NCBI GenBank assembly: GCA_041740515.1
Contig: JBGSLV010000043.1
Span: 27,594 to 91,593 of the forward strand
Source: Bdellovibrionales bacterium
GTDB taxonomy: Bacteria > Bdellovibrionota > Bdellovibrionia > Bdellovibrionales > UBA1609
DNA length: 64,000 nucleotides
Reading direction: 5' to 3'
Positions 1 to 64,000 of the stretch are shown in pieces. Position numbers and translations under genes: made by a program. Numbering within the stretch: position 1 is the stretch's first letter; every line of letters begins with the position of its first letter. The notes beneath the pieces are model-generated. The model was given only the letters and a program-made list of their open reading frames with translations, had not been told where the DNA came from and searched no databases.

Positions 1-37
1 TGTTTTTAATTCTAAAACGTTAGGGTTAATCGATTCT

Positions 38-454
38 TTATGGCAAAAACAATTTTTGCTCTTCAGCGGTTGGTCTGCGGCAAACTTCCCTTCGACCAAA
101 AAATTTATATCTGTGTTTAGCAATAAAATCATAAATTTTATCACACACAAAAAGAGGTAGAACGAAGCTTAGCTTGGCCAGCCATTTCCAAACTCCACCA
201 AGCTCAGTGGCCAAAAGCCGCCAAGCTAGGGTTTTTTCATAAATTATTTGACCATCAAAAACATACAAAGTTTCTAAATTTTTAATATTTACATCTGTCT
301 TTAAGGTTTTGATATATTCCCCTTGCAGGGGGCTATATATGAACTTATTTTGTTTATCCCTTAATATAAGAAAATCGACAGCCCCATTGCAAAGGCCACA
401 GTAGCCATCAAAAAAAACGACAATTTTTCCATCATTGCTTTTGAGTGATGGCAT
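38..454 (-). CDS. DCC1-like thiol-disulfide oxidoreductase family protein (DUF393)
   Basis: N-terminal VVFFDGYCGLCNG motif (the FDGxCxLC signature of the DCC/YuxK family). Size is about 138 aa. Confidence 0.75.
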   Translation of the reverse strand: MPSLKSNDGKIVVFFDGYCGLCNGAVDFLILRDKQNKFIYSPLQGEYIKTLKTDVNIKNLETLYVFDGQIIYEKTLAWRLLATELGGVWKWLAKLSFVLPLFVCDKIYDFIAKHRYKFFGRREVCRRPTAEEQKLFLP

Positions 455-477
455 TTTTTCTCCAATTTCAATTTATT

Positions 478-515
478 TTATGCGCTGTGACCTGAGCGCG
501 GAACCTGGCACCTAG
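478..515 (+). repeat. Single copy of a GC-rich ~40-nt dispersed repeat (TTATGCGCTGTGACCTGAGCGCGGAACCTGGCACCTAG)
   Basis: Near-identical to the four units at 58342-58723. It fills the gap between the divIVA stop and the DCC gene start. It contains an internal GCGCT-N8-AGCGC hairpin. Confidence 0.85.
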
Positions 516-1015
516 ATGCTGCTGATCCGGGCGCGAAGACTTTCGGGGTCAACTTGCGGGTCAGGCATCATCTGCTTACCCTGCTCCAGCATGGCAATGT
601 GCGACTGGATCAAAGCGCGAAGATTATTTTCAAATTGCATACGCACTCTTTTTAGATCTGAAACATCGTGATAGATATTTTTTAAGGAGTCTTTGGCATC
701 TCGAATAATCATTTCAGCTTTTTGATGAGCATCGTTAATAATTAATTTAGCTTCACGTTCAGAGTCACTGCGAATTCGATCTGACATCTTAGTTGCATTG
801 GCGATGGTGTTTTTCAAAAGTTCATCCCGTTGACGATATTCATCAAGATCGGTCTCAAATTTTTTGCACTGTTTTTTCAAATCAGCTTTTTCTTTGGTTA
901 ACATATCCATTTCAACCGAAACCTTTCTTAGAAAATCAAAAATTTGATCTGGATCTAAACCAAACATTTTTTTTCTAAAAGTTCTTTCGTTAATCTCTAC
1001 GGAATTAAATTTCAT
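512..1015 (-). CDS. divIVA: DivIVA domain cell-division protein
   Basis: N-terminus FRKKMFGLDPDQIFDFLRKV followed by a long coiled coil. Synteny with yggS and proC. Confidence 0.8.
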   Translation of the reverse strand: MKFNSVEINERTFRKKMFGLDPDQIFDFLRKVSVEMDMLTKEKADLKKQCKKFETDLDEYRQRDELLKNTIANATKMSDRIRSDSEREAKLIINDAHQKAEMIIRDAKDSLKNIYHDVSDLKRVRMQFENNLRALIQSHIAMLEQGKQMMPDPQVDPESLRARISSI

Positions 1016-1193
1016 GTCCCACCAACCCTATTTATTATGTTAAAGACAGCCTTATGAAGTGTAAAGATAATTTTTTTCTTAAGCTATCTTCTTAGCTTAA
1101 ACCAGAGGGGAGGATAAAAAGCTCTATCCACATTTAGTAGTGAAACAAGCACGCTTATAAACTTTGAAATCATTGTTAGAGTATGGAAAAAAA

Positions 1194-2057
1194 TTAATTG
1201 TTTTGTGCCAACTTTGCGTTTCGCAAAAGAGCATTTTCAAAACCTATTCTAAGGGTGCGGTCCAAATCCATAGCCCGAAAGGATTCTAGACCTTCCCCAG
1301 TAACACCTTTTTTGGAAGTAACTTGGTTTTGCAGCTTAGCAAAGCTTTCAAGGGATGAACGAGCTAACATTGAAGTTGCCAAAAAAGTTTCTGCCGTCAT
1401 TAAAACAGACTCTTCATGAGAAAACCCTTTCTCTTCGAGCCACTCTGACCAGATCTGCATAAATTCTAGTATGAAGCCAATGCCACTACTGCATCCTACC
1501 ATTAACGCGTCGAATAATTCTTCATTGGCTGCAAACACTGGCGTTCCTAATACGGATAAAATCTCTTTGATCATGGGTTCGTGCTTAAGTTGCGCTTCAG
1601 GTTTTTCAAAGGTGTAACCCAAGATTCCCTGACTGATTTTTGCAGCTGTTGTTGGCATGACCCTAATTATGGATTCGGCTCTTGGAATATATCTTCTAAG
1701 TAGTTTTAGATTGTAACCTGCGGCAAAACTTACCACGATTTGATGCTCATCTAAACTTTTGCCAATATTTTCTAGTAACAAGCCCAAATCCTGAGGCTTT
1801 ACCGACAGAAAAATAATGTCTGAGTTATCGATAACTTCATCCAGATTCGAACAACCTTGGATATTATGTTTGTCTCGTAAAGCGTGGACTTTATCTTGCG
1901 AACGACTGGCTACTAAAACTTTTTTTGGCGAAATTTTTTCGGCCGACGTCAGACCCGAAATTACAGCCGCTGTCATATGACCTGCGCCGATAAATCCAAG
2001 TTTTTTAGAGTTTAAAAAAGGGCTAATAGTAGACTTGGGACTGACTTGATTGATCAT
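1194..2057 (-). CDS. proC: Pyrroline-5-carboxylate reductase
   Basis: GFIGAGHMTAAVISGL Rossmann motif, ProC-like C-terminal dimerisation region, and yggS-proC synteny. Confidence 0.85.
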   Translation of the reverse strand: MINQVSPKSTISPFLNSKKLGFIGAGHMTAAVISGLTSAEKISPKKVLVASRSQDKVHALRDKHNIQGCSNLDEVIDNSDIIFLSVKPQDLGLLLENIGKSLDEHQIVVSFAAGYNLKLLRRYIPRAESIIRVMPTTAAKISQGILGYTFEKPEAQLKHEPMIKEILSVLGTPVFAANEELFDALMVGCSSGIGFILEFMQIWSEWLEEKGFSHEESVLMTAETFLATSMLARSSLESFAKLQNQVTSKKGVTGEGLESFRAMDLDRTLRIGFENALLRNAKLAQNN

Positions 2058-2752
2058 GACCGGACTCCAAAAATGGCACTGCCAATCCTAATCATAGTCG
2101 AACCCGCTTGAATGGCCAACTTAAAATCATCTGACATTCCCATAGAAACTTCTTTAAAGTCTTCTGAAAGCTTTTGGTTTTTCTTAACAGAAATAAATTT
2201 TTCCACCAGTTGTTCAAAACACTTAAGTTTATCTGCATCTGTTAAACCTAATGGTAAAATACACATCAAGCCACAAAACAAAATTGTTTTATGATTTTTA
2301 TAACCCTCTAAAATGGATTCGATCTGTGACATTTCAAAACCAAATTTTGTAGCTTCATCTCCAAATTTAATTTGCAGTAGAATTTTCTGACATAGATTTT
2401 TTTTTTCTGACTCTTGAATGATTTTTTTAAGCAACTTTTCACTATCCACAGAATGAATAAGATCGGCTCGCCCCACTACTTTTTCCACTTTGTTCGTTTG
2501 TAAATGACCAATAAAATGCCAATTAATCTTTAAATCTTTAAGGGTATCAAATTTATGAACAAACTCGGTGACATAGTTTTCAGCAAAATCGTTTTGACCC
2601 ATTCCATGAACTTCACGAATGCTTGCTACAGAAAAAGTTTTTGAAACGGCAATCAGTTTAACATTCGAAGGAATTAAGCTTTGGCGACCGGATTGATGCT
2701 CTGCTTTAAGTAAATTTAGTTTAATAGTTTCATAGCGATCTTTGAGGGACAT
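2054..2752 (-). CDS. yggS: YggS-family pyridoxal-phosphate homeostasis protein
   Basis: LIAVSKTFS (PLP lysine context), HFIGHLQTNK and SMGMSDDF motifs. Overlaps proC by 4 nt. Confidence 0.85.
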   Translation of the reverse strand: MSLKDRYETIKLNLLKAEHQSGRQSLIPSNVKLIAVSKTFSVASIREVHGMGQNDFAENYVTEFVHKFDTLKDLKINWHFIGHLQTNKVEKVVGRADLIHSVDSEKLLKKIIQESEKKNLCQKILLQIKFGDEATKFGFEMSQIESILEGYKNHKTILFCGLMCILPLGLTDADKLKCFEQLVEKFISVKKNQKLSEDFKEVSMGMSDDFKLAIQAGSTMIRIGSAIFGVRS

Positions 2753-2754
2753 GA

Positions 2755-3354
2755 TTATACCTGTTTAAATAACGATAAAAGACCACGTCGTTGTAAATAC
2801 TCAAAAAATCTTTCGATAGGAAAGCCAATAACATTGTTTACAGAGCCTATAACAAATTGTACAAAATCATGGTCCTCGTCTTGAAGACCATAGGCCCCTG
2901 CTTTATCAAGACAGGTTCCGCTCATTACGTATTGTGAAATTTGCTCATCGTTAAGCTTATAAAAATGAACTTTAGACTCTTCCACAAAATGATCTACAGA
3001 CTTAAGTTTGGAGTTGTAAATGGATACGGCTGTAATCACGACATGAGTCCTGCCCGACAATAGTCTTAAATACTCTTTGGCCTGCGCTATAGATTCGGGT
3101 TTACCTAAAATCTGCTCTTCGACTAACACCATTGTGTCGGCCGTAATAGCTAAATAGTCTATATATTTCAATGACTTATCTGAAATCAAGAAGGATTCAA
3201 GCTTATCACGAGCAATCTGAGACACTGCTTGCTGCCAATTCAGGTTTTCATCAATAATTTCCGATATTTCTACTGTCTCAGTGTGAAAACTTAGACCGGC
3301 ATCGGTAAGGATTTTTTTTCGTCTTGGTGATGCTGAAACTAAAACAAGTTGCAT
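2755..3354 (-). CDS. maf: Maf-like nucleoside triphosphate pyrophosphatase
   Basis: LVSASPRRKKIL N-terminal motif, DKAGAYGLQ motif, about 199 aa. Confidence 0.85.
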   Translation of the reverse strand: MQLVLVSASPRRKKILTDAGLSFHTETVEISEIIDENLNWQQAVSQIARDKLESFLISDKSLKYIDYLAITADTMVLVEEQILGKPESIAQAKEYLRLLSGRTHVVITAVSIYNSKLKSVDHFVEESKVHFYKLNDEQISQYVMSGTCLDKAGAYGLQDEDHDFVQFVIGSVNNVIGFPIERFFEYLQRRGLLSLFKQV

Positions 3355-3374
3355 GTGATCGAGGGCCTTAGTTT

Positions 3375-4283
3375 ATGGATGGTTTATCATTAAATCTCAT
3401 GTTTCTGATTTTGGGTCTACTGCTGGCGGGGTTCAGCGTTTACTTAATTGTCAGAACGGTACTTAAAACAGACGACCAAACATCCTCATTGGCCATGGCC
3501 TCAGGGGATGAAGCTCAAAGATCAAAATCGCCATTGATTAATTTTTCCAGACCGCTTGTGCATAGCTTTGCTATGCAACATACCAAAAAAATTAAAAGTG
3601 AAGAGTACCGTAAAAAAGTACAAATCAAATTGATCACTTCGGGCTTAGCCTCAGAGCTTAGTGTGGATGAGTTCATTGGGTTACAAATCTTTTGGGGAAT
3701 TTTCTTTCCAATTTTGATGATGGCATTAAACTTTGCTTTAGACCTTGGACTCCCATTTTACAGCGTAATTTTTATTATGGGATTTGGAGCCTTTTTTCCT
3801 CATCTGTATGCGAATTCTGAAAAGAAAAAACGCAATATGTCCGTGCAACTTGATCTACCCTTCTTCACTGATCTTTTAGCTTTATCCACAGAAGCCGGAC
3901 TTGATTTTTTCGGAGCTATCCAAAGAATTGCAGACAAAGCCAAAGGAAGCGTCCTTGGTACTGAACTTCAAATCGTACTCAGAGATAACAGCCTTGGAAG
4001 TTCCAAAGCTGATGCTTTAAGGGGGCTTTCAGAAAGATTAGATATGTCGGAAATCACAAGTTTTGTAGCGGTCATCATTGATGCCGAACAATCTGGTGTA
4101 TCAATTGCTAAAGTTTTAAAAGATCAATCCATTCAAATGCGTTTAGAAAGATTTGTTAGAGCAGAAAAAGCTGGAGCTCAAGCTTCTCAGGCTCTACTTA
4201 TACCTATCATGCTTTTTATTGTGCCCGCGGTTTTTATAATGGTTTTAGCACCCGTAGCATTAAGCTTTTCAACAGGTGGATAA
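3375..4283 (+). CDS. Type II secretion system F-domain protein, TadB/TadC-like (Flp/Tad pilus platform)
   Basis: Single T2SS-F domain: LPFFTDLLALSTEAGLDFFGAIQRIA ... FVRAEKAGAQASQALLIPIMLFIVPAVFIMVLAP. Alternative start at 3399. Confidence 0.8.
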   Translation: MDGLSLNLMFLILGLLLAGFSVYLIVRTVLKTDDQTSSLAMASGDEAQRSKSPLINFSRPLVHSFAMQHTKKIKSEEYRKKVQIKLITSGLASELSVDEFIGLQIFWGIFFPILMMALNFALDLGLPFYSVIFIMGFGAFFPHLYANSEKKKRNMSVQLDLPFFTDLLALSTEAGLDFFGAIQRIADKAKGSVLGTELQIVLRDNSLGSSKADALRGLSERLDMSEITSFVAVIIDAEQSGVSIAKVLKDQSIQMRLERFVRAEKAGAQASQALLIPIMLFIVPAVFIMVLAPVALSFSTGG

Positions 4284-4289
4284 TTTATC

Positions 4290-4643
4290 ATGATGCAATC
4301 AACATTCCTCTTTAATATTACCAAAAATAAAAGGATTTCGGATCATGTCGAAATAGCACTGACTTTTGCACAACGTTCAAAAGGACTTTTAGGTCGAAAA
4401 GGTTTAGAACAAAATCAAAGTCTTTGGATTCATCACTGCAACAGTGTTCATACATTTTTTATGCAATTTAGCATTGATGTTTTGTACGTTAACAAAGATT
4501 TGCAAGTGACTAAAATACATCGAGACCTGCAACCCTGGAGACTCAGTTGGGGTGGTTTCGAGTCGCACTCATGCTTTGAATTTCAAGCCCATCAATTAAC
4601 CCATGAAATAAAGATAGGAGACTATTTACGTGTTAGCGCTTAA
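4290..4643 (+). CDS. DUF192 domain protein
   Basis: AQRSKGLLGRK ... CNSVHTFFMQFSIDVLYV pattern typical of DUF192. Lies 6 nt after the tadC-like gene. Confidence 0.7.
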   Translation: MMQSTFLFNITKNKRISDHVEIALTFAQRSKGLLGRKGLEQNQSLWIHHCNSVHTFFMQFSIDVLYVNKDLQVTKIHRDLQPWRLSWGGFESHSCFEFQAHQLTHEIKIGDYLRVSA

Positions 4644-6210
4644 AATTTTAACCGGTCAACAAATGGGAAAAGTGATTCGAATTAAAGACGGCGTTTCTGT
4701 CTTAGGTCGATCTCCAGAATGCGATATCATCATCGCCAACAATAACGTTTCAAAGAAACATGCCAGCCTTGAAAAAAAAGGCGAACTGATTGTTCTTAAA
4801 GATTTAAAATCTACAAATGGCTGTTATATCAATGGCGTTAAAGTCCACGAGTCAAAAGTTCATTTGGGTGATAAATTAAGTTTTCATGACACTGTGGCGG
4901 AAGTCATCGACCCAAATGCCGGTGGAGCTTTAGCTCTTTTTCAGCCTAAAAAAGAACTAGCACTAACTTCTGATGTTGTAGTCTCAGATTTGGCTTTACA
5001 TATTGATGATAGTGACATCATACAACCTTACGATCCACCCGTTGAAATTTTTAAGAAAAGAACCAATCATTATTTTGAAAATACCGTACTGCCAGGAATT
5101 TATAAAATGACTGAGTTTATGGATTTCCAATGGGTGGTTGGCTTTTTCTTTATTCTAGTTGTCGTAATTTCAACAAGCTTATCGGTCATTCCCTTGCTTA
5201 AAATTCTACGTGAGAGTATTGAAGAGTCTAGTCTTAGAAATGTGCAAAACATTGTTAAGGAAGTTGTAAACCAAAATAAAGACCCCCTATTTAAACGACT
5301 TTTTTCAGCCGTAGATTTAGATTCCACTTATCAAAAACAAGGCGTAGTTTTAGCATATATTACAGACCTTCGTGGTGAAATTGTGGCTCCAGCCAGGTAT
5401 GCAGGTAAAACACCGCAAATACTTGGATTTCACAAAGGTCGAAAAATTGCTGACACTCGAACTTTTATTGAGTTTGTTGATAGCAAAAATATTTTAGCTG
5501 TTGAAGCTTTTAAATATTATGATCCCAAAAAATCTGTAGAAACCTCTCGCTATTATGCTATGGTTTTGTATAACGTCGATACTCGAATGATGGACTTTAA
5601 TAGAACCTTAAGTCTATTCGTTCAAACATTGGCCTTGTCCCTAGTTGTCGCTTTGATTTTGTATTTTTTCGTTTCTCGCTTGATCAGTTATCCGCTTCGG
5701 GTTTTAAATCGACAGATAGATCTTTACTTACGTGATGGTGGTGCTGGTGGTACGAATCAGCTAGAAACCAAACTTAAATTTCCTATTTTACAAAAATTAT
5801 ATTCAAACTTAAATAGTGCTTTGAATCGTCAAAATAGTTCTTCCAATCAATCCGATCAGCCGTTTGAAAGAGATAGAAATTTTGAAATGAAAAACTTAGT
5901 TGAACTGATAGGCTTTCCAGCTTTGGCCATTCGAGCCAGTGACGAAACCGTTGCGGCTTACAATCCAGAGTTTGAAAATAAAACCAACTTAAACAATATT
6001 GAAGGCGTTACCGTTTTTAATATTTCGGACCAATCCTTAAAGTTGTGCCTTCGAGATTTAATTGATCAAATTAAAATCAATCCTGATCAAATAGTTTCCA
6101 ATCAATTAGAGTTTCCATCCGACACTTATGAACTAGCTATGCAAGCCATTCATGGCAGCCAAGATATCTCGTATTATATTATTTCTTTTATTCCGGTGGA
6201 TCCAAGTTAA
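4630..6210 (+). CDS. FHA-domain membrane protein: FHA, TM, extracytoplasmic domain, TM, HAMP-like linker, C-terminal domain
   Basis: FHA motifs VLGRSPECDIII..VSKKHASL..STNGCYINGVKV. Two hydrophobic spans: FQWVVGFFFILVVVISTSL and LSLFVQTLALSLVVALILYFFV, the second followed by SYPLRVLNRQI. GTG start overlaps the DUF192 gene. Confidence 0.7.
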   Translation: MLALKILTGQQMGKVIRIKDGVSVLGRSPECDIIIANNNVSKKHASLEKKGELIVLKDLKSTNGCYINGVKVHESKVHLGDKLSFHDTVAEVIDPNAGGALALFQPKKELALTSDVVVSDLALHIDDSDIIQPYDPPVEIFKKRTNHYFENTVLPGIYKMTEFMDFQWVVGFFFILVVVISTSLSVIPLLKILRESIEESSLRNVQNIVKEVVNQNKDPLFKRLFSAVDLDSTYQKQGVVLAYITDLRGEIVAPARYAGKTPQILGFHKGRKIADTRTFIEFVDSKNILAVEAFKYYDPKKSVETSRYYAMVLYNVDTRMMDFNRTLSLFVQTLALSLVVALILYFFVSRLISYPLRVLNRQIDLYLRDGGAGGTNQLETKLKFPILQKLYSNLNSALNRQNSSSNQSDQPFERDRNFEMKNLVELIGFPALAIRASDETVAAYNPEFENKTNLNNIEGVTVFNISDQSLKLCLRDLIDQIKINPDQIVSNQLEFPSDTYELAMQAIHGSQDISYYIISFIPVDPS

Positions 6211-7167
6211 ATGAGTAATGTGACCTATAGAAACTCAGACCTAAACCCAAATACTGTGGTACAAAACCACAGTGATAAAAGATTTTTTTTAAAAATCAAT
6301 AAGGGACATGAAAAAGGGGCTGTATTTCAAATCTCTTCGTCAGAAGTTATGATAGGTCGAGATCCTTCTAACCATATTCAACTAAAAAATGATTCAAAAA
6401 TTAGTCGGCACCATGTTAGGCTTATTTTTAAAAATGACCGTTACACAGTACAAGATATCACTAAAAATAATTTTATTTATGTCAATGGCATAAAAGTAAA
6501 ACAATTTGATTTGAAAAATAACGAATTAATCCAAATTGGTGATCATGTCTTACAATTTGTTGAAACAGATATAAACAGCAAAACTAATTCTGCAATGCCA
6601 AATTCAAATCAGGCTCCTCAGAATAACCGATTAAGGCTAATACTTATTCTTATTGTATTAATGGGAAGTGGCTATTATTTCACGACACCAGCTCCGAAGA
6701 TAGATGTTAACACTATTAAAGCTGACGCTTTTGATAATGCGACAAAGAGCGAAAGACGAATAGACAGTATTGAAAATTCAATCAAAGAGTTAGATGAAAA
6801 ATTTAAAGACTCGGTATATTTTACAGAAAATGGTAGGAATGCCCAAGCCATTTTTATTCAAGGTAAACGTGATTTTGATCGTGGCCAATTTTTTTATGCT
6901 CGAGATGCTTTTGGAGCTGTGTTATCCATCGAGCCCTCGCATGCGGAAGCACGCAGACTTTTAAGGCTTTCACAGCAATTTTCAGATGACCTTCTTGAAA
7001 AACAGTTTACCGAAGGTCTTGCTAGCAAAGAGTCTGGTCGTTTTGATTTTTGTAAATCCTCCATGAAAAATATTATGAACTTAATAAACGATCCCGCCAA
7101 CTCTAGGTATCGAGAAGCCAAAAAAATACTGATTGAGTGTGAATTAAAAAAACGAGGTAATTTTTAA
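6211..7167 (+). CDS. FHA-domain protein with one TM span and a helical-repeat extracytoplasmic tail
   Basis: MIGRDPSNHIQL..SRHHVRL..NFIYVNG FHA motifs. TM span LRLILILIVLMGSGYYF. The start codon directly follows the previous stop. Confidence 0.7.
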   Translation: MSNVTYRNSDLNPNTVVQNHSDKRFFLKINKGHEKGAVFQISSSEVMIGRDPSNHIQLKNDSKISRHHVRLIFKNDRYTVQDITKNNFIYVNGIKVKQFDLKNNELIQIGDHVLQFVETDINSKTNSAMPNSNQAPQNNRLRLILILIVLMGSGYYFTTPAPKIDVNTIKADAFDNATKSERRIDSIENSIKELDEKFKDSVYFTENGRNAQAIFIQGKRDFDRGQFFYARDAFGAVLSIEPSHAEARRLLRLSQQFSDDLLEKQFTEGLASKESGRFDFCKSSMKNIMNLINDPANSRYREAKKILIECELKKRGNF

Positions 7168-9062
7168 TGTTTCATTTAAAATGTTTCATCGACGGTGAAC
7201 TTTACAAAGAGCTTAAAATTAATCCTGGGCAAGAGATCATTATCGGTCGAGATGAAACGGCGGATATTGCTTTGGAATCATTCCCCGGTGTTTCAAGACA
7301 ACATATTAAAGTAATACATTTAGGAGATAAACTTTTAGCGGAACGAATGTCCCAAGCTGGCAAATTGATAGTTAATGGCAAAAGTGAAAAGTCGATAGAA
7401 ATTACCGGCCAAGGACAATTTGCTATTCCACCTTATAATTTTGAAGTCTTACAAGAAGTTCAAGAAGTAGAAGTCCAAACGGTAGAGCCTACGGTCAACA
7501 AAGAACCTGAACCCTATATGAGCGAAAAAACCTTTGCCGGTGACTTTGAAAAAACTTCGGTTAGCACCCATGATTTAGCCGCAACTTTCAAAAGAATTGA
7601 ATTTGGAAATATAGTTGATGAATTCAAAATGGATAGTGCCAAATGGACTTTTGGGAGGGCAAAAACCTGCAATGTATTCATTGATCATGACAAAGCTAGT
7701 CGTCAACATTTTGAAGTCTACAAACTTAATAACAAGTTTTTAATTAAAGACCTGGGCAGCTCTAATGGCACATTTCTTAATGGCCATCAGCTTCCAGCAA
7801 ATAATGAAATTGATCTTAAGTCTGGTGATGTGATTTCAATTAACGATTATAAGTTGCTATTTGAAATGAAAGATAATTTTGTTGAAAAACAAATTTATAA
7901 CTTACCAGATTCATATAAACCCGTTGATTTAGAAGATTTTAAATACTCCCAAACTTCTAACAACAGTAATATGGGCGTTGCTAAGGTCAAGTCAGGTTGG
8001 GTAGGTATTTCAGAATGGAGTCTACAAGCAAAAATCAGAGCTGGTATTACCATCGTTTTTATAGCCATGATTACAGGCTTTGCTTTATTCCCTAGTATTA
8101 ATCCTGAGAACAAAGCCTTAGAGCAAAGAGAGCTCGCGGCTTTACGACAAAAAAATGAAGAAAATAAAATTATCGAAAACGCAAAAGTTGCAGCGATTCA
8201 ATACATAGGTGAGGCCCGTTGGTCGTTGTGTATATCTGAAGTTCAAAGAATCCAAGAGCTTCGACCCGACGACCAAGATGCCGCTGAAATAGGGATAAAA
8301 TGTCAAACAGCTTTAGAATCTTTAGAACGTCAAAGCCAAATCGAAGCCCAAGAGCGAGATCGTTTAGCCATAATTGAAAAGGTAAACGCTATTATTGAAG
8401 AGTGTAAAGATAAGGTTAACCAAGGTAGTGCCGTGATTAAGGATTGTCTTCAAGATGCCATTGAACTTGCACCAGAAAATGAAAACATCGCCAAACTTTT
8501 TGACGAGGCCGAGGCCATAGATAGATTGAATGAGGAGAAAAAGCTTAAGCAAGAAAAATATGCTCAAAGATTAAATGCGGGGTTAAGTGTTTTAAAGAAA
8601 GGCGATAGCTTCAAAGATAAACAATATTGGGAAGAAGCCATCAAATGGTATAATACTTTTCTTAAAGGCAATTATCCAGATCCCAAAGGCGAATATAAAC
8701 CAAGAGCTCAGCGTGAAATAGCCTCCATACAATCTGCTTTAGCTAGCACTTTAAAAAAAGCTTTAGATGATGCCAAAGTGCAATTTAATAAAGAAAATTA
8801 CCGCGAAGCCGTGATAGCGGCTCGAAAAGGTTTAAAGATTGATGAGTATCATAAAGAGTTAAGGAAGATTGAAATGGAAGCTTTAGGTATATTAAGAATT
8901 GAAATCCGATCTTTATACCAGGATAGTATTCTTATGGAAGACTTAGGCAAGATTCATACAGCCATTTCAAAATGGAAACAGATTGTTGAACGAGACATAC
9001 CAGGTGAAGAGTACTTTAATAAAGCCGAAAGCAAACTTAAAACTTACGAAACTGAGATCTAA
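7167..9062 (+). CDS. Double-FHA-domain membrane protein with a long coiled-coil/TPR-like tail
   Basis: FHA 1: IIGRDETADIAL..VSRQHIKV. FHA 2: FGRAKTCNVFI..ASRQHFEV..SSNGTFLNGHQL. TM span AGITIVFIAMITGFALF. Overlaps the upstream gene by 1 nt. Confidence 0.75.
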   Translation: MFHLKCFIDGELYKELKINPGQEIIIGRDETADIALESFPGVSRQHIKVIHLGDKLLAERMSQAGKLIVNGKSEKSIEITGQGQFAIPPYNFEVLQEVQEVEVQTVEPTVNKEPEPYMSEKTFAGDFEKTSVSTHDLAATFKRIEFGNIVDEFKMDSAKWTFGRAKTCNVFIDHDKASRQHFEVYKLNNKFLIKDLGSSNGTFLNGHQLPANNEIDLKSGDVISINDYKLLFEMKDNFVEKQIYNLPDSYKPVDLEDFKYSQTSNNSNMGVAKVKSGWVGISEWSLQAKIRAGITIVFIAMITGFALFPSINPENKALEQRELAALRQKNEENKIIENAKVAAIQYIGEARWSLCISEVQRIQELRPDDQDAAEIGIKCQTALESLERQSQIEAQERDRLAIIEKVNAIIEECKDKVNQGSAVIKDCLQDAIELAPENENIAKLFDEAEAIDRLNEEKKLKQEKYAQRLNAGLSVLKKGDSFKDKQYWEEAIKWYNTFLKGNYPDPKGEYKPRAQREIASIQSALASTLKKALDDAKVQFNKENYREAVIAARKGLKIDEYHKELRKIEMEALGILRIEIRSLYQDSILMEDLGKIHTAISKWKQIVERDIPGEEYFNKAESKLKTYETEI

Positions 9063-9094
9063 ATTTTTTTTATAAAAATCAAAAAGGTTATTAT

Positions 9095-9799
9095 ATGAAT
9101 TTTTCTAATTTAGGATATCGTGGTCAATTTATTCAATTAGCCCCTTCTGCTCGTTTAGTGGCAGAGTCCCATTTTTTCATGCTGGGGACAAGTTATGGCA
9201 ATCCAAGTTTAATTGAAAAAATATTTGATGAATGCCAGAGGGAATATTTAGCGGCAAATCAAGATTTTGATGTCACATCACCTTTTGCTAAACTGACATG
9301 TTTAGACGGAATCGCTAATCGGATTTATACCACAATGCTATTTTTAAATGATTATATCTACAATACTTATAATAAAAATTCTTATATTGAAGGCTTTGAA
9401 TTTTTAATTTTACAGAAAATCAATCATAAAATTTATTGGTCACAGATAGGCTGGCCTCATATTTTTTTCATTTCTAATAACAATCTATTTGGCTTAGATC
9501 ACAGCTTAGGGCAACGATCTGTAAAACCTAATGAAGCTCCCACTTTACCCAATGCCTTGTTGGGCTTAGAAAACAGTTTGAATTTTAGAATTGAAAGTTC
9601 AAATTTAAAACATGGCGAAGAGCTGTTATTTGTAAAAAGCGAAACCCTGCCTTCAAACTTTTATAATCCAAAACAGTCAGATAATGATTTTTTAATTAAA
9701 AGTATTTACAAGCACAATCCTAAATCTGGGGCTTGGCTTGGTCGATTAAACTTTTCTGACGATCAGAAAGTTGTAAATAGTAAAGTTCAAAATCTGTAG
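9095..9799 (+). CDS. Hypothetical protein, possibly a catalytically degenerate PP2C-like fold
   Basis: Last gene of the FHA operon. The segment order EGFEFLIL..IYWSQIGWPHIFFIS..LFGLDHSLG..LLGLENS..GEELLFVKSETLP loosely mirrors PP2C strand order but lacks the metal-binding Asp residues. Weak call. Confidence 0.3.
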   Translation: MNFSNLGYRGQFIQLAPSARLVAESHFFMLGTSYGNPSLIEKIFDECQREYLAANQDFDVTSPFAKLTCLDGIANRIYTTMLFLNDYIYNTYNKNSYIEGFEFLILQKINHKIYWSQIGWPHIFFISNNNLFGLDHSLGQRSVKPNEAPTLPNALLGLENSLNFRIESSNLKHGEELLFVKSETLPSNFYNPKQSDNDFLIKSIYKHNPKSGAWLGRLNFSDDQKVVNSKVQNL

Positions 9800-11468
9800 G
9801 CTCAATAGCAATTTCATATGTAAGTGCGCTGGATAAAAAAGTTTTCCAATTACTTTGTGTTCGTAAATCCCTTTGCATATTTTGCAGATAATAAGATTTA
9901 AAAATTTTAAGCTGCGCCTCAGTCTGTTCAAAGCCAATTAGTTTCCAAGCATTGTAAAGAAGATCGTTTTGACACTGATTGGACCAGGTTTTAATCTCTT
10001 TAAAAAAGACACGCAAACAACCAGAACGAAACTCTTTCGTAAATTTGATATTTTTCTTTAAGCAGGATTTAGATGCTAACATCCATTTACTATTTTTCGT
10101 TTTTTGTGCCAAATTAAGTAAGGTCTCGCAGTCCTGATGCTGAACGGCCAGCTTTGCCATCCAATTGTTTAACTCTTCAGAGGTTTCATCATCTGAATTT
10201 AGGGACTTAAGATCATCTAAAATATCGGGGTACTTATAATCCTTTTGTCCCCAAATTTTATAACCCATTGCCAATTTTTGAATATCTACATCTTTAAATT
10301 GATCCTTGCCCTCAGAATTTAACCGGGTGGCCATACTCAAATAAAAATTTTTACGTTCGTCAGTTAACTGATCTTCTACATTTAATGACAGCTCTCGGCT
10401 CAGCAAAGTATTAAATATTCTTAAATCTTTATCCACAAACACACGATATTGATCATCAAGTATTAAATAAACAGGTGCAGAACCATAACGCCAATCCGGC
10501 CAAGAACTTTCAATCAGACGCGGTCTGGATTTTACAGATCTATCCTTTTTCGCAATGAGATAGGATTGGAAAGATTCTGTTGATGTTAATTCCGGAAAAT
10601 TTGCAGGATTGGATTTATCTTTGAAGCCATTATCAGCAAAATTTAAAAGCGTATGCCCTAGGTCTGCCAAAGAGATATTATTATCCAATTGAAAGCTTAA
10701 TTCACGATCCCTGGGTTTTGTGGCTGGTTTAAAAAAGGCTTCCACTTTAATGTTTCTTTCGCTTAAATTCACCATGGGCCAAGGATTGTTTTCGGTATGG
10801 TTTAAGAGGCCCTGAAGTCCCACAACTAAGATATGGGTATTATGCCATTTTTTTGTTTTTTTGAGTTTAAGAAACATGGTGTTTAGCTGATCTTCAAGAT
10901 CATCAAAGACTTTATCGTTATCGTTTAAGTTTTTAAGAGCTGACAAATAAATCATTGAAAATGTGGGTTTGTCAGTCGTTAGCAAAAAATTTATTGCCGC
11001 TTTGAACACTTCCGATAAACTTTGCGAATCCGGCGACATTGAAAAGTCATAAAAATTTTGAAATCCACGGTTTAGACCCTGATAACTTTTAATCGGATCC
11101 CCTTCCGAAAAAAATGCAGTTTGATAGCGCTTGTGCAACAGCACTTGAGCCAGATTTGCAGTATTAAACGAAAGCACATTGTCGGCGTGCCTTAAACCAT
11201 GATTGATAGGGTATTCTCCTGTCAATAAGCTTGCAATTGCAGCCGGAGACTGTAACGACGGCGTATAAGCATTTGTCATACGAACGAAATCATTGCATAA
11301 AATAAAAAATCCGCCTTCGCTCTTTTCTAGATACTCTGGACAAGAGACAGACCCCGCCCCAAATCTGTCAATGGCAACAATGACGTAGGACGGCGAGGTC
11401 TTGGGGTTTGAAAAACAACCAAAAAGACATAAAGTAAAACCTAAGGTAATACTGAATTTACATACCAT
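9720..11468 (-). CDS. Alkaline-phosphatase-superfamily (sulfatase-like) lipoprotein with a C-terminal helical domain
   Basis: AYTPSLQSPAAIASLLTGEYPINHG resembles the sulfatase CxPxR..LTG..HG block, but the Cys/Ser and Arg positions are not conserved. Start moved to ATG 11468 (MVCKFSITLGFTLCLFGC lipobox), which removes the overlap with the exbB-like gene. Confidence 0.5.
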   Translation of the reverse strand: MVCKFSITLGFTLCLFGCFSNPKTSPSYVIVAIDRFGAGSVSCPEYLEKSEGGFFILCNDFVRMTNAYTPSLQSPAAIASLLTGEYPINHGLRHADNVLSFNTANLAQVLLHKRYQTAFFSEGDPIKSYQGLNRGFQNFYDFSMSPDSQSLSEVFKAAINFLLTTDKPTFSMIYLSALKNLNDNDKVFDDLEDQLNTMFLKLKKTKKWHNTHILVVGLQGLLNHTENNPWPMVNLSERNIKVEAFFKPATKPRDRELSFQLDNNISLADLGHTLLNFADNGFKDKSNPANFPELTSTESFQSYLIAKKDRSVKSRPRLIESSWPDWRYGSAPVYLILDDQYRVFVDKDLRIFNTLLSRELSLNVEDQLTDERKNFYLSMATRLNSEGKDQFKDVDIQKLAMGYKIWGQKDYKYPDILDDLKSLNSDDETSEELNNWMAKLAVQHQDCETLLNLAQKTKNSKWMLASKSCLKKNIKFTKEFRSGCLRVFFKEIKTWSNQCQNDLLYNAWKLIGFEQTEAQLKIFKSYYLQNMQRDLRTQSNWKTFLSSALTYEIAIEPTDFELYYLQLSDRQKSLIDQAKPQI

Positions 11469-11501
11469 TTTAACATTATATTTTAGTTTCTGAGGACCAT
11501 C

Positions 11502-12137
11502 ATGGAAAATTTGGATTTTTTCACGGCACAGTTTTTTGTAGTAGCTCAATTTGGACACAATTTGACTCTTTATATTTTAATAGCGTTAAGTGTAGTAAGT
11601 GTGAGCTTTATTATAGAGCGAATTCTATTTTTTAACAAAATTAAAAAATCGCAAGAGCAATTTAGAAAAGCCTCCAGTGATGCGGTTTACAATAATGATG
11701 TGTCATCACTTAGATCTTTCACTGACATGAACACTGGTTACGAATCTGAAGCTATTAAACTAGGTTTTGGTTATATCAAGGAAGCTGGTACGGAAGGTCT
11801 GCAAGAGTATTTGGACAGTTACAAGCAGAATATCCGACCCACTTTAGATAGATACTTAAGTCCATTAGCATCTATTGGTTCTAACGCTCCTTTTATTGGA
11901 CTTTTAGGAACAGTCTTCGGAGTTATGGAGGCTTTTCAAAGTTTAGCAACTAACCAAAGTGACCCAGGTCTTGTTATGATTGGAATTTCAAAGGCCCTAA
12001 TGGCGACTGCTATAGGACTTTTTGTAGCCATACCTGCAACTTTTGCCTTCAACACATTTAACAAAAAGTCTAAAACGGTATTAAGTCACATCGATACTAT
12101 CCGTGACTTATGTGTCGCTCATAAAAAGAAAATCTAG
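11502..12137 (+). CDS. MotA/TolQ/ExbB proton-channel family protein
   Basis: Three TM spans and the conserved IGSNAPFIGLLGTVFGVMEAF motif. GAGGA 5 nt upstream of the ATG. Confidence 0.8.
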   Translation: MENLDFFTAQFFVVAQFGHNLTLYILIALSVVSVSFIIERILFFNKIKKSQEQFRKASSDAVYNNDVSSLRSFTDMNTGYESEAIKLGFGYIKEAGTEGLQEYLDSYKQNIRPTLDRYLSPLASIGSNAPFIGLLGTVFGVMEAFQSLATNQSDPGLVMIGISKALMATAIGLFVAIPATFAFNTFNKKSKTVLSHIDTIRDLCVAHKKKI

Positions 12138-12185
12138 TGCTGCAACAATTTATTTTTTTTAATAAATTTTTATCCGGGATTTAAA

Positions 12186-12593
12186 ATGGGACAAAGACTA
12201 AAAGATAGCGATGATGATTTAATATCAGATATTAACATTGTACCTTTTGTAGATATTTTACTTGTGATTCTAATTATATTTATGGTAACAGCCCCTGTTG
12301 TTATGCGCCCATCTTTGAAAATTCAACTTCCTGAAGCCTCTACGGGGGATAAATCTGACTTTACACCCTTTCAGCTGACAGTATCTTCAAAAGAAGAAAT
12401 TGTTTTAAATGGGGAACCCGTAGCTTTTGCCAATTTAAAACTTTTAGCAGCTGATTTCATAGCAAAAAACCCTTCAGGCCAAGCTGAAATTTCCGCAGAT
12501 AAAAATGTACCTCACGGGGATGTTATTGCCATCTTAGACCAAATCAAACTTGGTGGCGTCACTAAATTAGGTTTAAGAACTCGAAGTCAGTAA
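12186..12593 (+). CDS. ExbD/TolR biopolymer transport protein
   Basis: INIVPFVDILLVILIIFMV N-terminal motif. Follows the ExbB-like gene. Confidence 0.8.
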   Translation: MGQRLKDSDDDLISDINIVPFVDILLVILIIFMVTAPVVMRPSLKIQLPEASTGDKSDFTPFQLTVSSKEEIVLNGEPVAFANLKLLAADFIAKNPSGQAEISADKNVPHGDVIAILDQIKLGGVTKLGLRTRSQ

Positions 12594-12613
12594 GACTGAT
12601 GGTTTCCTTAAAT

Positions 12614-13078
12614 TTATTTCCAAAGCGCAAGTTGTGTATCTGAAGGAATTCCATTTGCAAAGTTTGCATTAACATTTATTTTGGTAGCGCCATTTCGACT
12701 AGCAATGACAACAGAATTGTTATCAAATATTTTAAGCTGATTTATAAAATTAAACCCAGGATCAAGATAAAAGTTTGTCCATAATGGTTTTGGAATTTTA
12801 TTATTTTTCAAATATTCAAAAGTATTTTCAATTGGTTTTTCTCCAACAACAATTAAAAAGCTATATTTTTTTGTACTTACAAGCTTAAGGGCATTGTCTA
12901 AACATTTTGTACATGCACTTTTGATATATAAAACATTTTGCTTTGAATTTGAAGTTATCAATTCCACTTTGTTGGTATCTGATACAGATTGCAGCAAATA
13001 CAAAACTTCATTGGCCAACACAAATCGTGTAGACAAAAGAATAACAAAAATAAAAACATAAAACTTAGAAGATGTCAT
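12614..13078 (-). CDS. Secreted thioredoxin-fold (TlpA/redoxin-like) protein with a CxxC motif
   Basis: Signal peptide. VLYIKSACTKCLDNA (CTKC) is followed by a redoxin-like layout (FLIVVGEKP ... KIFDNNSVVIASRNGATKI). It starts 5 nt downstream of the pilin-like ORF. Confidence 0.45.
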   Translation of the reverse strand: MTSSKFYVFIFVILLSTRFVLANEVLYLLQSVSDTNKVELITSNSKQNVLYIKSACTKCLDNALKLVSTKKYSFLIVVGEKPIENTFEYLKNNKIPKPLWTNFYLDPGFNFINQLKIFDNNSVVIASRNGATKINVNANFANGIPSDTQLALWK

Positions 13079-13083
13079 ACATC

Positions 13084-13935
13084 TTAATTACCATACACTG
13101 GCTTAAACATATACACACCGTTTTCAAATTCTCCCACCGACATTAAAGTATCACGCTTATTATTTGGAAATTTTAAAGTAAATATTTTAGTGACTGTTTT
13201 ATAGGGGGAAGTAGTCCCTGGATTACAAATAGTCCCTGCCGTAATATCCCCTGTAGGTCCAAGACAATCAAAGGCGTTACTATTACTCATAGTGGGATAG
13301 ATACTAGTTACCTGCACTCTTATTGAATTTAAAATATTGTTTCTTGAAAATTGGGGCTGATCGATAATTAAATCAGAAATATTATCGAAGATCAGATCAG
13401 TATTGTCAGGAGCTACAACTCCGCTGGCATTGGCAGCCCCGAGGTCTATAACAATTCTAGACCCTCTTCGGGTGTTATCCATAGCTTCATTTTTTCTCAT
13501 GAAAAACACACCTGTTGGCCTGAATTGACTTTGTAGGTTTTCAGGATTGCCCGTTGTTGTTTGCGTCTCTCTGGCAAAAAACATTAGAGTATCACCCGGT
13601 AATGCCCCCAAAGAGGCATCATTGGTATAATTAAAAGTTTTAACAAACCCAGATCCATCAGCGGCTCCTTGTAGTCCATTTAAACTGGGTAGATTCGTAA
13701 AATGAACATTAACAGCTTGGGCCGCAAGCATTTTCCAAGTGTAGATTAAGCGTTCTAAATCTTTTTCGGCATCCGAAATCTTAACCTGCTTCATCCCCAC
13801 AGTTACCATATTTAAGCTGAGTAAAGATGCTGCTAAGAATATGGTGGAAGCAATAACAGCAGTTACTATCAACTCTATCAATGTGAATCCTGCAGATCTT
13901 ATGCTTTTATCCGAGGAAAGATTAGATGGACTCAT
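13084..13935 (-). CDS. Type IV pilin/pseudopilin-like protein (candidate internal start inside the 649-codon ORF)
   Basis: MSPSNLSSDKSIRSAG/FTLIELIVTAVIASTIFLAASLL is a textbook prepilin cleavage/methylation N-terminus. C-terminal Cys pair: FDCLGPTGDITAGTIC. Confidence 0.55.
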   Translation of the reverse strand: MSPSNLSSDKSIRSAGFTLIELIVTAVIASTIFLAASLLSLNMVTVGMKQVKISDAEKDLERLIYTWKMLAAQAVNVHFTNLPSLNGLQGAADGSGFVKTFNYTNDASLGALPGDTLMFFARETQTTTGNPENLQSQFRPTGVFFMRKNEAMDNTRRGSRIVIDLGAANASGVVAPDNTDLIFDNISDLIIDQPQFSRNNILNSIRVQVTSIYPTMSNSNAFDCLGPTGDITAGTICNPGTTSPYKTVTKIFTLKFPNNKRDTLMSVGEFENGVYMFKPVYGN

Positions 13936-15033
13936 GTCTTTTAAGGAGGTTTTTATATCCACATTTTTTAAGGACTGATTATTTAGATTAGGAGTTAATG
14001 GATCTAATACAAATTTATCTTTTATCATAACTTTCTGCTTCTTTAGAAATTTCATAATGTCATTTTTTATTAATCCAAAGGGGTGAAATAAATCATAAAA
14101 ATATGACTTAGGCATACGTCCTTCATGATCATTGATGCCAAACTTATATCTTTCTTTTCTTTGGGGTATATAAAGCGATCCAAGAATTACATCCCAAACT
14201 GAAAAAATAACCCCAAAATTTTTATTAAAATGTATTGAGTTTCGACTGTGATGAACTTGGTGCATATGGGGGCTGATTAAAATATAGCTTATAAATCGGC
14301 CATAATTGATTCGAATATGCGTATGTCGAACATGTTGAATAAAGCTAAAAATAAAATAGGTTATAATTAAAATGGTTAATTTAGTTTCTGAACTTCTACT
14401 GATATTAAAGGCAGTAGATAACATCAATAATCCGGGTATTTGCATAATGGCGATATTTACATATCCGATAATATAGGCCACAGGATGGGTTCTGGATTTT
14501 GTAATCGGACTTAGTACGGTGGCTCTATGATGAGTCATATGAAAGTACCAAATCCATGGAACTTTATGCTCTAAAAAATGAGCCACAAAATTGGTAAAAT
14601 CAATATATAACATTTGCAAAAGTGCATACAGATAAATACCATACACAGGATCTAACATAAAAACGGGCTGTTCAAACCTAAAGTACGAAAAACCTGCATA
14701 GGTGGTAAAAAAGTGTGTAATGTTATTAACGTTTAATAACAAAAAACCAAAATATATGGGTTTATATAAAATCCGCATCGAAAAATATAAACAATCTTTA
14801 ATGAATTCTTTTCGATATCTTTGGGATAAAACAAAAGACTTTATACGTTTTGGGTACGTTTTGGATTTATAAGATTTATAAGCAAAATATAATAACGCCA
14901 CAACCGCGCTGGATAAAAACCAATGGATATTAAATGGGTATTCTTTTTTAAACAGAACACCATTCCCAATATACATAAATTCTTTGTAGGCTAACGACCA
15001 ATAGTTAAGAACCAAATTTATTAGAAACTCCAT
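13084..15033 (-). CDS. Uninterrupted 649-codon ORF: fatty-acid hydroxylase/sterol-desaturase-type membrane enzyme followed in frame by a prepilin-type protein
   Basis: His boxes HFLEH, HMTHH, HVRHTH and HQVHH plus FSVWDVILGSLY in the first ~330 aa. No stop codon before the prepilin N-terminus at codon 367. Confidence 0.6.
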   Translation of the reverse strand: MEFLINLVLNYWSLAYKEFMYIGNGVLFKKEYPFNIHWFLSSAVVALLYFAYKSYKSKTYPKRIKSFVLSQRYRKEFIKDCLYFSMRILYKPIYFGFLLLNVNNITHFFTTYAGFSYFRFEQPVFMLDPVYGIYLYALLQMLYIDFTNFVAHFLEHKVPWIWYFHMTHHRATVLSPITKSRTHPVAYIIGYVNIAIMQIPGLLMLSTAFNISRSSETKLTILIITYFIFSFIQHVRHTHIRINYGRFISYILISPHMHQVHHSRNSIHFNKNFGVIFSVWDVILGSLYIPQRKERYKFGINDHEGRMPKSYFYDLFHPFGLIKNDIMKFLKKQKVMIKDKFVLDPLTPNLNNQSLKNVDIKTSLKDMSPSNLSSDKSIRSAGFTLIELIVTAVIASTIFLAASLLSLNMVTVGMKQVKISDAEKDLERLIYTWKMLAAQAVNVHFTNLPSLNGLQGAADGSGFVKTFNYTNDASLGALPGDTLMFFARETQTTTGNPENLQSQFRPTGVFFMRKNEAMDNTRRGSRIVIDLGAANASGVVAPDNTDLIFDNISDLIIDQPQFSRNNILNSIRVQVTSIYPTMSNSNAFDCLGPTGDITAGTICNPGTTSPYKTVTKIFTLKFPNNKRDTLMSVGEFENGVYMFKPVYGN

Positions 15034-15061
15034 AGGTGTCCTTTTTAACTAAGTGGTCTAG

Positions 15062-16543
15062 TTATGAAGGTCCAACGCCATCATCACCATCTGAACCATC
15101 ATGGTGCCCACCTGCATCCCCACCATCACCGGAGCTGCCATCACCATCACCGTCGCCCCCATCTGAAGGCGGTGGCGGTGGCGGAGGTGTATTGCACTGG
15201 TTGGCCATAGTTCGCCCCCCACCTGGGCACCAACCTCTGGATGGTGGTCGATTGATATAGGGAGCCGTGCAAGTTTCGCAATCTAAAGTGTTTTCCGGGG
15301 GCTGTGGTTCTGAAAGTAAGTAAGAGTTCAAAGTTACATTATGAGCCACATCAACAGCTTTGACTTCGATAGCCATATTGCAACCCAAACTAAGATTTGA
15401 ATAATTTAAATAATATCCATCACTGGCACCAAGAGCGGGATGTGATTCTGCATTCCACGGGTTGTTAGGAGGCTGACCACACAAAGTCACTTGGTTGCAG
15501 TTGACCCAATTGCCAGAGACTGCGAAGTTTTGGCGAGACCCACCACCCACACATTCCGCAGGAGGGGAAGGAAATCCGCCGGCATATATCGAAGCATCTC
15601 GACAAATAAGTGTTATAGCTTTGCCACTTTTTAAATTCGGTGAAACCCTAATATCTGCATTTACACTTCTAGATGTTGCACAGATTGGAATCCCGTCGGG
15701 TATTATGTCTCCGCTGATTAAAGCAGCGTCGTTCACATCATCTGATGGTATTTTTGGGTAATTAAAAGCTGTCGAAACTCGACAATTATGAGCTACGTTT
15801 TGACTGTCCACATAGGAAGTTGTAACGGTCACATAGAACCCTATGTCCGCTCTTGATCCTGGTTCTGGTTGAACTTGATTGCCAAGTAATTGTTGGGCTT
15901 GGGTTAGATTTATATTTAATCCTGCTGGTCTAATAATCAAAGGAATTCCAGGGCAACTTAAACTGCCATTGGTTAAATCAATAGCTTGGATTCTAATGCT
16001 TGTACTTACATTTCTTAAATGCCCGACAACACGGTTCTCGGATAAACTAGCGGCGGCTGCGCCTGAGTACACAATACCAATAGGACTATTACAGTAGTTA
16101 CCGTTACTGTTATACAATGAATTTAATAACGACATTGAACCGATAAGAGCTTTATGATTTTTTAAAATCAAAGCCGGTCCAACATTAGTCCATAACTGAG
16201 CATTGGCATTCAACCAATCTTCAGATAGAGCAATAAAATTTAAAGTATCTTCACTGCCACCTGTTGGTCGGGTCATTACATTGCCTGTAACATTTAAATT
16301 ATTGACAGACTTAACAATACCTACTGACTTAATTCTATCCATTACGTCTTGTGAGGTTTGGCTACACACTTTAAAGTGCGAGTTTTGAATCTGTGACATT
16401 CTAGCCGTACTAAAATAGCCAAAAAGAACTATAACGCCAGACAAAAGAGCTATAGCTACAACTGATTCCGCTATAGAAAATCCATTTATATTATTAGTGA
16501 TACTAATTTTATTTAACGTATTAGTTTTATTAAAATATCTCAT
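15062..16543 (-). CDS. Large Cys-rich pilin-like secreted protein with a poly-Pro and Gly/Asp/His-rich tail
   Basis: N-terminus NNING/FSIAESVVAIALLSGVIVLF is prepilin-like (G-F-S-I-x-E). Many Cys residues. The C-terminus is PPPPPPPSDGGDGDGDGSSGDGGDAGGHHDGSDGDDG. Confidence 0.55.
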   Translation of the reverse strand: MRYFNKTNTLNKISITNNINGFSIAESVVAIALLSGVIVLFGYFSTARMSQIQNSHFKVCSQTSQDVMDRIKSVGIVKSVNNLNVTGNVMTRPTGGSEDTLNFIALSEDWLNANAQLWTNVGPALILKNHKALIGSMSLLNSLYNSNGNYCNSPIGIVYSGAAAASLSENRVVGHLRNVSTSIRIQAIDLTNGSLSCPGIPLIIRPAGLNINLTQAQQLLGNQVQPEPGSRADIGFYVTVTTSYVDSQNVAHNCRVSTAFNYPKIPSDDVNDAALISGDIIPDGIPICATSRSVNADIRVSPNLKSGKAITLICRDASIYAGGFPSPPAECVGGGSRQNFAVSGNWVNCNQVTLCGQPPNNPWNAESHPALGASDGYYLNYSNLSLGCNMAIEVKAVDVAHNVTLNSYLLSEPQPPENTLDCETCTAPYINRPPSRGWCPGGGRTMANQCNTPPPPPPPSDGGDGDGDGSSGDGGDAGGHHDGSDGDDGVGPS

Positions 16544-16588
16544 ATTAATATCTTCTCATAGATTTGACTTTTGTCTACACGTCATAAA

Positions 16589-16604
16589 GCAGACTAATGT
16601 CTGC
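16589..16604 (-). terminator. Short hairpin between two pilin-cluster genes (possible attenuator or weak terminator)
   Basis: On the minus strand: GCAGAC-ATTA-GTCTGC followed by TTTAT. The stem is only 6 bp. Confidence 0.25.
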
Positions 16605-16636
16605 AAATCATAAAGTAGAGATTTTACGAGTAAGAT

Positions 16637-17410
16637 TTAATAGTGTCTTACGGCAAAAGTCTGGGTTATTTTTTGTTTACCGGTACAATTAGGCGAACCA
16701 TTTACACAAAATGATACATTAAAACACTCTGTATGATTTGTCTGACAGTTAACGAAATCAGTAACTCCATTACCACCAAAGTTAGGCGGGATTATAACAC
16801 GAGCTCCTGGAACGGTTTGACTTAAGCCAGCAGCAACAATAGGCGTTGTGTTGGGTTTGGCAACATAAACACCTTTAGTATAGCTACGCATTGGTACATA
16901 ACTTAGAGCACCCGTTTGATTAAATGTCGATCTATCAACAGCTGCTTCAAGAGGATTCAAGGGAGCAATTTCTGGTTCGGGAGCAGGACCAGGAGTAAAA
17001 AATTCTTCATCAACCACACCACCAAAAGCATTGGCTTTAGAAACAATTAAAGCTAATGGATTTACTTTGTGATTTATAAAAGCTAAAGACTGGGCGTTGG
17101 CTAAACAAATTTTATTACCACGCATTTGATCTGGACTAAAACATCTATTAGCATCTAAACCGGTCCAACAGAGTTTAAAAATATTTGGATTTAGGCCAAT
17201 CTCAACACTAGTTCCAGGGCAGCCTGCACTCTGTTGCCCCAAATCGTATGCGATTCTTACAACGGGTGCAATGGACAGTGCTAGCTCGGTTTTTTCGTAC
17301 ATCTCGCGATTTAATACATCAGATTTAACTTTTGCTTCGTAAGTTGTATTTATATTTGAAATAATCAAAGTATTTAACATTAAAATTCCAAGTACGAACA
17401 AAATTTGCAT
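16637..17410 (-). CDS. Membrane-anchored or secreted Cys-rich hypothetical protein, first gene of the pilin-like cluster
   Basis: Start placed at ATG 17410 (MQILFVLGILMLNTLIIS), with AGAGGA 5 nt upstream. Hydrophobic N-terminus. Cys-rich motifs CPGT, CWTG, NRC, ICLAN, and CQTNHTECFNVSFCVNGSPNC. Confidence 0.5.
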   Translation of the reverse strand: MQILFVLGILMLNTLIISNINTTYEAKVKSDVLNREMYEKTELALSIAPVVRIAYDLGQQSAGCPGTSVEIGLNPNIFKLCWTGLDANRCFSPDQMRGNKICLANAQSLAFINHKVNPLALIVSKANAFGGVVDEEFFTPGPAPEPEIAPLNPLEAAVDRSTFNQTGALSYVPMRSYTKGVYVAKPNTTPIVAAGLSQTVPGARVIIPPNFGGNGVTDFVNCQTNHTECFNVSFCVNGSPNCTGKQKITQTFAVRHY

Positions 17411-17673
17411 AAATTCCTCTTTGGTTAAAATCAAATATTTTTCATATTATCTTTTCGTCTAATTTAAGAGTTTTGATAAAATTTTAAACGATACAATGTA
17501 TTAATTTGAAACAGATGGTTTAGAAATAAAAAAAAAGCCCTTAAATTAATACTTAAATATGAATAAAAATAACAAGTTAACTGTTTTACCAATATTGTTA
17601 CAAGAATGTTTCAAGATCCAGTTTATTTTCAAGCCTGGATTTCCAAGTTGAAGTCTTTCAATAAGTCGACACT

Positions 17674-18954
17674 TTAAGGTCTAAGCAAAATGATAGGAGA
17701 TTTTTTGTTTAAAGCAATTATCAAATATTTCTTATCTACTCCCACTTGGCTGGATAAACCTTCATTAAATGAATATTTTTTTAATAATTTGAAACTCACA
17801 AAATCATAAATACAAACATCAGTTTTCGCACAAGGAGTGGCGACATATTTTTTACTCTTGTATTTTAGGATGACTGGGCTGGCTCTTTTTGTCTCTTTAC
17901 TCATGCTTAATTCATGAAAAGCAAGCCTTTGGCCTGTCTTCAAATCAATTTTATGCACACCAGTTTGATCATTTATAAATCCAAATGACAATTTTTGATC
18001 TATCGCCGGACTACTTTGATTAAATTCACTAAGCTTATATTGCCAATTTATAAGACCATTAGCTTTTTTCAAACTGTATAAATGACCATCCCATGAACTG
18101 ATGTAAATGTTTTCGTTATCCATGGCTGGCGTAGATTTAATAGGGCCGGCTAATTTTATTTCCCACATGATAGTTCCTGTAGTTTTGGACATAGCTTGAA
18201 ATTTATTATCATTGTCACCAAAATACAAATTTTCATTATCAACAGCCGGTGAAGAATGACTGTGATTACCAATGGGATTGCTGGCCCACACAAGAGACGT
18301 ATCCGATAAATTAATTTTCCCAATATAACCATTAGGATGTAAGGTTTCGACATTGTAATAAAGATAATGCGATTCTAACCAAGGGGTAGCTCCAAAAGAG
18401 TTGCCTAATTGTGCCATCCAAATAATTTTCTTCGCTTCAAGATTCAGAAGATATAGCCGCCCGGAGTATTCACCGATGATAGCGTAATCATTAAAAACAA
18501 TTGGCGTTCCATGAAACCCAAGATTTGAATTATATAGATGTAAAGACCAATGAAGTTTTTCTTGTTTAAAGACTTGAATGAGTCCCTGATCACCAGCCGA
18601 TACCATGAACTTACCATTACTTACGGGCGTAGATTTACTAGCACCATGCCCCCCATGATTAACAATAGTGTCATTCAGCATTTCAGATTTTAAGCTGAGG
18701 GGATCAAAATCAATCTCGTAGAAGCCTGTTCGATCAGCATCATTTCGATATTGAACGGAGGAATCCTTTAATCCCTTAATAAGGTTAGTATCTTTATTTA
18801 TTATAAAAAAATTGGGTTTAATAAAAACGAAACTTCGATAACTGTAGATTCCATAATTATAGAGTGTTGGATTTAAAAAAAATAAAATGAGTAGGGTTAA
18901 AAAAAGGGTACTAAAAGTATAGAAATAAAAAAACTTAAAGCTCTTTACAAACAT
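17674..18954 (-). CDS. PQQ-like (BamB-type) beta-propeller repeat protein with an N-terminal membrane anchor
   Basis: Repeated units such as ENLYFGDNDNKFQAMSKTTGTIMWEIKL and ENIYISSWDGHLYSLKKANGLINWQYKL. Confidence 0.7.
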   Translation of the reverse strand: MFVKSFKFFYFYTFSTLFLTLLILFFLNPTLYNYGIYSYRSFVFIKPNFFIINKDTNLIKGLKDSSVQYRNDADRTGFYEIDFDPLSLKSEMLNDTIVNHGGHGASKSTPVSNGKFMVSAGDQGLIQVFKQEKLHWSLHLYNSNLGFHGTPIVFNDYAIIGEYSGRLYLLNLEAKKIIWMAQLGNSFGATPWLESHYLYYNVETLHPNGYIGKINLSDTSLVWASNPIGNHSHSSPAVDNENLYFGDNDNKFQAMSKTTGTIMWEIKLAGPIKSTPAMDNENIYISSWDGHLYSLKKANGLINWQYKLSEFNQSSPAIDQKLSFGFINDQTGVHKIDLKTGQRLAFHELSMSKETKRASPVILKYKSKKYVATPCAKTDVCIYDFVSFKLLKKYSFNEGLSSQVGVDKKYLIIALNKKSPIILLRP

Positions 18955-20113
18955 TGTTGTAAGTCCTTACAAGAGTATATTCTTTATCTGTTGTTCGTGC
19001 TGACTCTAAGTAAAACAAAAACTTAGAGTTTGGATTTTTCTGACATAATCTTTGAAGAAATGTATCATAAACTATTGCGTCACAATGAATTCTAAGGAAA
19101 TTTACTATTTTGGGAATATTTAAAGCTACTATGCTTCCATCCGATTTTTCCTCAAGTAATGTATGTTGGCATTTAAGCTTAGAATCTAACATATTTAAGG
19201 TTTCATATCTTATATTTCCATCCATGGATGGATCTATTCCATAAAATTTGCTTGAAATATTCCAAACAATCATAAGCATTATAAAAAATATCGAAGCTCG
19301 TCGCCTAAAATTACTGTTGCCGAACTGCAGATCATTCAGAGTTGTAAAAGAATATTTTAATAATCCTGAATCATCATTTGTAAATTCATTAATAACAATA
19401 GGTAACAAAAGACCCATCATTATTAATGGATAATAAAACCCAACAATTAAAACTGAATACAAATGGAATATAATCAACTGTAATAAAGTAACTCGTCTTA
19501 AAAGGACGTTTTGAGATAGCAAACCCCAGATTAAAATAAGTTCTAGTACAGGGACATAAGCCAAACTTAATGTATGCCAAAAGCCGCTCAGCATGTAAGT
19601 GCTATAACTAACCAATGCGGCACCAGACAGCCACTCGATATTAAGTTTTAAAAGTCCTGCAAATACATATTGTAAAATTAGACCCAGTCGATAAAAATGA
19701 AAGGAACCCAAAGAAAGTATCGTTAAAATACTTAAACTTAAATGCATGGTATGGTAATTACCCATGAAATTATATCTTGATAAAAGGACTAATACTTTAA
19801 AAAAAGTAAGGGAATAAAAAATTAGCATATAAATCTTGGTTTTATCAAAAAGGACTAAAAACAGACCGATGACGCAAAAAAGAGCGTAAATATAAAAAAT
19901 ACTTTGAACATAAAATAAATTTTCAAAAGCTAATTCAAAGCAATTTCTAAAAACTGGAACACAGGCTACTTCATAATTTTCATTTGCAAATCTTAACCAA
20001 ACCTTACCTTTCAACCAGTATATCGCAGTTATAAAATGTGCAAAAAGAAGCCCAAAATAAATTGCCTTTTTTAAATAGTTCATTTTATAAGAATTAAAAG
20101 TTTGAAAGTTCAT
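18935..20113 (-). CDS. Polytopic membrane protein, possibly HTTM/VKGC-like, with a small C-terminal soluble domain
   Basis: About 8 hydrophobic spans. The NFMGNYHTMHLSLSILTIL segment is reminiscent of the HTTM N-x-Y-x-L region. The family call is weak. Alternative start at 20083. Confidence 0.4.
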   Translation of the reverse strand: MNFQTFNSYKMNYLKKAIYFGLLFAHFITAIYWLKGKVWLRFANENYEVACVPVFRNCFELAFENLFYVQSIFYIYALFCVIGLFLVLFDKTKIYMLIFYSLTFFKVLVLLSRYNFMGNYHTMHLSLSILTILSLGSFHFYRLGLILQYVFAGLLKLNIEWLSGAALVSYSTYMLSGFWHTLSLAYVPVLELILIWGLLSQNVLLRRVTLLQLIIFHLYSVLIVGFYYPLIMMGLLLPIVINEFTNDDSGLLKYSFTTLNDLQFGNSNFRRRASIFFIMLMIVWNISSKFYGIDPSMDGNIRYETLNMLDSKLKCQHTLLEEKSDGSIVALNIPKIVNFLRIHCDAIVYDTFLQRLCQKNPNSKFLFYLESARTTDKEYTLVRTYNNVCKEL

Positions 20114-20489
20114 ATTTGATTGTATTTTTAAATATTACATTTTTAAGGTTACATGTATTTATATTAGTAAAACTTAGATCTGAATCCAAAAAAATTACAG
20201 TATTCAAACTACAATTGCTAAAGTAGGCCCCTTGAAGTGAAGCTCCTTTTAAGACTGTATTTTCGATATTTAGACCATTAAACTTGACGGCTTCAGCTTT
20301 GAGACCAACAATTTCTGAATTTATAATCTTTAGATTTTGGATTTTTTTAGTCTTTAAATACAAAATGAATACATTGACCGAATCTAAAATTTGATCATTT
20401 TCTGCAATTGAGATCTTGTCATAAGTCTTATTGGGGTCCAAACCATAAATGTTTGAAAATAGTAAGTAGCTAGCCACTATAAGTATCAT
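20094..20489 (-). CDS. Secreted pentapeptide-repeat protein
   Basis: LKGASLQGAYFSNCSLNTVIFLDSDLSFTNINTCNLKNVIF. Start moved to ATG 20489 (MILIVASYLLFSNIYG signal-like). Confidence 0.7.
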   Translation of the reverse strand: MILIVASYLLFSNIYGLDPNKTYDKISIAENDQILDSVNVFILYLKTKKIQNLKIINSEIVGLKAEAVKFNGLNIENTVLKGASLQGAYFSNCSLNTVIFLDSDLSFTNINTCNLKNVIFKNTIKYELSNF

Positions 20490-20645
20490 AGTAAAATGAT
20501 AGATTTTAACATCGATTATGCAAGTTAAATAAAATCTTAGTTTTAAATTAACAACAGGCTTGAGTCGGTAGTTAAGTGTAAAAACTAGTATGGAGTCATA
20601 ATATATCAATTAAATTGTAGTAACAACGACTTGATCTGACAGCTA

Positions 20646-20673
20646 CCCTGTTTGTGTTTAGCTACAAACAGGG
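20646..20673 (-). terminator. 10-bp-stem hairpin downstream of the 441-aa gene (possible terminator or regulatory hairpin)
   Basis: CCCTGTTTGT-N8-ACAAACAGGG. The T-run lies on the plus-strand side only, so its function on the minus strand is uncertain. Confidence 0.25.
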
Positions 20674-20751
20674 TTACCATCTTTTGTTCCTCGTTAATTA
20701 CGAGAAGTGTCAGATTAAGTTGTGACTAGTTCACTTTAGTAATCAAAAATT

Positions 20752-22077
20752 TTAAAAAAAACTACCTATAGACTTGGCACTAAAGACCTGCTTTTGAAAT
20801 ATATATTTATCAGGATCTATATTTGATTTGTTTAAAGTTAGAATTAAGTCACTGATTGATTCTGGAACAAGTAACACATTAGAAAAACCAAATCTTACAA
20901 GGGTTTTATAAACATTGATCGATTTGTTGGGGTCAAGCATATGATGTCCAACAAGATATAATTTATCGTCTTTGGAAATCTTATCTAGTCCAGTTAACAT
21001 ATAGTTGCCAGTAACTTTATTTTCCTTAACTAGTCTATTATATGACTCTTGAGTATAAGTTCTTAAATAGTACTGTTTAAATCCCTCAACAGAAAGCTTT
21101 TCAGGATAAAGTGGAATAGAGTTTTTAAAATGTATAGTCTCAAATGCATCTGGATCGGAGACATCAATAATTTTAAATTTGTCATTGGACTTAAGACTAG
21201 TCAGTAATTGCTCTTGGGATGCAATTTTAGTTCGTTTAAAGACCTCAGCCATTGTTTTTTCTTTATTATTAACCCATTTTTTATCTGCGTCTTTAAACCA
21301 ATATACATTCTTCGCATTTTTTGTATAAAGTTTACTGATCAAATTATAGCCTTTGAAAGTATTTTTATATGTTGAGAACACAACGATATCGTTATTATTT
21401 AATGGTGTTTTCAAATTCGTATCAAAAAGTAAGTCTAAAAGATTAAATTTAGTATCTTTAGGTAAAATATCATTTGCGATTATGGCTTTTGGGAAAAAAT
21501 ATCCGTCCTGATCAGAAAAGGTATAAAATTCAACATTACTCTTGGCGTAGAATTGAATCAGCTGTTTATAATCTATAACTTTGGCATTCCAATGATTTTT
21601 GGGAAAAAGGTTTGGATTCCAAAGTGTCTTAACTTTACTATTTATAAGTTCACCGACTATAAATTGGATTTTTTTATCTTTTTCATTCAAAAGTTTAGAA
21701 TTGTAAATTCCGAAGATAAAATCAGTAAGTAGATAGGGATTCGTTATTTTCTTTACAGTTTCGTGAAAAGTCCTAATCAAATTATTAGGTTCATTAGATT
21801 TTATAGTGATATCATTGTAATAATAAAATTTGCTCATTTTAAATTTTAAAACACCAAATTCTTTACCTTCTAAATTTAAGACTTTAAAATCCTTGGTTAT
21901 CGCACAGATTGAACTCGGCAAAGGAATAATCTTTGATCCATTTTGACTAAAGTAAAAATTAATAAGCTCATCCGGCCATTTTAAATCACTCAAAACTGTA
22001 CAAGCTTCCGCTTTATTTGCGAAAACAAAAAATGTCATGGTGAGTAAAAATATAACATAGTTGCATTTGGATTTCAT
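20752..22077 (-). CDS. Secreted hypothetical protein, possibly with two degenerate rhodanese-homology domains
   Basis: Signal peptide. KIIDVSDPDAFETIHFKNSIPL ... LYLVGHHMLDPNKS..LVRFGFSNVLLV resembles a rhodanese layout without the catalytic Cys. A similar unit lies upstream (VVFSTYKN..NAKNVYWFKD). Confidence 0.35.
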   Translation of the reverse strand: MKSKCNYVIFLLTMTFFVFANKAEACTVLSDLKWPDELINFYFSQNGSKIIPLPSSICAITKDFKVLNLEGKEFGVLKFKMSKFYYYNDITIKSNEPNNLIRTFHETVKKITNPYLLTDFIFGIYNSKLLNEKDKKIQFIVGELINSKVKTLWNPNLFPKNHWNAKVIDYKQLIQFYAKSNVEFYTFSDQDGYFFPKAIIANDILPKDTKFNLLDLLFDTNLKTPLNNNDIVVFSTYKNTFKGYNLISKLYTKNAKNVYWFKDADKKWVNNKEKTMAEVFKRTKIASQEQLLTSLKSNDKFKIIDVSDPDAFETIHFKNSIPLYPEKLSVEGFKQYYLRTYTQESYNRLVKENKVTGNYMLTGLDKISKDDKLYLVGHHMLDPNKSINVYKTLVRFGFSNVLLVPESISDLILTLNKSNIDPDKYIFQKQVFSAKSIGSFF

Positions 22078-22413
22078 AATATCACCCTTTAAAAGATGCT
22101 AAAGGTTATCTTCGGCTAAAACAACATATGTATTAAAAAGGAATTTGCTTTCATTTTTGGAAGCATTACATCGATTATTAACGGTATTGAAGCAATTTAC
22201 TTAAAAATTTACGATAAATGAATTTAATTTTTTAGACTTAATGAAGTCATAACTCTGCCCTAATTCATAATCAGGCTTACAAGAACTACTTTTCTCTTCA
22301 CGTAAATTCATCGATCAGTTTGAGATCAAGAAGATTGAATTGAATTAAATTGGATTATTTTAATTTCTCATTCAAATATGCTGAACTGTCAAATCGGTAG
22401 TAATTCTACCAAC

Positions 22414-22923
22414 TTAATTTCCAGAGTTATTTTTAACGCTTGCTTTCCCGACATTAGCGCCCTCTGTGTATTGTAAATCAACATTATCAAATTGAAGTGT
22501 GAAATTTTCGGTTAAACGCTCTTCGCCACCCGATCCACCGCTTGCTACAGATGTGATCAGAACTTTATTCATTGTGAATTTTATGGTCATTGCATTTTCG
22601 ACTTCAAGAACAACTTTTGAAATTTTTGTTTTCTGGCTTAGTAATTTAATAATCTCAGCTGATTCTGGACCAACAAATTTAGTAAATGACATATCTTGAA
22701 CTTTTAAATCTCTTGATTGCTTTGATTCCGAATCTTCTGAAATATTACTAACTCCCCAACTCCAAGCTAAAATCTCGACTGGTTTTTGCAAATTGGTAAC
22801 ATTCATGGATTTGTCCGTTTCAAAAGAAAGTTTCATTTTTGTACCTCTTCGAGGTGAACTCTCTTGACCAGCTAATGTAAAACAAAAGGTAAAAGTAATA
22901 AGGAATATAAATATATTTTTCAT
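22414..22923 (-). CDS. Hcp-family (type VI secretion tube protein) homologue with an apparent N-terminal signal peptide
   Basis: Blocks VEILAWSWGVSN, LKVQDMSFTKF and ITSVASGGSGGEERLTENFTLQF match Hcp1 hallmark blocks as I recall them. MKNIFIFLITFTFCFTLAGQ precedes the Hcp core. Alternative leaderless start at 22836. Confidence 0.8.
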   Translation of the reverse strand: MKNIFIFLITFTFCFTLAGQESSPRRGTKMKLSFETDKSMNVTNLQKPVEILAWSWGVSNISEDSESKQSRDLKVQDMSFTKFVGPESAEIIKLLSQKTKISKVVLEVENAMTIKFTMNKVLITSVASGGSGGEERLTENFTLQFDNVDLQYTEGANVGKASVKNNSGN

Positions 22924-23112
22924 TTTGAAACCTCTGAAAGGATTTATATAATTTAATATTAAATATTTAACGTGAATTTAGGTTAATTATATCTAATTGA
23001 AGATTCAATAAAAAAAATTTATTTTTTTGGTGCATAGACTTTAAGATAGGTGAGACAACTTTAACTGATAACCCCATTCCATTTAAATTTTTTGATTCTT
23101 AAGTTAACGGCA

Positions 23113-24564
23113 TTACCAACGACAGCTGTTTATGTTATCCGCATTTGCAATAAAACTGTAATTATAAGTTTTATAAAAGAACCAACTTTTTTTAGGACCA
23201 AGGAATTGCTTTATATTCAAATTGGTCAATTTATGTATTTCACCACTTTCAGATTTTACAATAAGATTAAAATTTTGTAGCTTATCTAACTTACGTGCCC
23301 TTTCATAGGCAAGATCAAGTCCTGATTTAGTAATCCAGTCCGATGTTTGTCTAACTTCCGTAAAAATAGATTCGTCATAAGAGCTAAGTACTTGGTAAAG
23401 CTCGCTCTCGTATCCAAATAAATCAATTTTTTTCATAAAAAAATGATTATTGTAGGAACCCGCAAACTTAAGATTTGAGAACATGGTGAAGTTCCCTGCC
23501 GAACGATAGCCAAAATAGATAGAAGTGCTAAATAAACAAAGCAAAATTAATGGTCCTAATTTAAGAGTATCAATTGATGAAAAATTTAAATACCTTTCGA
23601 AAGAATGCCTTTTAATTATATGCTTACTACTCAAATAAATCAGATTCATCGTAATAACGATAAGGATTAATCCTTGTAAAGACTGCAAGGTCTGTTTGAT
23701 TTCTGGAAACACATAAGCACCTATCAAACTTATACCAATAAGGACATAAGAGCTTATAAAATGCAGATAAATAATTTTAATCCAAACATCGAAACTAGAA
23801 ATAACAAGAGGCAAAAATAGAAATAATAAAGCCATAGCCAATGATGAAAAGTCTGCAAACCCACCAAGGGCCAAATAGGAATGCAAAAAGAGCAACATAA
23901 GTAGACCATAGTTTCTATATCGTTTCATCAATAACAAGGTGGGTGCCAATAGTTCCAGTGCACCTACAATTTTGGGGGAAATACTTTTAATAAATACAGG
24001 TATATCATTTAAGTCGATATTATTAAAAAACCGACTAAAAAGCTTTAAGTGGTACCAAGTGGTGCAAGATTTATCAGGATTATAAAAATCAACATTCATT
24101 TTATGCAAAGCAGCGCTATAGTATAAAATGACCAATGCACTTAACAAAAAAATTTTATTTTCAAAAAGATTAAGGTAAATATTTTCATATTTTATAAAAT
24201 TCACAAAATAGAATACAAAAATTAAAAAAAGCAAAAATGTATTAAAATTAGTATGATTGGCCCCATAGGGCCAATGATTAATTATATGAAATAACAGTAA
24301 AGAACAGAAAAAAATAAATAATAGGTTGATATAAAAAAAGAATCTATTAGAACTCTCTATGTGACAGTTTTTTATGGCTTTAAAAAATCGATACGCCAAA
24401 TAATGAAAAGCTAAAAGAAAAACAAATAATACTTTCTCTGCATAGTCGTTTTGGAAGTACTCAAAAAAATGATAAACTTGTGCGGTAACGTAAGACAGAA
24501 TAAAGCCTAAGTCATAAATATTAGACTTTATTGGGATGGCTTTTCTGTTCAAACATAAAGTCAA
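23113..24564 (-). CDS. Polytopic membrane protein, possibly HTTM/VKGC-like, with a C-terminal soluble domain
   Basis: More than 8 hydrophobic spans. WPYGANHTNFNTFLLFLIF and AGNFTMFSNLKFAGSYNNHFF segments. The family call is weak. Confidence 0.4.
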   Translation of the reverse strand: MTLCLNRKAIPIKSNIYDLGFILSYVTAQVYHFFEYFQNDYAEKVLFVFLLAFHYLAYRFFKAIKNCHIESSNRFFFYINLLFIFFCSLLLFHIINHWPYGANHTNFNTFLLFLIFVFYFVNFIKYENIYLNLFENKIFLLSALVILYYSAALHKMNVDFYNPDKSCTTWYHLKLFSRFFNNIDLNDIPVFIKSISPKIVGALELLAPTLLLMKRYRNYGLLMLLFLHSYLALGGFADFSSLAMALLFLFLPLVISSFDVWIKIIYLHFISSYVLIGISLIGAYVFPEIKQTLQSLQGLILIVITMNLIYLSSKHIIKRHSFERYLNFSSIDTLKLGPLILLCLFSTSIYFGYRSAGNFTMFSNLKFAGSYNNHFFMKKIDLFGYESELYQVLSSYDESIFTEVRQTSDWITKSGLDLAYERARKLDKLQNFNLIVKSESGEIHKLTNLNIKQFLGPKKSWFFYKTYNYSFIANADNINSCRW

Positions 24565-24573
24565 TGTATGCCT

Positions 24574-24759
24574 TTAAAATAATTTTTTAAATAGTAAATA
24601 TTCAGACAAAGTATTATCTGCTTTCGACCAAGAATTTTGAATATCATTAGAAAAAGTAACTAGACCATAGTCAGGTTCCAATAAAAAACCTATAAACTCT
24701 TTAGCATTAGCTTTTAGCCCAATAATCAATATAAAAATAGAAAGCAAAGTCTTGAACAT
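24574..24759 (-). CDS. Small secreted protein (61 aa) ending 9 nt upstream of the 483-aa membrane protein gene
   Basis: Signal peptide MFKTLLSIFILIIGLKANA followed by about 40 residues. Tight spacing suggests co-transcription. Confidence 0.4.
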   Translation of the reverse strand: MFKTLLSIFILIIGLKANAKEFIGFLLEPDYGLVTFSNDIQNSWSKADNTLSEYLLFKKLF

Positions 24760-24960
24760 AAATAAATACTTTACGATATAAGTATATTTGTAAAGAACAA
24801 AACCTTAATTAATTCCCTATTTAAATTTATCAACTACTCCAAAAAAATTGGAACTAATTTTTTATAATTCCAATACTTGGTATATATCTTAACTTAAACT
24901 AAAAAACGCAAAAGCTAAAATGCTATTGTTATTTCTATCAATTACATCGAGGATAAATGT

Positions 24961-25377
24961 GTGCGAGCTCAACTTAATCATTTGTTTTTATTATTAATCC
25001 TAGCCCTCGGCTTGGCAGGACCCGTGTCAATGTTAATCTTTGAGTACAATCCCCTGTTTTTTATTTCTCCAGCGCCAAGTGTTTTTACCTATCAAAAAAA
25101 ATATCCCAATCAAATTGAATTTATAAGATATGCCTCAAATGGACCTTACGATAGTATTAAAATGAATCGTGATTTTTATAAAAAAATGATTGGACCACAT
25201 AGATATAAAGTGCTTTTTAATTCACTAATGAAACGTGGCGAAAGGCTAGTGCATTCCAAAAATTATAAAGTTTTTATAAAAAATTTTATCTGTAAACACA
25301 ATACTGATTTAACTTTGTTAAAAGTAGAAATTGTAAAAAACAAAAAAATCTTAAATGTGATCGATTGTCATGGATAA
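24961..25377 (+). CDS. Small membrane-anchored hypothetical protein (position suggests an SdpA-like partner)
   Basis: GTG start with GAGGA 7 nt upstream. One N-terminal hydrophobic span. Overlaps the next gene by 8 nt. Confidence 0.4.
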   Translation: MRAQLNHLFLLLILALGLAGPVSMLIFEYNPLFFISPAPSVFTYQKKYPNQIEFIRYASNGPYDSIKMNRDFYKKMIGPHRYKVLFNSLMKRGERLVHSKNYKVFIKNFICKHNTDLTLLKVEIVKNKKILNVIDCHG

Positions 25378-26188
25378 ACAACAAATTGAAATCAAAACTA
25401 TTCAAATCACTATAGTCTTTCTGGCTATCTACTACCTGTTATATTCTTTATATGAGCTACCTTTTGTCATTGATATGTACTCATGTGCAAGGCTTAATAT
25501 TTGTATTTATAGCGAATTAAACTTATCAAATTTCTATATATTTTTTTTTCAAGTTCTAAAAATTTTTTCCTCCCTGCTTCTCTTTAACAAAAAATTTTAT
25601 AAATTTGCTCTTTTTAATATTTTATCAACTAACATACTTTTTATGTTTGCAAATAAACTTTTACACTCCCCAGAGCAAGGCTACTTAAATTTTTTACTTC
25701 TTATACTTTTGTTATATAAGAATCCAAATAGTCCAGATCATGAATCTTCACCTCATCAAGTTTTTAATTTAAGGCTTACAAAGATTTATATTTTTGTTTT
25801 TTACTTAGCCTACAGTTTCTCTGGATTTACCAAATATCGAACTGACGCTTGGATGGATGGATCTTTTATGAATAATTTTTTTGCTCATAATCATTTGATT
25901 TATAATACCATTTTTTTAGAATTCCTTTCCACCGCTGTGAAAAGTGCCATGACCTATTTTACGGTTTTTATTGAGTTGTTTTCCTTTCTTGCAATTACTA
26001 ATCGCATTTTAGCCCTATTTTTTTGGCTAAATCTCACAATCATTCAAATTGGCCTAATTTTTTGGGCCGATTTATGGCAAGTAAATCTAGGTATGCTAAT
26101 CTGTCATTTTTTTGTTATGGATAATGGTCTTTTAATCGGTATAAAAAAACTTTTACATTCTCTTAAATTTAAAATCTTTAAAATATGA
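25370..26188 (+). CDS. Polytopic membrane protein, possibly SdpB/HTTM-like
   Basis: Several hydrophobic spans. The LHSPEQGYLNFLLLILLLYK segment resembles the HTTM core. Translationally coupled to the 138-aa gene. Confidence 0.4.
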   Translation: MDKQQIEIKTIQITIVFLAIYYLLYSLYELPFVIDMYSCARLNICIYSELNLSNFYIFFFQVLKIFSSLLLFNKKFYKFALFNILSTNILFMFANKLLHSPEQGYLNFLLLILLLYKNPNSPDHESSPHQVFNLRLTKIYIFVFYLAYSFSGFTKYRTDAWMDGSFMNNFFAHNHLIYNTIFLEFLSTAVKSAMTYFTVFIELFSFLAITNRILALFFWLNLTIIQIGLIFWADLWQVNLGMLICHFFVMDNGLLIGIKKLLHSLKFKIFKI

Positions 26189-26379
26189 ATTCTTTTAAAA
26201 ATTGAAAAGTTCCGATGTTTTAAAGATTCCGACTGATTTTCCAAATCAAATATGAATGAATGTTGTACTGCGGAGAGTTAAATACTTTGTTTTTATTTAT
26301 AATGTAATAGCCCCGTTGATGTTGATGTATATCTTTGGTAGCTTTTGTCTAAATAAATAAAATGTTAAGGGGAAATTTT

Positions 26380-27099
26380 ATGAAACAATCCATATTTAAG
26401 AACTATTTTATATTAATTTTAACTCTATTTTTCGTGAATTCATATGCCAACGCTAATTTTTTTCAGAATGCTGGCAGTAAGTATGATGTTCTTTTTGTTA
26501 TGGATGACTCCGCAGATATGACTACAATTAAATATAAAGAAGGGCTGACAACAGCCGTGAGCAAATTGATTGATTTAAATGTACATATTGGAATGATAAC
26601 TACAAGTGATTATGATCAAAGTTACCCAAGAGTTAAAAGAACGGTTTGGGAATTTATTCCTTACTCATCTGCTAGCGACAAAAGTCACACTGACAATGTT
26701 GTAGATTATTTGCTATCAGTTCCCTACAATGGGAGTGGTACAGAAAAATTTTTTCCAAACATAGTTGGGGCTTTTCAAAATTCTGATAGTTCTCTGTTTT
26801 TTAGACAAGATGCTACTTTAGTTATTTTTATTGTTTCAACAGCTGTCGACCAGAGTGAACTGTCATCACTAGATTTTTTAAAAAAACTTGAAGTCTATAA
26901 ATCTTTAACTCATGTTTACATTCGGGCTGCATTAACAGCGCCTCACGATGTTAATGATAACAATTGTAAAGGTGAAATTGACTCATCTAACCTAAGTTTT
27001 GTTCCAAAATTAAACGAACTTATGAATTACTCTAAAATTGATGTTAAAATGATTAGTTTATGTTCAAAAGATTGGAGTTCTTTAATCGATTTTAATTAA
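26380..27099 (+). CDS. Secreted hypothetical protein with a vWA-like layout
   Basis: Start at ATG 26380 (AAGGGGA upstream). Signal peptide. YDVLFVMDDSADM (MIDAS-like DxSxD), HIGMITT, GSGTEKF and ATLVIFIVSTAVD follow vWA strand order. Confidence 0.4.
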   Translation: MKQSIFKNYFILILTLFFVNSYANANFFQNAGSKYDVLFVMDDSADMTTIKYKEGLTTAVSKLIDLNVHIGMITTSDYDQSYPRVKRTVWEFIPYSSASDKSHTDNVVDYLLSVPYNGSGTEKFFPNIVGAFQNSDSSLFFRQDATLVIFIVSTAVDQSELSSLDFLKKLEVYKSLTHVYIRAALTAPHDVNDNNCKGEIDSSNLSFVPKLNELMNYSKIDVKMISLCSKDWSSLIDFN

Positions 27100-27124
27100 T
27101 TTAAATTTATTTTAAATTATACAA

Positions 27125-27152
27125 AAACTCACTATCATTAGTGGGTTTTCAT
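27125..27152 (+). terminator. Putative intrinsic terminator after the vWA-like gene
   Basis: AAACTCAC-N8-GTGGGTTT stem (one G-U pair) followed by TTC ATT. The T-tract is weak. Confidence 0.35.
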
Positions 27153-27253
27153 TAATCTGCTTTCCGCTAAAATACTTAACTGTTATAACTTTTGCGGCTG
27201 CGTCTGAACATTTGGAAGAAGATATTTTGTCCACATATGTTCATTGGAACCGG

Positions 27254-27904
27254 TTATGACAGTTGCGCTTCAAGTTCTGCCTTAAGGTTATCCTTTAATC
27301 TATCTATATTAAAATTATTTATATCTTCTAAACATCCCACATCACTAGGCTTATAACCGCAGGGTTGAATGCCTTGAAAAGCATTTGCGTCTTTATATAA
27401 ATTGATGGCACATCCATGGTAAGTTACCCACCTTCTAACAGCAATTCCAAATGCTGCTATCTTTTTGGAGTCCCACCATAGGCCTCGATTAAGTAATTTC
27501 CGACCCTCGTCATCAATGTCCATATCTTCTTTCAAATATATATCTAAAAAGCCAGTTCGTTTTAACCCATTCAAAACAGCCTGTTCGAAGGAAGCTAAAT
27601 AGATCATAACATCTTTAGATTTTAAATTTTTAAAGTTTTTTTGATCTAGGGAAATTATAGGATAAATTATTAGTTGATTTGGACCATGATAAGTGGCACG
27701 ACCACCTCGTCGTACTTCAAAGACATCTCCCGTCCAGCCAGAAAGGTCTGATGGTTTGGTCGATCGCCCTAAGGTAACCACCGGTGGGTGGGAGCAGAAT
27801 AAGATCTGATCATTGATTTGATCTTTGGCTCGTTGCTGAACTAACGACTCTTGCAACTCAAGGGCTTCTTTGTAATTAATGAGTCCTAAGTCCACAAATT
27901 CCAA
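27254..27904 (-). CDS. lipB: Lipoyl(octanoyl) transferase
   Basis: RRGGRATYHGPNQLIIYPI and AAFGIAVRRWVTYHGCAINL motifs. Confidence 0.85.
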   Translation of the reverse strand: MEFVDLGLINYKEALELQESLVQQRAKDQINDQILFCSHPPVVTLGRSTKPSDLSGWTGDVFEVRRGGRATYHGPNQLIIYPIISLDQKNFKNLKSKDVMIYLASFEQAVLNGLKRTGFLDIYLKEDMDIDDEGRKLLNRGLWWDSKKIAAFGIAVRRWVTYHGCAINLYKDANAFQGIQPCGYKPSDVGCLEDINNFNIDRLKDNLKAELEAQLS

Positions 27905-27981
27905 ATTAAAATCCTTTAATTTAAGTACAATCTTCGTAATCGCAATTTACGGCATCAGCCCGCATCTTGGTAACACCAATT

Positions 27982-29457
27982 TTAATGTCGGGTTGTATTT
28001 TCGGGCTGTACAGTAGGAGTGGCTTTGGTAAGCGGTTTCTGTATGATATGAATCGCGTGGCCTAATGTAGCTTCTGCGGCTTCCATCATGGTTTCACCAA
28101 GCGTTGGATGAGGGTGAATGGTCAGCGCAATATCTTCCAGAGTAGCTCCCATTTCTATAGCTAAAGCGGCTTCAGATATTAAGTTGGAAGCTTCTGGACC
28201 TACAATATGAACACCTAGAACTAAATTTGTGGTTTCATCGGCTATGATTTTTACAAACCCATCAGTGGATTGTAAGGAAACCGCTTTACCGTTAGCTGCA
28301 AAAGGAAATTTACCTATTTTTAAATTCGTGTAACCGGCCTCACGGCATTCTTTTTCAGTCATACCTGCAGAGGCAATTTCGGGATCAGTAAAGATCACCG
28401 CTGGCACCGTTTTTACATCGTACGCTCGGTTATGACCTGCAATATTTTCGGCTACTAAAACACCTTCATGACTGGCTTTGTGGGCCAGCATAGGTTGGCA
28501 AGCAATATCACCGATGGCATAAATTCCTGGAATATTAGTGCGGCGTTTAGCGTCCACCATAACAAAACCTTTTTCATCGATAGCCATACCTAAGTTTTTT
28601 AAACCCATTTCATCGGAATTAGGTTTTCGACCTACAGTCACAATAATTTTATCACATTCAAACGATTCTAATTTACCTTCCACTTCAGCTTTAACAAAGG
28701 TCTTGCCAGCTTTGGTTTCATAAGATTTTGCAAAGGCTTTAAATTTAATAGTCACACCTTCTTTTTTTAATTTCTTTTCGACAACTGCCACCAGATCTGA
28801 TTCAACAACACCTGCCAAAAGATGATCATTGGCTTCAAGCACTGTAACTTCAGAACCAAGTTTATTTAGATAGCCACCAATTTCCAGACCAATGTAGCCA
28901 CCACCAATAACAACTAATTTTTTTGGGACTTCTTCTAAGTCTAGCGCACCCGTTGAGCTTAATACGGTCTTTTCATCAAATTTAAATCCAGGTATTTCAA
29001 TAGGACGAGAACCCGTCGCAACAACAAAATTTTTGGCATTGATTTCAAGCGCTTCGCCATCATCAATATTAACGATTAAAGTTGCAGGACTTTTGAAAGT
29101 GGCTTTGCCTCTGATAATTTCAACTTTATTGCCTTTTAATAGTTGTGAAACTCCTCCAGACATTTTTTGCGACACGGACTCTTTCCAACCTTTTAATTTT
29201 TTCATATCAAGACGAACATTACCAATCATGATACCCATCACACTACTTTCATGCTGAGCTTGATGTAAAAATTCAGCGGCAGAAATCATAGCTTTAGAAG
29301 GAATACAACCCACGTTCAAACATACACCACCTAAAAACTCGCGCTCAATAATACACGTTTTTAAACCTAGTTGCGCACTTCGAATTGCGGCAACGTAACC
29401 GCCAGGTCCAGCGCCAATAATACACACATCATAACCGTCTTTTACTTGTACAGACAT
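27982..29457 (-). CDS. lpdA: Dihydrolipoyl dehydrogenase (E3)
   Basis: GAGPGGYVAA FAD motif, the redox disulfide GGVCLNVGCIPSK, and the C-terminal HPHPTLGE. Start at ATG 29457, with AGGAG 5 nt upstream. Confidence 0.9.
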   Translation of the reverse strand: MSVQVKDGYDVCIIGAGPGGYVAAIRSAQLGLKTCIIEREFLGGVCLNVGCIPSKAMISAAEFLHQAQHESSVMGIMIGNVRLDMKKLKGWKESVSQKMSGGVSQLLKGNKVEIIRGKATFKSPATLIVNIDDGEALEINAKNFVVATGSRPIEIPGFKFDEKTVLSSTGALDLEEVPKKLVVIGGGYIGLEIGGYLNKLGSEVTVLEANDHLLAGVVESDLVAVVEKKLKKEGVTIKFKAFAKSYETKAGKTFVKAEVEGKLESFECDKIIVTVGRKPNSDEMGLKNLGMAIDEKGFVMVDAKRRTNIPGIYAIGDIACQPMLAHKASHEGVLVAENIAGHNRAYDVKTVPAVIFTDPEIASAGMTEKECREAGYTNLKIGKFPFAANGKAVSLQSTDGFVKIIADETTNLVLGVHIVGPEASNLISEAALAIEMGATLEDIALTIHPHPTLGETMMEAAEATLGHAIHIIQKPLTKATPTVQPENTTRH

Positions 29458-29487
29458 TTTGTCTCCTAAATTTTGCAAAAAAACTTC

Positions 29488-30879
29488 TTAGACCATATTA
29501 AGCATAAGTTCGCTGGGATTTTCTAACTTCTTGATAAATGAAGCTAGAAAATTTGCAGCTACAGCACCGTCGATAAGTCTATGATCCGCTGTGATCGTTA
29601 AGTTCATCATTTTTTGGGCTTTAAACTTACCATTCATCATCACTGGTTTATCGGTAATTTTATACATACCTAAGATTGCAACTTCAGGATGATTGATTAT
29701 TGGAGTAGCGTAACTACCGCCAACACTTCCAATATTGGTTATTGTGATTGTTGCTCCTTTCATCTCTTCTAGTTTCAGTTTGCCATCACGAGCTCTAGTG
29801 GCAAGATCCGTTATTTCTGAACTAAGTTGTAAGATCGTTTTATGGTCAGCATCGTGAATAACTGGAACCATCAATCCATTTGGGGTATCTGCTGCAAATC
29901 CTAAATTGAAATATTTTTTATAAACAATCTCTTCCGCCTGATCATCAATGCTGGCATTGAACATCGGAAATTCTTTTGAAGTTGCAATTAAGGCTTTCAT
30001 TACAAATGGCAGATAGGTAATTTTAACACCATATTTTTCGCCAACAGCTTTAGCGTTTTCTCTGAATTTAACCAGCTCAGTGACATTTGCTTCATCCATT
30101 AACGTGAAATGTGGGATCACATGTTTAGCCATTTGCATGTTGGCCGCAATCTTTTTCCTAACACCGCGCAAAGCCACCCGCTCTTCTTGTCCTGCGGAAA
30201 AGGTTTGAAAAGCTGGTTTCGGGATTGCAAGAGCCTGTTTGGTTTTTCCAGGCATCGAAGTTGGTACTGGCGAAGAATAAGTGGCTTGAGCCAGATTTTC
30301 GGTTCCGCCACTGCTAATTGATAGTAAGTCCTCTCTTGTGACTCGACCAGCAAGACCTGAACCCTGCACTTGATTGATATCAACGGCCATTTCACGAGCT
30401 AATCTTCGAGTTGACGGAGTAGCTAAAACTTTGGATTCAGCCGCTGGAGGTAAGACATCTAAAGGTTTAACCGTCATATTGTCAGGTCTAACAATTGCTG
30501 ATTTTACTGCTGAATTAGCCGCAGTCATTGAAGCTGAAGTGGCCGCTAATTTGCCATCTGCCACAGAGTTATTTGGTTTATTGGAAATTTGTGGAGCGTC
30601 TTTGGCTTCCGACACTTTTGAATTTTTAACAGCTCCACCGGAAGAATCTAAAATCAGCATAACTTTGCCGATAGGAACAAGATCACCTTCGCTAACTTTT
30701 AACTCTTTCACAACTCCAGCTTGCGATGTAGGAACCTCAACCGTTGCTTTGTCTGTCATCACTTCAGCCACTGGTTGATCGGCTTCCACAGTATCACCAA
30801 CTTTTACAAGCCACTTTACCATTTCACCTTCAGTAACTCCTTCACCAACATCTGGAAGTGTAACTTCGATTTGAGACAT
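29488..30879 (-). CDS. 2-oxoacid dehydrogenase E2 dihydrolipoamide acyltransferase (lipoyl domain, E3-binding domain, catalytic domain)
   Basis: Lipoyl-lysine context EVMTDKATVEV, PSBD ATPSTRRLAREMAVDI, and the catalytic DHRLIDGA. Confidence 0.85.
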   Translation of the reverse strand: MSQIEVTLPDVGEGVTEGEMVKWLVKVGDTVEADQPVAEVMTDKATVEVPTSQAGVVKELKVSEGDLVPIGKVMLILDSSGGAVKNSKVSEAKDAPQISNKPNNSVADGKLAATSASMTAANSAVKSAIVRPDNMTVKPLDVLPPAAESKVLATPSTRRLAREMAVDINQVQGSGLAGRVTREDLLSISSGGTENLAQATYSSPVPTSMPGKTKQALAIPKPAFQTFSAGQEERVALRGVRKKIAANMQMAKHVIPHFTLMDEANVTELVKFRENAKAVGEKYGVKITYLPFVMKALIATSKEFPMFNASIDDQAEEIVYKKYFNLGFAADTPNGLMVPVIHDADHKTILQLSSEITDLATRARDGKLKLEEMKGATITITNIGSVGGSYATPIINHPEVAILGMYKITDKPVMMNGKFKAQKMMNLTITADHRLIDGAVAANFLASFIKKLENPSELMLNMV

Positions 30880-30981
30880 ATTTTCCTCGCTTTCATTTCT
30901 TGCGTTAAAAAGTTAATTAGAATTTATAAAAGTAAAATATATTTAGATAAAAAAATAAAAATTTAGTTTATTAAACTTGAA

Positions 30982-31932
30982 CTATACTATGTTATTTAAA
31001 CTCTGTTCGCCAAGCGCTGCTCTTTGCTTTTCTACAATCCCTTTCATAAAAAATTCACCAGCACGATACGAACTTCGAACCAGTGGCCCACTGGCCACAT
31101 ACAAAAATCCCATATTCTCTGCCACGGACTGCCAATGCGCAAATTTTTCTGGAGTTAAATACTCTTGTACCATCAAATGACGTCGACGTGGCTGTAAGTA
31201 CTGTCCAAATGTCACCACATCACACCCCACAGCTCGTAAATCTTCAAGACACTGCTGGACTTCAGCATCGGTTTCACCCAATCCCAACATAATCGATGAT
31301 TTGGTGTAACGAGTTGAATCCATTTCTTTAACCATTTTTAATACATCTAAGCTTTGTTGATATGTCGCTCGAGGATCTCGTACTGCTGGGGTCAACCGTT
31401 TAACGGTCTCAACATTATGGGCAAAAACATCTGGTTTAGCATTCACGATTTTAGCTACAAACTCTCTGTTGCCTTTAAAGTCTGGAGTCAAAACTTCAAC
31501 GATAAGCTTCGGATCTAGCATTTTAATGAGTTCAATGGTTTCGGCAAAATGTCCCGAGCCTTCATCTGGAAGGTCATCTCGGTCCACACTCGTTAAGACA
31601 ACATATTCTAAACCCATTTTTGAAATCGCATAACTGACCTTTTGAGGCTCTTCGCTATCGATTACGCCTTTGGGGTTACCTGTCTTCACATCACAAAAAC
31701 GACATCCCCGGGTGCAAGTGTCACCCATTAGCATAATGGTGGCCGTGCCCCCCGACCAACACTCTGAAACGTTGGGACATTGGGCCTCTTGACAGACAGT
31801 TGCAAGATTCAATTCTTTAAACATTCGTTTAAGTTCAAGATACTTTTCGCCGGCCGGTGGACGCATCTTAATCCAAGAGGGCTTAGGCATGGCATTTCGA
31901 CCGGATGGAATTTTTTCTATTTTTGGTTTCAT
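30982..31932 (-). CDS. lipA: Lipoyl synthase
   Basis: CQEAQCPNVSECW and CTRGCRFC cluster motifs. Confidence 0.9.
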   Translation of the reverse strand: MKPKIEKIPSGRNAMPKPSWIKMRPPAGEKYLELKRMFKELNLATVCQEAQCPNVSECWSGGTATIMLMGDTCTRGCRFCDVKTGNPKGVIDSEEPQKVSYAISKMGLEYVVLTSVDRDDLPDEGSGHFAETIELIKMLDPKLIVEVLTPDFKGNREFVAKIVNAKPDVFAHNVETVKRLTPAVRDPRATYQQSLDVLKMVKEMDSTRYTKSSIMLGLGETDAEVQQCLEDLRAVGCDVVTFGQYLQPRRRHLMVQEYLTPEKFAHWQSVAENMGFLYVASGPLVRSSYRAGEFFMKGIVEKQRAALGEQSLNNIV

Positions 31933-32037
31933 AGCTGAAAGTTTTAGCTAAAAAACTCCTTAAAGTCAGCACTATTCCCGTCATGTTTGACAAATTGCCT
32001 TTGGCATTTGATGCTTGGTCGCAAAATATGGAGATTT

Positions 32038-32772
32038 ATGCTTCACAAAAGTCCTTTACTTAAAGGTCAGTTTTTAAAACGCTACAAACGTTTTTTTGCG
32101 GATGTACAAGTGGGTCATGAAATCGTTGTCGCTCACGTTCCTAATACTGGTAGTATGAAGACTTGCTTGGCCGAAAATGCCCAATGTTATTTAACTTATA
32201 ATCCCGATCCCAAACGAAAACTTAAATATACTCTGGAAAGAATGGTCATTGATAACTCTCATGTGGGAGTCAATACGGGCATTCCCAATACTTTGGTTTT
32301 TGAAGCATGGCAGAATAATTTAATTCCGCATTGGAAAATTTTTGATTGTGCACAAAAAGAGGTCAAGATCAATTCTGAATCAAGACTGGACATGGTTCTG
32401 TGGCAGTCTAAAGTTCAACCTGATTTAAAAAAAATAACAGCGGATAGCTTACATAATGAAAAGTTGAAGCTTCATTTTGTGGAAATAAAAAACGTAACAA
32501 TGGCCGAAAAAAATGTGGCCATGTTTCCAGATGCTGTGACTTCAAGAGGTGCCAAGCATATTGAAGAGCTTATGCAACTGCTACAAAGGGGTCACACTTG
32601 CGAGATGATTTTTGTTATTCAGCGAGAGAACGTCAACGCTTTTCAGATCGCAAAAACCATTGATCCCGAATACGATAAAGCATTGAATGAAGGCTTAAAA
32701 ATGGGTCTTAAAGTTACTGCTTTAAAAGTAGCATTTACGTCCGATGAAACCAAAGTTACTGGTATTTTATGA
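32038..32772 (+). CDS. sfsA: Sugar fermentation stimulation protein SfsA homologue
   Basis: KGQFLKRYKRFFADV N-terminus and FPDAVTSRGAKH motif. Start at ATG 32038, with GGAGA upstream. Confidence 0.8.
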   Translation: MLHKSPLLKGQFLKRYKRFFADVQVGHEIVVAHVPNTGSMKTCLAENAQCYLTYNPDPKRKLKYTLERMVIDNSHVGVNTGIPNTLVFEAWQNNLIPHWKIFDCAQKEVKINSESRLDMVLWQSKVQPDLKKITADSLHNEKLKLHFVEIKNVTMAEKNVAMFPDAVTSRGAKHIEELMQLLQRGHTCEMIFVIQRENVNAFQIAKTIDPEYDKALNEGLKMGLKVTALKVAFTSDETKVTGIL

Positions 32773-32792
32773 AACTTAGATGTCCATATATT

Positions 32793-33482
32793 TTATTTAA
32801 AAATCATTCCTAAGCCACCATAAGGTGCAACGAATTTACTATCGCCAGAGTCACCCCATGGGAAAATATAAGCTCCGCCAAGTGTTAAGGAAAACCCAAA
32901 GGTAGGTCGAAACCAAAAGGTGTTTGAGACGGTCAAAGAGGCGTAGTAGTAATCGCCGGTCTCAGTCAATTGTAACGAGTATAAATCTTCAAAGTCCTGA
33001 GCCACTTCGGCATCAATATCTCGACTGATGTTGGTGTAATTAAATCTTGGAACTAGCGCGAGTTCGTAAAACCCATATTTACGACCCCAAACCATACCGC
33101 CGTAGCCGTAAGCACCTTGAGTCGTTAATCCCCCCCCACCAAGAAGTGACCCACTCCATTGATCCTCAGAATACTCAGTCGCTTGAAGTAGGATTCGAGC
33201 TCCCATAGAAAAACCTTTGATCTGAGATTCCATCTGTAGACCTAAGTCAAATGTTTCGCCAACACCCATTGTATAAACATAACCTATGTAAGGGTACCCC
33301 GCCGTAGTACTATGCGACTGATTGCCTTTCCCAAGAGTTTGAGGGCTTACAGGATCACTAAGAGGTGCAAAAGAACAGTTTGTGAGAAAACCTAAACACA
33401 ATAACCAAATTAAATAACTAATAGGTTTCCAGCTAGCATGAGTCTGCAATTTTAAAGGCAAGCAATTAAACAATAATTTCAT
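32793..33482 (-). CDS. Gly/Tyr-rich putative outer-membrane lipoprotein (beta-barrel-like)
   Basis: LGFLTNC lipobox-like signal. Alternating aromatic/Gly composition. Confidence 0.4.
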   Translation of the reverse strand: MKLLFNCLPLKLQTHASWKPISYLIWLLCLGFLTNCSFAPLSDPVSPQTLGKGNQSHSTTAGYPYIGYVYTMGVGETFDLGLQMESQIKGFSMGARILLQATEYSEDQWSGSLLGGGGLTTQGAYGYGGMVWGRKYGFYELALVPRFNYTNISRDIDAEVAQDFEDLYSLQLTETGDYYYASLTVSNTFWFRPTFGFSLTLGGAYIFPWGDSGDSKFVAPYGGLGMIFK

Positions 33483-33510
33483 AAATCTCCACTTCGACTA
33501 TTAAAACTAT

Positions 33511-33548
33511 AAAAAAAAGGGTAAGTCCATCGACATACCCTTTTTTTA
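33511..33548 (-). terminator. Intrinsic terminator (bidirectional type) after the dsbA-like gene
   Basis: A8-GGGTA-N12-TACCC-T8. On the minus strand the hairpin is followed by a T8 run. Confidence 0.6.
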
Positions 33549-33636
33549 TATACTTTTTTTCCAGTATGAGCCCAAACTCGAATTAAAATAAGTTTGAAGC
33601 AGAGTTATGGGTGAAAAAGGTTAAACTGTTGCAGAA

Positions 33637-34416
33637 CTAGTTTTTAGCTTTTTCTAGATGTCTATCAATGACCTGTTTGAATTTATCAAACTCTTCGGCC
33701 CCACGCATTGTAACACCATTTACATTGTAGGCTGGAGTCCCACGTAATTGAAATTTTCCACCAGCTTCTTGTTTATCAGATTCAATGATCTGCTTAACAT
33801 CTTCAGAGTTTGCAAATTTTAAAACCTCAGGCATTTTTGCACCCATAAGTTTGCGAGCTTCGCCTTCAAGGAAAGTTTTTGCATTATTCTCTTTCAATTT
33901 ATTTTGATTTTCAAAAACGATTTCATGAAATTTATAGGCTTTTTCAACATCAAATTTACCAATACCTTCCATCAATTGCGACGCATAGACTGAGTTCGGA
34001 TTTCCTAAAACATGGAAATGTTTAAAAAGTACTCGAACTTTATCGCCATATGCTTCTTTAACCTGGGCAATGGTTTTTGAACCTAGAGCACAATAGTAAC
34101 AAGAAAAATCAGCGTACTCTACAATTGTAATGGGTGCGTCTTTTTTGCCCCAAATCGCACGGTTATCAGCAATCTCAGGATTCACTGGATTTGAAAAAGC
34201 AGACTCCATCTCTTCGGTTTGTTTTGCAGCCGCTTTTTTTTGCGCGATTTCTTTCATTTGCTCTTGAGTGGATTCGATCGTGTTAAAAAAACCTTCTGGA
34301 TCTTTTTTGATCGCGCTAAAAACGATATCTGGATTATTTTCAATTGTTTTTTTAATTATTTTTCCACAACCAGGTAGCATACTTAGAGCAACAAGGGTTA
34401 ACATTAATTTTTTCAT
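33637..34416 (-). CDS. DsbA-family thiol:disulfide oxidoreductase lipoprotein
   Basis: LPGC lipobox, the thioredoxin-fold active site FSCYYCA, and RGTPAYNVNG. Confidence 0.75.
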   Translation of the reverse strand: MKKLMLTLVALSMLPGCGKIIKKTIENNPDIVFSAIKKDPEGFFNTIESTQEQMKEIAQKKAAAKQTEEMESAFSNPVNPEIADNRAIWGKKDAPITIVEYADFSCYYCALGSKTIAQVKEAYGDKVRVLFKHFHVLGNPNSVYASQLMEGIGKFDVEKAYKFHEIVFENQNKLKENNAKTFLEGEARKLMGAKMPEVLKFANSEDVKQIIESDKQEAGGKFQLRGTPAYNVNGVTMRGAEEFDKFKQVIDRHLEKAKN

Positions 34417-34650
34417 TTAATAAATCTCCTTATGATTTGAATTTCTTGGTAAGTTTAAATTTCAGAAATTAGTTTATATACAGTCCATTGGAAGAACAAG
34501 GCTATAGATAAAAATAAACCAGACAGCGTTTGAATCCGACTAAGGTCAAGTTGAATTCAAACACTTAGATTGCATCAACAGAAGTATAATTTAAAATAAT
34601 AGTGTTAGCTAATTTTAAAGGTCCATTTTGGAACCACGAGGCCCATTGCA

Positions 34651-35283
34651 ATGATAAAAATTATTCTCTTCCTTTTATTAAATTTGACGCAAATCGCACT
34701 AGCCTCTAACTACGATTATAACAAACTTCGTTTTATGGAATATAACGAACTTCGCCAGATAAAGAATTCCGCTGTCAATGCTTCTAGACGCTTCCAATAT
34801 CCTAGGCAAGCTGAACAAACTTTAAAGCCCCTTCGAGAAACTTTAACCATGTTGTTATCAAGGCCTAATGATGACAATTTAGTTACTGATTTAATGACTG
34901 ATATTGAATCCGAGCTTGAAACTCTTGGGGCTTATGAATTAACACTGCAAACCATTATCGATGAAAGGATAGCCGTCATAAACAACAGGTCCTTAAAACC
35001 CGACGTTCGAACGACAGCTGCCGTTTGTATTAATAATTTACTATTAGAGATAAAACCAAAGTCAGTTAAAAATCCAAATATTGCTAAAGTCATTTGCAAG
35101 CTTGCTGATAAAAAATTAATTTTACCTAAAGATGTTCAAGCTAGTTCCATGTTTAAAAGTTTATATTTAGAAAAATCACCTTCAAAAGTGGCCCAGAAAA
35201 TCATGCTTTGGTATGCTCAGCAAAAAAATATAAAAGTCAGTTCTCAGACTAAAAGCTGTCCTTTTTCAAAACGAGCCATCTGA
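34651..35283 (+). CDS. Secreted hypothetical protein
   Basis: Signal peptide MIKIILFLLLNLTQIALA. No recognisable domain. The 3' end overlaps the convergent ABC ATPase gene by 40 nt. Confidence 0.4.
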   Translation: MIKIILFLLLNLTQIALASNYDYNKLRFMEYNELRQIKNSAVNASRRFQYPRQAEQTLKPLRETLTMLLSRPNDDNLVTDLMTDIESELETLGAYELTLQTIIDERIAVINNRSLKPDVRTTAAVCINNLLLEIKPKSVKNPNIAKVICKLADKKLILPKDVQASSMFKSLYLEKSPSKVAQKIMLWYAQQKNIKVSSQTKSCPFSKRAI

Positions 35284-35888
35284 GTAAAATCATAAATATA
35301 CTGAGGATTTAAAAAAGAAATCTCTTCGTCTTTGTCATGACTGATAAGGATACACGGAATATTCTCAGCTTTTAAAAAGTTCATCAAATGCAGCCTGTAA
35401 TCACTTTTGTTTTCAAAATCCATGGAACTCCAAGGCTCATCTAATAATAAAATTCTTCGACCCTTGTGAATGAAAGCTCGCACGCACGAAACCATTTGCT
35501 TTTCACCACCAGATAAAATGTTAGCCTTTTTAAGTAACAGCTCATCAATATTATAATCTTGAATCCATGACAAAAACTGGTTTCTGTCCACATTATGGGG
35601 GCGAATCAATTCAAGGTTTTTTATAACTGAAAGATGATCAAAAAGATTATTTGCTTGGAAAACAACAGAGAAATTTCTTTCAAAAGGTTTAAGCGATGCA
35701 ATTTCTATTTCATCTATAACAAGATTATATTCGGCAATATTTAAGCCAATTAAACCTTGAATAAAACTTGTTTTACCACAGCCAGAGGGTCCATGAATTA
35801 AAGTAACTTGCCCAGGATCTAAACTGATATCTTCAATTGTTAAAACCCAGTCGCCGACGAAAGATTTAAAATTTTTTATTTTTATCAC
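35244..35888 (-). CDS. ABC transporter ATP-binding protein (ThiQ/FbpC-like size class)
   Basis: Walker A GPSGCGKTS, signature LSGGEKQ, Walker B ILLLDEP. Confidence 0.85.
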   Translation of the reverse strand: MIKIKNFKSFVGDWVLTIEDISLDPGQVTLIHGPSGCGKTSFIQGLIGLNIAEYNLVIDEIEIASLKPFERNFSVVFQANNLFDHLSVIKNLELIRPHNVDRNQFLSWIQDYNIDELLLKKANILSGGEKQMVSCVRAFIHKGRRILLLDEPWSSMDFENKSDYRLHLMNFLKAENIPCILISHDKDEEISFLNPQYIYDFTQMARFEKGQLLV

Positions 35889-37353
35889 CTAAGCCACCTC
35901 CAATAAAAAAGATCAAAATAAAAGCTAAAATTATTAAACAAATGGCAAGCAATTGAGCTTCAATCAATTGATAGGATTGTATGTAGGTTCTCATACTGAT
36001 ACCTATGGTCTTTAAGTCTGAAAGTAAAATACCACTAATTGTGAAATCCCCAATGGCAAACAATATGACGTAAGCTAATGATGTTTGAAAAGCTGAATAG
36101 AAATAGGGTCCTATCACTTGATCAAAAAATCTAGGGTATGAAACACTCAGAATTTGCGACTTTTTATGAAAATTAATTAGTGTTGAATACTCTGGCAAAA
36201 TCCAGAATTTAAAAACTATTGGAAAGACAAAACTAGCAATGGCCAAACCACTAAAAGCCACTTTGATAGCTACCGAATCTAAAAAATATAAAGAAATACT
36301 TAGAATGACAAACGATAGCAAAATAGGACTTAAGGGCCAAAAAAACTGATGAAACTTGCGCACGCTTTCGAATTTTAAAATATAAAGTTGCGACCAAAAA
36401 ATCAAAGTGTAGAAAAGAAAGGTCCAACTGGAAAGAAAAAAAGTATTGATAATTATTTCTCTGAAATCAAAACTAAGAGCTTTGAAGGCCTCTAAAGAAT
36501 TGCCTTCCCCAATGTGAAATAAACTTATTAAAATAAGCATCAGAGGTAAAAGATTAAATAAATAAAAAATTGATTTAGGGTCACGTAAAATAATAAAATT
36601 GGTATTTCTTGCTGAAGTCGATAATTTTTCAGTTCGTAAGAAAAAAAGGCAACCTAAAAAAACAAATTCTAAAATACCTATAAAAGCTGCCGAAGCCCAA
36701 TCTCCTTCAACATAGCCTTTTAAGTATATGAGGTAATCAAAACTGCTCGGGACACTACCTGATAGTAAAAGCGGCACTGAAAAGCTAGTTAGACTAAACG
36801 AGAAAATCAAAATCCAAATATAAAAAACTGTTGGTGCTAATTCACCCAAAACTATAAGTTGAAAAAATTTGTTGATAGAAATTTTTAAACTTATCATTAG
36901 ATGTAATTTTTTTTCAATCTCGTCTTGGACGTGAGGAAATATAAGAAAAGAGACTAGTCCCATGTTGATCAATACATGAACAACAATCACATGAAAATAT
37001 GACTGTGGATAAATACCAAAAAACGAAAATATTTTAAAATACGCATATACAATTAATACTGTGGGCAGAGCCTGAGGCAATAGCCCCCAGTACAAAGTTT
37101 TTTTTACATGGGCCGCTTTTTTAACATAAGACAGAGCCATCAGAAGGCCAATAAAAACCGAAAAGCTTGCACTTAAAAACGATTGCCCAATAACATAAAA
37201 AATATTTTTATAAAAAAATTGAAAATCAATAGACTCGATATGAATTATTTGAACTAAAGAAAATAGAATGGGCCACAAAAATATAGACAGAAGCATAAAG
37301 CCAAATCCTGTGCAAAGTTTATCAAACGATTTCATTAAATTTTTCCGTGGCAT
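35866..37353 (-). CDS. ABC transporter permease, duplicated-domain type (ThiP/FbpB-like)
   Basis: About 12 hydrophobic spans. Overlaps the ATPase gene and abuts the binding-protein gene. Confidence 0.7.
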   Translation of the reverse strand: MPRKNLMKSFDKLCTGFGFMLLSIFLWPILFSLVQIIHIESIDFQFFYKNIFYVIGQSFLSASFSVFIGLLMALSYVKKAAHVKKTLYWGLLPQALPTVLIVYAYFKIFSFFGIYPQSYFHVIVVHVLINMGLVSFLIFPHVQDEIEKKLHLMISLKISINKFFQLIVLGELAPTVFYIWILIFSFSLTSFSVPLLLSGSVPSSFDYLIYLKGYVEGDWASAAFIGILEFVFLGCLFFLRTEKLSTSARNTNFIILRDPKSIFYLFNLLPLMLILISLFHIGEGNSLEAFKALSFDFREIIINTFFLSSWTFLFYTLIFWSQLYILKFESVRKFHQFFWPLSPILLSFVILSISLYFLDSVAIKVAFSGLAIASFVFPIVFKFWILPEYSTLINFHKKSQILSVSYPRFFDQVIGPYFYSAFQTSLAYVILFAIGDFTISGILLSDLKTIGISMRTYIQSYQLIEAQLLAICLIILAFILIFFIGGGLGDKNKKF

Positions 37354-38300
37354 TAATTGTCAATAGTTTTTGTATTAAGAAGTTTTAAAGTTCTTAACTT
37401 TGAATATTCATGGTCCCTTAAATATGTAGGCCACATATAATTTTTTTCTAAAATTAATTTCTGAATTTCGTCCGAATACATAAAGCTTAAAAAATTAGTT
37501 TTTTGTTGATCTGACATTTTGCTTTGTGCTGAAAATGTGAAATATTCTTTTAAATTTGGGTGTCCAGAGTTTATAGCAATCTTTGATATTTTTTTTGATT
37601 TAATAAAATAAATCTCTGAGGTTTCAAAACTTAAAAATCCGTCCACAATTTTTCTTTCAAAAAGGCCAAACCCTTCAGACCAAGATTTGACAAATTTAAT
37701 TGCACGTAAACTATTGACCTGTTCAATGCTTAAAGCGCTTGATTGGACCCAATCCTGAAACAGAGCCCCTAGTATGCTGGTCGTTTTTAAAGGAATGGCC
37801 ACTGTTAAGTTTTTAGCCTCCAGAAAACCAAAGAATTCATTCAAAGTATTGAATTGTGATTGCTTAACATTTCTCATAAAAAACGTTAATGGGGCTTCAT
37901 CATAAGCCCAAAGTAAAAACTTTTTACTTGATAACAGATGCGAAGATCCAAGATCTGTAGTCTTTAGAAAATAATTACTTTTTTGTTGAATCAACAGACT
38001 GTCTGTTAATTTTTGAATCTGGTATTGATCTAGTCCAATTAAAATATCATATTGTTTGGGCTGCTTTACAAATAGATTAGCAATTAAATTAGCCCCATTA
38101 ACAACAGCAAACTTCAATTCACAATTAAATTTTTCAAAATATCTTTTCTTAAAACTTTCTCCAAGTCCTGAATAAAAAGAATTTGAAGTTAAGACTCTAT
38201 GTTGGCAATTGCTACTGAATTTAGGTCCACTGTAATAGTTTAACGTAGCCAATACTAAAGCTAGAAAAAAAAAGCCTAATAGACCAAAAATTTTTACCAC
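37353..38300 (-). CDS. Periplasmic substrate-binding protein of the ABC transporter (ThiB-like, start uncertain)
   Basis: Position and size. A GTG at 38300 overlaps the upstream stop (GTGGTAA) and gives the signal-like VVKIFGLLGFFFLALVLA. The longer ORF to 38444 would overlap the DoxX-like gene. Confidence 0.5.
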   Translation of the reverse strand: MVKIFGLLGFFFLALVLATLNYYSGPKFSSNCQHRVLTSNSFYSGLGESFKKRYFEKFNCELKFAVVNGANLIANLFVKQPKQYDILIGLDQYQIQKLTDSLLIQQKSNYFLKTTDLGSSHLLSSKKFLLWAYDEAPLTFFMRNVKQSQFNTLNEFFGFLEAKNLTVAIPLKTTSILGALFQDWVQSSALSIEQVNSLRAIKFVKSWSEGFGLFERKIVDGFLSFETSEIYFIKSKKISKIAINSGHPNLKEYFTFSAQSKMSDQQKTNFLSFMYSDEIQKLILEKNYMWPTYLRDHEYSKLRTLKLLNTKTIDN

Positions 38301-38776
38301 AAAAAGCCACGGTATCTTTTGTAAAAATAGTAATCTAGTCCCACACACCGACCTGCTCCGGCCCATCCCAGAGTAAACAAGACTGCAGAAAACAAACTTA
38401 TCCACGGCCATAGAACCTGATCTTGAATGTAAGAAAACGACCAAAGATAAACCAGCAGAAGGAATACTGTGGGTCGAACTAAAAAACCAAAGATTAAAAG
38501 CAGTCCTGTAGCAATCTCAAGGCTGACTTGCAATTGGGCAAATATGCTCCAGTAAGGGCGTACAATTTCAATAAAGAAATATTCAATAGCGGCTGGATAT
38601 GATCCTAATCGTAAAAATTCGTTGATTTGAGCCGCCAATAAGGGTTCGTTAATATAATCCCCATGGTATTTACTCCAACCTAAATTAAAAATATGTATCC
38701 CAACATAGATTCTTAAAAAACAAATTGCAAAATAATGACCAACATATTTTAAACTTTCCAAAAGCTCTCGAATCAT
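38294..38776 (-). CDS. DoxX-like small membrane protein
   Basis: Four hydrophobic spans. FLRIYVGIHIFNLGWSKY is similar to a DoxX N-terminus. Confidence 0.5.
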   Translation of the reverse strand: MIRELLESLKYVGHYFAICFLRIYVGIHIFNLGWSKYHGDYINEPLLAAQINEFLRLGSYPAAIEYFFIEIVRPYWSIFAQLQVSLEIATGLLLIFGFLVRPTVFLLLVYLWSFSYIQDQVLWPWISLFSAVLFTLGWAGAGRCVGLDYYFYKRYRGFLW

Positions 38777-38790
38777 GGTTTAAATTTAAC

Positions 38791-39411
38791 CTAGAAGGTA
38801 CTTGAGGGGCAATCTTTCTTTAAAAAACAATCTTCACAATGTGGTTTACGAGCTTTGCAGGGTCCTCGTCCATGATGAATCAACCAGTGGGAAAAGATGA
38901 TCCAATGTTTTTTTGGCACCTGTCGCATTAAATCCCTTTCGATGATTATTGGATTGTCTGATGCCGTTAAACCCAATCTATTTGCCAGCCTTTTTACATG
39001 TGTATCAACAACAATGCCCTCTGCGATTTGAAAGCACTCTCCCAAAACTACATTTGCCGTCTTACGTCCAACCCCTGCAAGGTTTTTTAGGACTTCGATA
39101 TCGGGAACTACTTTAGCTTCATATTTTGCAACTAATACCTGGCAACAGGCCTTAAGATTTTTAGCTTTATTTTTATAAAATCCGGTGGACTTAATGTCTT
39201 TTTCAATCTCTTTAATATCAGCCAAAGCCAAATCCTGAGGAATTTGGTATTTCTTGAATAGCTTGTCAGTCACTATATTTACTCTTTTATCTGTGCACTG
39301 CGCACTTAAGATTGTCGCAATTAATAGTTCTTCCGGTGTCGAATAGTTTAAGGCACAGGTCACATCTGGGTAATAGCGTTTTAATAAATTGATTAACTTT
39401 TTGATTGGCAT
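38791..39411 (-). CDS. nth: Endonuclease III
   Basis: HhH-GPD region LAGVGRKTANVV and the 4Fe-4S cluster motif CKARKPHCEDCFLKKDC. Confidence 0.9.
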   Translation of the reverse strand: MPIKKLINLLKRYYPDVTCALNYSTPEELLIATILSAQCTDKRVNIVTDKLFKKYQIPQDLALADIKEIEKDIKSTGFYKNKAKNLKACCQVLVAKYEAKVVPDIEVLKNLAGVGRKTANVVLGECFQIAEGIVVDTHVKRLANRLGLTASDNPIIIERDLMRQVPKKHWIIFSHWLIHHGRGPCKARKPHCEDCFLKKDCPSSTF

Positions 39412-39531
39412 GATGACATCTTCTTATTCTTCATTTTAAATAAGACAACTAGTTTAATGAACTCTAGACATAAATTTATATTTGCAACGAATTGTTTTTC
39501 AAATTTAAAACATGAGAAAAAGCGAGGTATT

Positions 39532-40191
39532 ATGCAGAAAAAAGTTGCTGTTGTGCTTTCTGGCAGCGGTTATTTAGATGGATCAGAAATCACAGAAGCT
39601 GTTTCCGTGATCATCGGCTTGTCCCAAAATAACATCAATTATCAAGTTTTTGCCCCTCAACAAAGATTCTCTCCAACGTCTCACTTTAAAGATGAGCTGC
39701 TCGAAAATCATTTCAGAAATGCTTTAGAAGAGTCTGCTCGTATCAGTCGAGGTAAAATTCAAGATCTTGCAGATTTAAATCCATCTTATTTTGACGGCTT
39801 AATTATACCTGGCGGCTACGGGGTGGTGAAAAACTTGTGCACCTGGGCTCATGATGGTCACAAATGCAGCGTGCATAAAGAGGCTCGTCGAGTCATTGAA
39901 GATTTTTTTGAAGCTTCAAAACCAATTTTAGCCCTTTGCATAGCCCCAGCTCTCATTGCTAGAGTGCTTGGACAAAAAAGATCTGTCACTTTAACCATTG
40001 GCAATGACAAAGCAACCGCCACAAAAATCGTAAGCTCAGGCTGCGAGCATGTGGAATGTTCAGTTGATGACTTCATCACTGACCGCGAGTGCAAAGTAAT
40101 TTCTTCCCCAGCTTATATGTTTGACGTAGAGCCTCATCGAGTTTTTGCTGGAATCCAGAAAGCTTTGAATGAATTTCTAGCTATGGCTTAA
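39532..40191 (+). CDS. elbB: ElbB-type DJ-1/PfpI-family protein (isoprenoid biosynthesis glyoxalase ElbB)
   Basis: KKVAVVLSGSGYLDGSEITEAV N-terminus and LCIAPAL nucleophile elbow. Start at ATG 39532, with GAGGT upstream. Confidence 0.75.
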   Translation: MQKKVAVVLSGSGYLDGSEITEAVSVIIGLSQNNINYQVFAPQQRFSPTSHFKDELLENHFRNALEESARISRGKIQDLADLNPSYFDGLIIPGGYGVVKNLCTWAHDGHKCSVHKEARRVIEDFFEASKPILALCIAPALIARVLGQKRSVTLTIGNDKATATKIVSSGCEHVECSVDDFITDRECKVISSPAYMFDVEPHRVFAGIQKALNEFLAMA

Positions 40192-40569
40192 AATGCACTA
40201 GAATTGCGGTTTCAATATTTTATGTGCCTTAAAGCAAAATCGCTGCTTAATCACATAATAATGCCGTCAGAGGAAGGATCATAATTAAACAAAGATGATG
40301 GGTCAGTCTTTCAGAAAGTTTGAGCACATGTACAAGTTGTTTCTTGGATTTAACACATTTTCAATAGTAGCTTGCAATTGCCTGATCTCGCCATTAGAAA
40401 TTGTAACGTTGTTTTCTTGAGGTAAAATATTGACCTTGAAAAAACTCTCTTCAAACGTTCTTTGAGTTCAATACTGCTAATCAAGTTTAAGGAATAATAC
40501 TTTGGCGAAGGCTCGTCGCCGGATCTGCCTATTCCTAACGAATTGAAAGATAAATTTCAATGTTTCTGA

Positions 40570-40605
40570 ATGAAAGGACTTTTTTTTGTAAAAAAGTCCT
40601 TTCAT
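40570..40605. repeat. Perfect 16-bp-stem palindrome with a 4-nt loop
   Basis: ATGAAAGGACTTTTTT-TTGT-AAAAAAGTCCTTTCAT, read directly from the sequence. It lies in a 525-nt ORF-free gap. Confidence 0.9.
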
Positions 40606-40717
40606 GTAAAACTTGTGGTCATCGATTATAACTCTTGGTTTTACAGGGGAGAGTATTTTTTATTTTAATTAGAATTGGATTCGGTCGGCGCAGTTTGAAA
40701 ATTACAACCTGAAGAAA

Positions 40718-41380
40718 TTAATTTAATAGATCTTCGTAAAAAGCCCCGAAAGGTTTTATAGGATGGCGAATTTGAATCTCTAGTATCCATCGGTTTGCCG
40801 TGGGGGTTTGCTGGAAATGTTCAACAGTGCCTCGCTGGCGAGCCGTATGTGGAAAGTCTGCAACCCTATGACCATTAGCTTTTTTTAGCATTAGGTCCCA
40901 ACCCAAGTCTTTTGCGGCTTGAGAAGCAAAAGCATAGAGTTCGTGACCTGTGGCTTTATGTTTTAACCAATGTTCTCTAACTTGATACCATATAGTTTCT
41001 GCATCTTGGCAGCATTTCATCATCACAGGGTCATGACCCACAAAAAATGGACGACCTACATCACCTTCATGATCTGAAAATACTGGACCAATATCGATAA
41101 AGAAGATGTCGTTTTCCTGAAGTTCTGTTGCCGCTTTGCTTGGAACACCAAAAGGCAATAGCGTGTTGATGCCAAAGCGCACTTGTGGTGGATGCCAATG
41201 GCCCGAAGCTCCGCGCTCTGTTTGCAGTTTATGAATCAAAGACTTAGCTTCTAACTCATTCATACCAGCAACTATGAGTTTTGATGCTTCCAAAATAACT
41301 TCTAAGGTTTTATTTCGAGCCTCTAGAAGTAAATCAATATTAAATTTTGCACCAATGGATTCGTCGACATTTGCCAACAT
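40718..41380 (-). CDS. M24-family (pita-bread fold) metallopeptidase-like protein
   Basis: NDIFFIDIGPVFSDHEGDVGRPFFVG and GHRVADFPH segments. Start moved to ATG 41380, just downstream of the citrate synthase stop. Confidence 0.5.
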   Translation of the reverse strand: MLANVDESIGAKFNIDLLLEARNKTLEVILEASKLIVAGMNELEAKSLIHKLQTERGASGHWHPPQVRFGINTLLPFGVPSKAATELQENDIFFIDIGPVFSDHEGDVGRPFFVGHDPVMMKCCQDAETIWYQVREHWLKHKATGHELYAFASQAAKDLGWDLMLKKANGHRVADFPHTARQRGTVEHFQQTPTANRWILEIQIRHPIKPFGAFYEDLLN

Positions 41381-41384
41381 TAAT

Positions 41385-42509
41385 TTATGATTTCCACTTT
41401 TGATTGGCTTTTCCATTCCAGCGTCCACGCGGACGATAGATTCTGTTGTTAGAGTACTGTTCAAAAATATGCGCTAACCAACCTGAAACTCGTGATGCTG
41501 CAAATATCGGTGTATAAAGATCTATTGGAATTCCCATGCTGTAGTAAACAGTGGCCGAGTAAAAATCAACGTTAGGCAGTAGACCTTTTTCAGCCTTAAC
41601 AGTCTCATCGATCACTTCAGACATATCGTAATACTGGGACATGCCCGCTTCTTTACAAAGTTCTTTGCTCATCTGACGTAGTATTTTGGCTCTTGGATCC
41701 CCATTCTTATAAACCCTATGACCAAATCCCATGACCAATTCTTTATTTTCAAGAGCAGCTTTAACCCATTTTCGAGCGCCATCCATGGTCCCAATCTCTT
41801 TCAACATTAACATCACTTGCTCATTGGCTCCACCATGTAATGGACCTTTAAGAGCACCAATGCCGCTCACAACTGAAGAGTAGATATCGCTGAGGGACGA
41901 CGCCGTTACACGACTCGCAAAGGCTGAACAGTTTAGTTCATGATCCGCATGAAGCACTAAACATGTATCAAATACTTTGGTAGCCATTAACGAAGGTTCT
42001 TTTCTATTCAGGGTATAAAGAAAGTTCCAAGCAATTCCTTTTTCCGGTTTAGGACTTGGCATTTGCGCCAAAGTGCCTCGTCGTAAATTTTCATAAAAAG
42101 ACACCAACAAAGGCAGTTTTGCCACCAAGCGAAAGCCAACTTCAATTTGAGCTTTTGGATCAATATCGCTTTCCATAGAGTCCCAATGTGCCAATAAAGA
42201 AACCGCCGATCTAAGCCATGACATAGGATGAACATTCGTCGGAATTAACTTCAAAATTTCCATTAATTTGGGTTCAAGAAACAAATTTGCTTTTATTTTT
42301 TGATTATAAGCTTGCAACTGTTCTGGAGTAGGTTTGGCATCATTCCAAAGCAAATAAATAACTTCTTCAAAAGTTGCATTAGCAGCAAGATCTTCAATGG
42401 TATATCCACGGTAACATAAAGTAGCATCGACAATTGAAGAAATACCTGTTGAGCAGGCCACAACGCCTTCAAGTCCACGATCCACTGCGCCTTCAAAAAT
42501 TTCTGCCAT
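41385..42509 (-). CDS. gltA: Citrate synthase (short, ~375-aa type)
   Basis: LVLHADHELNCSAF, GPLHGGANE and GFGHRVYKNGDPR motifs. Start at ATG 42509, with GAGGT upstream. Confidence 0.9.
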   Translation of the reverse strand: MAEIFEGAVDRGLEGVVACSTGISSIVDATLCYRGYTIEDLAANATFEEVIYLLWNDAKPTPEQLQAYNQKIKANLFLEPKLMEILKLIPTNVHPMSWLRSAVSLLAHWDSMESDIDPKAQIEVGFRLVAKLPLLVSFYENLRRGTLAQMPSPKPEKGIAWNFLYTLNRKEPSLMATKVFDTCLVLHADHELNCSAFASRVTASSLSDIYSSVVSGIGALKGPLHGGANEQVMLMLKEIGTMDGARKWVKAALENKELVMGFGHRVYKNGDPRAKILRQMSKELCKEAGMSQYYDMSEVIDETVKAEKGLLPNVDFYSATVYYSMGIPIDLYTPIFAASRVSGWLAHIFEQYSNNRIYRPRGRWNGKANQKWKS

Positions 42510-42587
42510 ATTATACCTCTGGGTGATTGCTGATTGGGTGTACTCAAGTGTTATCAAAGATTAGCGTGAAGGTAAACCTGATTTCAA

Positions 42588-43484
42588 TTAAGCTAAACGA
42601 AGTACTGGTTCATCAGGACAAAAAATTACTAAAGTCGTGTCATGTGAAGCTGGTTTTCCTTTTAAGTGCTTTTCAAAAGCAAACAAAATTTCATGTCTAA
42701 TGTCATGCACATTTGTGTCTACGGGTAGCTTACCTAATAAGCTCATAATATCTTCCAAAGCTAAGTAATTCCCGCTGTCATTTGCAGATTTGAAGTACCC
42801 ATTAGTTAAAAGAACTATTACATCCCCTGCATCTAGTTTTAATTTTTCAGTATGCAGCTGCTCTTGCCCATCATAAAAGCAATTTACCGTTTTAGTTTTA
42901 AATGAGCGCACTAAGCCTTTAACTTCACCTAGACCCGAATACATAAAAGAAAAATCCCGTTTGTTAAAGTAACCTAAAAATAAATCGGGTAGAACTTCTA
43001 AATCTTTAAGGGCCGCAATCAGCTGTTTTAAAGACTCTGTGGGATCAACCAGAACCTTATCTTCAAACTCATGACTTAACTTCATAAGTAATGCTAAGAC
43101 AATGGCAGAGACGGAAGGGCTTGGGCTTTTACAAAGCAAGGTGCCAAACTTTAATTTATCTTTATGCTCAAACACATCAAAGTAATCACCATAGAAATCG
43201 GTGCCTGATTTATACTGAGTGCTGAATTGAAATCCCGATATCTTCGGAATTTTGGTCGGAACGATCAGCTTAAATAAATCCGCTAATGATTTATAATCTT
43301 GATCCAGTCGATTCTTAAGCTGAACCAAAGTTTGATTGGCTTTTTCTAGTTCAAATTTGAATACATTTATGGCGCTCGTTTTTTGCATATTCTCTAGCCT
43401 TAGCTCTTCACACTCTTGTCGTAAAAGCTCTAATTCATCCACCATAGTTTTAATGTCTCCAAAGCTAGACCTCACAGAGCGCAA
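42588..43484 (-). CDS. SpoIIE/RsbU-type PP2C phosphatase with an N-terminal coiled coil
   Basis: SGTDFYGDYFDVF, GDVIVLLTNGYF and SHDTTLVIF motifs. Start uncertain (43445 is possible). Confidence 0.7.
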   Translation of the reverse strand: MRSVRSSFGDIKTMVDELELLRQECEELRLENMQKTSAINVFKFELEKANQTLVQLKNRLDQDYKSLADLFKLIVPTKIPKISGFQFSTQYKSGTDFYGDYFDVFEHKDKLKFGTLLCKSPSPSVSAIVLALLMKLSHEFEDKVLVDPTESLKQLIAALKDLEVLPDLFLGYFNKRDFSFMYSGLGEVKGLVRSFKTKTVNCFYDGQEQLHTEKLKLDAGDVIVLLTNGYFKSANDSGNYLALEDIMSLLGKLPVDTNVHDIRHEILFAFEKHLKGKPASHDTTLVIFCPDEPVLRLA

Positions 43485-43530
43485 TTTACTCTGTTATTGT
43501 CAAATGTAACTCTTTTTAATAGAAAGTAAA

Positions 43531-44331
43531 ATGGAGCCACCCATGAAAGACTTAATATCACAACTGAAGGCCATGTGTTTTGAGAAGCCAGAATCTATAA
43601 TACATGGACTGGACCTTCTACACTTTTACTTTCACGGTGAAGATTATAGCTTTAGTGCCTCCAACAAAGTGATCATGCTCGGTGAACAGTTTAAATCTAT
43701 GGATATGACCATGGATGAAAAAATAAAACTGTTAAATTCTGTTTTTTTCGAAAAAGAGCAACTTTGTACAAGCTTAGACGACGATGCACCGATTTATTTA
43801 AAACATTTGTTTGATAAACATTTTGGCGACTCGAACTTAGTATCTTTGGTCTATCAATATTTATTAAAGAAACTTAACATAAATTTTAAAATATGGTCAG
43901 CTCAGCAGCCTTATTTGATTAAAGTTTTTGATTCAGAAAAAACCTATGTGATTAATCTTAAAGACAATGGTAACCGGGCTAAAGGTAAAGACCTAGCAGA
44001 ACCTCCCGACGAGTCTTCATCGGCTCTTATAATTCAAACTTACTTCATACTTACTAAAATCGCAGATCAACATTTGATGAAAAGTAATTACCAAAAAACT
44101 TTAAAAGTTTATAATTTGATTTTAGAAATTTTCCCAGAAAAAGTTTTATGGTTAGCCCGTCGTGGTCTATTAAATAAAAACTTAGGATTTTTTCAAGAGG
44201 CTTTAAAAGATCTGGAAAAATATTCGATCTACGTTGCAGAGAAAGACTTTTCTAACTCCGTCGTTCAAGCCTTGATTGAACTTAAGGGTTTGAAATATGC
44301 AAATGTCGATCGACAAGCCTTAACTCATTAG
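43531..44331 (+). CDS. Hypothetical protein with a TPR-like C-terminus (SirB1/YchA-like layout)
   Basis: C-terminal helical repeat KTLKVYNLILEIFPEKVLWLARRGLLNKNLGFFQEALKDLEKY. The family call is weak. Confidence 0.35.
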   Translation: MEPPMKDLISQLKAMCFEKPESIIHGLDLLHFYFHGEDYSFSASNKVIMLGEQFKSMDMTMDEKIKLLNSVFFEKEQLCTSLDDDAPIYLKHLFDKHFGDSNLVSLVYQYLLKKLNINFKIWSAQQPYLIKVFDSEKTYVINLKDNGNRAKGKDLAEPPDESSSALIIQTYFILTKIADQHLMKSNYQKTLKVYNLILEIFPEKVLWLARRGLLNKNLGFFQEALKDLEKYSIYVAEKDFSNSVVQALIELKGLKYANVDRQALTH

Positions 44332-44336
44332 TTATT

Positions 44337-44434
44337 CGACAATTAATTTTTTTTTGGCCCTAATACCTAATAAGAGTTAAGTCGTATTGTAACAGGTTGA
44401 AGTTAGAATGAAGGGTGAAAAAATTTAATTGTCG
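44337..44434. repeat. AT-rich inverted repeat (CGACAATTAATTTTTT ... AAAAAATTTAATTGTCG) spanning the gap between two convergent genes
   Basis: 10 bp, one bulge, then 6 bp of complementarity around a ~60-nt loop. Related motif copies lie at 55840-55867, 46656-46671 and 58458-58475. Confidence 0.6.
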
Positions 44435-44444
44435 CAATACAATT

Positions 44445-45200
44445 TCATTTAAAGACTAAGTATTTGATCGTAGGACCTGCATAAATCTGTTTTGGAGTTA
44501 TTCCACCACTGTAATTTTTTACTTTTAAGACGGTTCTGATAGGTTTGTTTTTAACCGCCTTATCAATGGCTTCATCTAAGTCAGTCATTTTATCATTTCG
44601 AGTGATGTGTTTTAGAAAAAACATCTCTTTGTTACTTTTTGCTTTTTTATCAAAGAACATGAAATCAAAATATAATACAGCCTCGTCATTAACAGTCATT
44701 GCGTTTAAATAAGCACTGGCCTCACTAAAATGAAGTTCAAATTTTTGGGCTTCATTGGGGTTTGAGTTAAGATATCGATCTAATCCATCTTTTAACAATA
44801 AATAAACAATTGGGTTCTGTTCAATCCAAGTGACTTTTGCAAAGTACTTAGCAACGATAAATGAATCCTTACCGAAGCCCGCCGTTAGATCAATTAAATG
44901 CTGTTGATTTGTTTTTAATCCCAAGGCTTTACATAATAGATTTTTACGATTGGTTTTAAGAGTTTGGGATTTTATTTTAGGATCATTGAAATCTACAAAG
45001 ATTGGCTTTTGGTTTTCGTATAAAATTTTTAATGTTTGATCTTGATACTCCAATGTGAAGCAAGATTGTTTGGCAAAGGAAATTTTTGAAATAAGACCTG
45101 AATTTATGAGTTCATCTAACACAGGATGAGGTTCTGATTGATCACTGATAAAAATTTCAGATGGATTATTTTTTAGATAACTTTTTAGGACATCAACCAC
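44445..45200 (-). CDS. Class I SAM-dependent methyltransferase, RsmJ-like (16S rRNA m2G1516)
   Basis: LIDLTAGFGKDSFIVAKYFAKVTWIEQNPIVYLLLKDGL matches the RsmJ core pattern as I recall it. Confidence 0.6.
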   Translation of the reverse strand: MVDVLKSYLKNNPSEIFISDQSEPHPVLDELINSGLISKISFAKQSCFTLEYQDQTLKILYENQKPIFVDFNDPKIKSQTLKTNRKNLLCKALGLKTNQQHLIDLTAGFGKDSFIVAKYFAKVTWIEQNPIVYLLLKDGLDRYLNSNPNEAQKFELHFSEASAYLNAMTVNDEAVLYFDFMFFDKKAKSNKEMFFLKHITRNDKMTDLDEAIDKAVKNKPIRTVLKVKNYSGGITPKQIYAGPTIKYLVFK

Positions 45201-45220
45201 AATAGTTTTAGCTTAAAGTT

Positions 45221-46147
45221 TTATTTACGCCAGTACAATCTTGGTGCAATTTTTAAGACCATCTCGTGCAGTTTTTTAAGTTTAGGCTGTAAAATGATAA
45301 GCTCGTCAGCCTGAATTTTGATTTTCGCAATTAGGTTTTCGTTCATAAGATCAAAAGCTTTAAGTTTAGTTAAAAGTAAATCTTTTGAAATTAACTTATA
45401 TAGCTCATCTTCGTTTGTAATTTTATAAACAGAGTCTTTAAGCTTAATATCTTCAAAAAGTAGAATCGAAAATGAATTTAAAAAACCTGCTTTAAGATCA
45501 GTCAGTAAAGACTTTTCTTCAAAGTTACGAATATTGAAATCTAAAAGATCATCACTTCGTTGTAACAAAAGACCCATATTTCGACCAATTTCACATAACT
45601 TTTGAATGACCTCTTCAGAATAATCCTTGTAGACAAAAGGCGCTTTTAAACACCAAGAAAATAAAGAGGAAGTCTTAAGCTCATGAATTCTTTGCATTTT
45701 TTCAAAACTTACATTTACATCATAACGAATGCTATCTTGTAGCCACTCACCCTCAAGCAATTCACTGATGGACTCGGATGTCACTTGCACTAACTTAATA
45801 TGTCCATGGGTTGAAAGATTAACCATAACTCGGGCTAGTAGATAATCTCCGGCTAGAACTGCATATTCAGCTCCAAACTCTTTCCACATTGCCGTTTTGC
45901 CTCGTCGAAGTGGTGCTTGGTCAATAAGATCATCATGTAAAAGGGAAGAGTTATGAATAAATTCAATAGTCTGAGCCAAAAGTAACTTTTCTTTCGAAGT
46001 TAATCCTAAAATATCCGCAACTTCGGCTACAAGTTGACCCCGAAAACCTTTGCCGTCTGAAAAAAGCTTGTCATAAAGATCGCTTAACCGAGGTAGCTCT
46101 TTAGGAAAATCTTTAGAACTATAAATTTTTAGATCTCTGCCGAACAT
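45221..46147 (-). CDS. Polyprenyl diphosphate synthase (trans-IPPS, quinone side chain)
   Basis: First Asp-rich motif LLHDDLIDQAPLRRGK. Second motif QRSDDLLDF. Confidence 0.85.
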   Translation of the reverse strand: MFGRDLKIYSSKDFPKELPRLSDLYDKLFSDGKGFRGQLVAEVADILGLTSKEKLLLAQTIEFIHNSSLLHDDLIDQAPLRRGKTAMWKEFGAEYAVLAGDYLLARVMVNLSTHGHIKLVQVTSESISELLEGEWLQDSIRYDVNVSFEKMQRIHELKTSSLFSWCLKAPFVYKDYSEEVIQKLCEIGRNMGLLLQRSDDLLDFNIRNFEEKSLLTDLKAGFLNSFSILLFEDIKLKDSVYKITNEDELYKLISKDLLLTKLKAFDLMNENLIAKIKIQADELIILQPKLKKLHEMVLKIAPRLYWRK

Positions 46148-46204
46148 TAATATCCAATTTTTTAAAGTCTATACAATGAGTTACGTCTACATGACGCAAG
46201 GGTC

Positions 46205-46627
46205 ATGCCCTCATGTGTAATTCAAGTTCATGTTAGAGTCATGGTCAAAATCATAAAGAGAATACCATTCGATCTGTGTGATCCCGTTGGCATCCTATTT
46301 TATGGATCCATCTATGCCCTAGTTCATCAAGCGTTAGAAGAGGCTTTGCCCCAAATAGGTATTTCGTGGCAGGAGTGGTTCAATTCGGACCAAGGAGCCC
46401 CCGTTCGAAGAGTCGAATGCGATTATTATCGGCCCATGAAAGGCAATGAAGTTTTTGATATTGAAATTAACTTTGTAAACCCAACAGACTCATCTATAAC
46501 TGTCCATTATCTTATCAAAAAAGAAAATGTAACTTACTGTGAAGTCAAAGTTATTAAAGTTTTTGTCGATCGAAAAACCATGACCAAAACAAAAATGCCC
46601 TCTAAGTATAAAGCCATTTTTGGTTAA
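46205..46627 (+). CDS. Hotdog-fold acyl-CoA thioesterase (4HBT/YbgC type; candidate DHNA-CoA thioesterase)
   Basis: FDLCDPVGILFYGSIYALVHQALEE. Close to men genes. Alternative start at 46241. Confidence 0.55.
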   Translation: MPSCVIQVHVRVMVKIIKRIPFDLCDPVGILFYGSIYALVHQALEEALPQIGISWQEWFNSDQGAPVRRVECDYYRPMKGNEVFDIEINFVNPTDSSITVHYLIKKENVTYCEVKVIKVFVDRKTMTKTKMPSKYKAIFG

Positions 46628-46692
46628 AAAATCCTTGTATTGCGAAAATGGTTTGTTCGACTATTTAATTTAAAGTCTTGAATCTTGAAAGA

Positions 46693-47478
46693 TTACGACT
46701 TTAAACCAACAATGGCGTAGGCGTCTCGACGATCAAATGTAGAAAGAAAAGATTCGTTGATGGCTTTGCTCAAATTTTCTCGATCCACCACAAAGGAATG
46801 CATCTTTTTTAATGCTTCAAGTTTATCACTTGAAAAAGCAAAAGACTTCACAATCTGCGATAACTCTGAGGAATTTAAAACAAGAACTGTATTTGTGGAC
46901 TTATAGGACGCTATGAAGTCTTGCAACATTTGTAACTTAGCATCGGATTGCGAGGTTTTGGTCAAATCTGCAAACAAGGTTCGGAGCTCAGTGGGATAGA
47001 ATTTTTTTGTAAGTAAAGATTCTTTATTATAAATTTCAATTTTGGCATTTTTCGGAATGTCGATATCTATGCGGATAAAACATGCCCCTTCTAAGGAGGA
47101 GATTTTGTTATTTTTAAGTTTAATGGAACACGAATAATTAAAAATGCCACCCATATTGATACTGTAATCCGAAGTACTTTCTTGAGTTAAGCGGACTCCA
47201 GAAACAGAAGTTCGTGCATCAAATTCAACAGAATGAACTTTAACTACAACTTTATCTAGGGCTGCATTTTTAAGGTAATTGATAACAACCGCTTTATTTT
47301 CAATGGAACCAGGAAGTTTAATTCTTATAGCTTTGGTCTTATCGGTAGGAATTTCAAACTGTTGAGTGCGAGGACTAAATTTTGCTGGTATAGATTTAAT
47401 GTCCACCTGAGCATGAGCGGAATACATTGTCATCCCATGAACAAAAAATAAACTTAAAAAGAATGTAAGTGTTTGCAT
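46693..47478 (-). CDS. Secreted hypothetical protein with a DUF4476-like C-terminal region
   Basis: Signal peptide. SELSQIVKSFAFSSDKLEALKKMHSFVVD resembles the FxFDSDKLE repeat of DUF4476. Confidence 0.4.
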   Translation of the reverse strand: MQTLTFFLSLFFVHGMTMYSAHAQVDIKSIPAKFSPRTQQFEIPTDKTKAIRIKLPGSIENKAVVINYLKNAALDKVVVKVHSVEFDARTSVSGVRLTQESTSDYSINMGGIFNYSCSIKLKNNKISSLEGACFIRIDIDIPKNAKIEIYNKESLLTKKFYPTELRTLFADLTKTSQSDAKLQMLQDFIASYKSTNTVLVLNSSELSQIVKSFAFSSDKLEALKKMHSFVVDRENLSKAINESFLSTFDRRDAYAIVGLKS

Positions 47479-47576
47479 ATAAAAATCTCCAAAACAAATA
47501 AATATTTAATAATTAATGATTTACTTAAATAAGTATTTAAGCAAACTAATTAACTAGAAAAAACTGTTTTTTGACA

Positions 47577-48710
47577 TTAAGGCAAATGACTGTACAAAGG
47601 CTTACCTAATTCATTTTTAGGGATTTCATCTATATAACAAAGTCCTGAAATTCGCTCATGAGCAGGACATTCAGAATTCCAGGTTTTAATCAATTTATTC
47701 AGATTTTTAATGGAGGAAGAAGTATAGGCTATAAGTCTATATCCACTTTTTAAATCAACTTTGGCTACAATTAAGTTGTGCGTTGGATCAATTTTGTTTT
47801 GCAAACAAAATGTGGTGAATCGAGATCTTAAACTTTCTAAATGAACTAAAGTTGAATTAATTTTGATAAAATCGTTAATTCGACCTAAAAAACTTTTAAG
47901 GGTTCGCCCCTGCAATTGCACTAAATCCTCGGTTGTAAAATAACCGCCCTCGTCTCTTGGGGATTGGGCAAATTTAACTTTATCATTTTTTATAATTAAA
48001 TACCCTTTATAGAGAGCTTGCCCTTTAATTTGCAATTGCTGCATCTCGTTTAATCGAATCTGCCAATGCGGCAAAGCTGTTTGAGTTGCATTTGATGGTT
48101 GTCTTTGTGAAAAAATTTGGGAACAGGCTTCAGAAGATCCAAAGGTTCTCAAAATAGGCCAACCTAAATTCAAGGCTTGGTTCATAAGCTCTACACTTAA
48201 ACCAGAGCCTCCGACAAAAACCACTCGTAAACATGTTGGTGCTTTTACTTTGGCTTGAACTATTTCATAGATCAATGAAGGCACTAAAGACGTAATCGTA
48301 ATCTTGTCCGCTTCTATTATTTCTAAAAATTTATTTAAAGACCATTGCTCTAAAATTACAGCCGGTGCGGCGCTAGCAAAAACGGATCTAGATAGCACAC
48401 TAAAGCCACCCATGTGAAAGATAGAGATAGGTGCTAAAAACTTATCTTTAGATTGAACATCGGTCCATTCGCTCACACTGTTCGCCGAGGTTTTTATGCT
48501 GTCAAAATCATGGAGTACAAATTTTTTGGAAGCCGTTGAGCCTGAGGTTTGAAATATAAAACCGTGGGTGACATGCTGTTTTGCTTCAAGGCAAAGTTTT
48601 GATAAATCTTCTTTGGTTAATTCTGTCGTTTTAAAAATACAAAAAATATCGTTTTCCAAATGATACAGATTTTTAATAAAACTATTTTTGAAATCGTCAA
48701 AACTGAGCAT
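47577..48710 (-). CDS. menE: o-Succinylbenzoate-CoA ligase (short AMP-binding enzyme)
   Basis: QTSGSTASKKFVLH, GYFTTEDLV, GRINDFIK and NELGKP motifs. Sits in the men cluster. Confidence 0.75.
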   Translation of the reverse strand: MLSFDDFKNSFIKNLYHLENDIFCIFKTTELTKEDLSKLCLEAKQHVTHGFIFQTSGSTASKKFVLHDFDSIKTSANSVSEWTDVQSKDKFLAPISIFHMGGFSVLSRSVFASAAPAVILEQWSLNKFLEIIEADKITITSLVPSLIYEIVQAKVKAPTCLRVVFVGGSGLSVELMNQALNLGWPILRTFGSSEACSQIFSQRQPSNATQTALPHWQIRLNEMQQLQIKGQALYKGYLIIKNDKVKFAQSPRDEGGYFTTEDLVQLQGRTLKSFLGRINDFIKINSTLVHLESLRSRFTTFCLQNKIDPTHNLIVAKVDLKSGYRLIAYTSSSIKNLNKLIKTWNSECPAHERISGLCYIDEIPKNELGKPLYSHLP

Positions 48711-49761
48711 CTAAGTCCCTTAAATAAATCCATTCAGCCCGAGCCAATTCTTTATCCAAACCCCAACCTCTAAGTTTGTCTTTTTCTTTTAAGTTTAAGA
48801 ATGAGGTTCGAACCTTGGGATCAAGCTCTTGCTTATTATGGGGTTTTAATGAACTTAAAGCATCAAATTCTTGAATGTCAGGAGTTCGAAAAAAATGTCT
48901 GGTGTAAAGACCTGCACCAAAAAATCGGCTCTTCCAATGGGTGAAAATATAGTTGGCCCAATGGGCGGCAATGATATGATCAAGTTCATCCCCCATATTT
49001 GTAGTAATTAGAAGTTTGGATTTGGGGAAAATCTGTAAAACCTCTTTGACTGATTCTTTAGTAGGTTTAACAGCAATAATATCAAATATTTCAGCAAGGG
49101 GCTTTAAGCGTTGATGAAATGTCATATTTTTTTGATCCAAAATCATTTGAAAACCAAGAGCTTTAAGGGCTGTAAGTTCATCGAGGTTTTGCATGTCAAT
49201 AGGATCTTCCCAATATGATCTTTGTAATACATCTCTGGGCCATTGAATTTTTTGGAAGTCTTTAAGCTGGGCGCATGAATTAAAGTCAAAAATAAATTCG
49301 CAACTCTCGTGAAGTTTTAAAAAATCAAAATACATTTGTTGATCTAAAAAAAAATTTAGATTCATTTTAAACTTTAATCTAGTAAAACCATTTCTATATA
49401 AACCAAAAGCTGTTTTTAGATCTTCTTCGGCAGTTAATTTTTTTTGTATGGTAGCCTGGGTTTTTAATTCGTGGCTTACAAAATCTAAAAAATATCTTTC
49501 CTTGGATTTAAGTAAATACTCTTCTTTAAAATTTTCTAGTAAAATAGAAGGTATGTTATTTTTTAACATTTCAATTTGATATTCGACCTCAGGATCACCT
49601 AAAGAAGTATGCAAGGTCATACTTGTATAAAGGTTTTCTTGCTTATAAACCCATTTGAAATCAAGACCTTGGATTGGCTTAACATAAGTGTCTTGGCCAT
49701 GCCTTGCATTTACAGCTGAATTAGGAAAAAGCGAAAAGGTTTTGTAATACAGTGAGCTCAA
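48697..49761 (-). CDS. menC: o-Succinylbenzoate synthase (enolase superfamily)
   Basis: KxK (RLKFKMN), DFN, YWEDPI, MILDQ and VKPT fall at the expected order of the catalytic strands. Sits in the men cluster. Confidence 0.65.
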   Translation of the reverse strand: MSSLYYKTFSLFPNSAVNARHGQDTYVKPIQGLDFKWVYKQENLYTSMTLHTSLGDPEVEYQIEMLKNNIPSILLENFKEEYLLKSKERYFLDFVSHELKTQATIQKKLTAEEDLKTAFGLYRNGFTRLKFKMNLNFFLDQQMYFDFLKLHESCEFIFDFNSCAQLKDFQKIQWPRDVLQRSYWEDPIDMQNLDELTALKALGFQMILDQKNMTFHQRLKPLAEIFDIIAVKPTKESVKEVLQIFPKSKLLITTNMGDELDHIIAAHWANYIFTHWKSRFFGAGLYTRHFFRTPDIQEFDALSSLKPHNKQELDPKVRTSFLNLKEKDKLRGWGLDKELARAEWIYLRDLDAQF

Positions 49762-49791
49762 AATTAAGTCCTATCAAATGGGTCAAAGACC

Positions 49792-50682
49792 TTATAAAGT
49801 TAAAAAGCCAATACACAAAGACAAACAATATCCAAAGTAAGTTAAACTGCTAAATTTTAAAATTTTATTGTATGCAAAACTGGGCGTATGGTTTCGAACC
49901 CAATTCCAGAAGTATAAACTAAATCCAAACCACGGAACACTCAGCCAAATAAATTCTATCTTAAAGAATTCTGTGGGCCAGAAGAAAGTGCCCCCAAACC
50001 CAATAAGAATTAATGCTAAATAATATACAATTCCAAACCGACGGCCCAATCTGACAATTAAGGTTTTTTTATTATTTTGGATATCTTGAAGTTGATCGCG
50101 AAGGTTGTTGACCACAAGTAAAACCGTACATAAACAACCTAATTGTAATCCTAATAAAAATGCAAATAGATTGCCATTTAAGGACAAAGTATAAACCGTT
50201 CCCCAAACTGCAAATCCACCAAAAAAAACGATCACAAAAAAATCCGCAGTTCCTGAATAGGCCAGGGACATTTTGGTACCAGTATATAGATATGATAATA
50301 ACAAACTTAAAACGCCTAAAATCACAAAAAGCCAACCTGTTTTTAAAACAATGGGGATACCTGCGATTAAAGCAATTCCACATAAAACTATGGCCCAGTT
50401 TCTTACTATCTCTGGTTTAACCAATTGGGCTGATGTGACGCGAAGGGGGCCTAAACGATCTGCTTTATCTCCACCTTTAAAAGTATCTAAATAATCATTA
50501 AAAAGATTGGTAGCAATTTGAATTGATAACCCGGAGATTAAGATAGGGAAAATATACCAAGTTTCTATGGACTCCACAGAATATTTTAACGCAAAAAAAT
50601 ACCCAACTAAAATTGGTCCTAAAATAGCTGTTAGTGTTTGTGGACGTGCCGCCAATATAAAATTTTTAAAAGCCATAATCAA
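49792..50682 (-). CDS. menA: 1,4-dihydroxy-2-naphthoate polyprenyltransferase
   Basis: UbiA-family motif NLFNDYLDTFKGGDK and about 8 TM spans. Confidence 0.85.
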   Translation of the reverse strand: MIMAFKNFILAARPQTLTAILGPILVGYFFALKYSVESIETWYIFPILISGLSIQIATNLFNDYLDTFKGGDKADRLGPLRVTSAQLVKPEIVRNWAIVLCGIALIAGIPIVLKTGWLFVILGVLSLLLSYLYTGTKMSLAYSGTADFFVIVFFGGFAVWGTVYTLSLNGNLFAFLLGLQLGCLCTVLLVVNNLRDQLQDIQNNKKTLIVRLGRRFGIVYYLALILIGFGGTFFWPTEFFKIEFIWLSVPWFGFSLYFWNWVRNHTPSFAYNKILKFSSLTYFGYCLSLCIGFLTL

Positions 50683-51436
50683 TTGTCCTCAAAATAAACT
50701 TAAAATCTTCACTTTCAATTAAGCGGTGACTTCGACCAGATAATACTTGCCCAATAAGGTTTGCATTTTTCAAATTCTGAAGTCGATGCATCTGGGTCAT
50801 ATATTTTTCGTCTTCTGATCCACAAAATACATAAAAGAAAAATCCCTTATCTAACAGCTTTGCTGGAATAAGACTTTGACTTTGATTTCGATTCCAAAAT
50901 TGAAAATAACACTTGATCTGATTTAGACTCCAATCGGTTAAAACAGGTTTGTCCTCTTTAAATAGAGTAAGCTCATTCCACTCTTTTAAGAACTGGTCCA
51001 GTTTAGCGTTTTCTAATACTTCTAAAAATTTATGATTCAAGGCTTTTCGATAATTAGTTTCAAGCTGAAATTCATCTTCACTTTGGTAAATACCAAAATG
51101 TGTCGAGATCCAAACAAATTTAGGTTTGATTTCAAAATGTTGCAAGATTCCGCTTTGATATAATGGGTCTAATATGTCGAATAAAACCTTACTACCCATA
51201 GAGTAACTAAAAAAAACGATCTCGTTTGCAAAATTTAGTTTGTTTAAAAATGCTAAAAGCTGCTTTTGTGTTCGGCTAAGCATGGACTCCCAACTTTCAA
51301 ATTTTTCTTCCGATAGTTCAGGCTTAGGTTTTAAATCTAGACTAAAAATTTCAAAACTACTTTGAAGGTCTTTAAAATCATGGCCAGACCCTAAAAATCC
51401 ATGGAAACATATTGCCGTTTTTTTGTTTAGCCTCAT
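50666..51436 (-). CDS. menH: SHCHC synthase (alpha/beta hydrolase)
   Basis: CFHGFLGSGHDF and nucleophile elbow YSMGS. Overlaps menD and menA. Confidence 0.7.
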   Translation of the reverse strand: MRLNKKTAICFHGFLGSGHDFKDLQSSFEIFSLDLKPKPELSEEKFESWESMLSRTQKQLLAFLNKLNFANEIVFFSYSMGSKVLFDILDPLYQSGILQHFEIKPKFVWISTHFGIYQSEDEFQLETNYRKALNHKFLEVLENAKLDQFLKEWNELTLFKEDKPVLTDWSLNQIKCYFQFWNRNQSQSLIPAKLLDKGFFFYVFCGSEDEKYMTQMHRLQNLKNANLIGQVLSGRSHRLIESEDFKFILRTIDYGF

Positions 51437-53010
51437 GTAAAGTCACACTCAATAATATTAGGCCAGGCGTTAGATGTCTTATATTGATTTTCCAACTCAT
51501 GAATGGATTGGATCGACAAATAACTCAAACCCCACATTTCAGCCCAAGAGGCAAACTTTACATCATGTTTATTTATAAATTTTGGATTTTTAAACATTTT
51601 TGCAAAAATTTGTCCTCCCTTGTTGTTAATAATAAATAATGTAAAATTGACTTTATCTAAATTTTTAACCCAATACCAAGCCGCTGCAAGATCATACATG
51701 GTGGTTAAATCTCCAAGGACGGCAATAGTCTTTTGATGTTTAGAATTATAGGCAAGCCCCAAAGCTGTTGATAGCTGACCATCGATGCCATTAAGTCCTC
51801 GACTGGCATAGACTTCATTAAACGTATTAGTTTTATCAGCATCCCAACTTCTAATAGGTAAACTGTTACCAAGATAAAAAACTGTTTCTGTTTCGGACCC
51901 AACAAAAGATTTGTTTTGGTTTAAATGCAGTTGCACAACTAATTGTTTGAGCTGTTTAAAAAAAACCTCTTCATGGGATAGATTGACTTCCAGTTGGTCT
52001 GAATGATTTTGTGTTAACTTCATATCATTTAAAATATTTATACCTTCTAAGTCAGAAAGAAATTGTGCAAACTGGTTTAGTTTAAACACTTCTCCAAAAG
52101 ATAACCCGGGTAAGGGCAATTCAGAAAAGTGAATTACTTTTTTAAAAGCTGCTATTTCAAAATCTCGCCAGACTCGATGAGTTGGAATTCCGCCAATACG
52201 AATCACCAAATCATATAAGGTCATTACTGACATTTTATTCAAATTTTTTGCATTGAGGTGACTAGGAAAAGCATCCATTTCACCGGTGGATTCAAAATAA
52301 TAATCCGCTTGTAATTTCTTGAGTTGACGAGCCCAGCTTAACTTTTGTTGTTTATTTAACCCTGAAAATATCAACAAAAGTTTAGGCGTTTTTTTAGTTT
52401 TTAAGTTGACCTCTGTCAGCTTAAAAATATTTTCTAAACTATATTCTAAAAATTTAAAATTGTAGGGGTTTAATAATTTCGAAAACTCGATTGTTTTATC
52501 TAAACCAGGTTCAAGCAACCAAGGTATGGTCGGAGCATCAAGAAGGGGTTCATCAAAAATACAATTGATATGTAATGGATATGATACTTTATTAGGATCA
52601 AAGGTTTCATCGACACTGGCACCAAGATGGGATAACAAAAAATCTTTTTGTTTCATAGTTTGTGGGGCCCCGCTTCCCCACATAATCTCTGGTCTATCGG
52701 CACTAATAACAATTAAGGGCCATCCCGAATAATGAGCTTCCAGCAAAGCCGAACATGTTTCAACAAATGCTGTTCCAGATGTTGTAAACACGGCCACGGG
52801 CTGCCCCTGTTTCATAGTCAACCCAAGAGCATAAAAACCCGCGGATCGTTCTTCGAAACCCCAGTGAATGGATATGTCCTGAGAGGTACAAGATTCAAGT
52901 GTATCCACAAAAGGGGCGTTTCGTCCTCCGGGACACATAACGAAATGACGAACACCAATTTCATATAGTTTCTGGATAAGCTTTTGTGCTCGAGATATAT
53001 TTGTTGTCAT
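51433..53010 (-). CDS. menD: SEPHCHC synthase (ThDP-dependent)
   Basis: VMCPGGRNAPF N-terminus, ThDP motif GDLTTMYDL...NNKGGQIF. Confidence 0.9.
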   Translation of the reverse strand: MTTNISRAQKLIQKLYEIGVRHFVMCPGGRNAPFVDTLESCTSQDISIHWGFEERSAGFYALGLTMKQGQPVAVFTTSGTAFVETCSALLEAHYSGWPLIVISADRPEIMWGSGAPQTMKQKDFLLSHLGASVDETFDPNKVSYPLHINCIFDEPLLDAPTIPWLLEPGLDKTIEFSKLLNPYNFKFLEYSLENIFKLTEVNLKTKKTPKLLLIFSGLNKQQKLSWARQLKKLQADYYFESTGEMDAFPSHLNAKNLNKMSVMTLYDLVIRIGGIPTHRVWRDFEIAAFKKVIHFSELPLPGLSFGEVFKLNQFAQFLSDLEGINILNDMKLTQNHSDQLEVNLSHEEVFFKQLKQLVVQLHLNQNKSFVGSETETVFYLGNSLPIRSWDADKTNTFNEVYASRGLNGIDGQLSTALGLAYNSKHQKTIAVLGDLTTMYDLAAAWYWVKNLDKVNFTLFIINNKGGQIFAKMFKNPKFINKHDVKFASWAEMWGLSYLSIQSIHELENQYKTSNAWPNIIECDFT

Positions 53011-54074
53011 TATAATCCTAATTTGGTCTTGGTACTTGCAAACTTTAACTTAAGCTCATTAACTTCGTTGGGATATTCACTAAGTGCTGTGATGCCTCCA
53101 CCAACATGAATATACAGATGTGACGTGTCCCAAAACAAACCTCTTAAACAAACCACAACACGACTTTCCTCAGCTGTTATTAGTCCAAAGGGAGCCCCGT
53201 ATGACCCACGTTCATGGACTTGTAAAAGGTTGCCAAAACGTTTCCAGTTTTCAGCAGGGAAGACGCCCACTGCGGCCGTCGGTGCCAGCCTAGTGATAAG
53301 CTTTGTAATATTTGTTGTTGTTGTAAACTCTAGTCTGGCGTGAAGATGTTTGATGGAACCATAAATTTTCTCTTGAACTTGACTCCACTTTAAATCCAGT
53401 CCTGCAAGCTTCGAAGTAATATCCTGAATTACCATTTGGTGCTCTTCTTTAAGTTTTACATCAAGTAGCATGTCAGTCTGATCAATAGCCGGTAAGGTTC
53501 CAGCTAAGGCCATGGTTTCATAGGTATTTCCCAACCCTTTGCTTTCAAATAAAATTTCAGGTGTCTGACCAATGAAGCCTGAGGTCTGATCCCACAAACC
53601 ATACAAAAATTGGTCCTTATTATAAAATTGTAATAGTTTCGCGAGAATGAAAGGTAGATATTTTTTATTGAAATCCTTGGGCTTAGTGGCTTTAAAACTA
53701 ATAAATGGCACTGCTTTTTTTAAGACCCCATTGGTAATAAAATTTTGAAACTGATCATAAGTTTGTTTATATAAATCCCAGTCTGCGCTCCATTCCAATG
53801 CCACTGTTTTTGAATTTGATTCCGATGTTAATAAAGACGCAGATGTTAATTCAGATACTGATTTAATAAAAGAGGCATCCGATGAATAATGGGTAGGGAC
53901 GAATCGATGATTAAGCTTTTTTAAATCATATGTTGGATTTAAAAAAAATGCCTCCGAGGCCTCAGAATTTTGCGAGTCGGTTTCAAGAAGCAACTTTAAA
54001 TTCTGTCCAAAATAAGTCTGACCACTGGGCATACTCATAACAGCGCCATTTAAAAAAAATTGTTCGGGACTCAT
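53010..54074 (-). CDS. menF: Isochorismate synthase (short form)
   Basis: Chorismate-binding C-terminal motifs GAPFG, CLRGLFW and HVGGGITALSEYPNEVNE. Confidence 0.8.
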   Translation of the reverse strand: MSPEQFFLNGAVMSMPSGQTYFGQNLKLLLETDSQNSEASEAFFLNPTYDLKKLNHRFVPTHYSSDASFIKSVSELTSASLLTSESNSKTVALEWSADWDLYKQTYDQFQNFITNGVLKKAVPFISFKATKPKDFNKKYLPFILAKLLQFYNKDQFLYGLWDQTSGFIGQTPEILFESKGLGNTYETMALAGTLPAIDQTDMLLDVKLKEEHQMVIQDITSKLAGLDLKWSQVQEKIYGSIKHLHARLEFTTTTNITKLITRLAPTAAVGVFPAENWKRFGNLLQVHERGSYGAPFGLITAEESRVVVCLRGLFWDTSHLYIHVGGGITALSEYPNEVNELKLKFASTKTKLGL

Positions 54075-54194
54075 TTAGTATTTATATCGGATTTTAGCTC
54101 AAATTGAACGATAAACTTGAAAATGAAACGCAAATCCACGAATTTATGAAGACAATTCTAGAATTTATAGCTAATTTCTTGCAAAAGGATATTT

Positions 54195-55010
54195 ATGAAC
54201 TCAGCCAATTCTTCAAGCACATATCAAACTGTAAAAAAATCTGAAGTCAAAATTTTAGATATTAACTTTAAAGATCAATTACAAGTTATAGCCGGACCAT
54301 GTTCCATTGAATCTCAAGATCAGTTTTACAAAATTGCTGAAAGCTTAAAAAAAATGGGCGTGGGTCTACTTCGAGGTGGACTTTACAAACTACGTACTCG
54401 ACCAGATACATTTCAAGGACATGGAAAAGTCGCTTACCCTTGGGCTGTAGAAGTAAAAAAACATTTAGGAATGGGATTTGTCAGTGAAATCACTGACCCT
54501 CGTCAAATCCAAGAGATGTCAGATGTGGTAGACTGCTTTCAAGTGGGCGCACGTAATATGTACAACTATGACCTGCTGAAAGAACTTGGAAGACAAAAAA
54601 TACCTGTTCTGTTAAAGCGAGCCTTCTCCGCCACTATTGACGAGTGGCTATATGCTTCTGAGTATTTAGAAAAAGGGGGAAATCAATCTGTCCTTTTGTG
54701 TGAACGTGGCATTCGAACTTTTGAAACAAAAACCAGAAATACTTTAGATGTTAACGCCATTTCATACGCCAAACAGTTTTGTAAATACCCTATTTTATCT
54801 GATCCTTCCCACGGCACAGGTCGTGCGGATTTAGTGGAACAAGCATCGCTTGCATCTATTGCGGCCGGTGCAGACGGATTACTTATTGAAGTGCACAACG
54901 ATCCTAATCAAGCTCTCTCTGACAAAGACCAAGCTTTGGATCTTAATCAATTTAAAATTGTCTTTGATAAAAGCCAAAAACTTTATAATTTTTTAAAAAC
55001 TGTAAATTAG
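54195..55010 (+). CDS. 3-deoxy-7-phosphoheptulonate (DAHP) synthase, type I-beta
   Basis: VIAGPCSIES, LLKRAF, CERGIRTFE and SDPSHGTGR motifs. Confidence 0.85.
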   Translation: MNSANSSSTYQTVKKSEVKILDINFKDQLQVIAGPCSIESQDQFYKIAESLKKMGVGLLRGGLYKLRTRPDTFQGHGKVAYPWAVEVKKHLGMGFVSEITDPRQIQEMSDVVDCFQVGARNMYNYDLLKELGRQKIPVLLKRAFSATIDEWLYASEYLEKGGNQSVLLCERGIRTFETKTRNTLDVNAISYAKQFCKYPILSDPSHGTGRADLVEQASLASIAAGADGLLIEVHNDPNQALSDKDQALDLNQFKIVFDKSQKLYNFLKTVN

Positions 55011-55043
55011 TATTTCGGTTTAGAGTTTTTAATAGGATTTATT

Positions 55044-55748
55044 ATGAAAGGACCTGAAGCTGAAAAAATACAGAATCTTTTTTCAGAGATCGCTAAAAGC
55101 TATGATACGGCTAATGATGCTATAACTTTTGGTATGGCCCGTTCTTGGCGACGTCAACTTGTACGTTGGAGTGAGGCGAAAGCCAATGATCAGATTTTAG
55201 ATATTGCCACTGGAACTGGTGATTTGGCTTTTGATTTTTTAAATCTAACATCCAATAAAGCGCAAGTGATTGGGGTTGATTTTTGCGAACCCATGCTTGA
55301 GGTTGCCAGAGACAAAGCCAAAAATAAAAACCTAAAAATTGATTTCTTTTGGGGTGATGCCTGCGATTTAAAATATAAAAATGAATCGTTTGATATTGTT
55401 AGCATTTCATATGGTATTAGAAACGTCGAAAATTTAACCCAAGCCATCCAAGAGATGCATAGAATTTTAAAACCAGGGGGTCGCCTGATGATCCTAGAGA
55501 CTGGGTCTAAAGGCTCTGGAATATTGAGCCCACTTATTGGTATCTATTCTAATTATATTATGCCTTTTGTGGGCGGTCTTATCTCTGGAAAAAAATCTGC
55601 TTACAATTATTTAGGAACATCATCGTCTGAATTTCCATCAGGCCAAAAACTAATCGACCAAATGCAAAAAGCTGCACCATTTAAAACGGCAAATTACAAA
55701 AAAATCCTTGGTGGTGCTAGTTTTATTTATAAGCTGATTAAAGCATAA
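55044..55748 (+). CDS. ubiE: Demethylmenaquinone/ubiquinone methyltransferase
   Basis: YDTANDAITFGMARSWRR and ILDIATGTGDLA SAM motif; LKPGGRLMILE. Confidence 0.85.
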   Translation: MKGPEAEKIQNLFSEIAKSYDTANDAITFGMARSWRRQLVRWSEAKANDQILDIATGTGDLAFDFLNLTSNKAQVIGVDFCEPMLEVARDKAKNKNLKIDFFWGDACDLKYKNESFDIVSISYGIRNVENLTQAIQEMHRILKPGGRLMILETGSKGSGILSPLIGIYSNYIMPFVGGLISGKKSAYNYLGTSSSEFPSGQKLIDQMQKAAPFKTANYKKILGGASFIYKLIKA

Positions 55749-55956
55749 TGACTAAATCTAGTGTTACAATAATTTTAATTTTTTCAATCCTTTATTTACT
55801 TCGCTTTCAACGTATTATAATGCGACTTTAGGAAAATGTAGGTGAAAAATTTAAATTGTCGCAAGACTAGCTTGCTCGATCAATTATTTTTTAGATTCTT
55901 GAATAGAAATAAGTTGCTTTAATATTTTTTATTTACAAGTTAATTGTTTTAATATT

Positions 55957-58314
55957 TTATTTACAAAAATTTGTTTTTGGATAGTAGTTTTCAGGTACAC
56001 ATCCTTCATTTTGAAGCGTACACATGACTCTGACGTGATAGTGATCATGGTGCCCAGCCCAGTTTCTCATGAATCTTTCAACTATTTCTCTGTGGGATTG
56101 TAGTTTATTATTATCTTTAAGATATTTACAAAATCTTTTGCGAATACGATTGTCAGTAAACAACACTTGAACTCGATCTGTATAAACAAGAAGGCGAGCT
56201 TGATCAAAGGCAGCCACGACTCTACTTGAATTTAAATTTGCCGCGAAGTTATCAAAGCCTCGAGTTGAATTATTAATATGAGGATAAGACACATCGACAT
56301 CTAAGCCGTTTTGATGGGATGCATGCTCTCCTAATTGGCCCCCATTTTTGTAGGACAAACTGTTAATTTGATTCATTAAATTTTCACCATATCTTTGCTT
56401 TAAGACACAGCCCACAAATTCTAAGACATGCTTGGTGACATCAGACCCAAACTGTCTTGAAGTATGATCAGGTGAGTGAAAGATAGTTTCATGAACTGAG
56501 TCCTTATAATTGGTCGCATTTTTTAATCTGCCAGAATTATAATGGCCGCGTGCCTGATTATAATTTAAGTTTTTAGCTCTGATTATGTGAGTTCCACAAA
56601 GCGACAAATCATAAGTGAATTGCCCATCTATGCTTTCAAAAGGCACCACCGCCTGAGACTCCACAGTTTTTTGCTCTTCTTTTTCCTCTTCCGGCCCTTT
56701 TAAATCATCGGGTCGCTTTCTTGGTCTTGTCGGCGGCTTCACATTTTGGGCTGTCGTTGGGGCTAAAGTTTCCGTATGAGCATTAGGTGCTGTTGGAGTG
56801 GATGAATCAGTTATCGGTGGGTTTGTTTGTGGAGTCGGTGGATTAACTTTTTGCGCTTGAAGTCGGATGATAAACTGATGGTAGTCACTAGTATCATAAT
56901 TTTTGGCATTTGGGTTTGGAAGCACATCGAGATTTGGTTCAGATTGTCTTGGACTCTCTGGTACAAGAATAACTTCTTCGGGGGGGAAAACCTCTTCGTT
57001 GATGACATCAACCAGTTCAACAGGCTCTTCCGGAATCATTGTCACAACCAAGCCAGGGGGGCGGGATTTGGGACGTTTAGTTGGTTTGGACTCCTTAATT
57101 AGTTCTGGTGGGCGGGCTTTGGGGCGTCGAGAAGATGGATTTTGCTTTTCAAACTCAGGAGGGCGGGCTTTGGGGCGTTTTGAAGTTGGTGGGTTGTTAG
57201 ATAGTCCCTCAGGTCTTGCTTTTGGTTTTATACGAGACGTAGTTGCTTGGGGTGATTGCTCTTCAAGACCATCATCAGTTTGTATTACTCCCTCGTTAAT
57301 CTGTGGCTGTTGACCGACCTGTTGGGGTTCATCGGACTCAAGCTGCACGACTTCTATTTCGGGGACGACATCTTTTGATGTTGCCGCTTTAGGTCGTTCA
57401 AGAGTTGGGTCTAGTAAGTACTTTGGACACGGAGTTCCCTTAGGAACCAAACCTTCACATAAAGAATCCATATTTTCGGGTCTAAGCAAAGGGGCCCCGA
57501 TTTTTAAAGCTTCGGGATCATCACCTTCATCAGGAGTGTAAGTATCTTGGTGGAGACCAGTTTGATCATCCTCAATCACCTCTTTAATAATGGGTTCCAT
57601 GACTGATAATGTGGTTTTATTTGGTAAAGTATTTTCTAAGGTAATTTCAGATTCGCGCTGATCAATCATAAAAGGTCTAGAATCTATAAAACTCTCACCT
57701 TTTGCATTCACGTTAGCAAACGAAGCTACCAAAGTAATGTCCTGGCAATCAGGAATATCGTAGCAATGTACGATTGCATTTACGATCTCAGAAGATTCAG
57801 ATGAAGTTCTTTTAAGTTTTAAATAAGTTCGTTGACGAGTTTTTTGATAATCATCTTTGTATGACTTAAGATCACCCACAAATTCATACTTGTAATCTTT
57901 AAATTCAGACGTGTTGTTCTCGGCAAGCCGTAAATAAAGTATGACATACATCTCTAGTTTTAAAGAATTATACATGACCGAAGGGTTTACTACTGTCCTT
58001 GCTTTGATATTAAGCCATGGAGTCAGCTCGTTTACCTTTAGATTCTCTTTACTTGTAGATACTGGTGTTGAGGTGGGGTTAGTTATTATGGGTTCCCTTT
58101 TGATCTCTTCATTTTGTGTGCAGTCTGATGGATCTTGGTCCCCGGCCAAAAATGCGCAATCGTATCGTCTGAGTCGAACCTCTCTTAAACCATTTTCAGC
58201 ATTGACCATTTCTGGCAATTTAATGATTTTAGCATCATTATTTAAGGAACAAGCGACAAAATTTGTCACCCAAAGTATCGCCAAAATGAATTTAGAGGTT
58301 ACGCGCAATTTCAC
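55957..58314 (-). CDS. Large lipoprotein with a Pro/basic repeat linker and a C-terminal MepA-like (peptidase M74, LAS-type) murein endopeptidase domain
   Basis: Lipobox NFVACS. C-terminal motifs EHASHQNGLDVDVSYP and WAGHHDHYHVRVMC match MepA zinc-ligand blocks. Confidence 0.7.
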   Translation of the reverse strand: MKLRVTSKFILAILWVTNFVACSLNNDAKIIKLPEMVNAENGLREVRLRRYDCAFLAGDQDPSDCTQNEEIKREPIITNPTSTPVSTSKENLKVNELTPWLNIKARTVVNPSVMYNSLKLEMYVILYLRLAENNTSEFKDYKYEFVGDLKSYKDDYQKTRQRTYLKLKRTSSESSEIVNAIVHCYDIPDCQDITLVASFANVNAKGESFIDSRPFMIDQRESEITLENTLPNKTTLSVMEPIIKEVIEDDQTGLHQDTYTPDEGDDPEALKIGAPLLRPENMDSLCEGLVPKGTPCPKYLLDPTLERPKAATSKDVVPEIEVVQLESDEPQQVGQQPQINEGVIQTDDGLEEQSPQATTSRIKPKARPEGLSNNPPTSKRPKARPPEFEKQNPSSRRPKARPPELIKESKPTKRPKSRPPGLVVTMIPEEPVELVDVINEEVFPPEEVILVPESPRQSEPNLDVLPNPNAKNYDTSDYHQFIIRLQAQKVNPPTPQTNPPITDSSTPTAPNAHTETLAPTTAQNVKPPTRPRKRPDDLKGPEEEKEEQKTVESQAVVPFESIDGQFTYDLSLCGTHIIRAKNLNYNQARGHYNSGRLKNATNYKDSVHETIFHSPDHTSRQFGSDVTKHVLEFVGCVLKQRYGENLMNQINSLSYKNGGQLGEHASHQNGLDVDVSYPHINNSTRGFDNFAANLNSSRVVAAFDQARLLVYTDRVQVLFTDNRIRKRFCKYLKDNNKLQSHREIVERFMRNWAGHHDHYHVRVMCTLQNEGCVPENYYPKTNFCK
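57050..57235 (-). repeat. In-frame tandem 51-bp (17-codon) repeats encoding RPKARPPExxKxxxxxx
   Basis: The GCGGG core recurs at 57061, 57112 and 57163 (spacing 51), plus a degenerate fourth unit. The protein reads KPKARPEG..RPKARPPEFEKQNPSSR RPKARPPELIKESKPTK RPKSRPPGL. Confidence 0.8.
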
Positions 58315-58341
58315 GCAGTGTACTAGGCAATATTCAGACCA

Positions 58342-58423
58342 CCTTAGGTGCCAGGTTCCGCACTCAGGTCACAGCGCATTATACCTTGGGTGCCAGGTTC
58401 CGCATTCAGGCAACAGTGCATTA
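58342..58423 (-). repeat. Two tandem ~40-nt GC-rich repeat units (left arm)
   Basis: Units at 58342-58381 and 58384-58423: CCTTAGGTGCCAGGTTCCGCACTCAGGTCACAGCGCATTA and CCTTGGGTGCCAGGTTCCGCATTCAGGCAACAGTGCATTA. Confidence 0.9.
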
Positions 58424-58644
58424 TTTTTTAATATCGATTACTCATATGGGTTCATATGTTTCGACAATCTAATTTTTCAACTAAATAAATTTCAAATAGT
58501 TTTTCGACCAATAATATATAAATTTATATAGTTTATATTTTATATTCCAGTTCGCATATTAGGTGGTGCGACCATATCCTGTAACAAGGCAGCTATGAGA
58601 TAACGAATATGCGATCCGTTCTGAGGTCGAACCCAGGCCACGAA

Positions 58645-58723
58645 TAATGCAGTGTTGCCTGTATGCGGAACCTGGCACCTAAGGTGATGCGGTGTGACCT
58701 GAGTGCGGAACCTGGCACCTAAG
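58645..58723 (+). repeat. Two tandem ~40-nt GC-rich repeat units (right arm, inverted relative to the left arm)
   Basis: Units at 58645-58684 and 58685-58723. The inner unit pairs with the inner left unit and the outer with the outer left unit, giving nested complementarity. Confidence 0.9.
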
Positions 58724-59452
58724 TTTAAGGAGGGTGGCACTTAAGATGATGAGGATAAGACTAATCCAAGTGGAAATGGTGAATCCAAAAATGAGTTCGC
58801 CCCGAGAGTCATCTCGTAGAGTCTCCATTACAATTCGGCCTACACCATGTAATAGCAACCAGGTAAAAAATAGTGCACCTTTACCGGCTTTCATAAAATT
58901 AAGTTTTTTTTCTAATAGAAGTAAAAGTAGCCAAACACCAATTTCATAGACAACGGCATAGAGTTGTGTGGGATGTCGAAGACCGTGCAAATGTGGAAAT
59001 TTAAAGCCCCAAAAAACATCAGTTTCAGCACCATAACAGCAACCATTAAAAAAACATGCTAAACGACCTAGGCCATAACTTAAAGCAGCTACTGGTGCAG
59101 ATACATCCAACCATAAAAAAATATTTTGTTTTTTAAGTTTCAAAAACAATATTCCTGCAAAAACACTAGCTAAAAAACCGCCGTAATATACAAAGCCACC
59201 GTTCCAAACATAAAAAATTTGTTTTAAATTTTGCACATAAAATTCAGGCTCTTGGTATAAAACATAGAAAAGTCTTGCCCCGATAAAACCAAATACCATT
59301 AAAACAAACAGAAGATCAGCTGCGATGGAGGGCTTTAATGGAAATTTTTTGAGACGATAAAAATAGTATTGAATACCAATACAATAAACGATCGCAAGTG
59401 TTACGAAGTACACTGAAATTTTAAAATTTTGAAATTCAATAAAAGGAAACAA
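58679..59452 (-). CDS. lgt: Prolipoprotein diacylglyceryl transferase
   Basis: FGFIGARLFYV, GGFVYYGG and GRLACFFNGCCYG motifs. The last ~14 codons (LRCQVPHSGHTASP) and the stop lie inside repeat units. Confidence 0.85.
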   Translation of the reverse strand: MFPFIEFQNFKISVYFVTLAIVYCIGIQYYFYRLKKFPLKPSIAADLLFVLMVFGFIGARLFYVLYQEPEFYVQNLKQIFYVWNGGFVYYGGFLASVFAGILFLKLKKQNIFLWLDVSAPVAALSYGLGRLACFFNGCCYGAETDVFWGFKFPHLHGLRHPTQLYAVVYEIGVWLLLLLLEKKLNFMKAGKGALFFTWLLLHGVGRIVMETLRDDSRGELIFGFTISTWISLILIILSATLLKLRCQVPHSGHTASP

Positions 59453-59455
59453 TGA

Positions 59456-59953
59456 TTATGAGCTCTTGGATTTTTTCATTTCATCTTTTATCATAAAGAC
59501 AAAAAGCAAAAATACACCTGTTACAATAGACATGTCAGCTACATTAAAAGCCGGGTAAGACCAAACTTGTTTATAGTGAAAATCTAAAAAATCAATTACG
59601 TATTGAAATCGTATACGATCAATATAATTTCCTAGCGCTCCTGCAAAAACTAAACTGAGCGCCAAATTTTGAATTTTATCTTTATCTGGACTGGCCTTAA
59701 GAAGGAAAAAAATAACTAACATGGCAATCGGCGGCAGACTTAAAAAAAATACTGTTCGAAACAAAACATTAGCATCTCTAAAAATGCCAAATGCAGCTCC
59801 GGTATTTCGAACGTAAGTGATATGGAATATGTCTTTAATAATCGGAAAAGACTCATGAAGTCTAAAGTTCATAGTTATATACATTTTGGTAATTTGGTCC
59901 AAAGCCACAATTAAACATGTAATAACAATTAAATATAAAAACTTTTTATTCAT
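59456..59953 (-). CDS. lspA: Lipoprotein signal peptidase (signal peptidase II)
   Basis: YVRNTGAAFG, GNYIDR and FNVADMSI motifs. ileS-lspA synteny. Confidence 0.9.
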   Translation of the reverse strand: MNKKFLYLIVITCLIVALDQITKMYITMNFRLHESFPIIKDIFHITYVRNTGAAFGIFRDANVLFRTVFFLSLPPIAMLVIFFLLKASPDKDKIQNLALSLVFAGALGNYIDRIRFQYVIDFLDFHYKQVWSYPAFNVADMSIVTGVFLLFVFMIKDEMKKSKSS

Positions 59954-59990
59954 AGATATCCTTTAATTTAAAAAATTATAATTATCCTAT

Positions 59991-62747
59991 CTAGCTTAAT
60001 GCGTCCGAACAGCGTTGACAAACATTTGCATGATTCGGATTGGCACTTAATTGTTCATAGATCTTCCAGCATCTTTCACATTTCTGACCGTCATATTTAC
60101 TAGCCCAAATCTGGGTTGGACCTTCAACTAATTCAACTTTAGAAACTATAAAGATTTCGTCCAAATAGGATAAATATTTAGAAGCTAGTTTGTTATCATT
60201 TCCTGACAAAGACAATTTAACTTGAGCTTCAAGGCTAGAACCAATGGTTTTGTCTTTTCTTAGATCTTCAAGCTTTTTTGTCACTTCACTTCTTAATGCT
60301 AAAATTCCTTTAAAATCTTCGGATTCAGATTCAAATACCCACGATTCATTGGGCTTTGAAAAGGACTCAAGCCAAATACTAGCTTTTTTGTCTCCTGGTA
60401 AATAATCATGAACCTCATCACTTAAAAAGGATAAGATAGGAGCCATCATTTTCGTAAGCTCGCGAGTCATAAAATACATCACTGTTATAGAGGACTTCCG
60501 TCGATTTGAATCAATGCTATCACAGTACAACCTATCTTTTAAAATATCTAAATAGGTAGCACTTAACTGCACAGTAAAGAACTGATTGAGCAAATGATAA
60601 ACTTTGTAAAAATTAAACTGATCGTAACTCAAAGTAACATCTTGGATCAGCTGATTAAACTGATGTAAAGCCCAACGATCCATAAAATCTAACTTCTCAG
60701 GAGCCACTAAACTCTCCGGCTTTACGTCTCCTACGACGCCCAGAAAAAATCGCATTGTGTTTCGTATCCGCCGATAGGTTTCAGATACACGTTTAAAAAT
60801 TTCAGGACCTACCGTCACATCTTGGCCATAATCTTCATAGGCCACCCAAAGTCGTAAAATTTCAGCTCCACTTTCATTAATGACTTTTTGAGGATCAACA
60901 GTATTGCCTAAACTTTTGCTCATCTTGTGACCTTTTTCATCGTTGGCAAAACCATGAGTCACAAGCGCTTTATAGGGTGGAATCCCTTTAGAAGCTAAAG
61001 ATGAAAGCAGACTTGTTTGAAACCATCCTCGGTGTTGGTCAGAGCCTTCAAGATAAATATCTGCCGGTGTATGTAAACCTTCACGACGATCTTGAACCGC
61101 CGCATGACAGACACCGCTGTCAAACCAAACATCTAAAATATCTTGCGAGGCTGTGAACTCTTCACCTTTACAGACGGCGCACTTATATCCTTTTGTAAAA
61201 TGATTTTTTGGAGCTTCAAAGTACTCTTCAATACCTTGTCCGTGTTGCATTTCATCAGCAACTTTGTCGATGATATCTTGATGAATTAGTGCTTCACCAC
61301 AGCTATCACAGTAAAAAACGGGAATAGGTACACCCCAAATTCTTTGACGACTTAAACACCAGTCAGGACGATTTTCGACCATGGATTTTAAACGTGCTTT
61401 GCCCCATGCTGGATAAAATTTGATATCCTCTTCAATACTTTTTAGCGCCATTTTTCGAACATTAAAATTTTGATCATCAACGCTTACAAACCACTGTGGG
61501 GTGGCTCGATAGATCAATGGCGTTTTAGATCTCCAGTTGTGCGGATAGCTATGAACAAAAGTACTAAAATGAATTAAGTGCCCTGACTCTTTCATCTGTT
61601 CCACTAATAATTTGTTGGCTTTCCAGATATGAACACCTTTCATAGGTAGAAAATTTTCATTGTAAAGCCCTCCTTCATCTACGGGGCTCTCCATAGGAAG
61701 ATCATACTTTTGCCCTACATTGTAATCATCTAGGCCGTGTGCTGGCGCTGTGTGTACACATCCCGTACCAGCTTCTAATGTAACGTGCGTCCCATTCATC
61801 AGTAAGGATTTGCGATTAATAAATGGATGCATAGCCTCTAATCGATCAAAATCTTTTCCTGAAAAAATCATTTTAGGCTCAGACAGTTCAACGGACGTTT
61901 TAGCTACAAAGGCTTCTTTTAATTTTGTAGCCATAATAAGTTGACCTTTTGCCGAGTCATAAAGCCCATATTCAAAATCAGGATGAAAAACTACACCGTA
62001 GTTTGCTGGAATGGTCCAAGGTGTTGTCGTCCAAATGACAACAGCGGCTGGTTCTTTAATTTTTAAGGCTTTCAAAGTTTCAACAGTTAAATCAAATTTT
62101 ACATAAATTGATGGGCTTTCAATATCTTTATACTCAACTTCAGTATCCGCTAAAGCGGTCTGCAAAGTGGGACACCAAAATACAGGCTTTTGTCCTCGAT
62201 AAAGAATATTATTTTTTAAAATTCGACCAAGTTCTCTAACCTCTTCGGCTTCATAATCAGGATCAAGTGTTAGATATGGATTCTGCCAATCGGCAATTAT
62301 ACCAAGTCGCACAAATTGCTCTCTTTGATGGGCAACCCATGTTTTGGCTTCCTTTCGACACAACTCGCGAATATCTTTTTTACTTTTATCTTTTCGTTTG
62401 TCCCCTAAGTCTTTAGTTACTTTAAGCTCAATAGGTAATCCATGGCAGTCCCAGCCTGGTATAAATTCAGCATGAAATCCCTGCATATTTTTATATTTGA
62501 TTACAATATCTTTTAAGACTTTATTTAAGACGTGACCAACGTGAATAGAGCCATTGGCATAGGGAGGACCATCCGGCATAACGAATTTTTTTTGCCCTTT
62601 ATTCTTTTCAATCATCTGTTGATAGATTTTTGTGTCCGTCCATTTCTTGATCATTAACGGTTCTTTTTCAGCTAAGGATGCTCGCATAGGAAAATCTGTA
62701 ATTGGTAAATTCAGTGTTTTCGAAAAACCGTCTTGTTGCTCTGCCAT
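59991..62747 (-). CDS. ileS: Isoleucine--tRNA ligase (type 1, with C-terminal zinc finger)
   Basis: HVGH (PYANGSIHVGHVLN), KMSKS, and the C-terminal CERCW...CQRC. Confidence 0.95.
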   Translation of the reverse strand: MAEQQDGFSKTLNLPITDFPMRASLAEKEPLMIKKWTDTKIYQQMIEKNKGQKKFVMPDGPPYANGSIHVGHVLNKVLKDIVIKYKNMQGFHAEFIPGWDCHGLPIELKVTKDLGDKRKDKSKKDIRELCRKEAKTWVAHQREQFVRLGIIADWQNPYLTLDPDYEAEEVRELGRILKNNILYRGQKPVFWCPTLQTALADTEVEYKDIESPSIYVKFDLTVETLKALKIKEPAAVVIWTTTPWTIPANYGVVFHPDFEYGLYDSAKGQLIMATKLKEAFVAKTSVELSEPKMIFSGKDFDRLEAMHPFINRKSLLMNGTHVTLEAGTGCVHTAPAHGLDDYNVGQKYDLPMESPVDEGGLYNENFLPMKGVHIWKANKLLVEQMKESGHLIHFSTFVHSYPHNWRSKTPLIYRATPQWFVSVDDQNFNVRKMALKSIEEDIKFYPAWGKARLKSMVENRPDWCLSRQRIWGVPIPVFYCDSCGEALIHQDIIDKVADEMQHGQGIEEYFEAPKNHFTKGYKCAVCKGEEFTASQDILDVWFDSGVCHAAVQDRREGLHTPADIYLEGSDQHRGWFQTSLLSSLASKGIPPYKALVTHGFANDEKGHKMSKSLGNTVDPQKVINESGAEILRLWVAYEDYGQDVTVGPEIFKRVSETYRRIRNTMRFFLGVVGDVKPESLVAPEKLDFMDRWALHQFNQLIQDVTLSYDQFNFYKVYHLLNQFFTVQLSATYLDILKDRLYCDSIDSNRRKSSITVMYFMTRELTKMMAPILSFLSDEVHDYLPGDKKASIWLESFSKPNESWVFESESEDFKGILALRSEVTKKLEDLRKDKTIGSSLEAQVKLSLSGNDNKLASKYLSYLDEIFIVSKVELVEGPTQIWASKYDGQKCERCWKIYEQLSANPNHANVCQRCSDALS

Positions 62748-62763
62748 TTTTTACTCCGTGACT

Positions 62764-63381
62764 TTAATCTTCTGTTCCGAAAATTTTCTTAAGATGTTTC
62801 TCGCCCAATGAGACTAAAACACGAATCGCTTCCGTGTTTGAACTTAAATTCAATCTCTCTTTAGCCAGATTAATTGCTGAAATTGTTTTTTTATCTAATT
62901 TTAAAAGCACTGTTTCTGCAGCGTCTGCAGATTGAACGGAACTTGTTAACGACGATGAGGGTAATGTGGAAGGTGGTGTTGTAAAAGTAGCCGCTTCTTT
63001 GATAATTTGAGGCATAGGCTGCTCTTCTGGAGTTTGTGTTGCGAGCATCAAACTAAGTTCATGAAGATACTCCGAGGGTGGTGATTCAGCCTTTTTAGGT
63101 TCTGATATAGGTTTGTCTTCAAACTGTTTTAAGTTCAGCGCTAAACCTTGAAGCTCATTTCTAAAACTTTTAGCACTTGAAAGATCAGTGCTGTATGCGC
63201 CCGCTTGACCTTGCACTTCTTGGTGTTCCTTTAAACGGGTCGACTTTAAATATAAACCTACTAAGTCATCTGAAGTACGAATGGATTTTTTAACACCCTC
63301 GCTTTGTCGTGAAAGCCAGTCAAACGCTGTTGCGAGGACTTCTTTGGTATAGGCTTGTGGGGGCATTCGAGTCATAATCAA
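62764..63381 (-). CDS. Hypothetical protein (Ser/Thr/Pro-rich centre)
   Basis: ORF ending 16 nt upstream of the ileS start. No recognisable motif. Confidence 0.4.
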   Translation of the reverse strand: MIMTRMPPQAYTKEVLATAFDWLSRQSEGVKKSIRTSDDLVGLYLKSTRLKEHQEVQGQAGAYSTDLSSAKSFRNELQGLALNLKQFEDKPISEPKKAESPPSEYLHELSLMLATQTPEEQPMPQIIKEAATFTTPPSTLPSSSLTSSVQSADAAETVLLKLDKKTISAINLAKERLNLSSNTEAIRVLVSLGEKHLKKIFGTED

Positions 63382-63506
63382 ATAACTTTATTGAGTATAA
63401 TTCTGACAAGCAATTAAAAATAGTGGGTCGTGAGTATTTTTAATACAGGCTTGGATTTAAAGGACTTTATGCGCAAAGAATTTGCAGTCTGAAGAACCCT
63501 AAGGAC

Positions 63507-64000
63507 TTAGTCTAAGGTGGTTTTAATACCCTGAGCGTCAATCCCATACTTTTCGATTTTACGTAACAAGGTCTTTTTGGGAATGTTCGAGTTCAAAGCT
63601 GTTTGGTTGATTTTACCTTTGTTAGCCCTCAAAGCTTCAATAATAAAGCGTTTTTCAAACTCGTCTTTTTGTTTTTGAAAATCCATATCTTCAATTTCAA
63701 TTTTTATGGATTTAATTTCCACCAAATCTAAACTTTCTTCATTTTTATCCGAACTTGTTAGTACCGATTTTTGATCTAATTCCAGATTTCCCAAACTTTT
63801 GCTGACTTCATAAAGCGAATTTGGTTCGTCATTTTTCTTTAGTGTTACTTGAGCCGCTTTTAGAATTTTCTCAGGCAAGTGCTGAAGTAATATTTCTGGA
63901 CCATCATTTAATATAAAAGCGTGTTCAATCACGTTTTCAAGCTCTCGGATATTTCCAGGCCAGTTGTAGGATCTTAAACATTGTAAGGCCTGAGGGTTAA
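63507..64000 (-). CDS. Sigma-54-dependent Fis-family transcriptional activator, C-terminal part (5' end outside the window)
   Basis: The reading frame continues upstream of the annotated Met to the window edge as NPQALQCLRSYNWPGNIRELENVIEHAF. C-terminal Fis-type HTH: IIEALRANKGKINQTALNSNIPKKTLLRKIEKYGI. Confidence 0.8.
   Translation of the reverse strand, partial: NPQALQCLRSYNWPGNIRELENVIEHAFILNDGPEILLQHLPEKILKAAQVTLKKNDEPNSLYEVSKSLGNLELDQKSVLTSSDKNEESLDLVEIKSIKIEIEDMDFQKQKDEFEKRFIIEALRANKGKINQTALNSNIPKKTLLRKIEKYGIDAQGIKTTLD

Follow-up and report, generated by a model that had tools for sequence, protein, structure and literature searches.

Repeat units that encode the end of lgt suggest a lineage-specific small-repeat family in a Bdellovibrionales bacterium

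The window analyzed here is a 64,000-nucleotide stretch of DNA from a Bdellovibrionales bacterium that carries, in order, ileS-lspA-lgt, a composite of short GC-rich repeats, and a gene for a peptidase of the M74 family. The last gene of the first group, lgt (58679 to 59452, minus strand), was recognized by its Pfam LGT match, and the M74 gene (55957 to 58314, also on the minus strand), which encodes a putative lipoprotein, was recognized by Pfam. The original prediction had placed four units of about 40 nucleotides between these genes, two of them in tandem and two inverted, and a repeat search recovered all four. On the right, both on the minus strand, are the outer unit U1 (GTGACC subtype; 58687 to 58726) and the inner unit U2 (GTTGCC subtype; 58645 to 58686). 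On the left, both on the plus strand, are the inner unit U3 (GTTGCC subtype; 58383 to 58424), which runs opposite to U2 with 93% complementarity, and the outer unit U4 (GTGACC subtype; 58341 to 58382), which is 97% complementary to U1. The two members of the left direct doublet (58341 to 58382 and 58383 to 58424), also recovered by TRF with a period of 42, are 88% identical in the repeat search, and those of the right direct doublet on the opposite strand (58647 to 58686 and 58687 to 58726) are 83% identical. A solo unit predicted 58 kb away was likewise confirmed (U5; 478 to 518, minus strand), and it matches U4 at 34 of 35 positions despite this distance.

The 15-mer GCGGAACCTGGCACC has five exact occurrences in the window and, with up to three mismatches allowed, six matches against 0.26 expected, and a 14-nucleotide block is invariant in all six unit copies. 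The palindrome CACCTAAGGTG at the unit ends was considered as a dimer-binding site and rejected, being present in only two of the six copies. Similarly, the TGGCAC of the unit was rejected as a sigma-54 −24 box, given that TTGC does not follow at the required spacing in any copy. The window contains no tRNA or tmRNA gene, and therefore no att site derived from a tRNA fragment. Other features of the window include three consecutive genes for FHA-domain proteins (526, 318, and 631 amino acids; 4630 to 9062) beside a T2SS-F-like gene, and, downstream of the M74 gene, a menaquinone-type biosynthesis cluster (47577 to 55748) with chorismate-binding, TPP enzyme, UbiA, AMP-binding, and UbiE-like genes that is syntenic with relatives. 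A stretch from 20000 to 26500, which includes an Hcp (type VI secretion) gene at 22414 to 22923 and several ORFs without a Pfam match, has a low GC content (0.27 to 0.31 versus about 0.35 elsewhere) and may be an acquired region.

The outer inverted pair spans 37 nucleotides at 97% complementarity and the inner pair 43 nucleotides at 93%, with one and three mismatches, respectively, plus a 2-nucleotide indel, and 217 nucleotides separate the arms. It had been proposed that the arms pair over about 80 bp in mirror order, with RNA folding suggested as a check, and the predicted folds bear this out with a paired arm length of about 85 nucleotides and RNA z values of −13 to −15. Specifically, the 406-nucleotide region folds at −194.8 kcal/mol on the plus strand (z = −15.4) and at −187.5 kcal/mol on the minus strand (z = −13.4), and the composite folded as DNA gives z = −16. 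According to these models, a near-perfect stem of about 85 bp can form in RNA or in single-stranded DNA. The single units are non-palindromic, and ten folds of them gave z values from −1.0 to +0.9, no better than shuffles. One candidate 5-bp stem within the unit (GGUGC/GCRYU) is 93% paired, only via one-sided transitions, and a second is 70% paired, no better than shuffles; the unit alignment yielded no covariation support for a unit structure. Rfam 15 produced no gathering-level match in the window, and at E values up to 10 only noise was recovered, the best hit scoring 18.8 bits against a cut-off of 100. Note that the window also holds an unrelated intergenic nested palindrome at 20615 to 20735 (minus strand; −40.8 kcal/mol, z = −6.0; no Rfam match), and the point where the two long Logan contigs from this sample join, about 20.7 kb, falls inside it.

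Between the arms, the original prediction described a 221-nucleotide core with an AT-rich half and a GC-richer half. The two halves are indeed present (GC of 0.20 at 58424 to 58550 and 0.49 at 58551 to 58644), but the core does not hold up as a single module, in that its GC-rich half appears to consist of two decayed units. A whole-window repeat search located these at 58609 to 58643 and at 58561 to 58595, both on the minus strand in the orientation of U1 and U2 and adjoining U2, with start-to-start spacings of 48 and 38 nucleotides to the next unit. Each is identical to U1 and to U5 at 22 of 35 positions, and no other non-unit stretch on either strand of the window matches the U1, U4, and U5 references better. 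When the 96-nucleotide GC-rich segment was shuffled, 22 of 35 was reached in 2 of 5000 shuffles and was reached twice without overlap in 0 of 5000. The call is based on this ungapped, in-register test, and gapped local alignments compared with shuffles are weaker (z of about 3 and 1.5). We interpret the right side as a direct tandem array of four units, two of them decayed, in which identity drops with distance from lgt from intact to 80 to 86%, then 63%, and again 63%. The composite is asymmetric: its right side has four units, the two decayed ones included, and its left side has two.

Truly different DNA within the composite amounts to only about 126 to 136 nucleotides, an AT-rich spacer (58425 to 58560, no strand assigned; GC of about 0.2) that resembles nothing in any collection searched and contains no IHF-like site. 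A fold of the core alone is not significant (z = −1.3). The expectation that the core lacks a believable ORF was upheld, as was the assessment that its sigma-70-like match is at chance level, with four promoter-like hexamer sites found and 3.9 expected. An origin of the core as a remnant of the intergenic DNA or genes of relatives was rejected, because local alignments scored no better than shuffles and tblastn found nothing.

The Pfam LGT match stops at residue 242 of the 257 residues of Lgt, and the remaining tail is encoded by the units. Residues 244 to 256 (LRCQVPHSGHTAS), which correspond to the last 13 codons before residue 257, are encoded by U1, and residue 257 and the TAG stop codon (58681 to 58679) derive from the terminal CCTTAGG of U2, such that the last 14 lgt codons and the stop codon fall within the two right units. 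The composite had been described as lying between lgt and the M74 gene, ending just short of the latter; both neighbors are supported by Pfam and the distance of about 27 nucleotides to the M74 start codon stands, but the element is not fully intergenic because it overlaps lgt. At the other locus, the end of U5 is the TAG stop codon (514 to 512) of a DivIVA gene (512 to 1015), and U5 has the same orientation relative to divIVA as U1 has relative to lgt. With lgt of a relative described below, three gene 3′ ends carry a unit at a fixed position and in one fixed orientation, and at each of them the unit runs into or supplies the stop codon.

The M74 gene begins with a GTG codon at 58314, a start supported by N-terminal alignment with relatives, and the 27 nucleotides between this codon and the composite are conserved with relatives. 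The known sigma-54 consensus is TGGCAC-N5-TTGC in a −24/−12 layout. A predicted sigma-54-dependent promoter for the M74 gene, TGGTCTGAATATTGCC (58326 to 58341, minus strand), has the corresponding GG-N10-GC arrangement and is conserved in orthologues; rpoN itself was not among the genes seen. The extended pattern TGGyCy-N5-TTGCC-N11-GTGAAA is present in five orthologue sets, and sites with the promoter include 58312 to 58341 of the window (minus strand), 4507 to 4538 of contig L026, and contigs L027, L031, and L033; GG and TTGCC alone are invariant, N5 is variable, and the window site is the sole match to the pattern on either strand of the window. Moreover, the 3′ part of a gene for an NtrC-type sigma-54 activator (Sigma54_activat, AAA_lid_14, and HTH_8 domains) is present at 63507 to 64000 on the minus strand, where it runs off the end of the window. 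The GC of the promoter is 12 nucleotides before the GTG and no Shine-Dalgarno sequence is present, consistent with a sigma-54-dependent M74 transcript that, in this lineage, would be leaderless or nearly so.

U4 abuts the −24 element, and the last base or two of the composite overlap the T of the promoter TGG. The original prediction had assigned the composite to the 5′ UTR or promoter of the M74 gene. This was not borne out, because the conserved sigma-54-type promoter occupies the 27-nucleotide gap and thereby places the composite upstream of about −27. The composite instead constitutes the 3′ end of lgt together with its 3′ UTR. Regarding the M74 protein itself, the database copy (P0121, 750 amino acids) begins 35 codons after the GTG (58209 to 58314), and the GTG start yields a conserved signal peptide and Cys residue. 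The public annotation probably cuts the protein short at its start, as probably do those in L031 and L037. Farther into the gene, 51-nucleotide tandem repeats at 57053 to 57189 encode a proline-rich and basic RPKARPPE-like region in the middle of the protein.

Comparison of Lgt homologues places the organism among uncultured Bdellovibrionota/Oligoflexia-like bacteria, its nearest homologues being 66 to 69% identical. One of these proteins (P0002, encoded on JGI contig L029) ends in RCQVPNPGHTAS, and its gene holds a solo variant unit, AAGGTGCCAGGTTCCGAATCCTGGTCACACAGCATCA, at the same lgt codon and in the same frame, with 31 of 36 positions identical to U1. The 60 nucleotides of L029 lgt before the unit, and everything after it, have diverged from the window. 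Likewise, third codon positions are 43% identical between the two organisms in the body of lgt versus 9 of 12 in the unit. The same repeat-encoded tail is carried by P0135, a near-identical cluster mate of P0002 from a 93-kb JGI contig. In an Lgt tree, the window organism and the L029 organism are not clearly sisters, and the shared unit could reflect inheritance with losses or two site-specific insertions.

The original prediction had proposed that the region downstream of lgt be compared among related strains. Relatives carry genes in this interval without any unit, and L029 carries the solo unit described above. In six relative contigs, the interval between lgt and the M74 gene holds two to four genes, mostly on the opposite strand. 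L027, L028, L033, and L037 have opposite-strand DUF7843/Lnb_N and DUF3015 genes there, with further ORFs in some, and the L026 interval has a 151-amino-acid ORF and a DUF6973 gene. In L031 and L032, DUF3015 is directly upstream of M74, and these loci end short of lgt. The contig of another relative (P0003) stops 16 nucleotides after lgt and is uninformative. Neither these interval genes nor remnants of them were found in the window, and the M74-bearing contigs of relatives have neither units nor similarity to the core. Because the lgt-M74 genes of relatives are missing here, the composite marks the junction of a 2- to 4-kb deletion or rearrangement. In L029, the region downstream of lgt (2407 to 3129) encodes a homologue of Mrr-type restriction endonucleases rather than M74, and synteny breaks directly after the unit in both unit-bearing genomes.

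Logan contigs from SRR28170465 are 100% identical to the window and extend it by 9.5 kb on the left and 0.4 kb on the right, with no further unit in either flank. Approximately 74 kb of this genome was thus read, and it contains two unit loci. One 32-kb Logan contig passes uninterrupted through U5, and because of this, no other locus shares a 31-mer with U5 and exact copies of the unit are not abundant. A second copy of the core was not found in the window or in the additional 9.5-kb flank. An exact-pattern scan with CCTGNNNGCGGAACCTGGCACC of GTDB representatives and JGI metagenomes returned only chance matches in high-GC contigs, a negative result that is weakened because the pattern is too strict for the L029 variant. 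A scan of viral contigs with a pattern fitting both unit variants gave no matches, a blastn comparison of the composite with plasmids and phages gave none, and peptide queries covering every reading frame of the unit found no match at E values up to 10. A full-text literature search with unit sequence strings found unrelated primers only, and we are aware of no small-repeat family reported from these bacteria. The unit family appears to be private to an uncultured Bdellovibrionota-like lineage. The prediction that the unit is a dispersed repeat holds for two loci in this genome and for a variant in another organism, but its assignment to the MITE or REPIN class does not. Two loci give the term "interspersed repeat family" thin support.

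Among known repeats, the Rickettsia palindromic elements, reportedly described by Ogata et al. in 2000 as palindromes of 100 to 150 nucleotides inserted in-frame inside genes, are similar in that the host ORF reads through the repeat and repeat-encoded residues appear in a conserved protein. They differ in that the 40-nucleotide unit here replaces only a C-terminal tail and supplies the stop codon. REP sequences and REPINs are defined by tens to hundreds of copies per genome and a cognate RAYT gene. The present units resemble these RAYT-mobilized repeats in being short, GC-rich, extragenic, and lineage specific, and in occurring as singlets and, in part, as inverted doublets that could form hairpins. 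Unlike REPs, however, they have no palindromic core, their doublets are direct tandems inverted as a block, and the stretch read here contains two loci and no RAYT gene. The spacer is also larger, at 217 nucleotides versus 34 to 110 bp in the REPINs of P. fluorescens SBW25 (PMC3116915, PMC3337134). REP singlets may be old and vertically inherited (Bertels & Rainey; PMC3116915, PMC3337134).

Pneumococcal BOX elements and E. coli BIMEs are, like the composite, mosaics of sub-units with variable tandem modules of about 40 to 45 nucleotides, and their terminal modules can pair in intergenic, cotranscribed positions (PMC3049150, PMC2229807). There is no sequence similarity to either, however, and the present units extend into the 3′ ends of coding sequences. 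In BIMEs, successive units switch orientation, whereas two direct blocks face each other in the composite (PMC2229807). Neisseria Correia elements (PMC2649163) and prokaryotic MITEs (PMC10969869) are likewise small inverted-repeat elements beside genes, and their hairpin transcripts can be RNase III substrates and alter the expression of neighbors (PMC2649163, PMC10969869). Correia elements are further marked by a TA duplication, an IHF site, a conserved core, and a copy number in the hundreds (PMC2649163), and the composite showed none of these four features.

We hold with modest confidence that the units belong to a non-palindromic, GC-rich, REP/BOX-like, lineage-specific interspersed repeat family with units of about 37 to 42 nucleotides, a fairly ordinary one that has built up locally at lgt. 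In this reconstruction, whose order of events is only that, a first unit at the lgt stop codon would have multiplied into four direct tandem copies, of which the two most distant from lgt would have decayed later, and an inverted duplicate of the outer doublet would then have arisen beside the M74 promoter. A single recent inverted-copy event is suggested because the subtypes are mirror-ordered and the arms are 93 to 97% identical, and this event may coincide with the loss of the lgt-M74 genes, commonly DUF7843 and DUF3015. Local build-up fits better than a ready-made insertion because a relative has a solo unit at the same lgt codon.

Read-through transcripts from ileS-lspA-lgt would be expected to form a long double-stranded stem, a kind of structure that RNase III typically cleaves and that blocks 3′ exonucleases. 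The stem would then separate the lgt-operon mRNA from M74, whose transcription would start at its own sigma-54 promoter and yield a message with little or no leader. In this respect the composite would act in the manner of REP, BOX, BIME, and Correia-type repeats (PMC3116915, PMC3337134, PMC3049150, PMC2649163, PMC2229807). Most probably it is selfish or neutral DNA that happens to have these side effects, rather than a dedicated regulator.

Two other readings of the composite have some support, and we regard each as unlikely. By the first, the segment from 58343 to 58723 is a true MITE that transposed as a whole, with terminal inverted repeats of about 85 nucleotides that present two transposase-binding units per end. 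The element has the long terminal inverted repeats (37 to 43 nucleotides per unit, about 85 in total) with mirror-ordered subtypes, the small size (about 385 nucleotides by our delimitation, under 400 in any case), the absence of an ORF, and the dispersal of its unit in the genome that this would require. However, the ends of the inverted repeats lack a target-site duplication: the flanks read GACCAC on one side and TTTAAG on the other, without a direct repeat of any length. No repeat of the core was found in the window, its flank, relatives, plasmids, or phages, a provisional result that extends to the viral, GTDB-representative, and JGI collections searched. In addition, the two extra decayed units are on one side only, and the outermost unit has a counterpart in the solo unit at the same lgt codon in a relative. 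A search for a mobilizing transposase, another check proposed in the original prediction, was also negative: among window ORFs of at least 120 amino acids, none has a Pfam match to a transposase, recombinase, or integrase, RAYT/IS200-like and Y1 types included. The MITE label is thus not supported, given the lack of a duplication, the uniqueness of the core in the searched collections, the asymmetry, and the lack of a transposase in the window. The REPIN-like label is not supported either, given the non-palindromic single units, the 217-nucleotide separation, and the absence of a RAYT/IS200-like gene in the window. For the REPIN layout of two inverted units around a short spacer the picture is mixed, in that inverted pairing is strong while both arms consist of direct doublets and decayed units lie within the spacer.

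By the second reading, the unit is a selected cis-element, a 3′-end RNA or DNA motif such as a protein-binding site, whose inverted copy serves as a regulatory stem or as an enhancer platform for the nearby NtrC-type activator of the M74 sigma-54 promoter. In favor of selection, two organisms with 69% identity between their Lgt proteins both retain a unit where lgt ends, with its third codon positions conserved, a 14-nucleotide block is invariant in six of six copies, and the orientation to the gene is common to all three solo or outer cases. Moreover, the composite spans about −27 to −410 relative to the sigma-54 promoter, the usual zone for activator sites, and a gene for a sigma-54 activator is nearby. 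Nevertheless, this promoter occurs in five other relatives that lack units altogether, units are also present at loci without a sigma-54 promoter (divIVA and L029), the inner units are visibly decaying, and neither covariation for a unit structure nor an IHF-like site was found. A specific form of this idea, which we consider rather doubtful, is that a 37-nucleotide unit is a selected 3′-end element of envelope and division genes (lgt and divIVA) and that the 85-bp stem, created by the inverted copy beside the sigma-54 promoter, couples or insulates lgt-operon read-through and M74 expression, through RNase III or as a binding platform for the neighboring NtrC-type activator. If true, constraint at the nucleotide level would have preserved the unit at the end of lgt while the organisms diverged to the level of genera.

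Quite improbable, in our estimation, is an origin as scars of integrative elements at the 3′ end of lgt, wherein each integration replaces the 3′ end and pushes older att copies outward. This would explain why unit identity drops with distance from lgt, why two organisms have an lgt tail re-encoded by the unit, and why the gene after lgt differs between the two unit-bearing genomes (Mrr-like in L029, M74 here), but the units follow one another in tandem without intervening island DNA, the window encodes no integrase, the left doublet is inverted rather than direct, and the divIVA unit has no partner.

We give very little credence to an invertible, phase-variable segment, in which recombination between the arms flips the AT-rich segment upstream of a surface-protein gene: inverted repeats do flank such a segment just upstream of the putative lipoprotein gene, but no window ORF has a recombinase domain, promoter matches in the segment are at chance level, the conserved M74 promoter is outside the invertible part, invertase sites are usually far shorter than these arms, and single units occur elsewhere. 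An assembly artefact that joined lgt and M74 through a shared repeat is equally hard to credit: relatives have genes between the two, the lgt- and M74-bearing Logan contigs terminate inside the outer units (at 58697 and 58372), and the inner 324 nucleotides were not recovered from this second assembly, but the imperfect arms and asymmetric array are unlike a perfect-hairpin artefact, U2 and U3 share no 31-mer so that the inner path should be unique, and the contigs end as predicted by the single 31-mer that U1 shares with inverted U4.

The preferred reading, a REP/BOX-like family with local build-up, would add a new small-repeat family in a poorly studied lineage and no new class of system. 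It also suggests caution in that what looks like a neat MITE may be a decaying tandem array combined with an inverted duplication at a deletion junction. For the organism itself, the consequence is that a repeat has rewritten the C terminus and the stop codon of Lgt, an essential enzyme of lipoprotein maturation.
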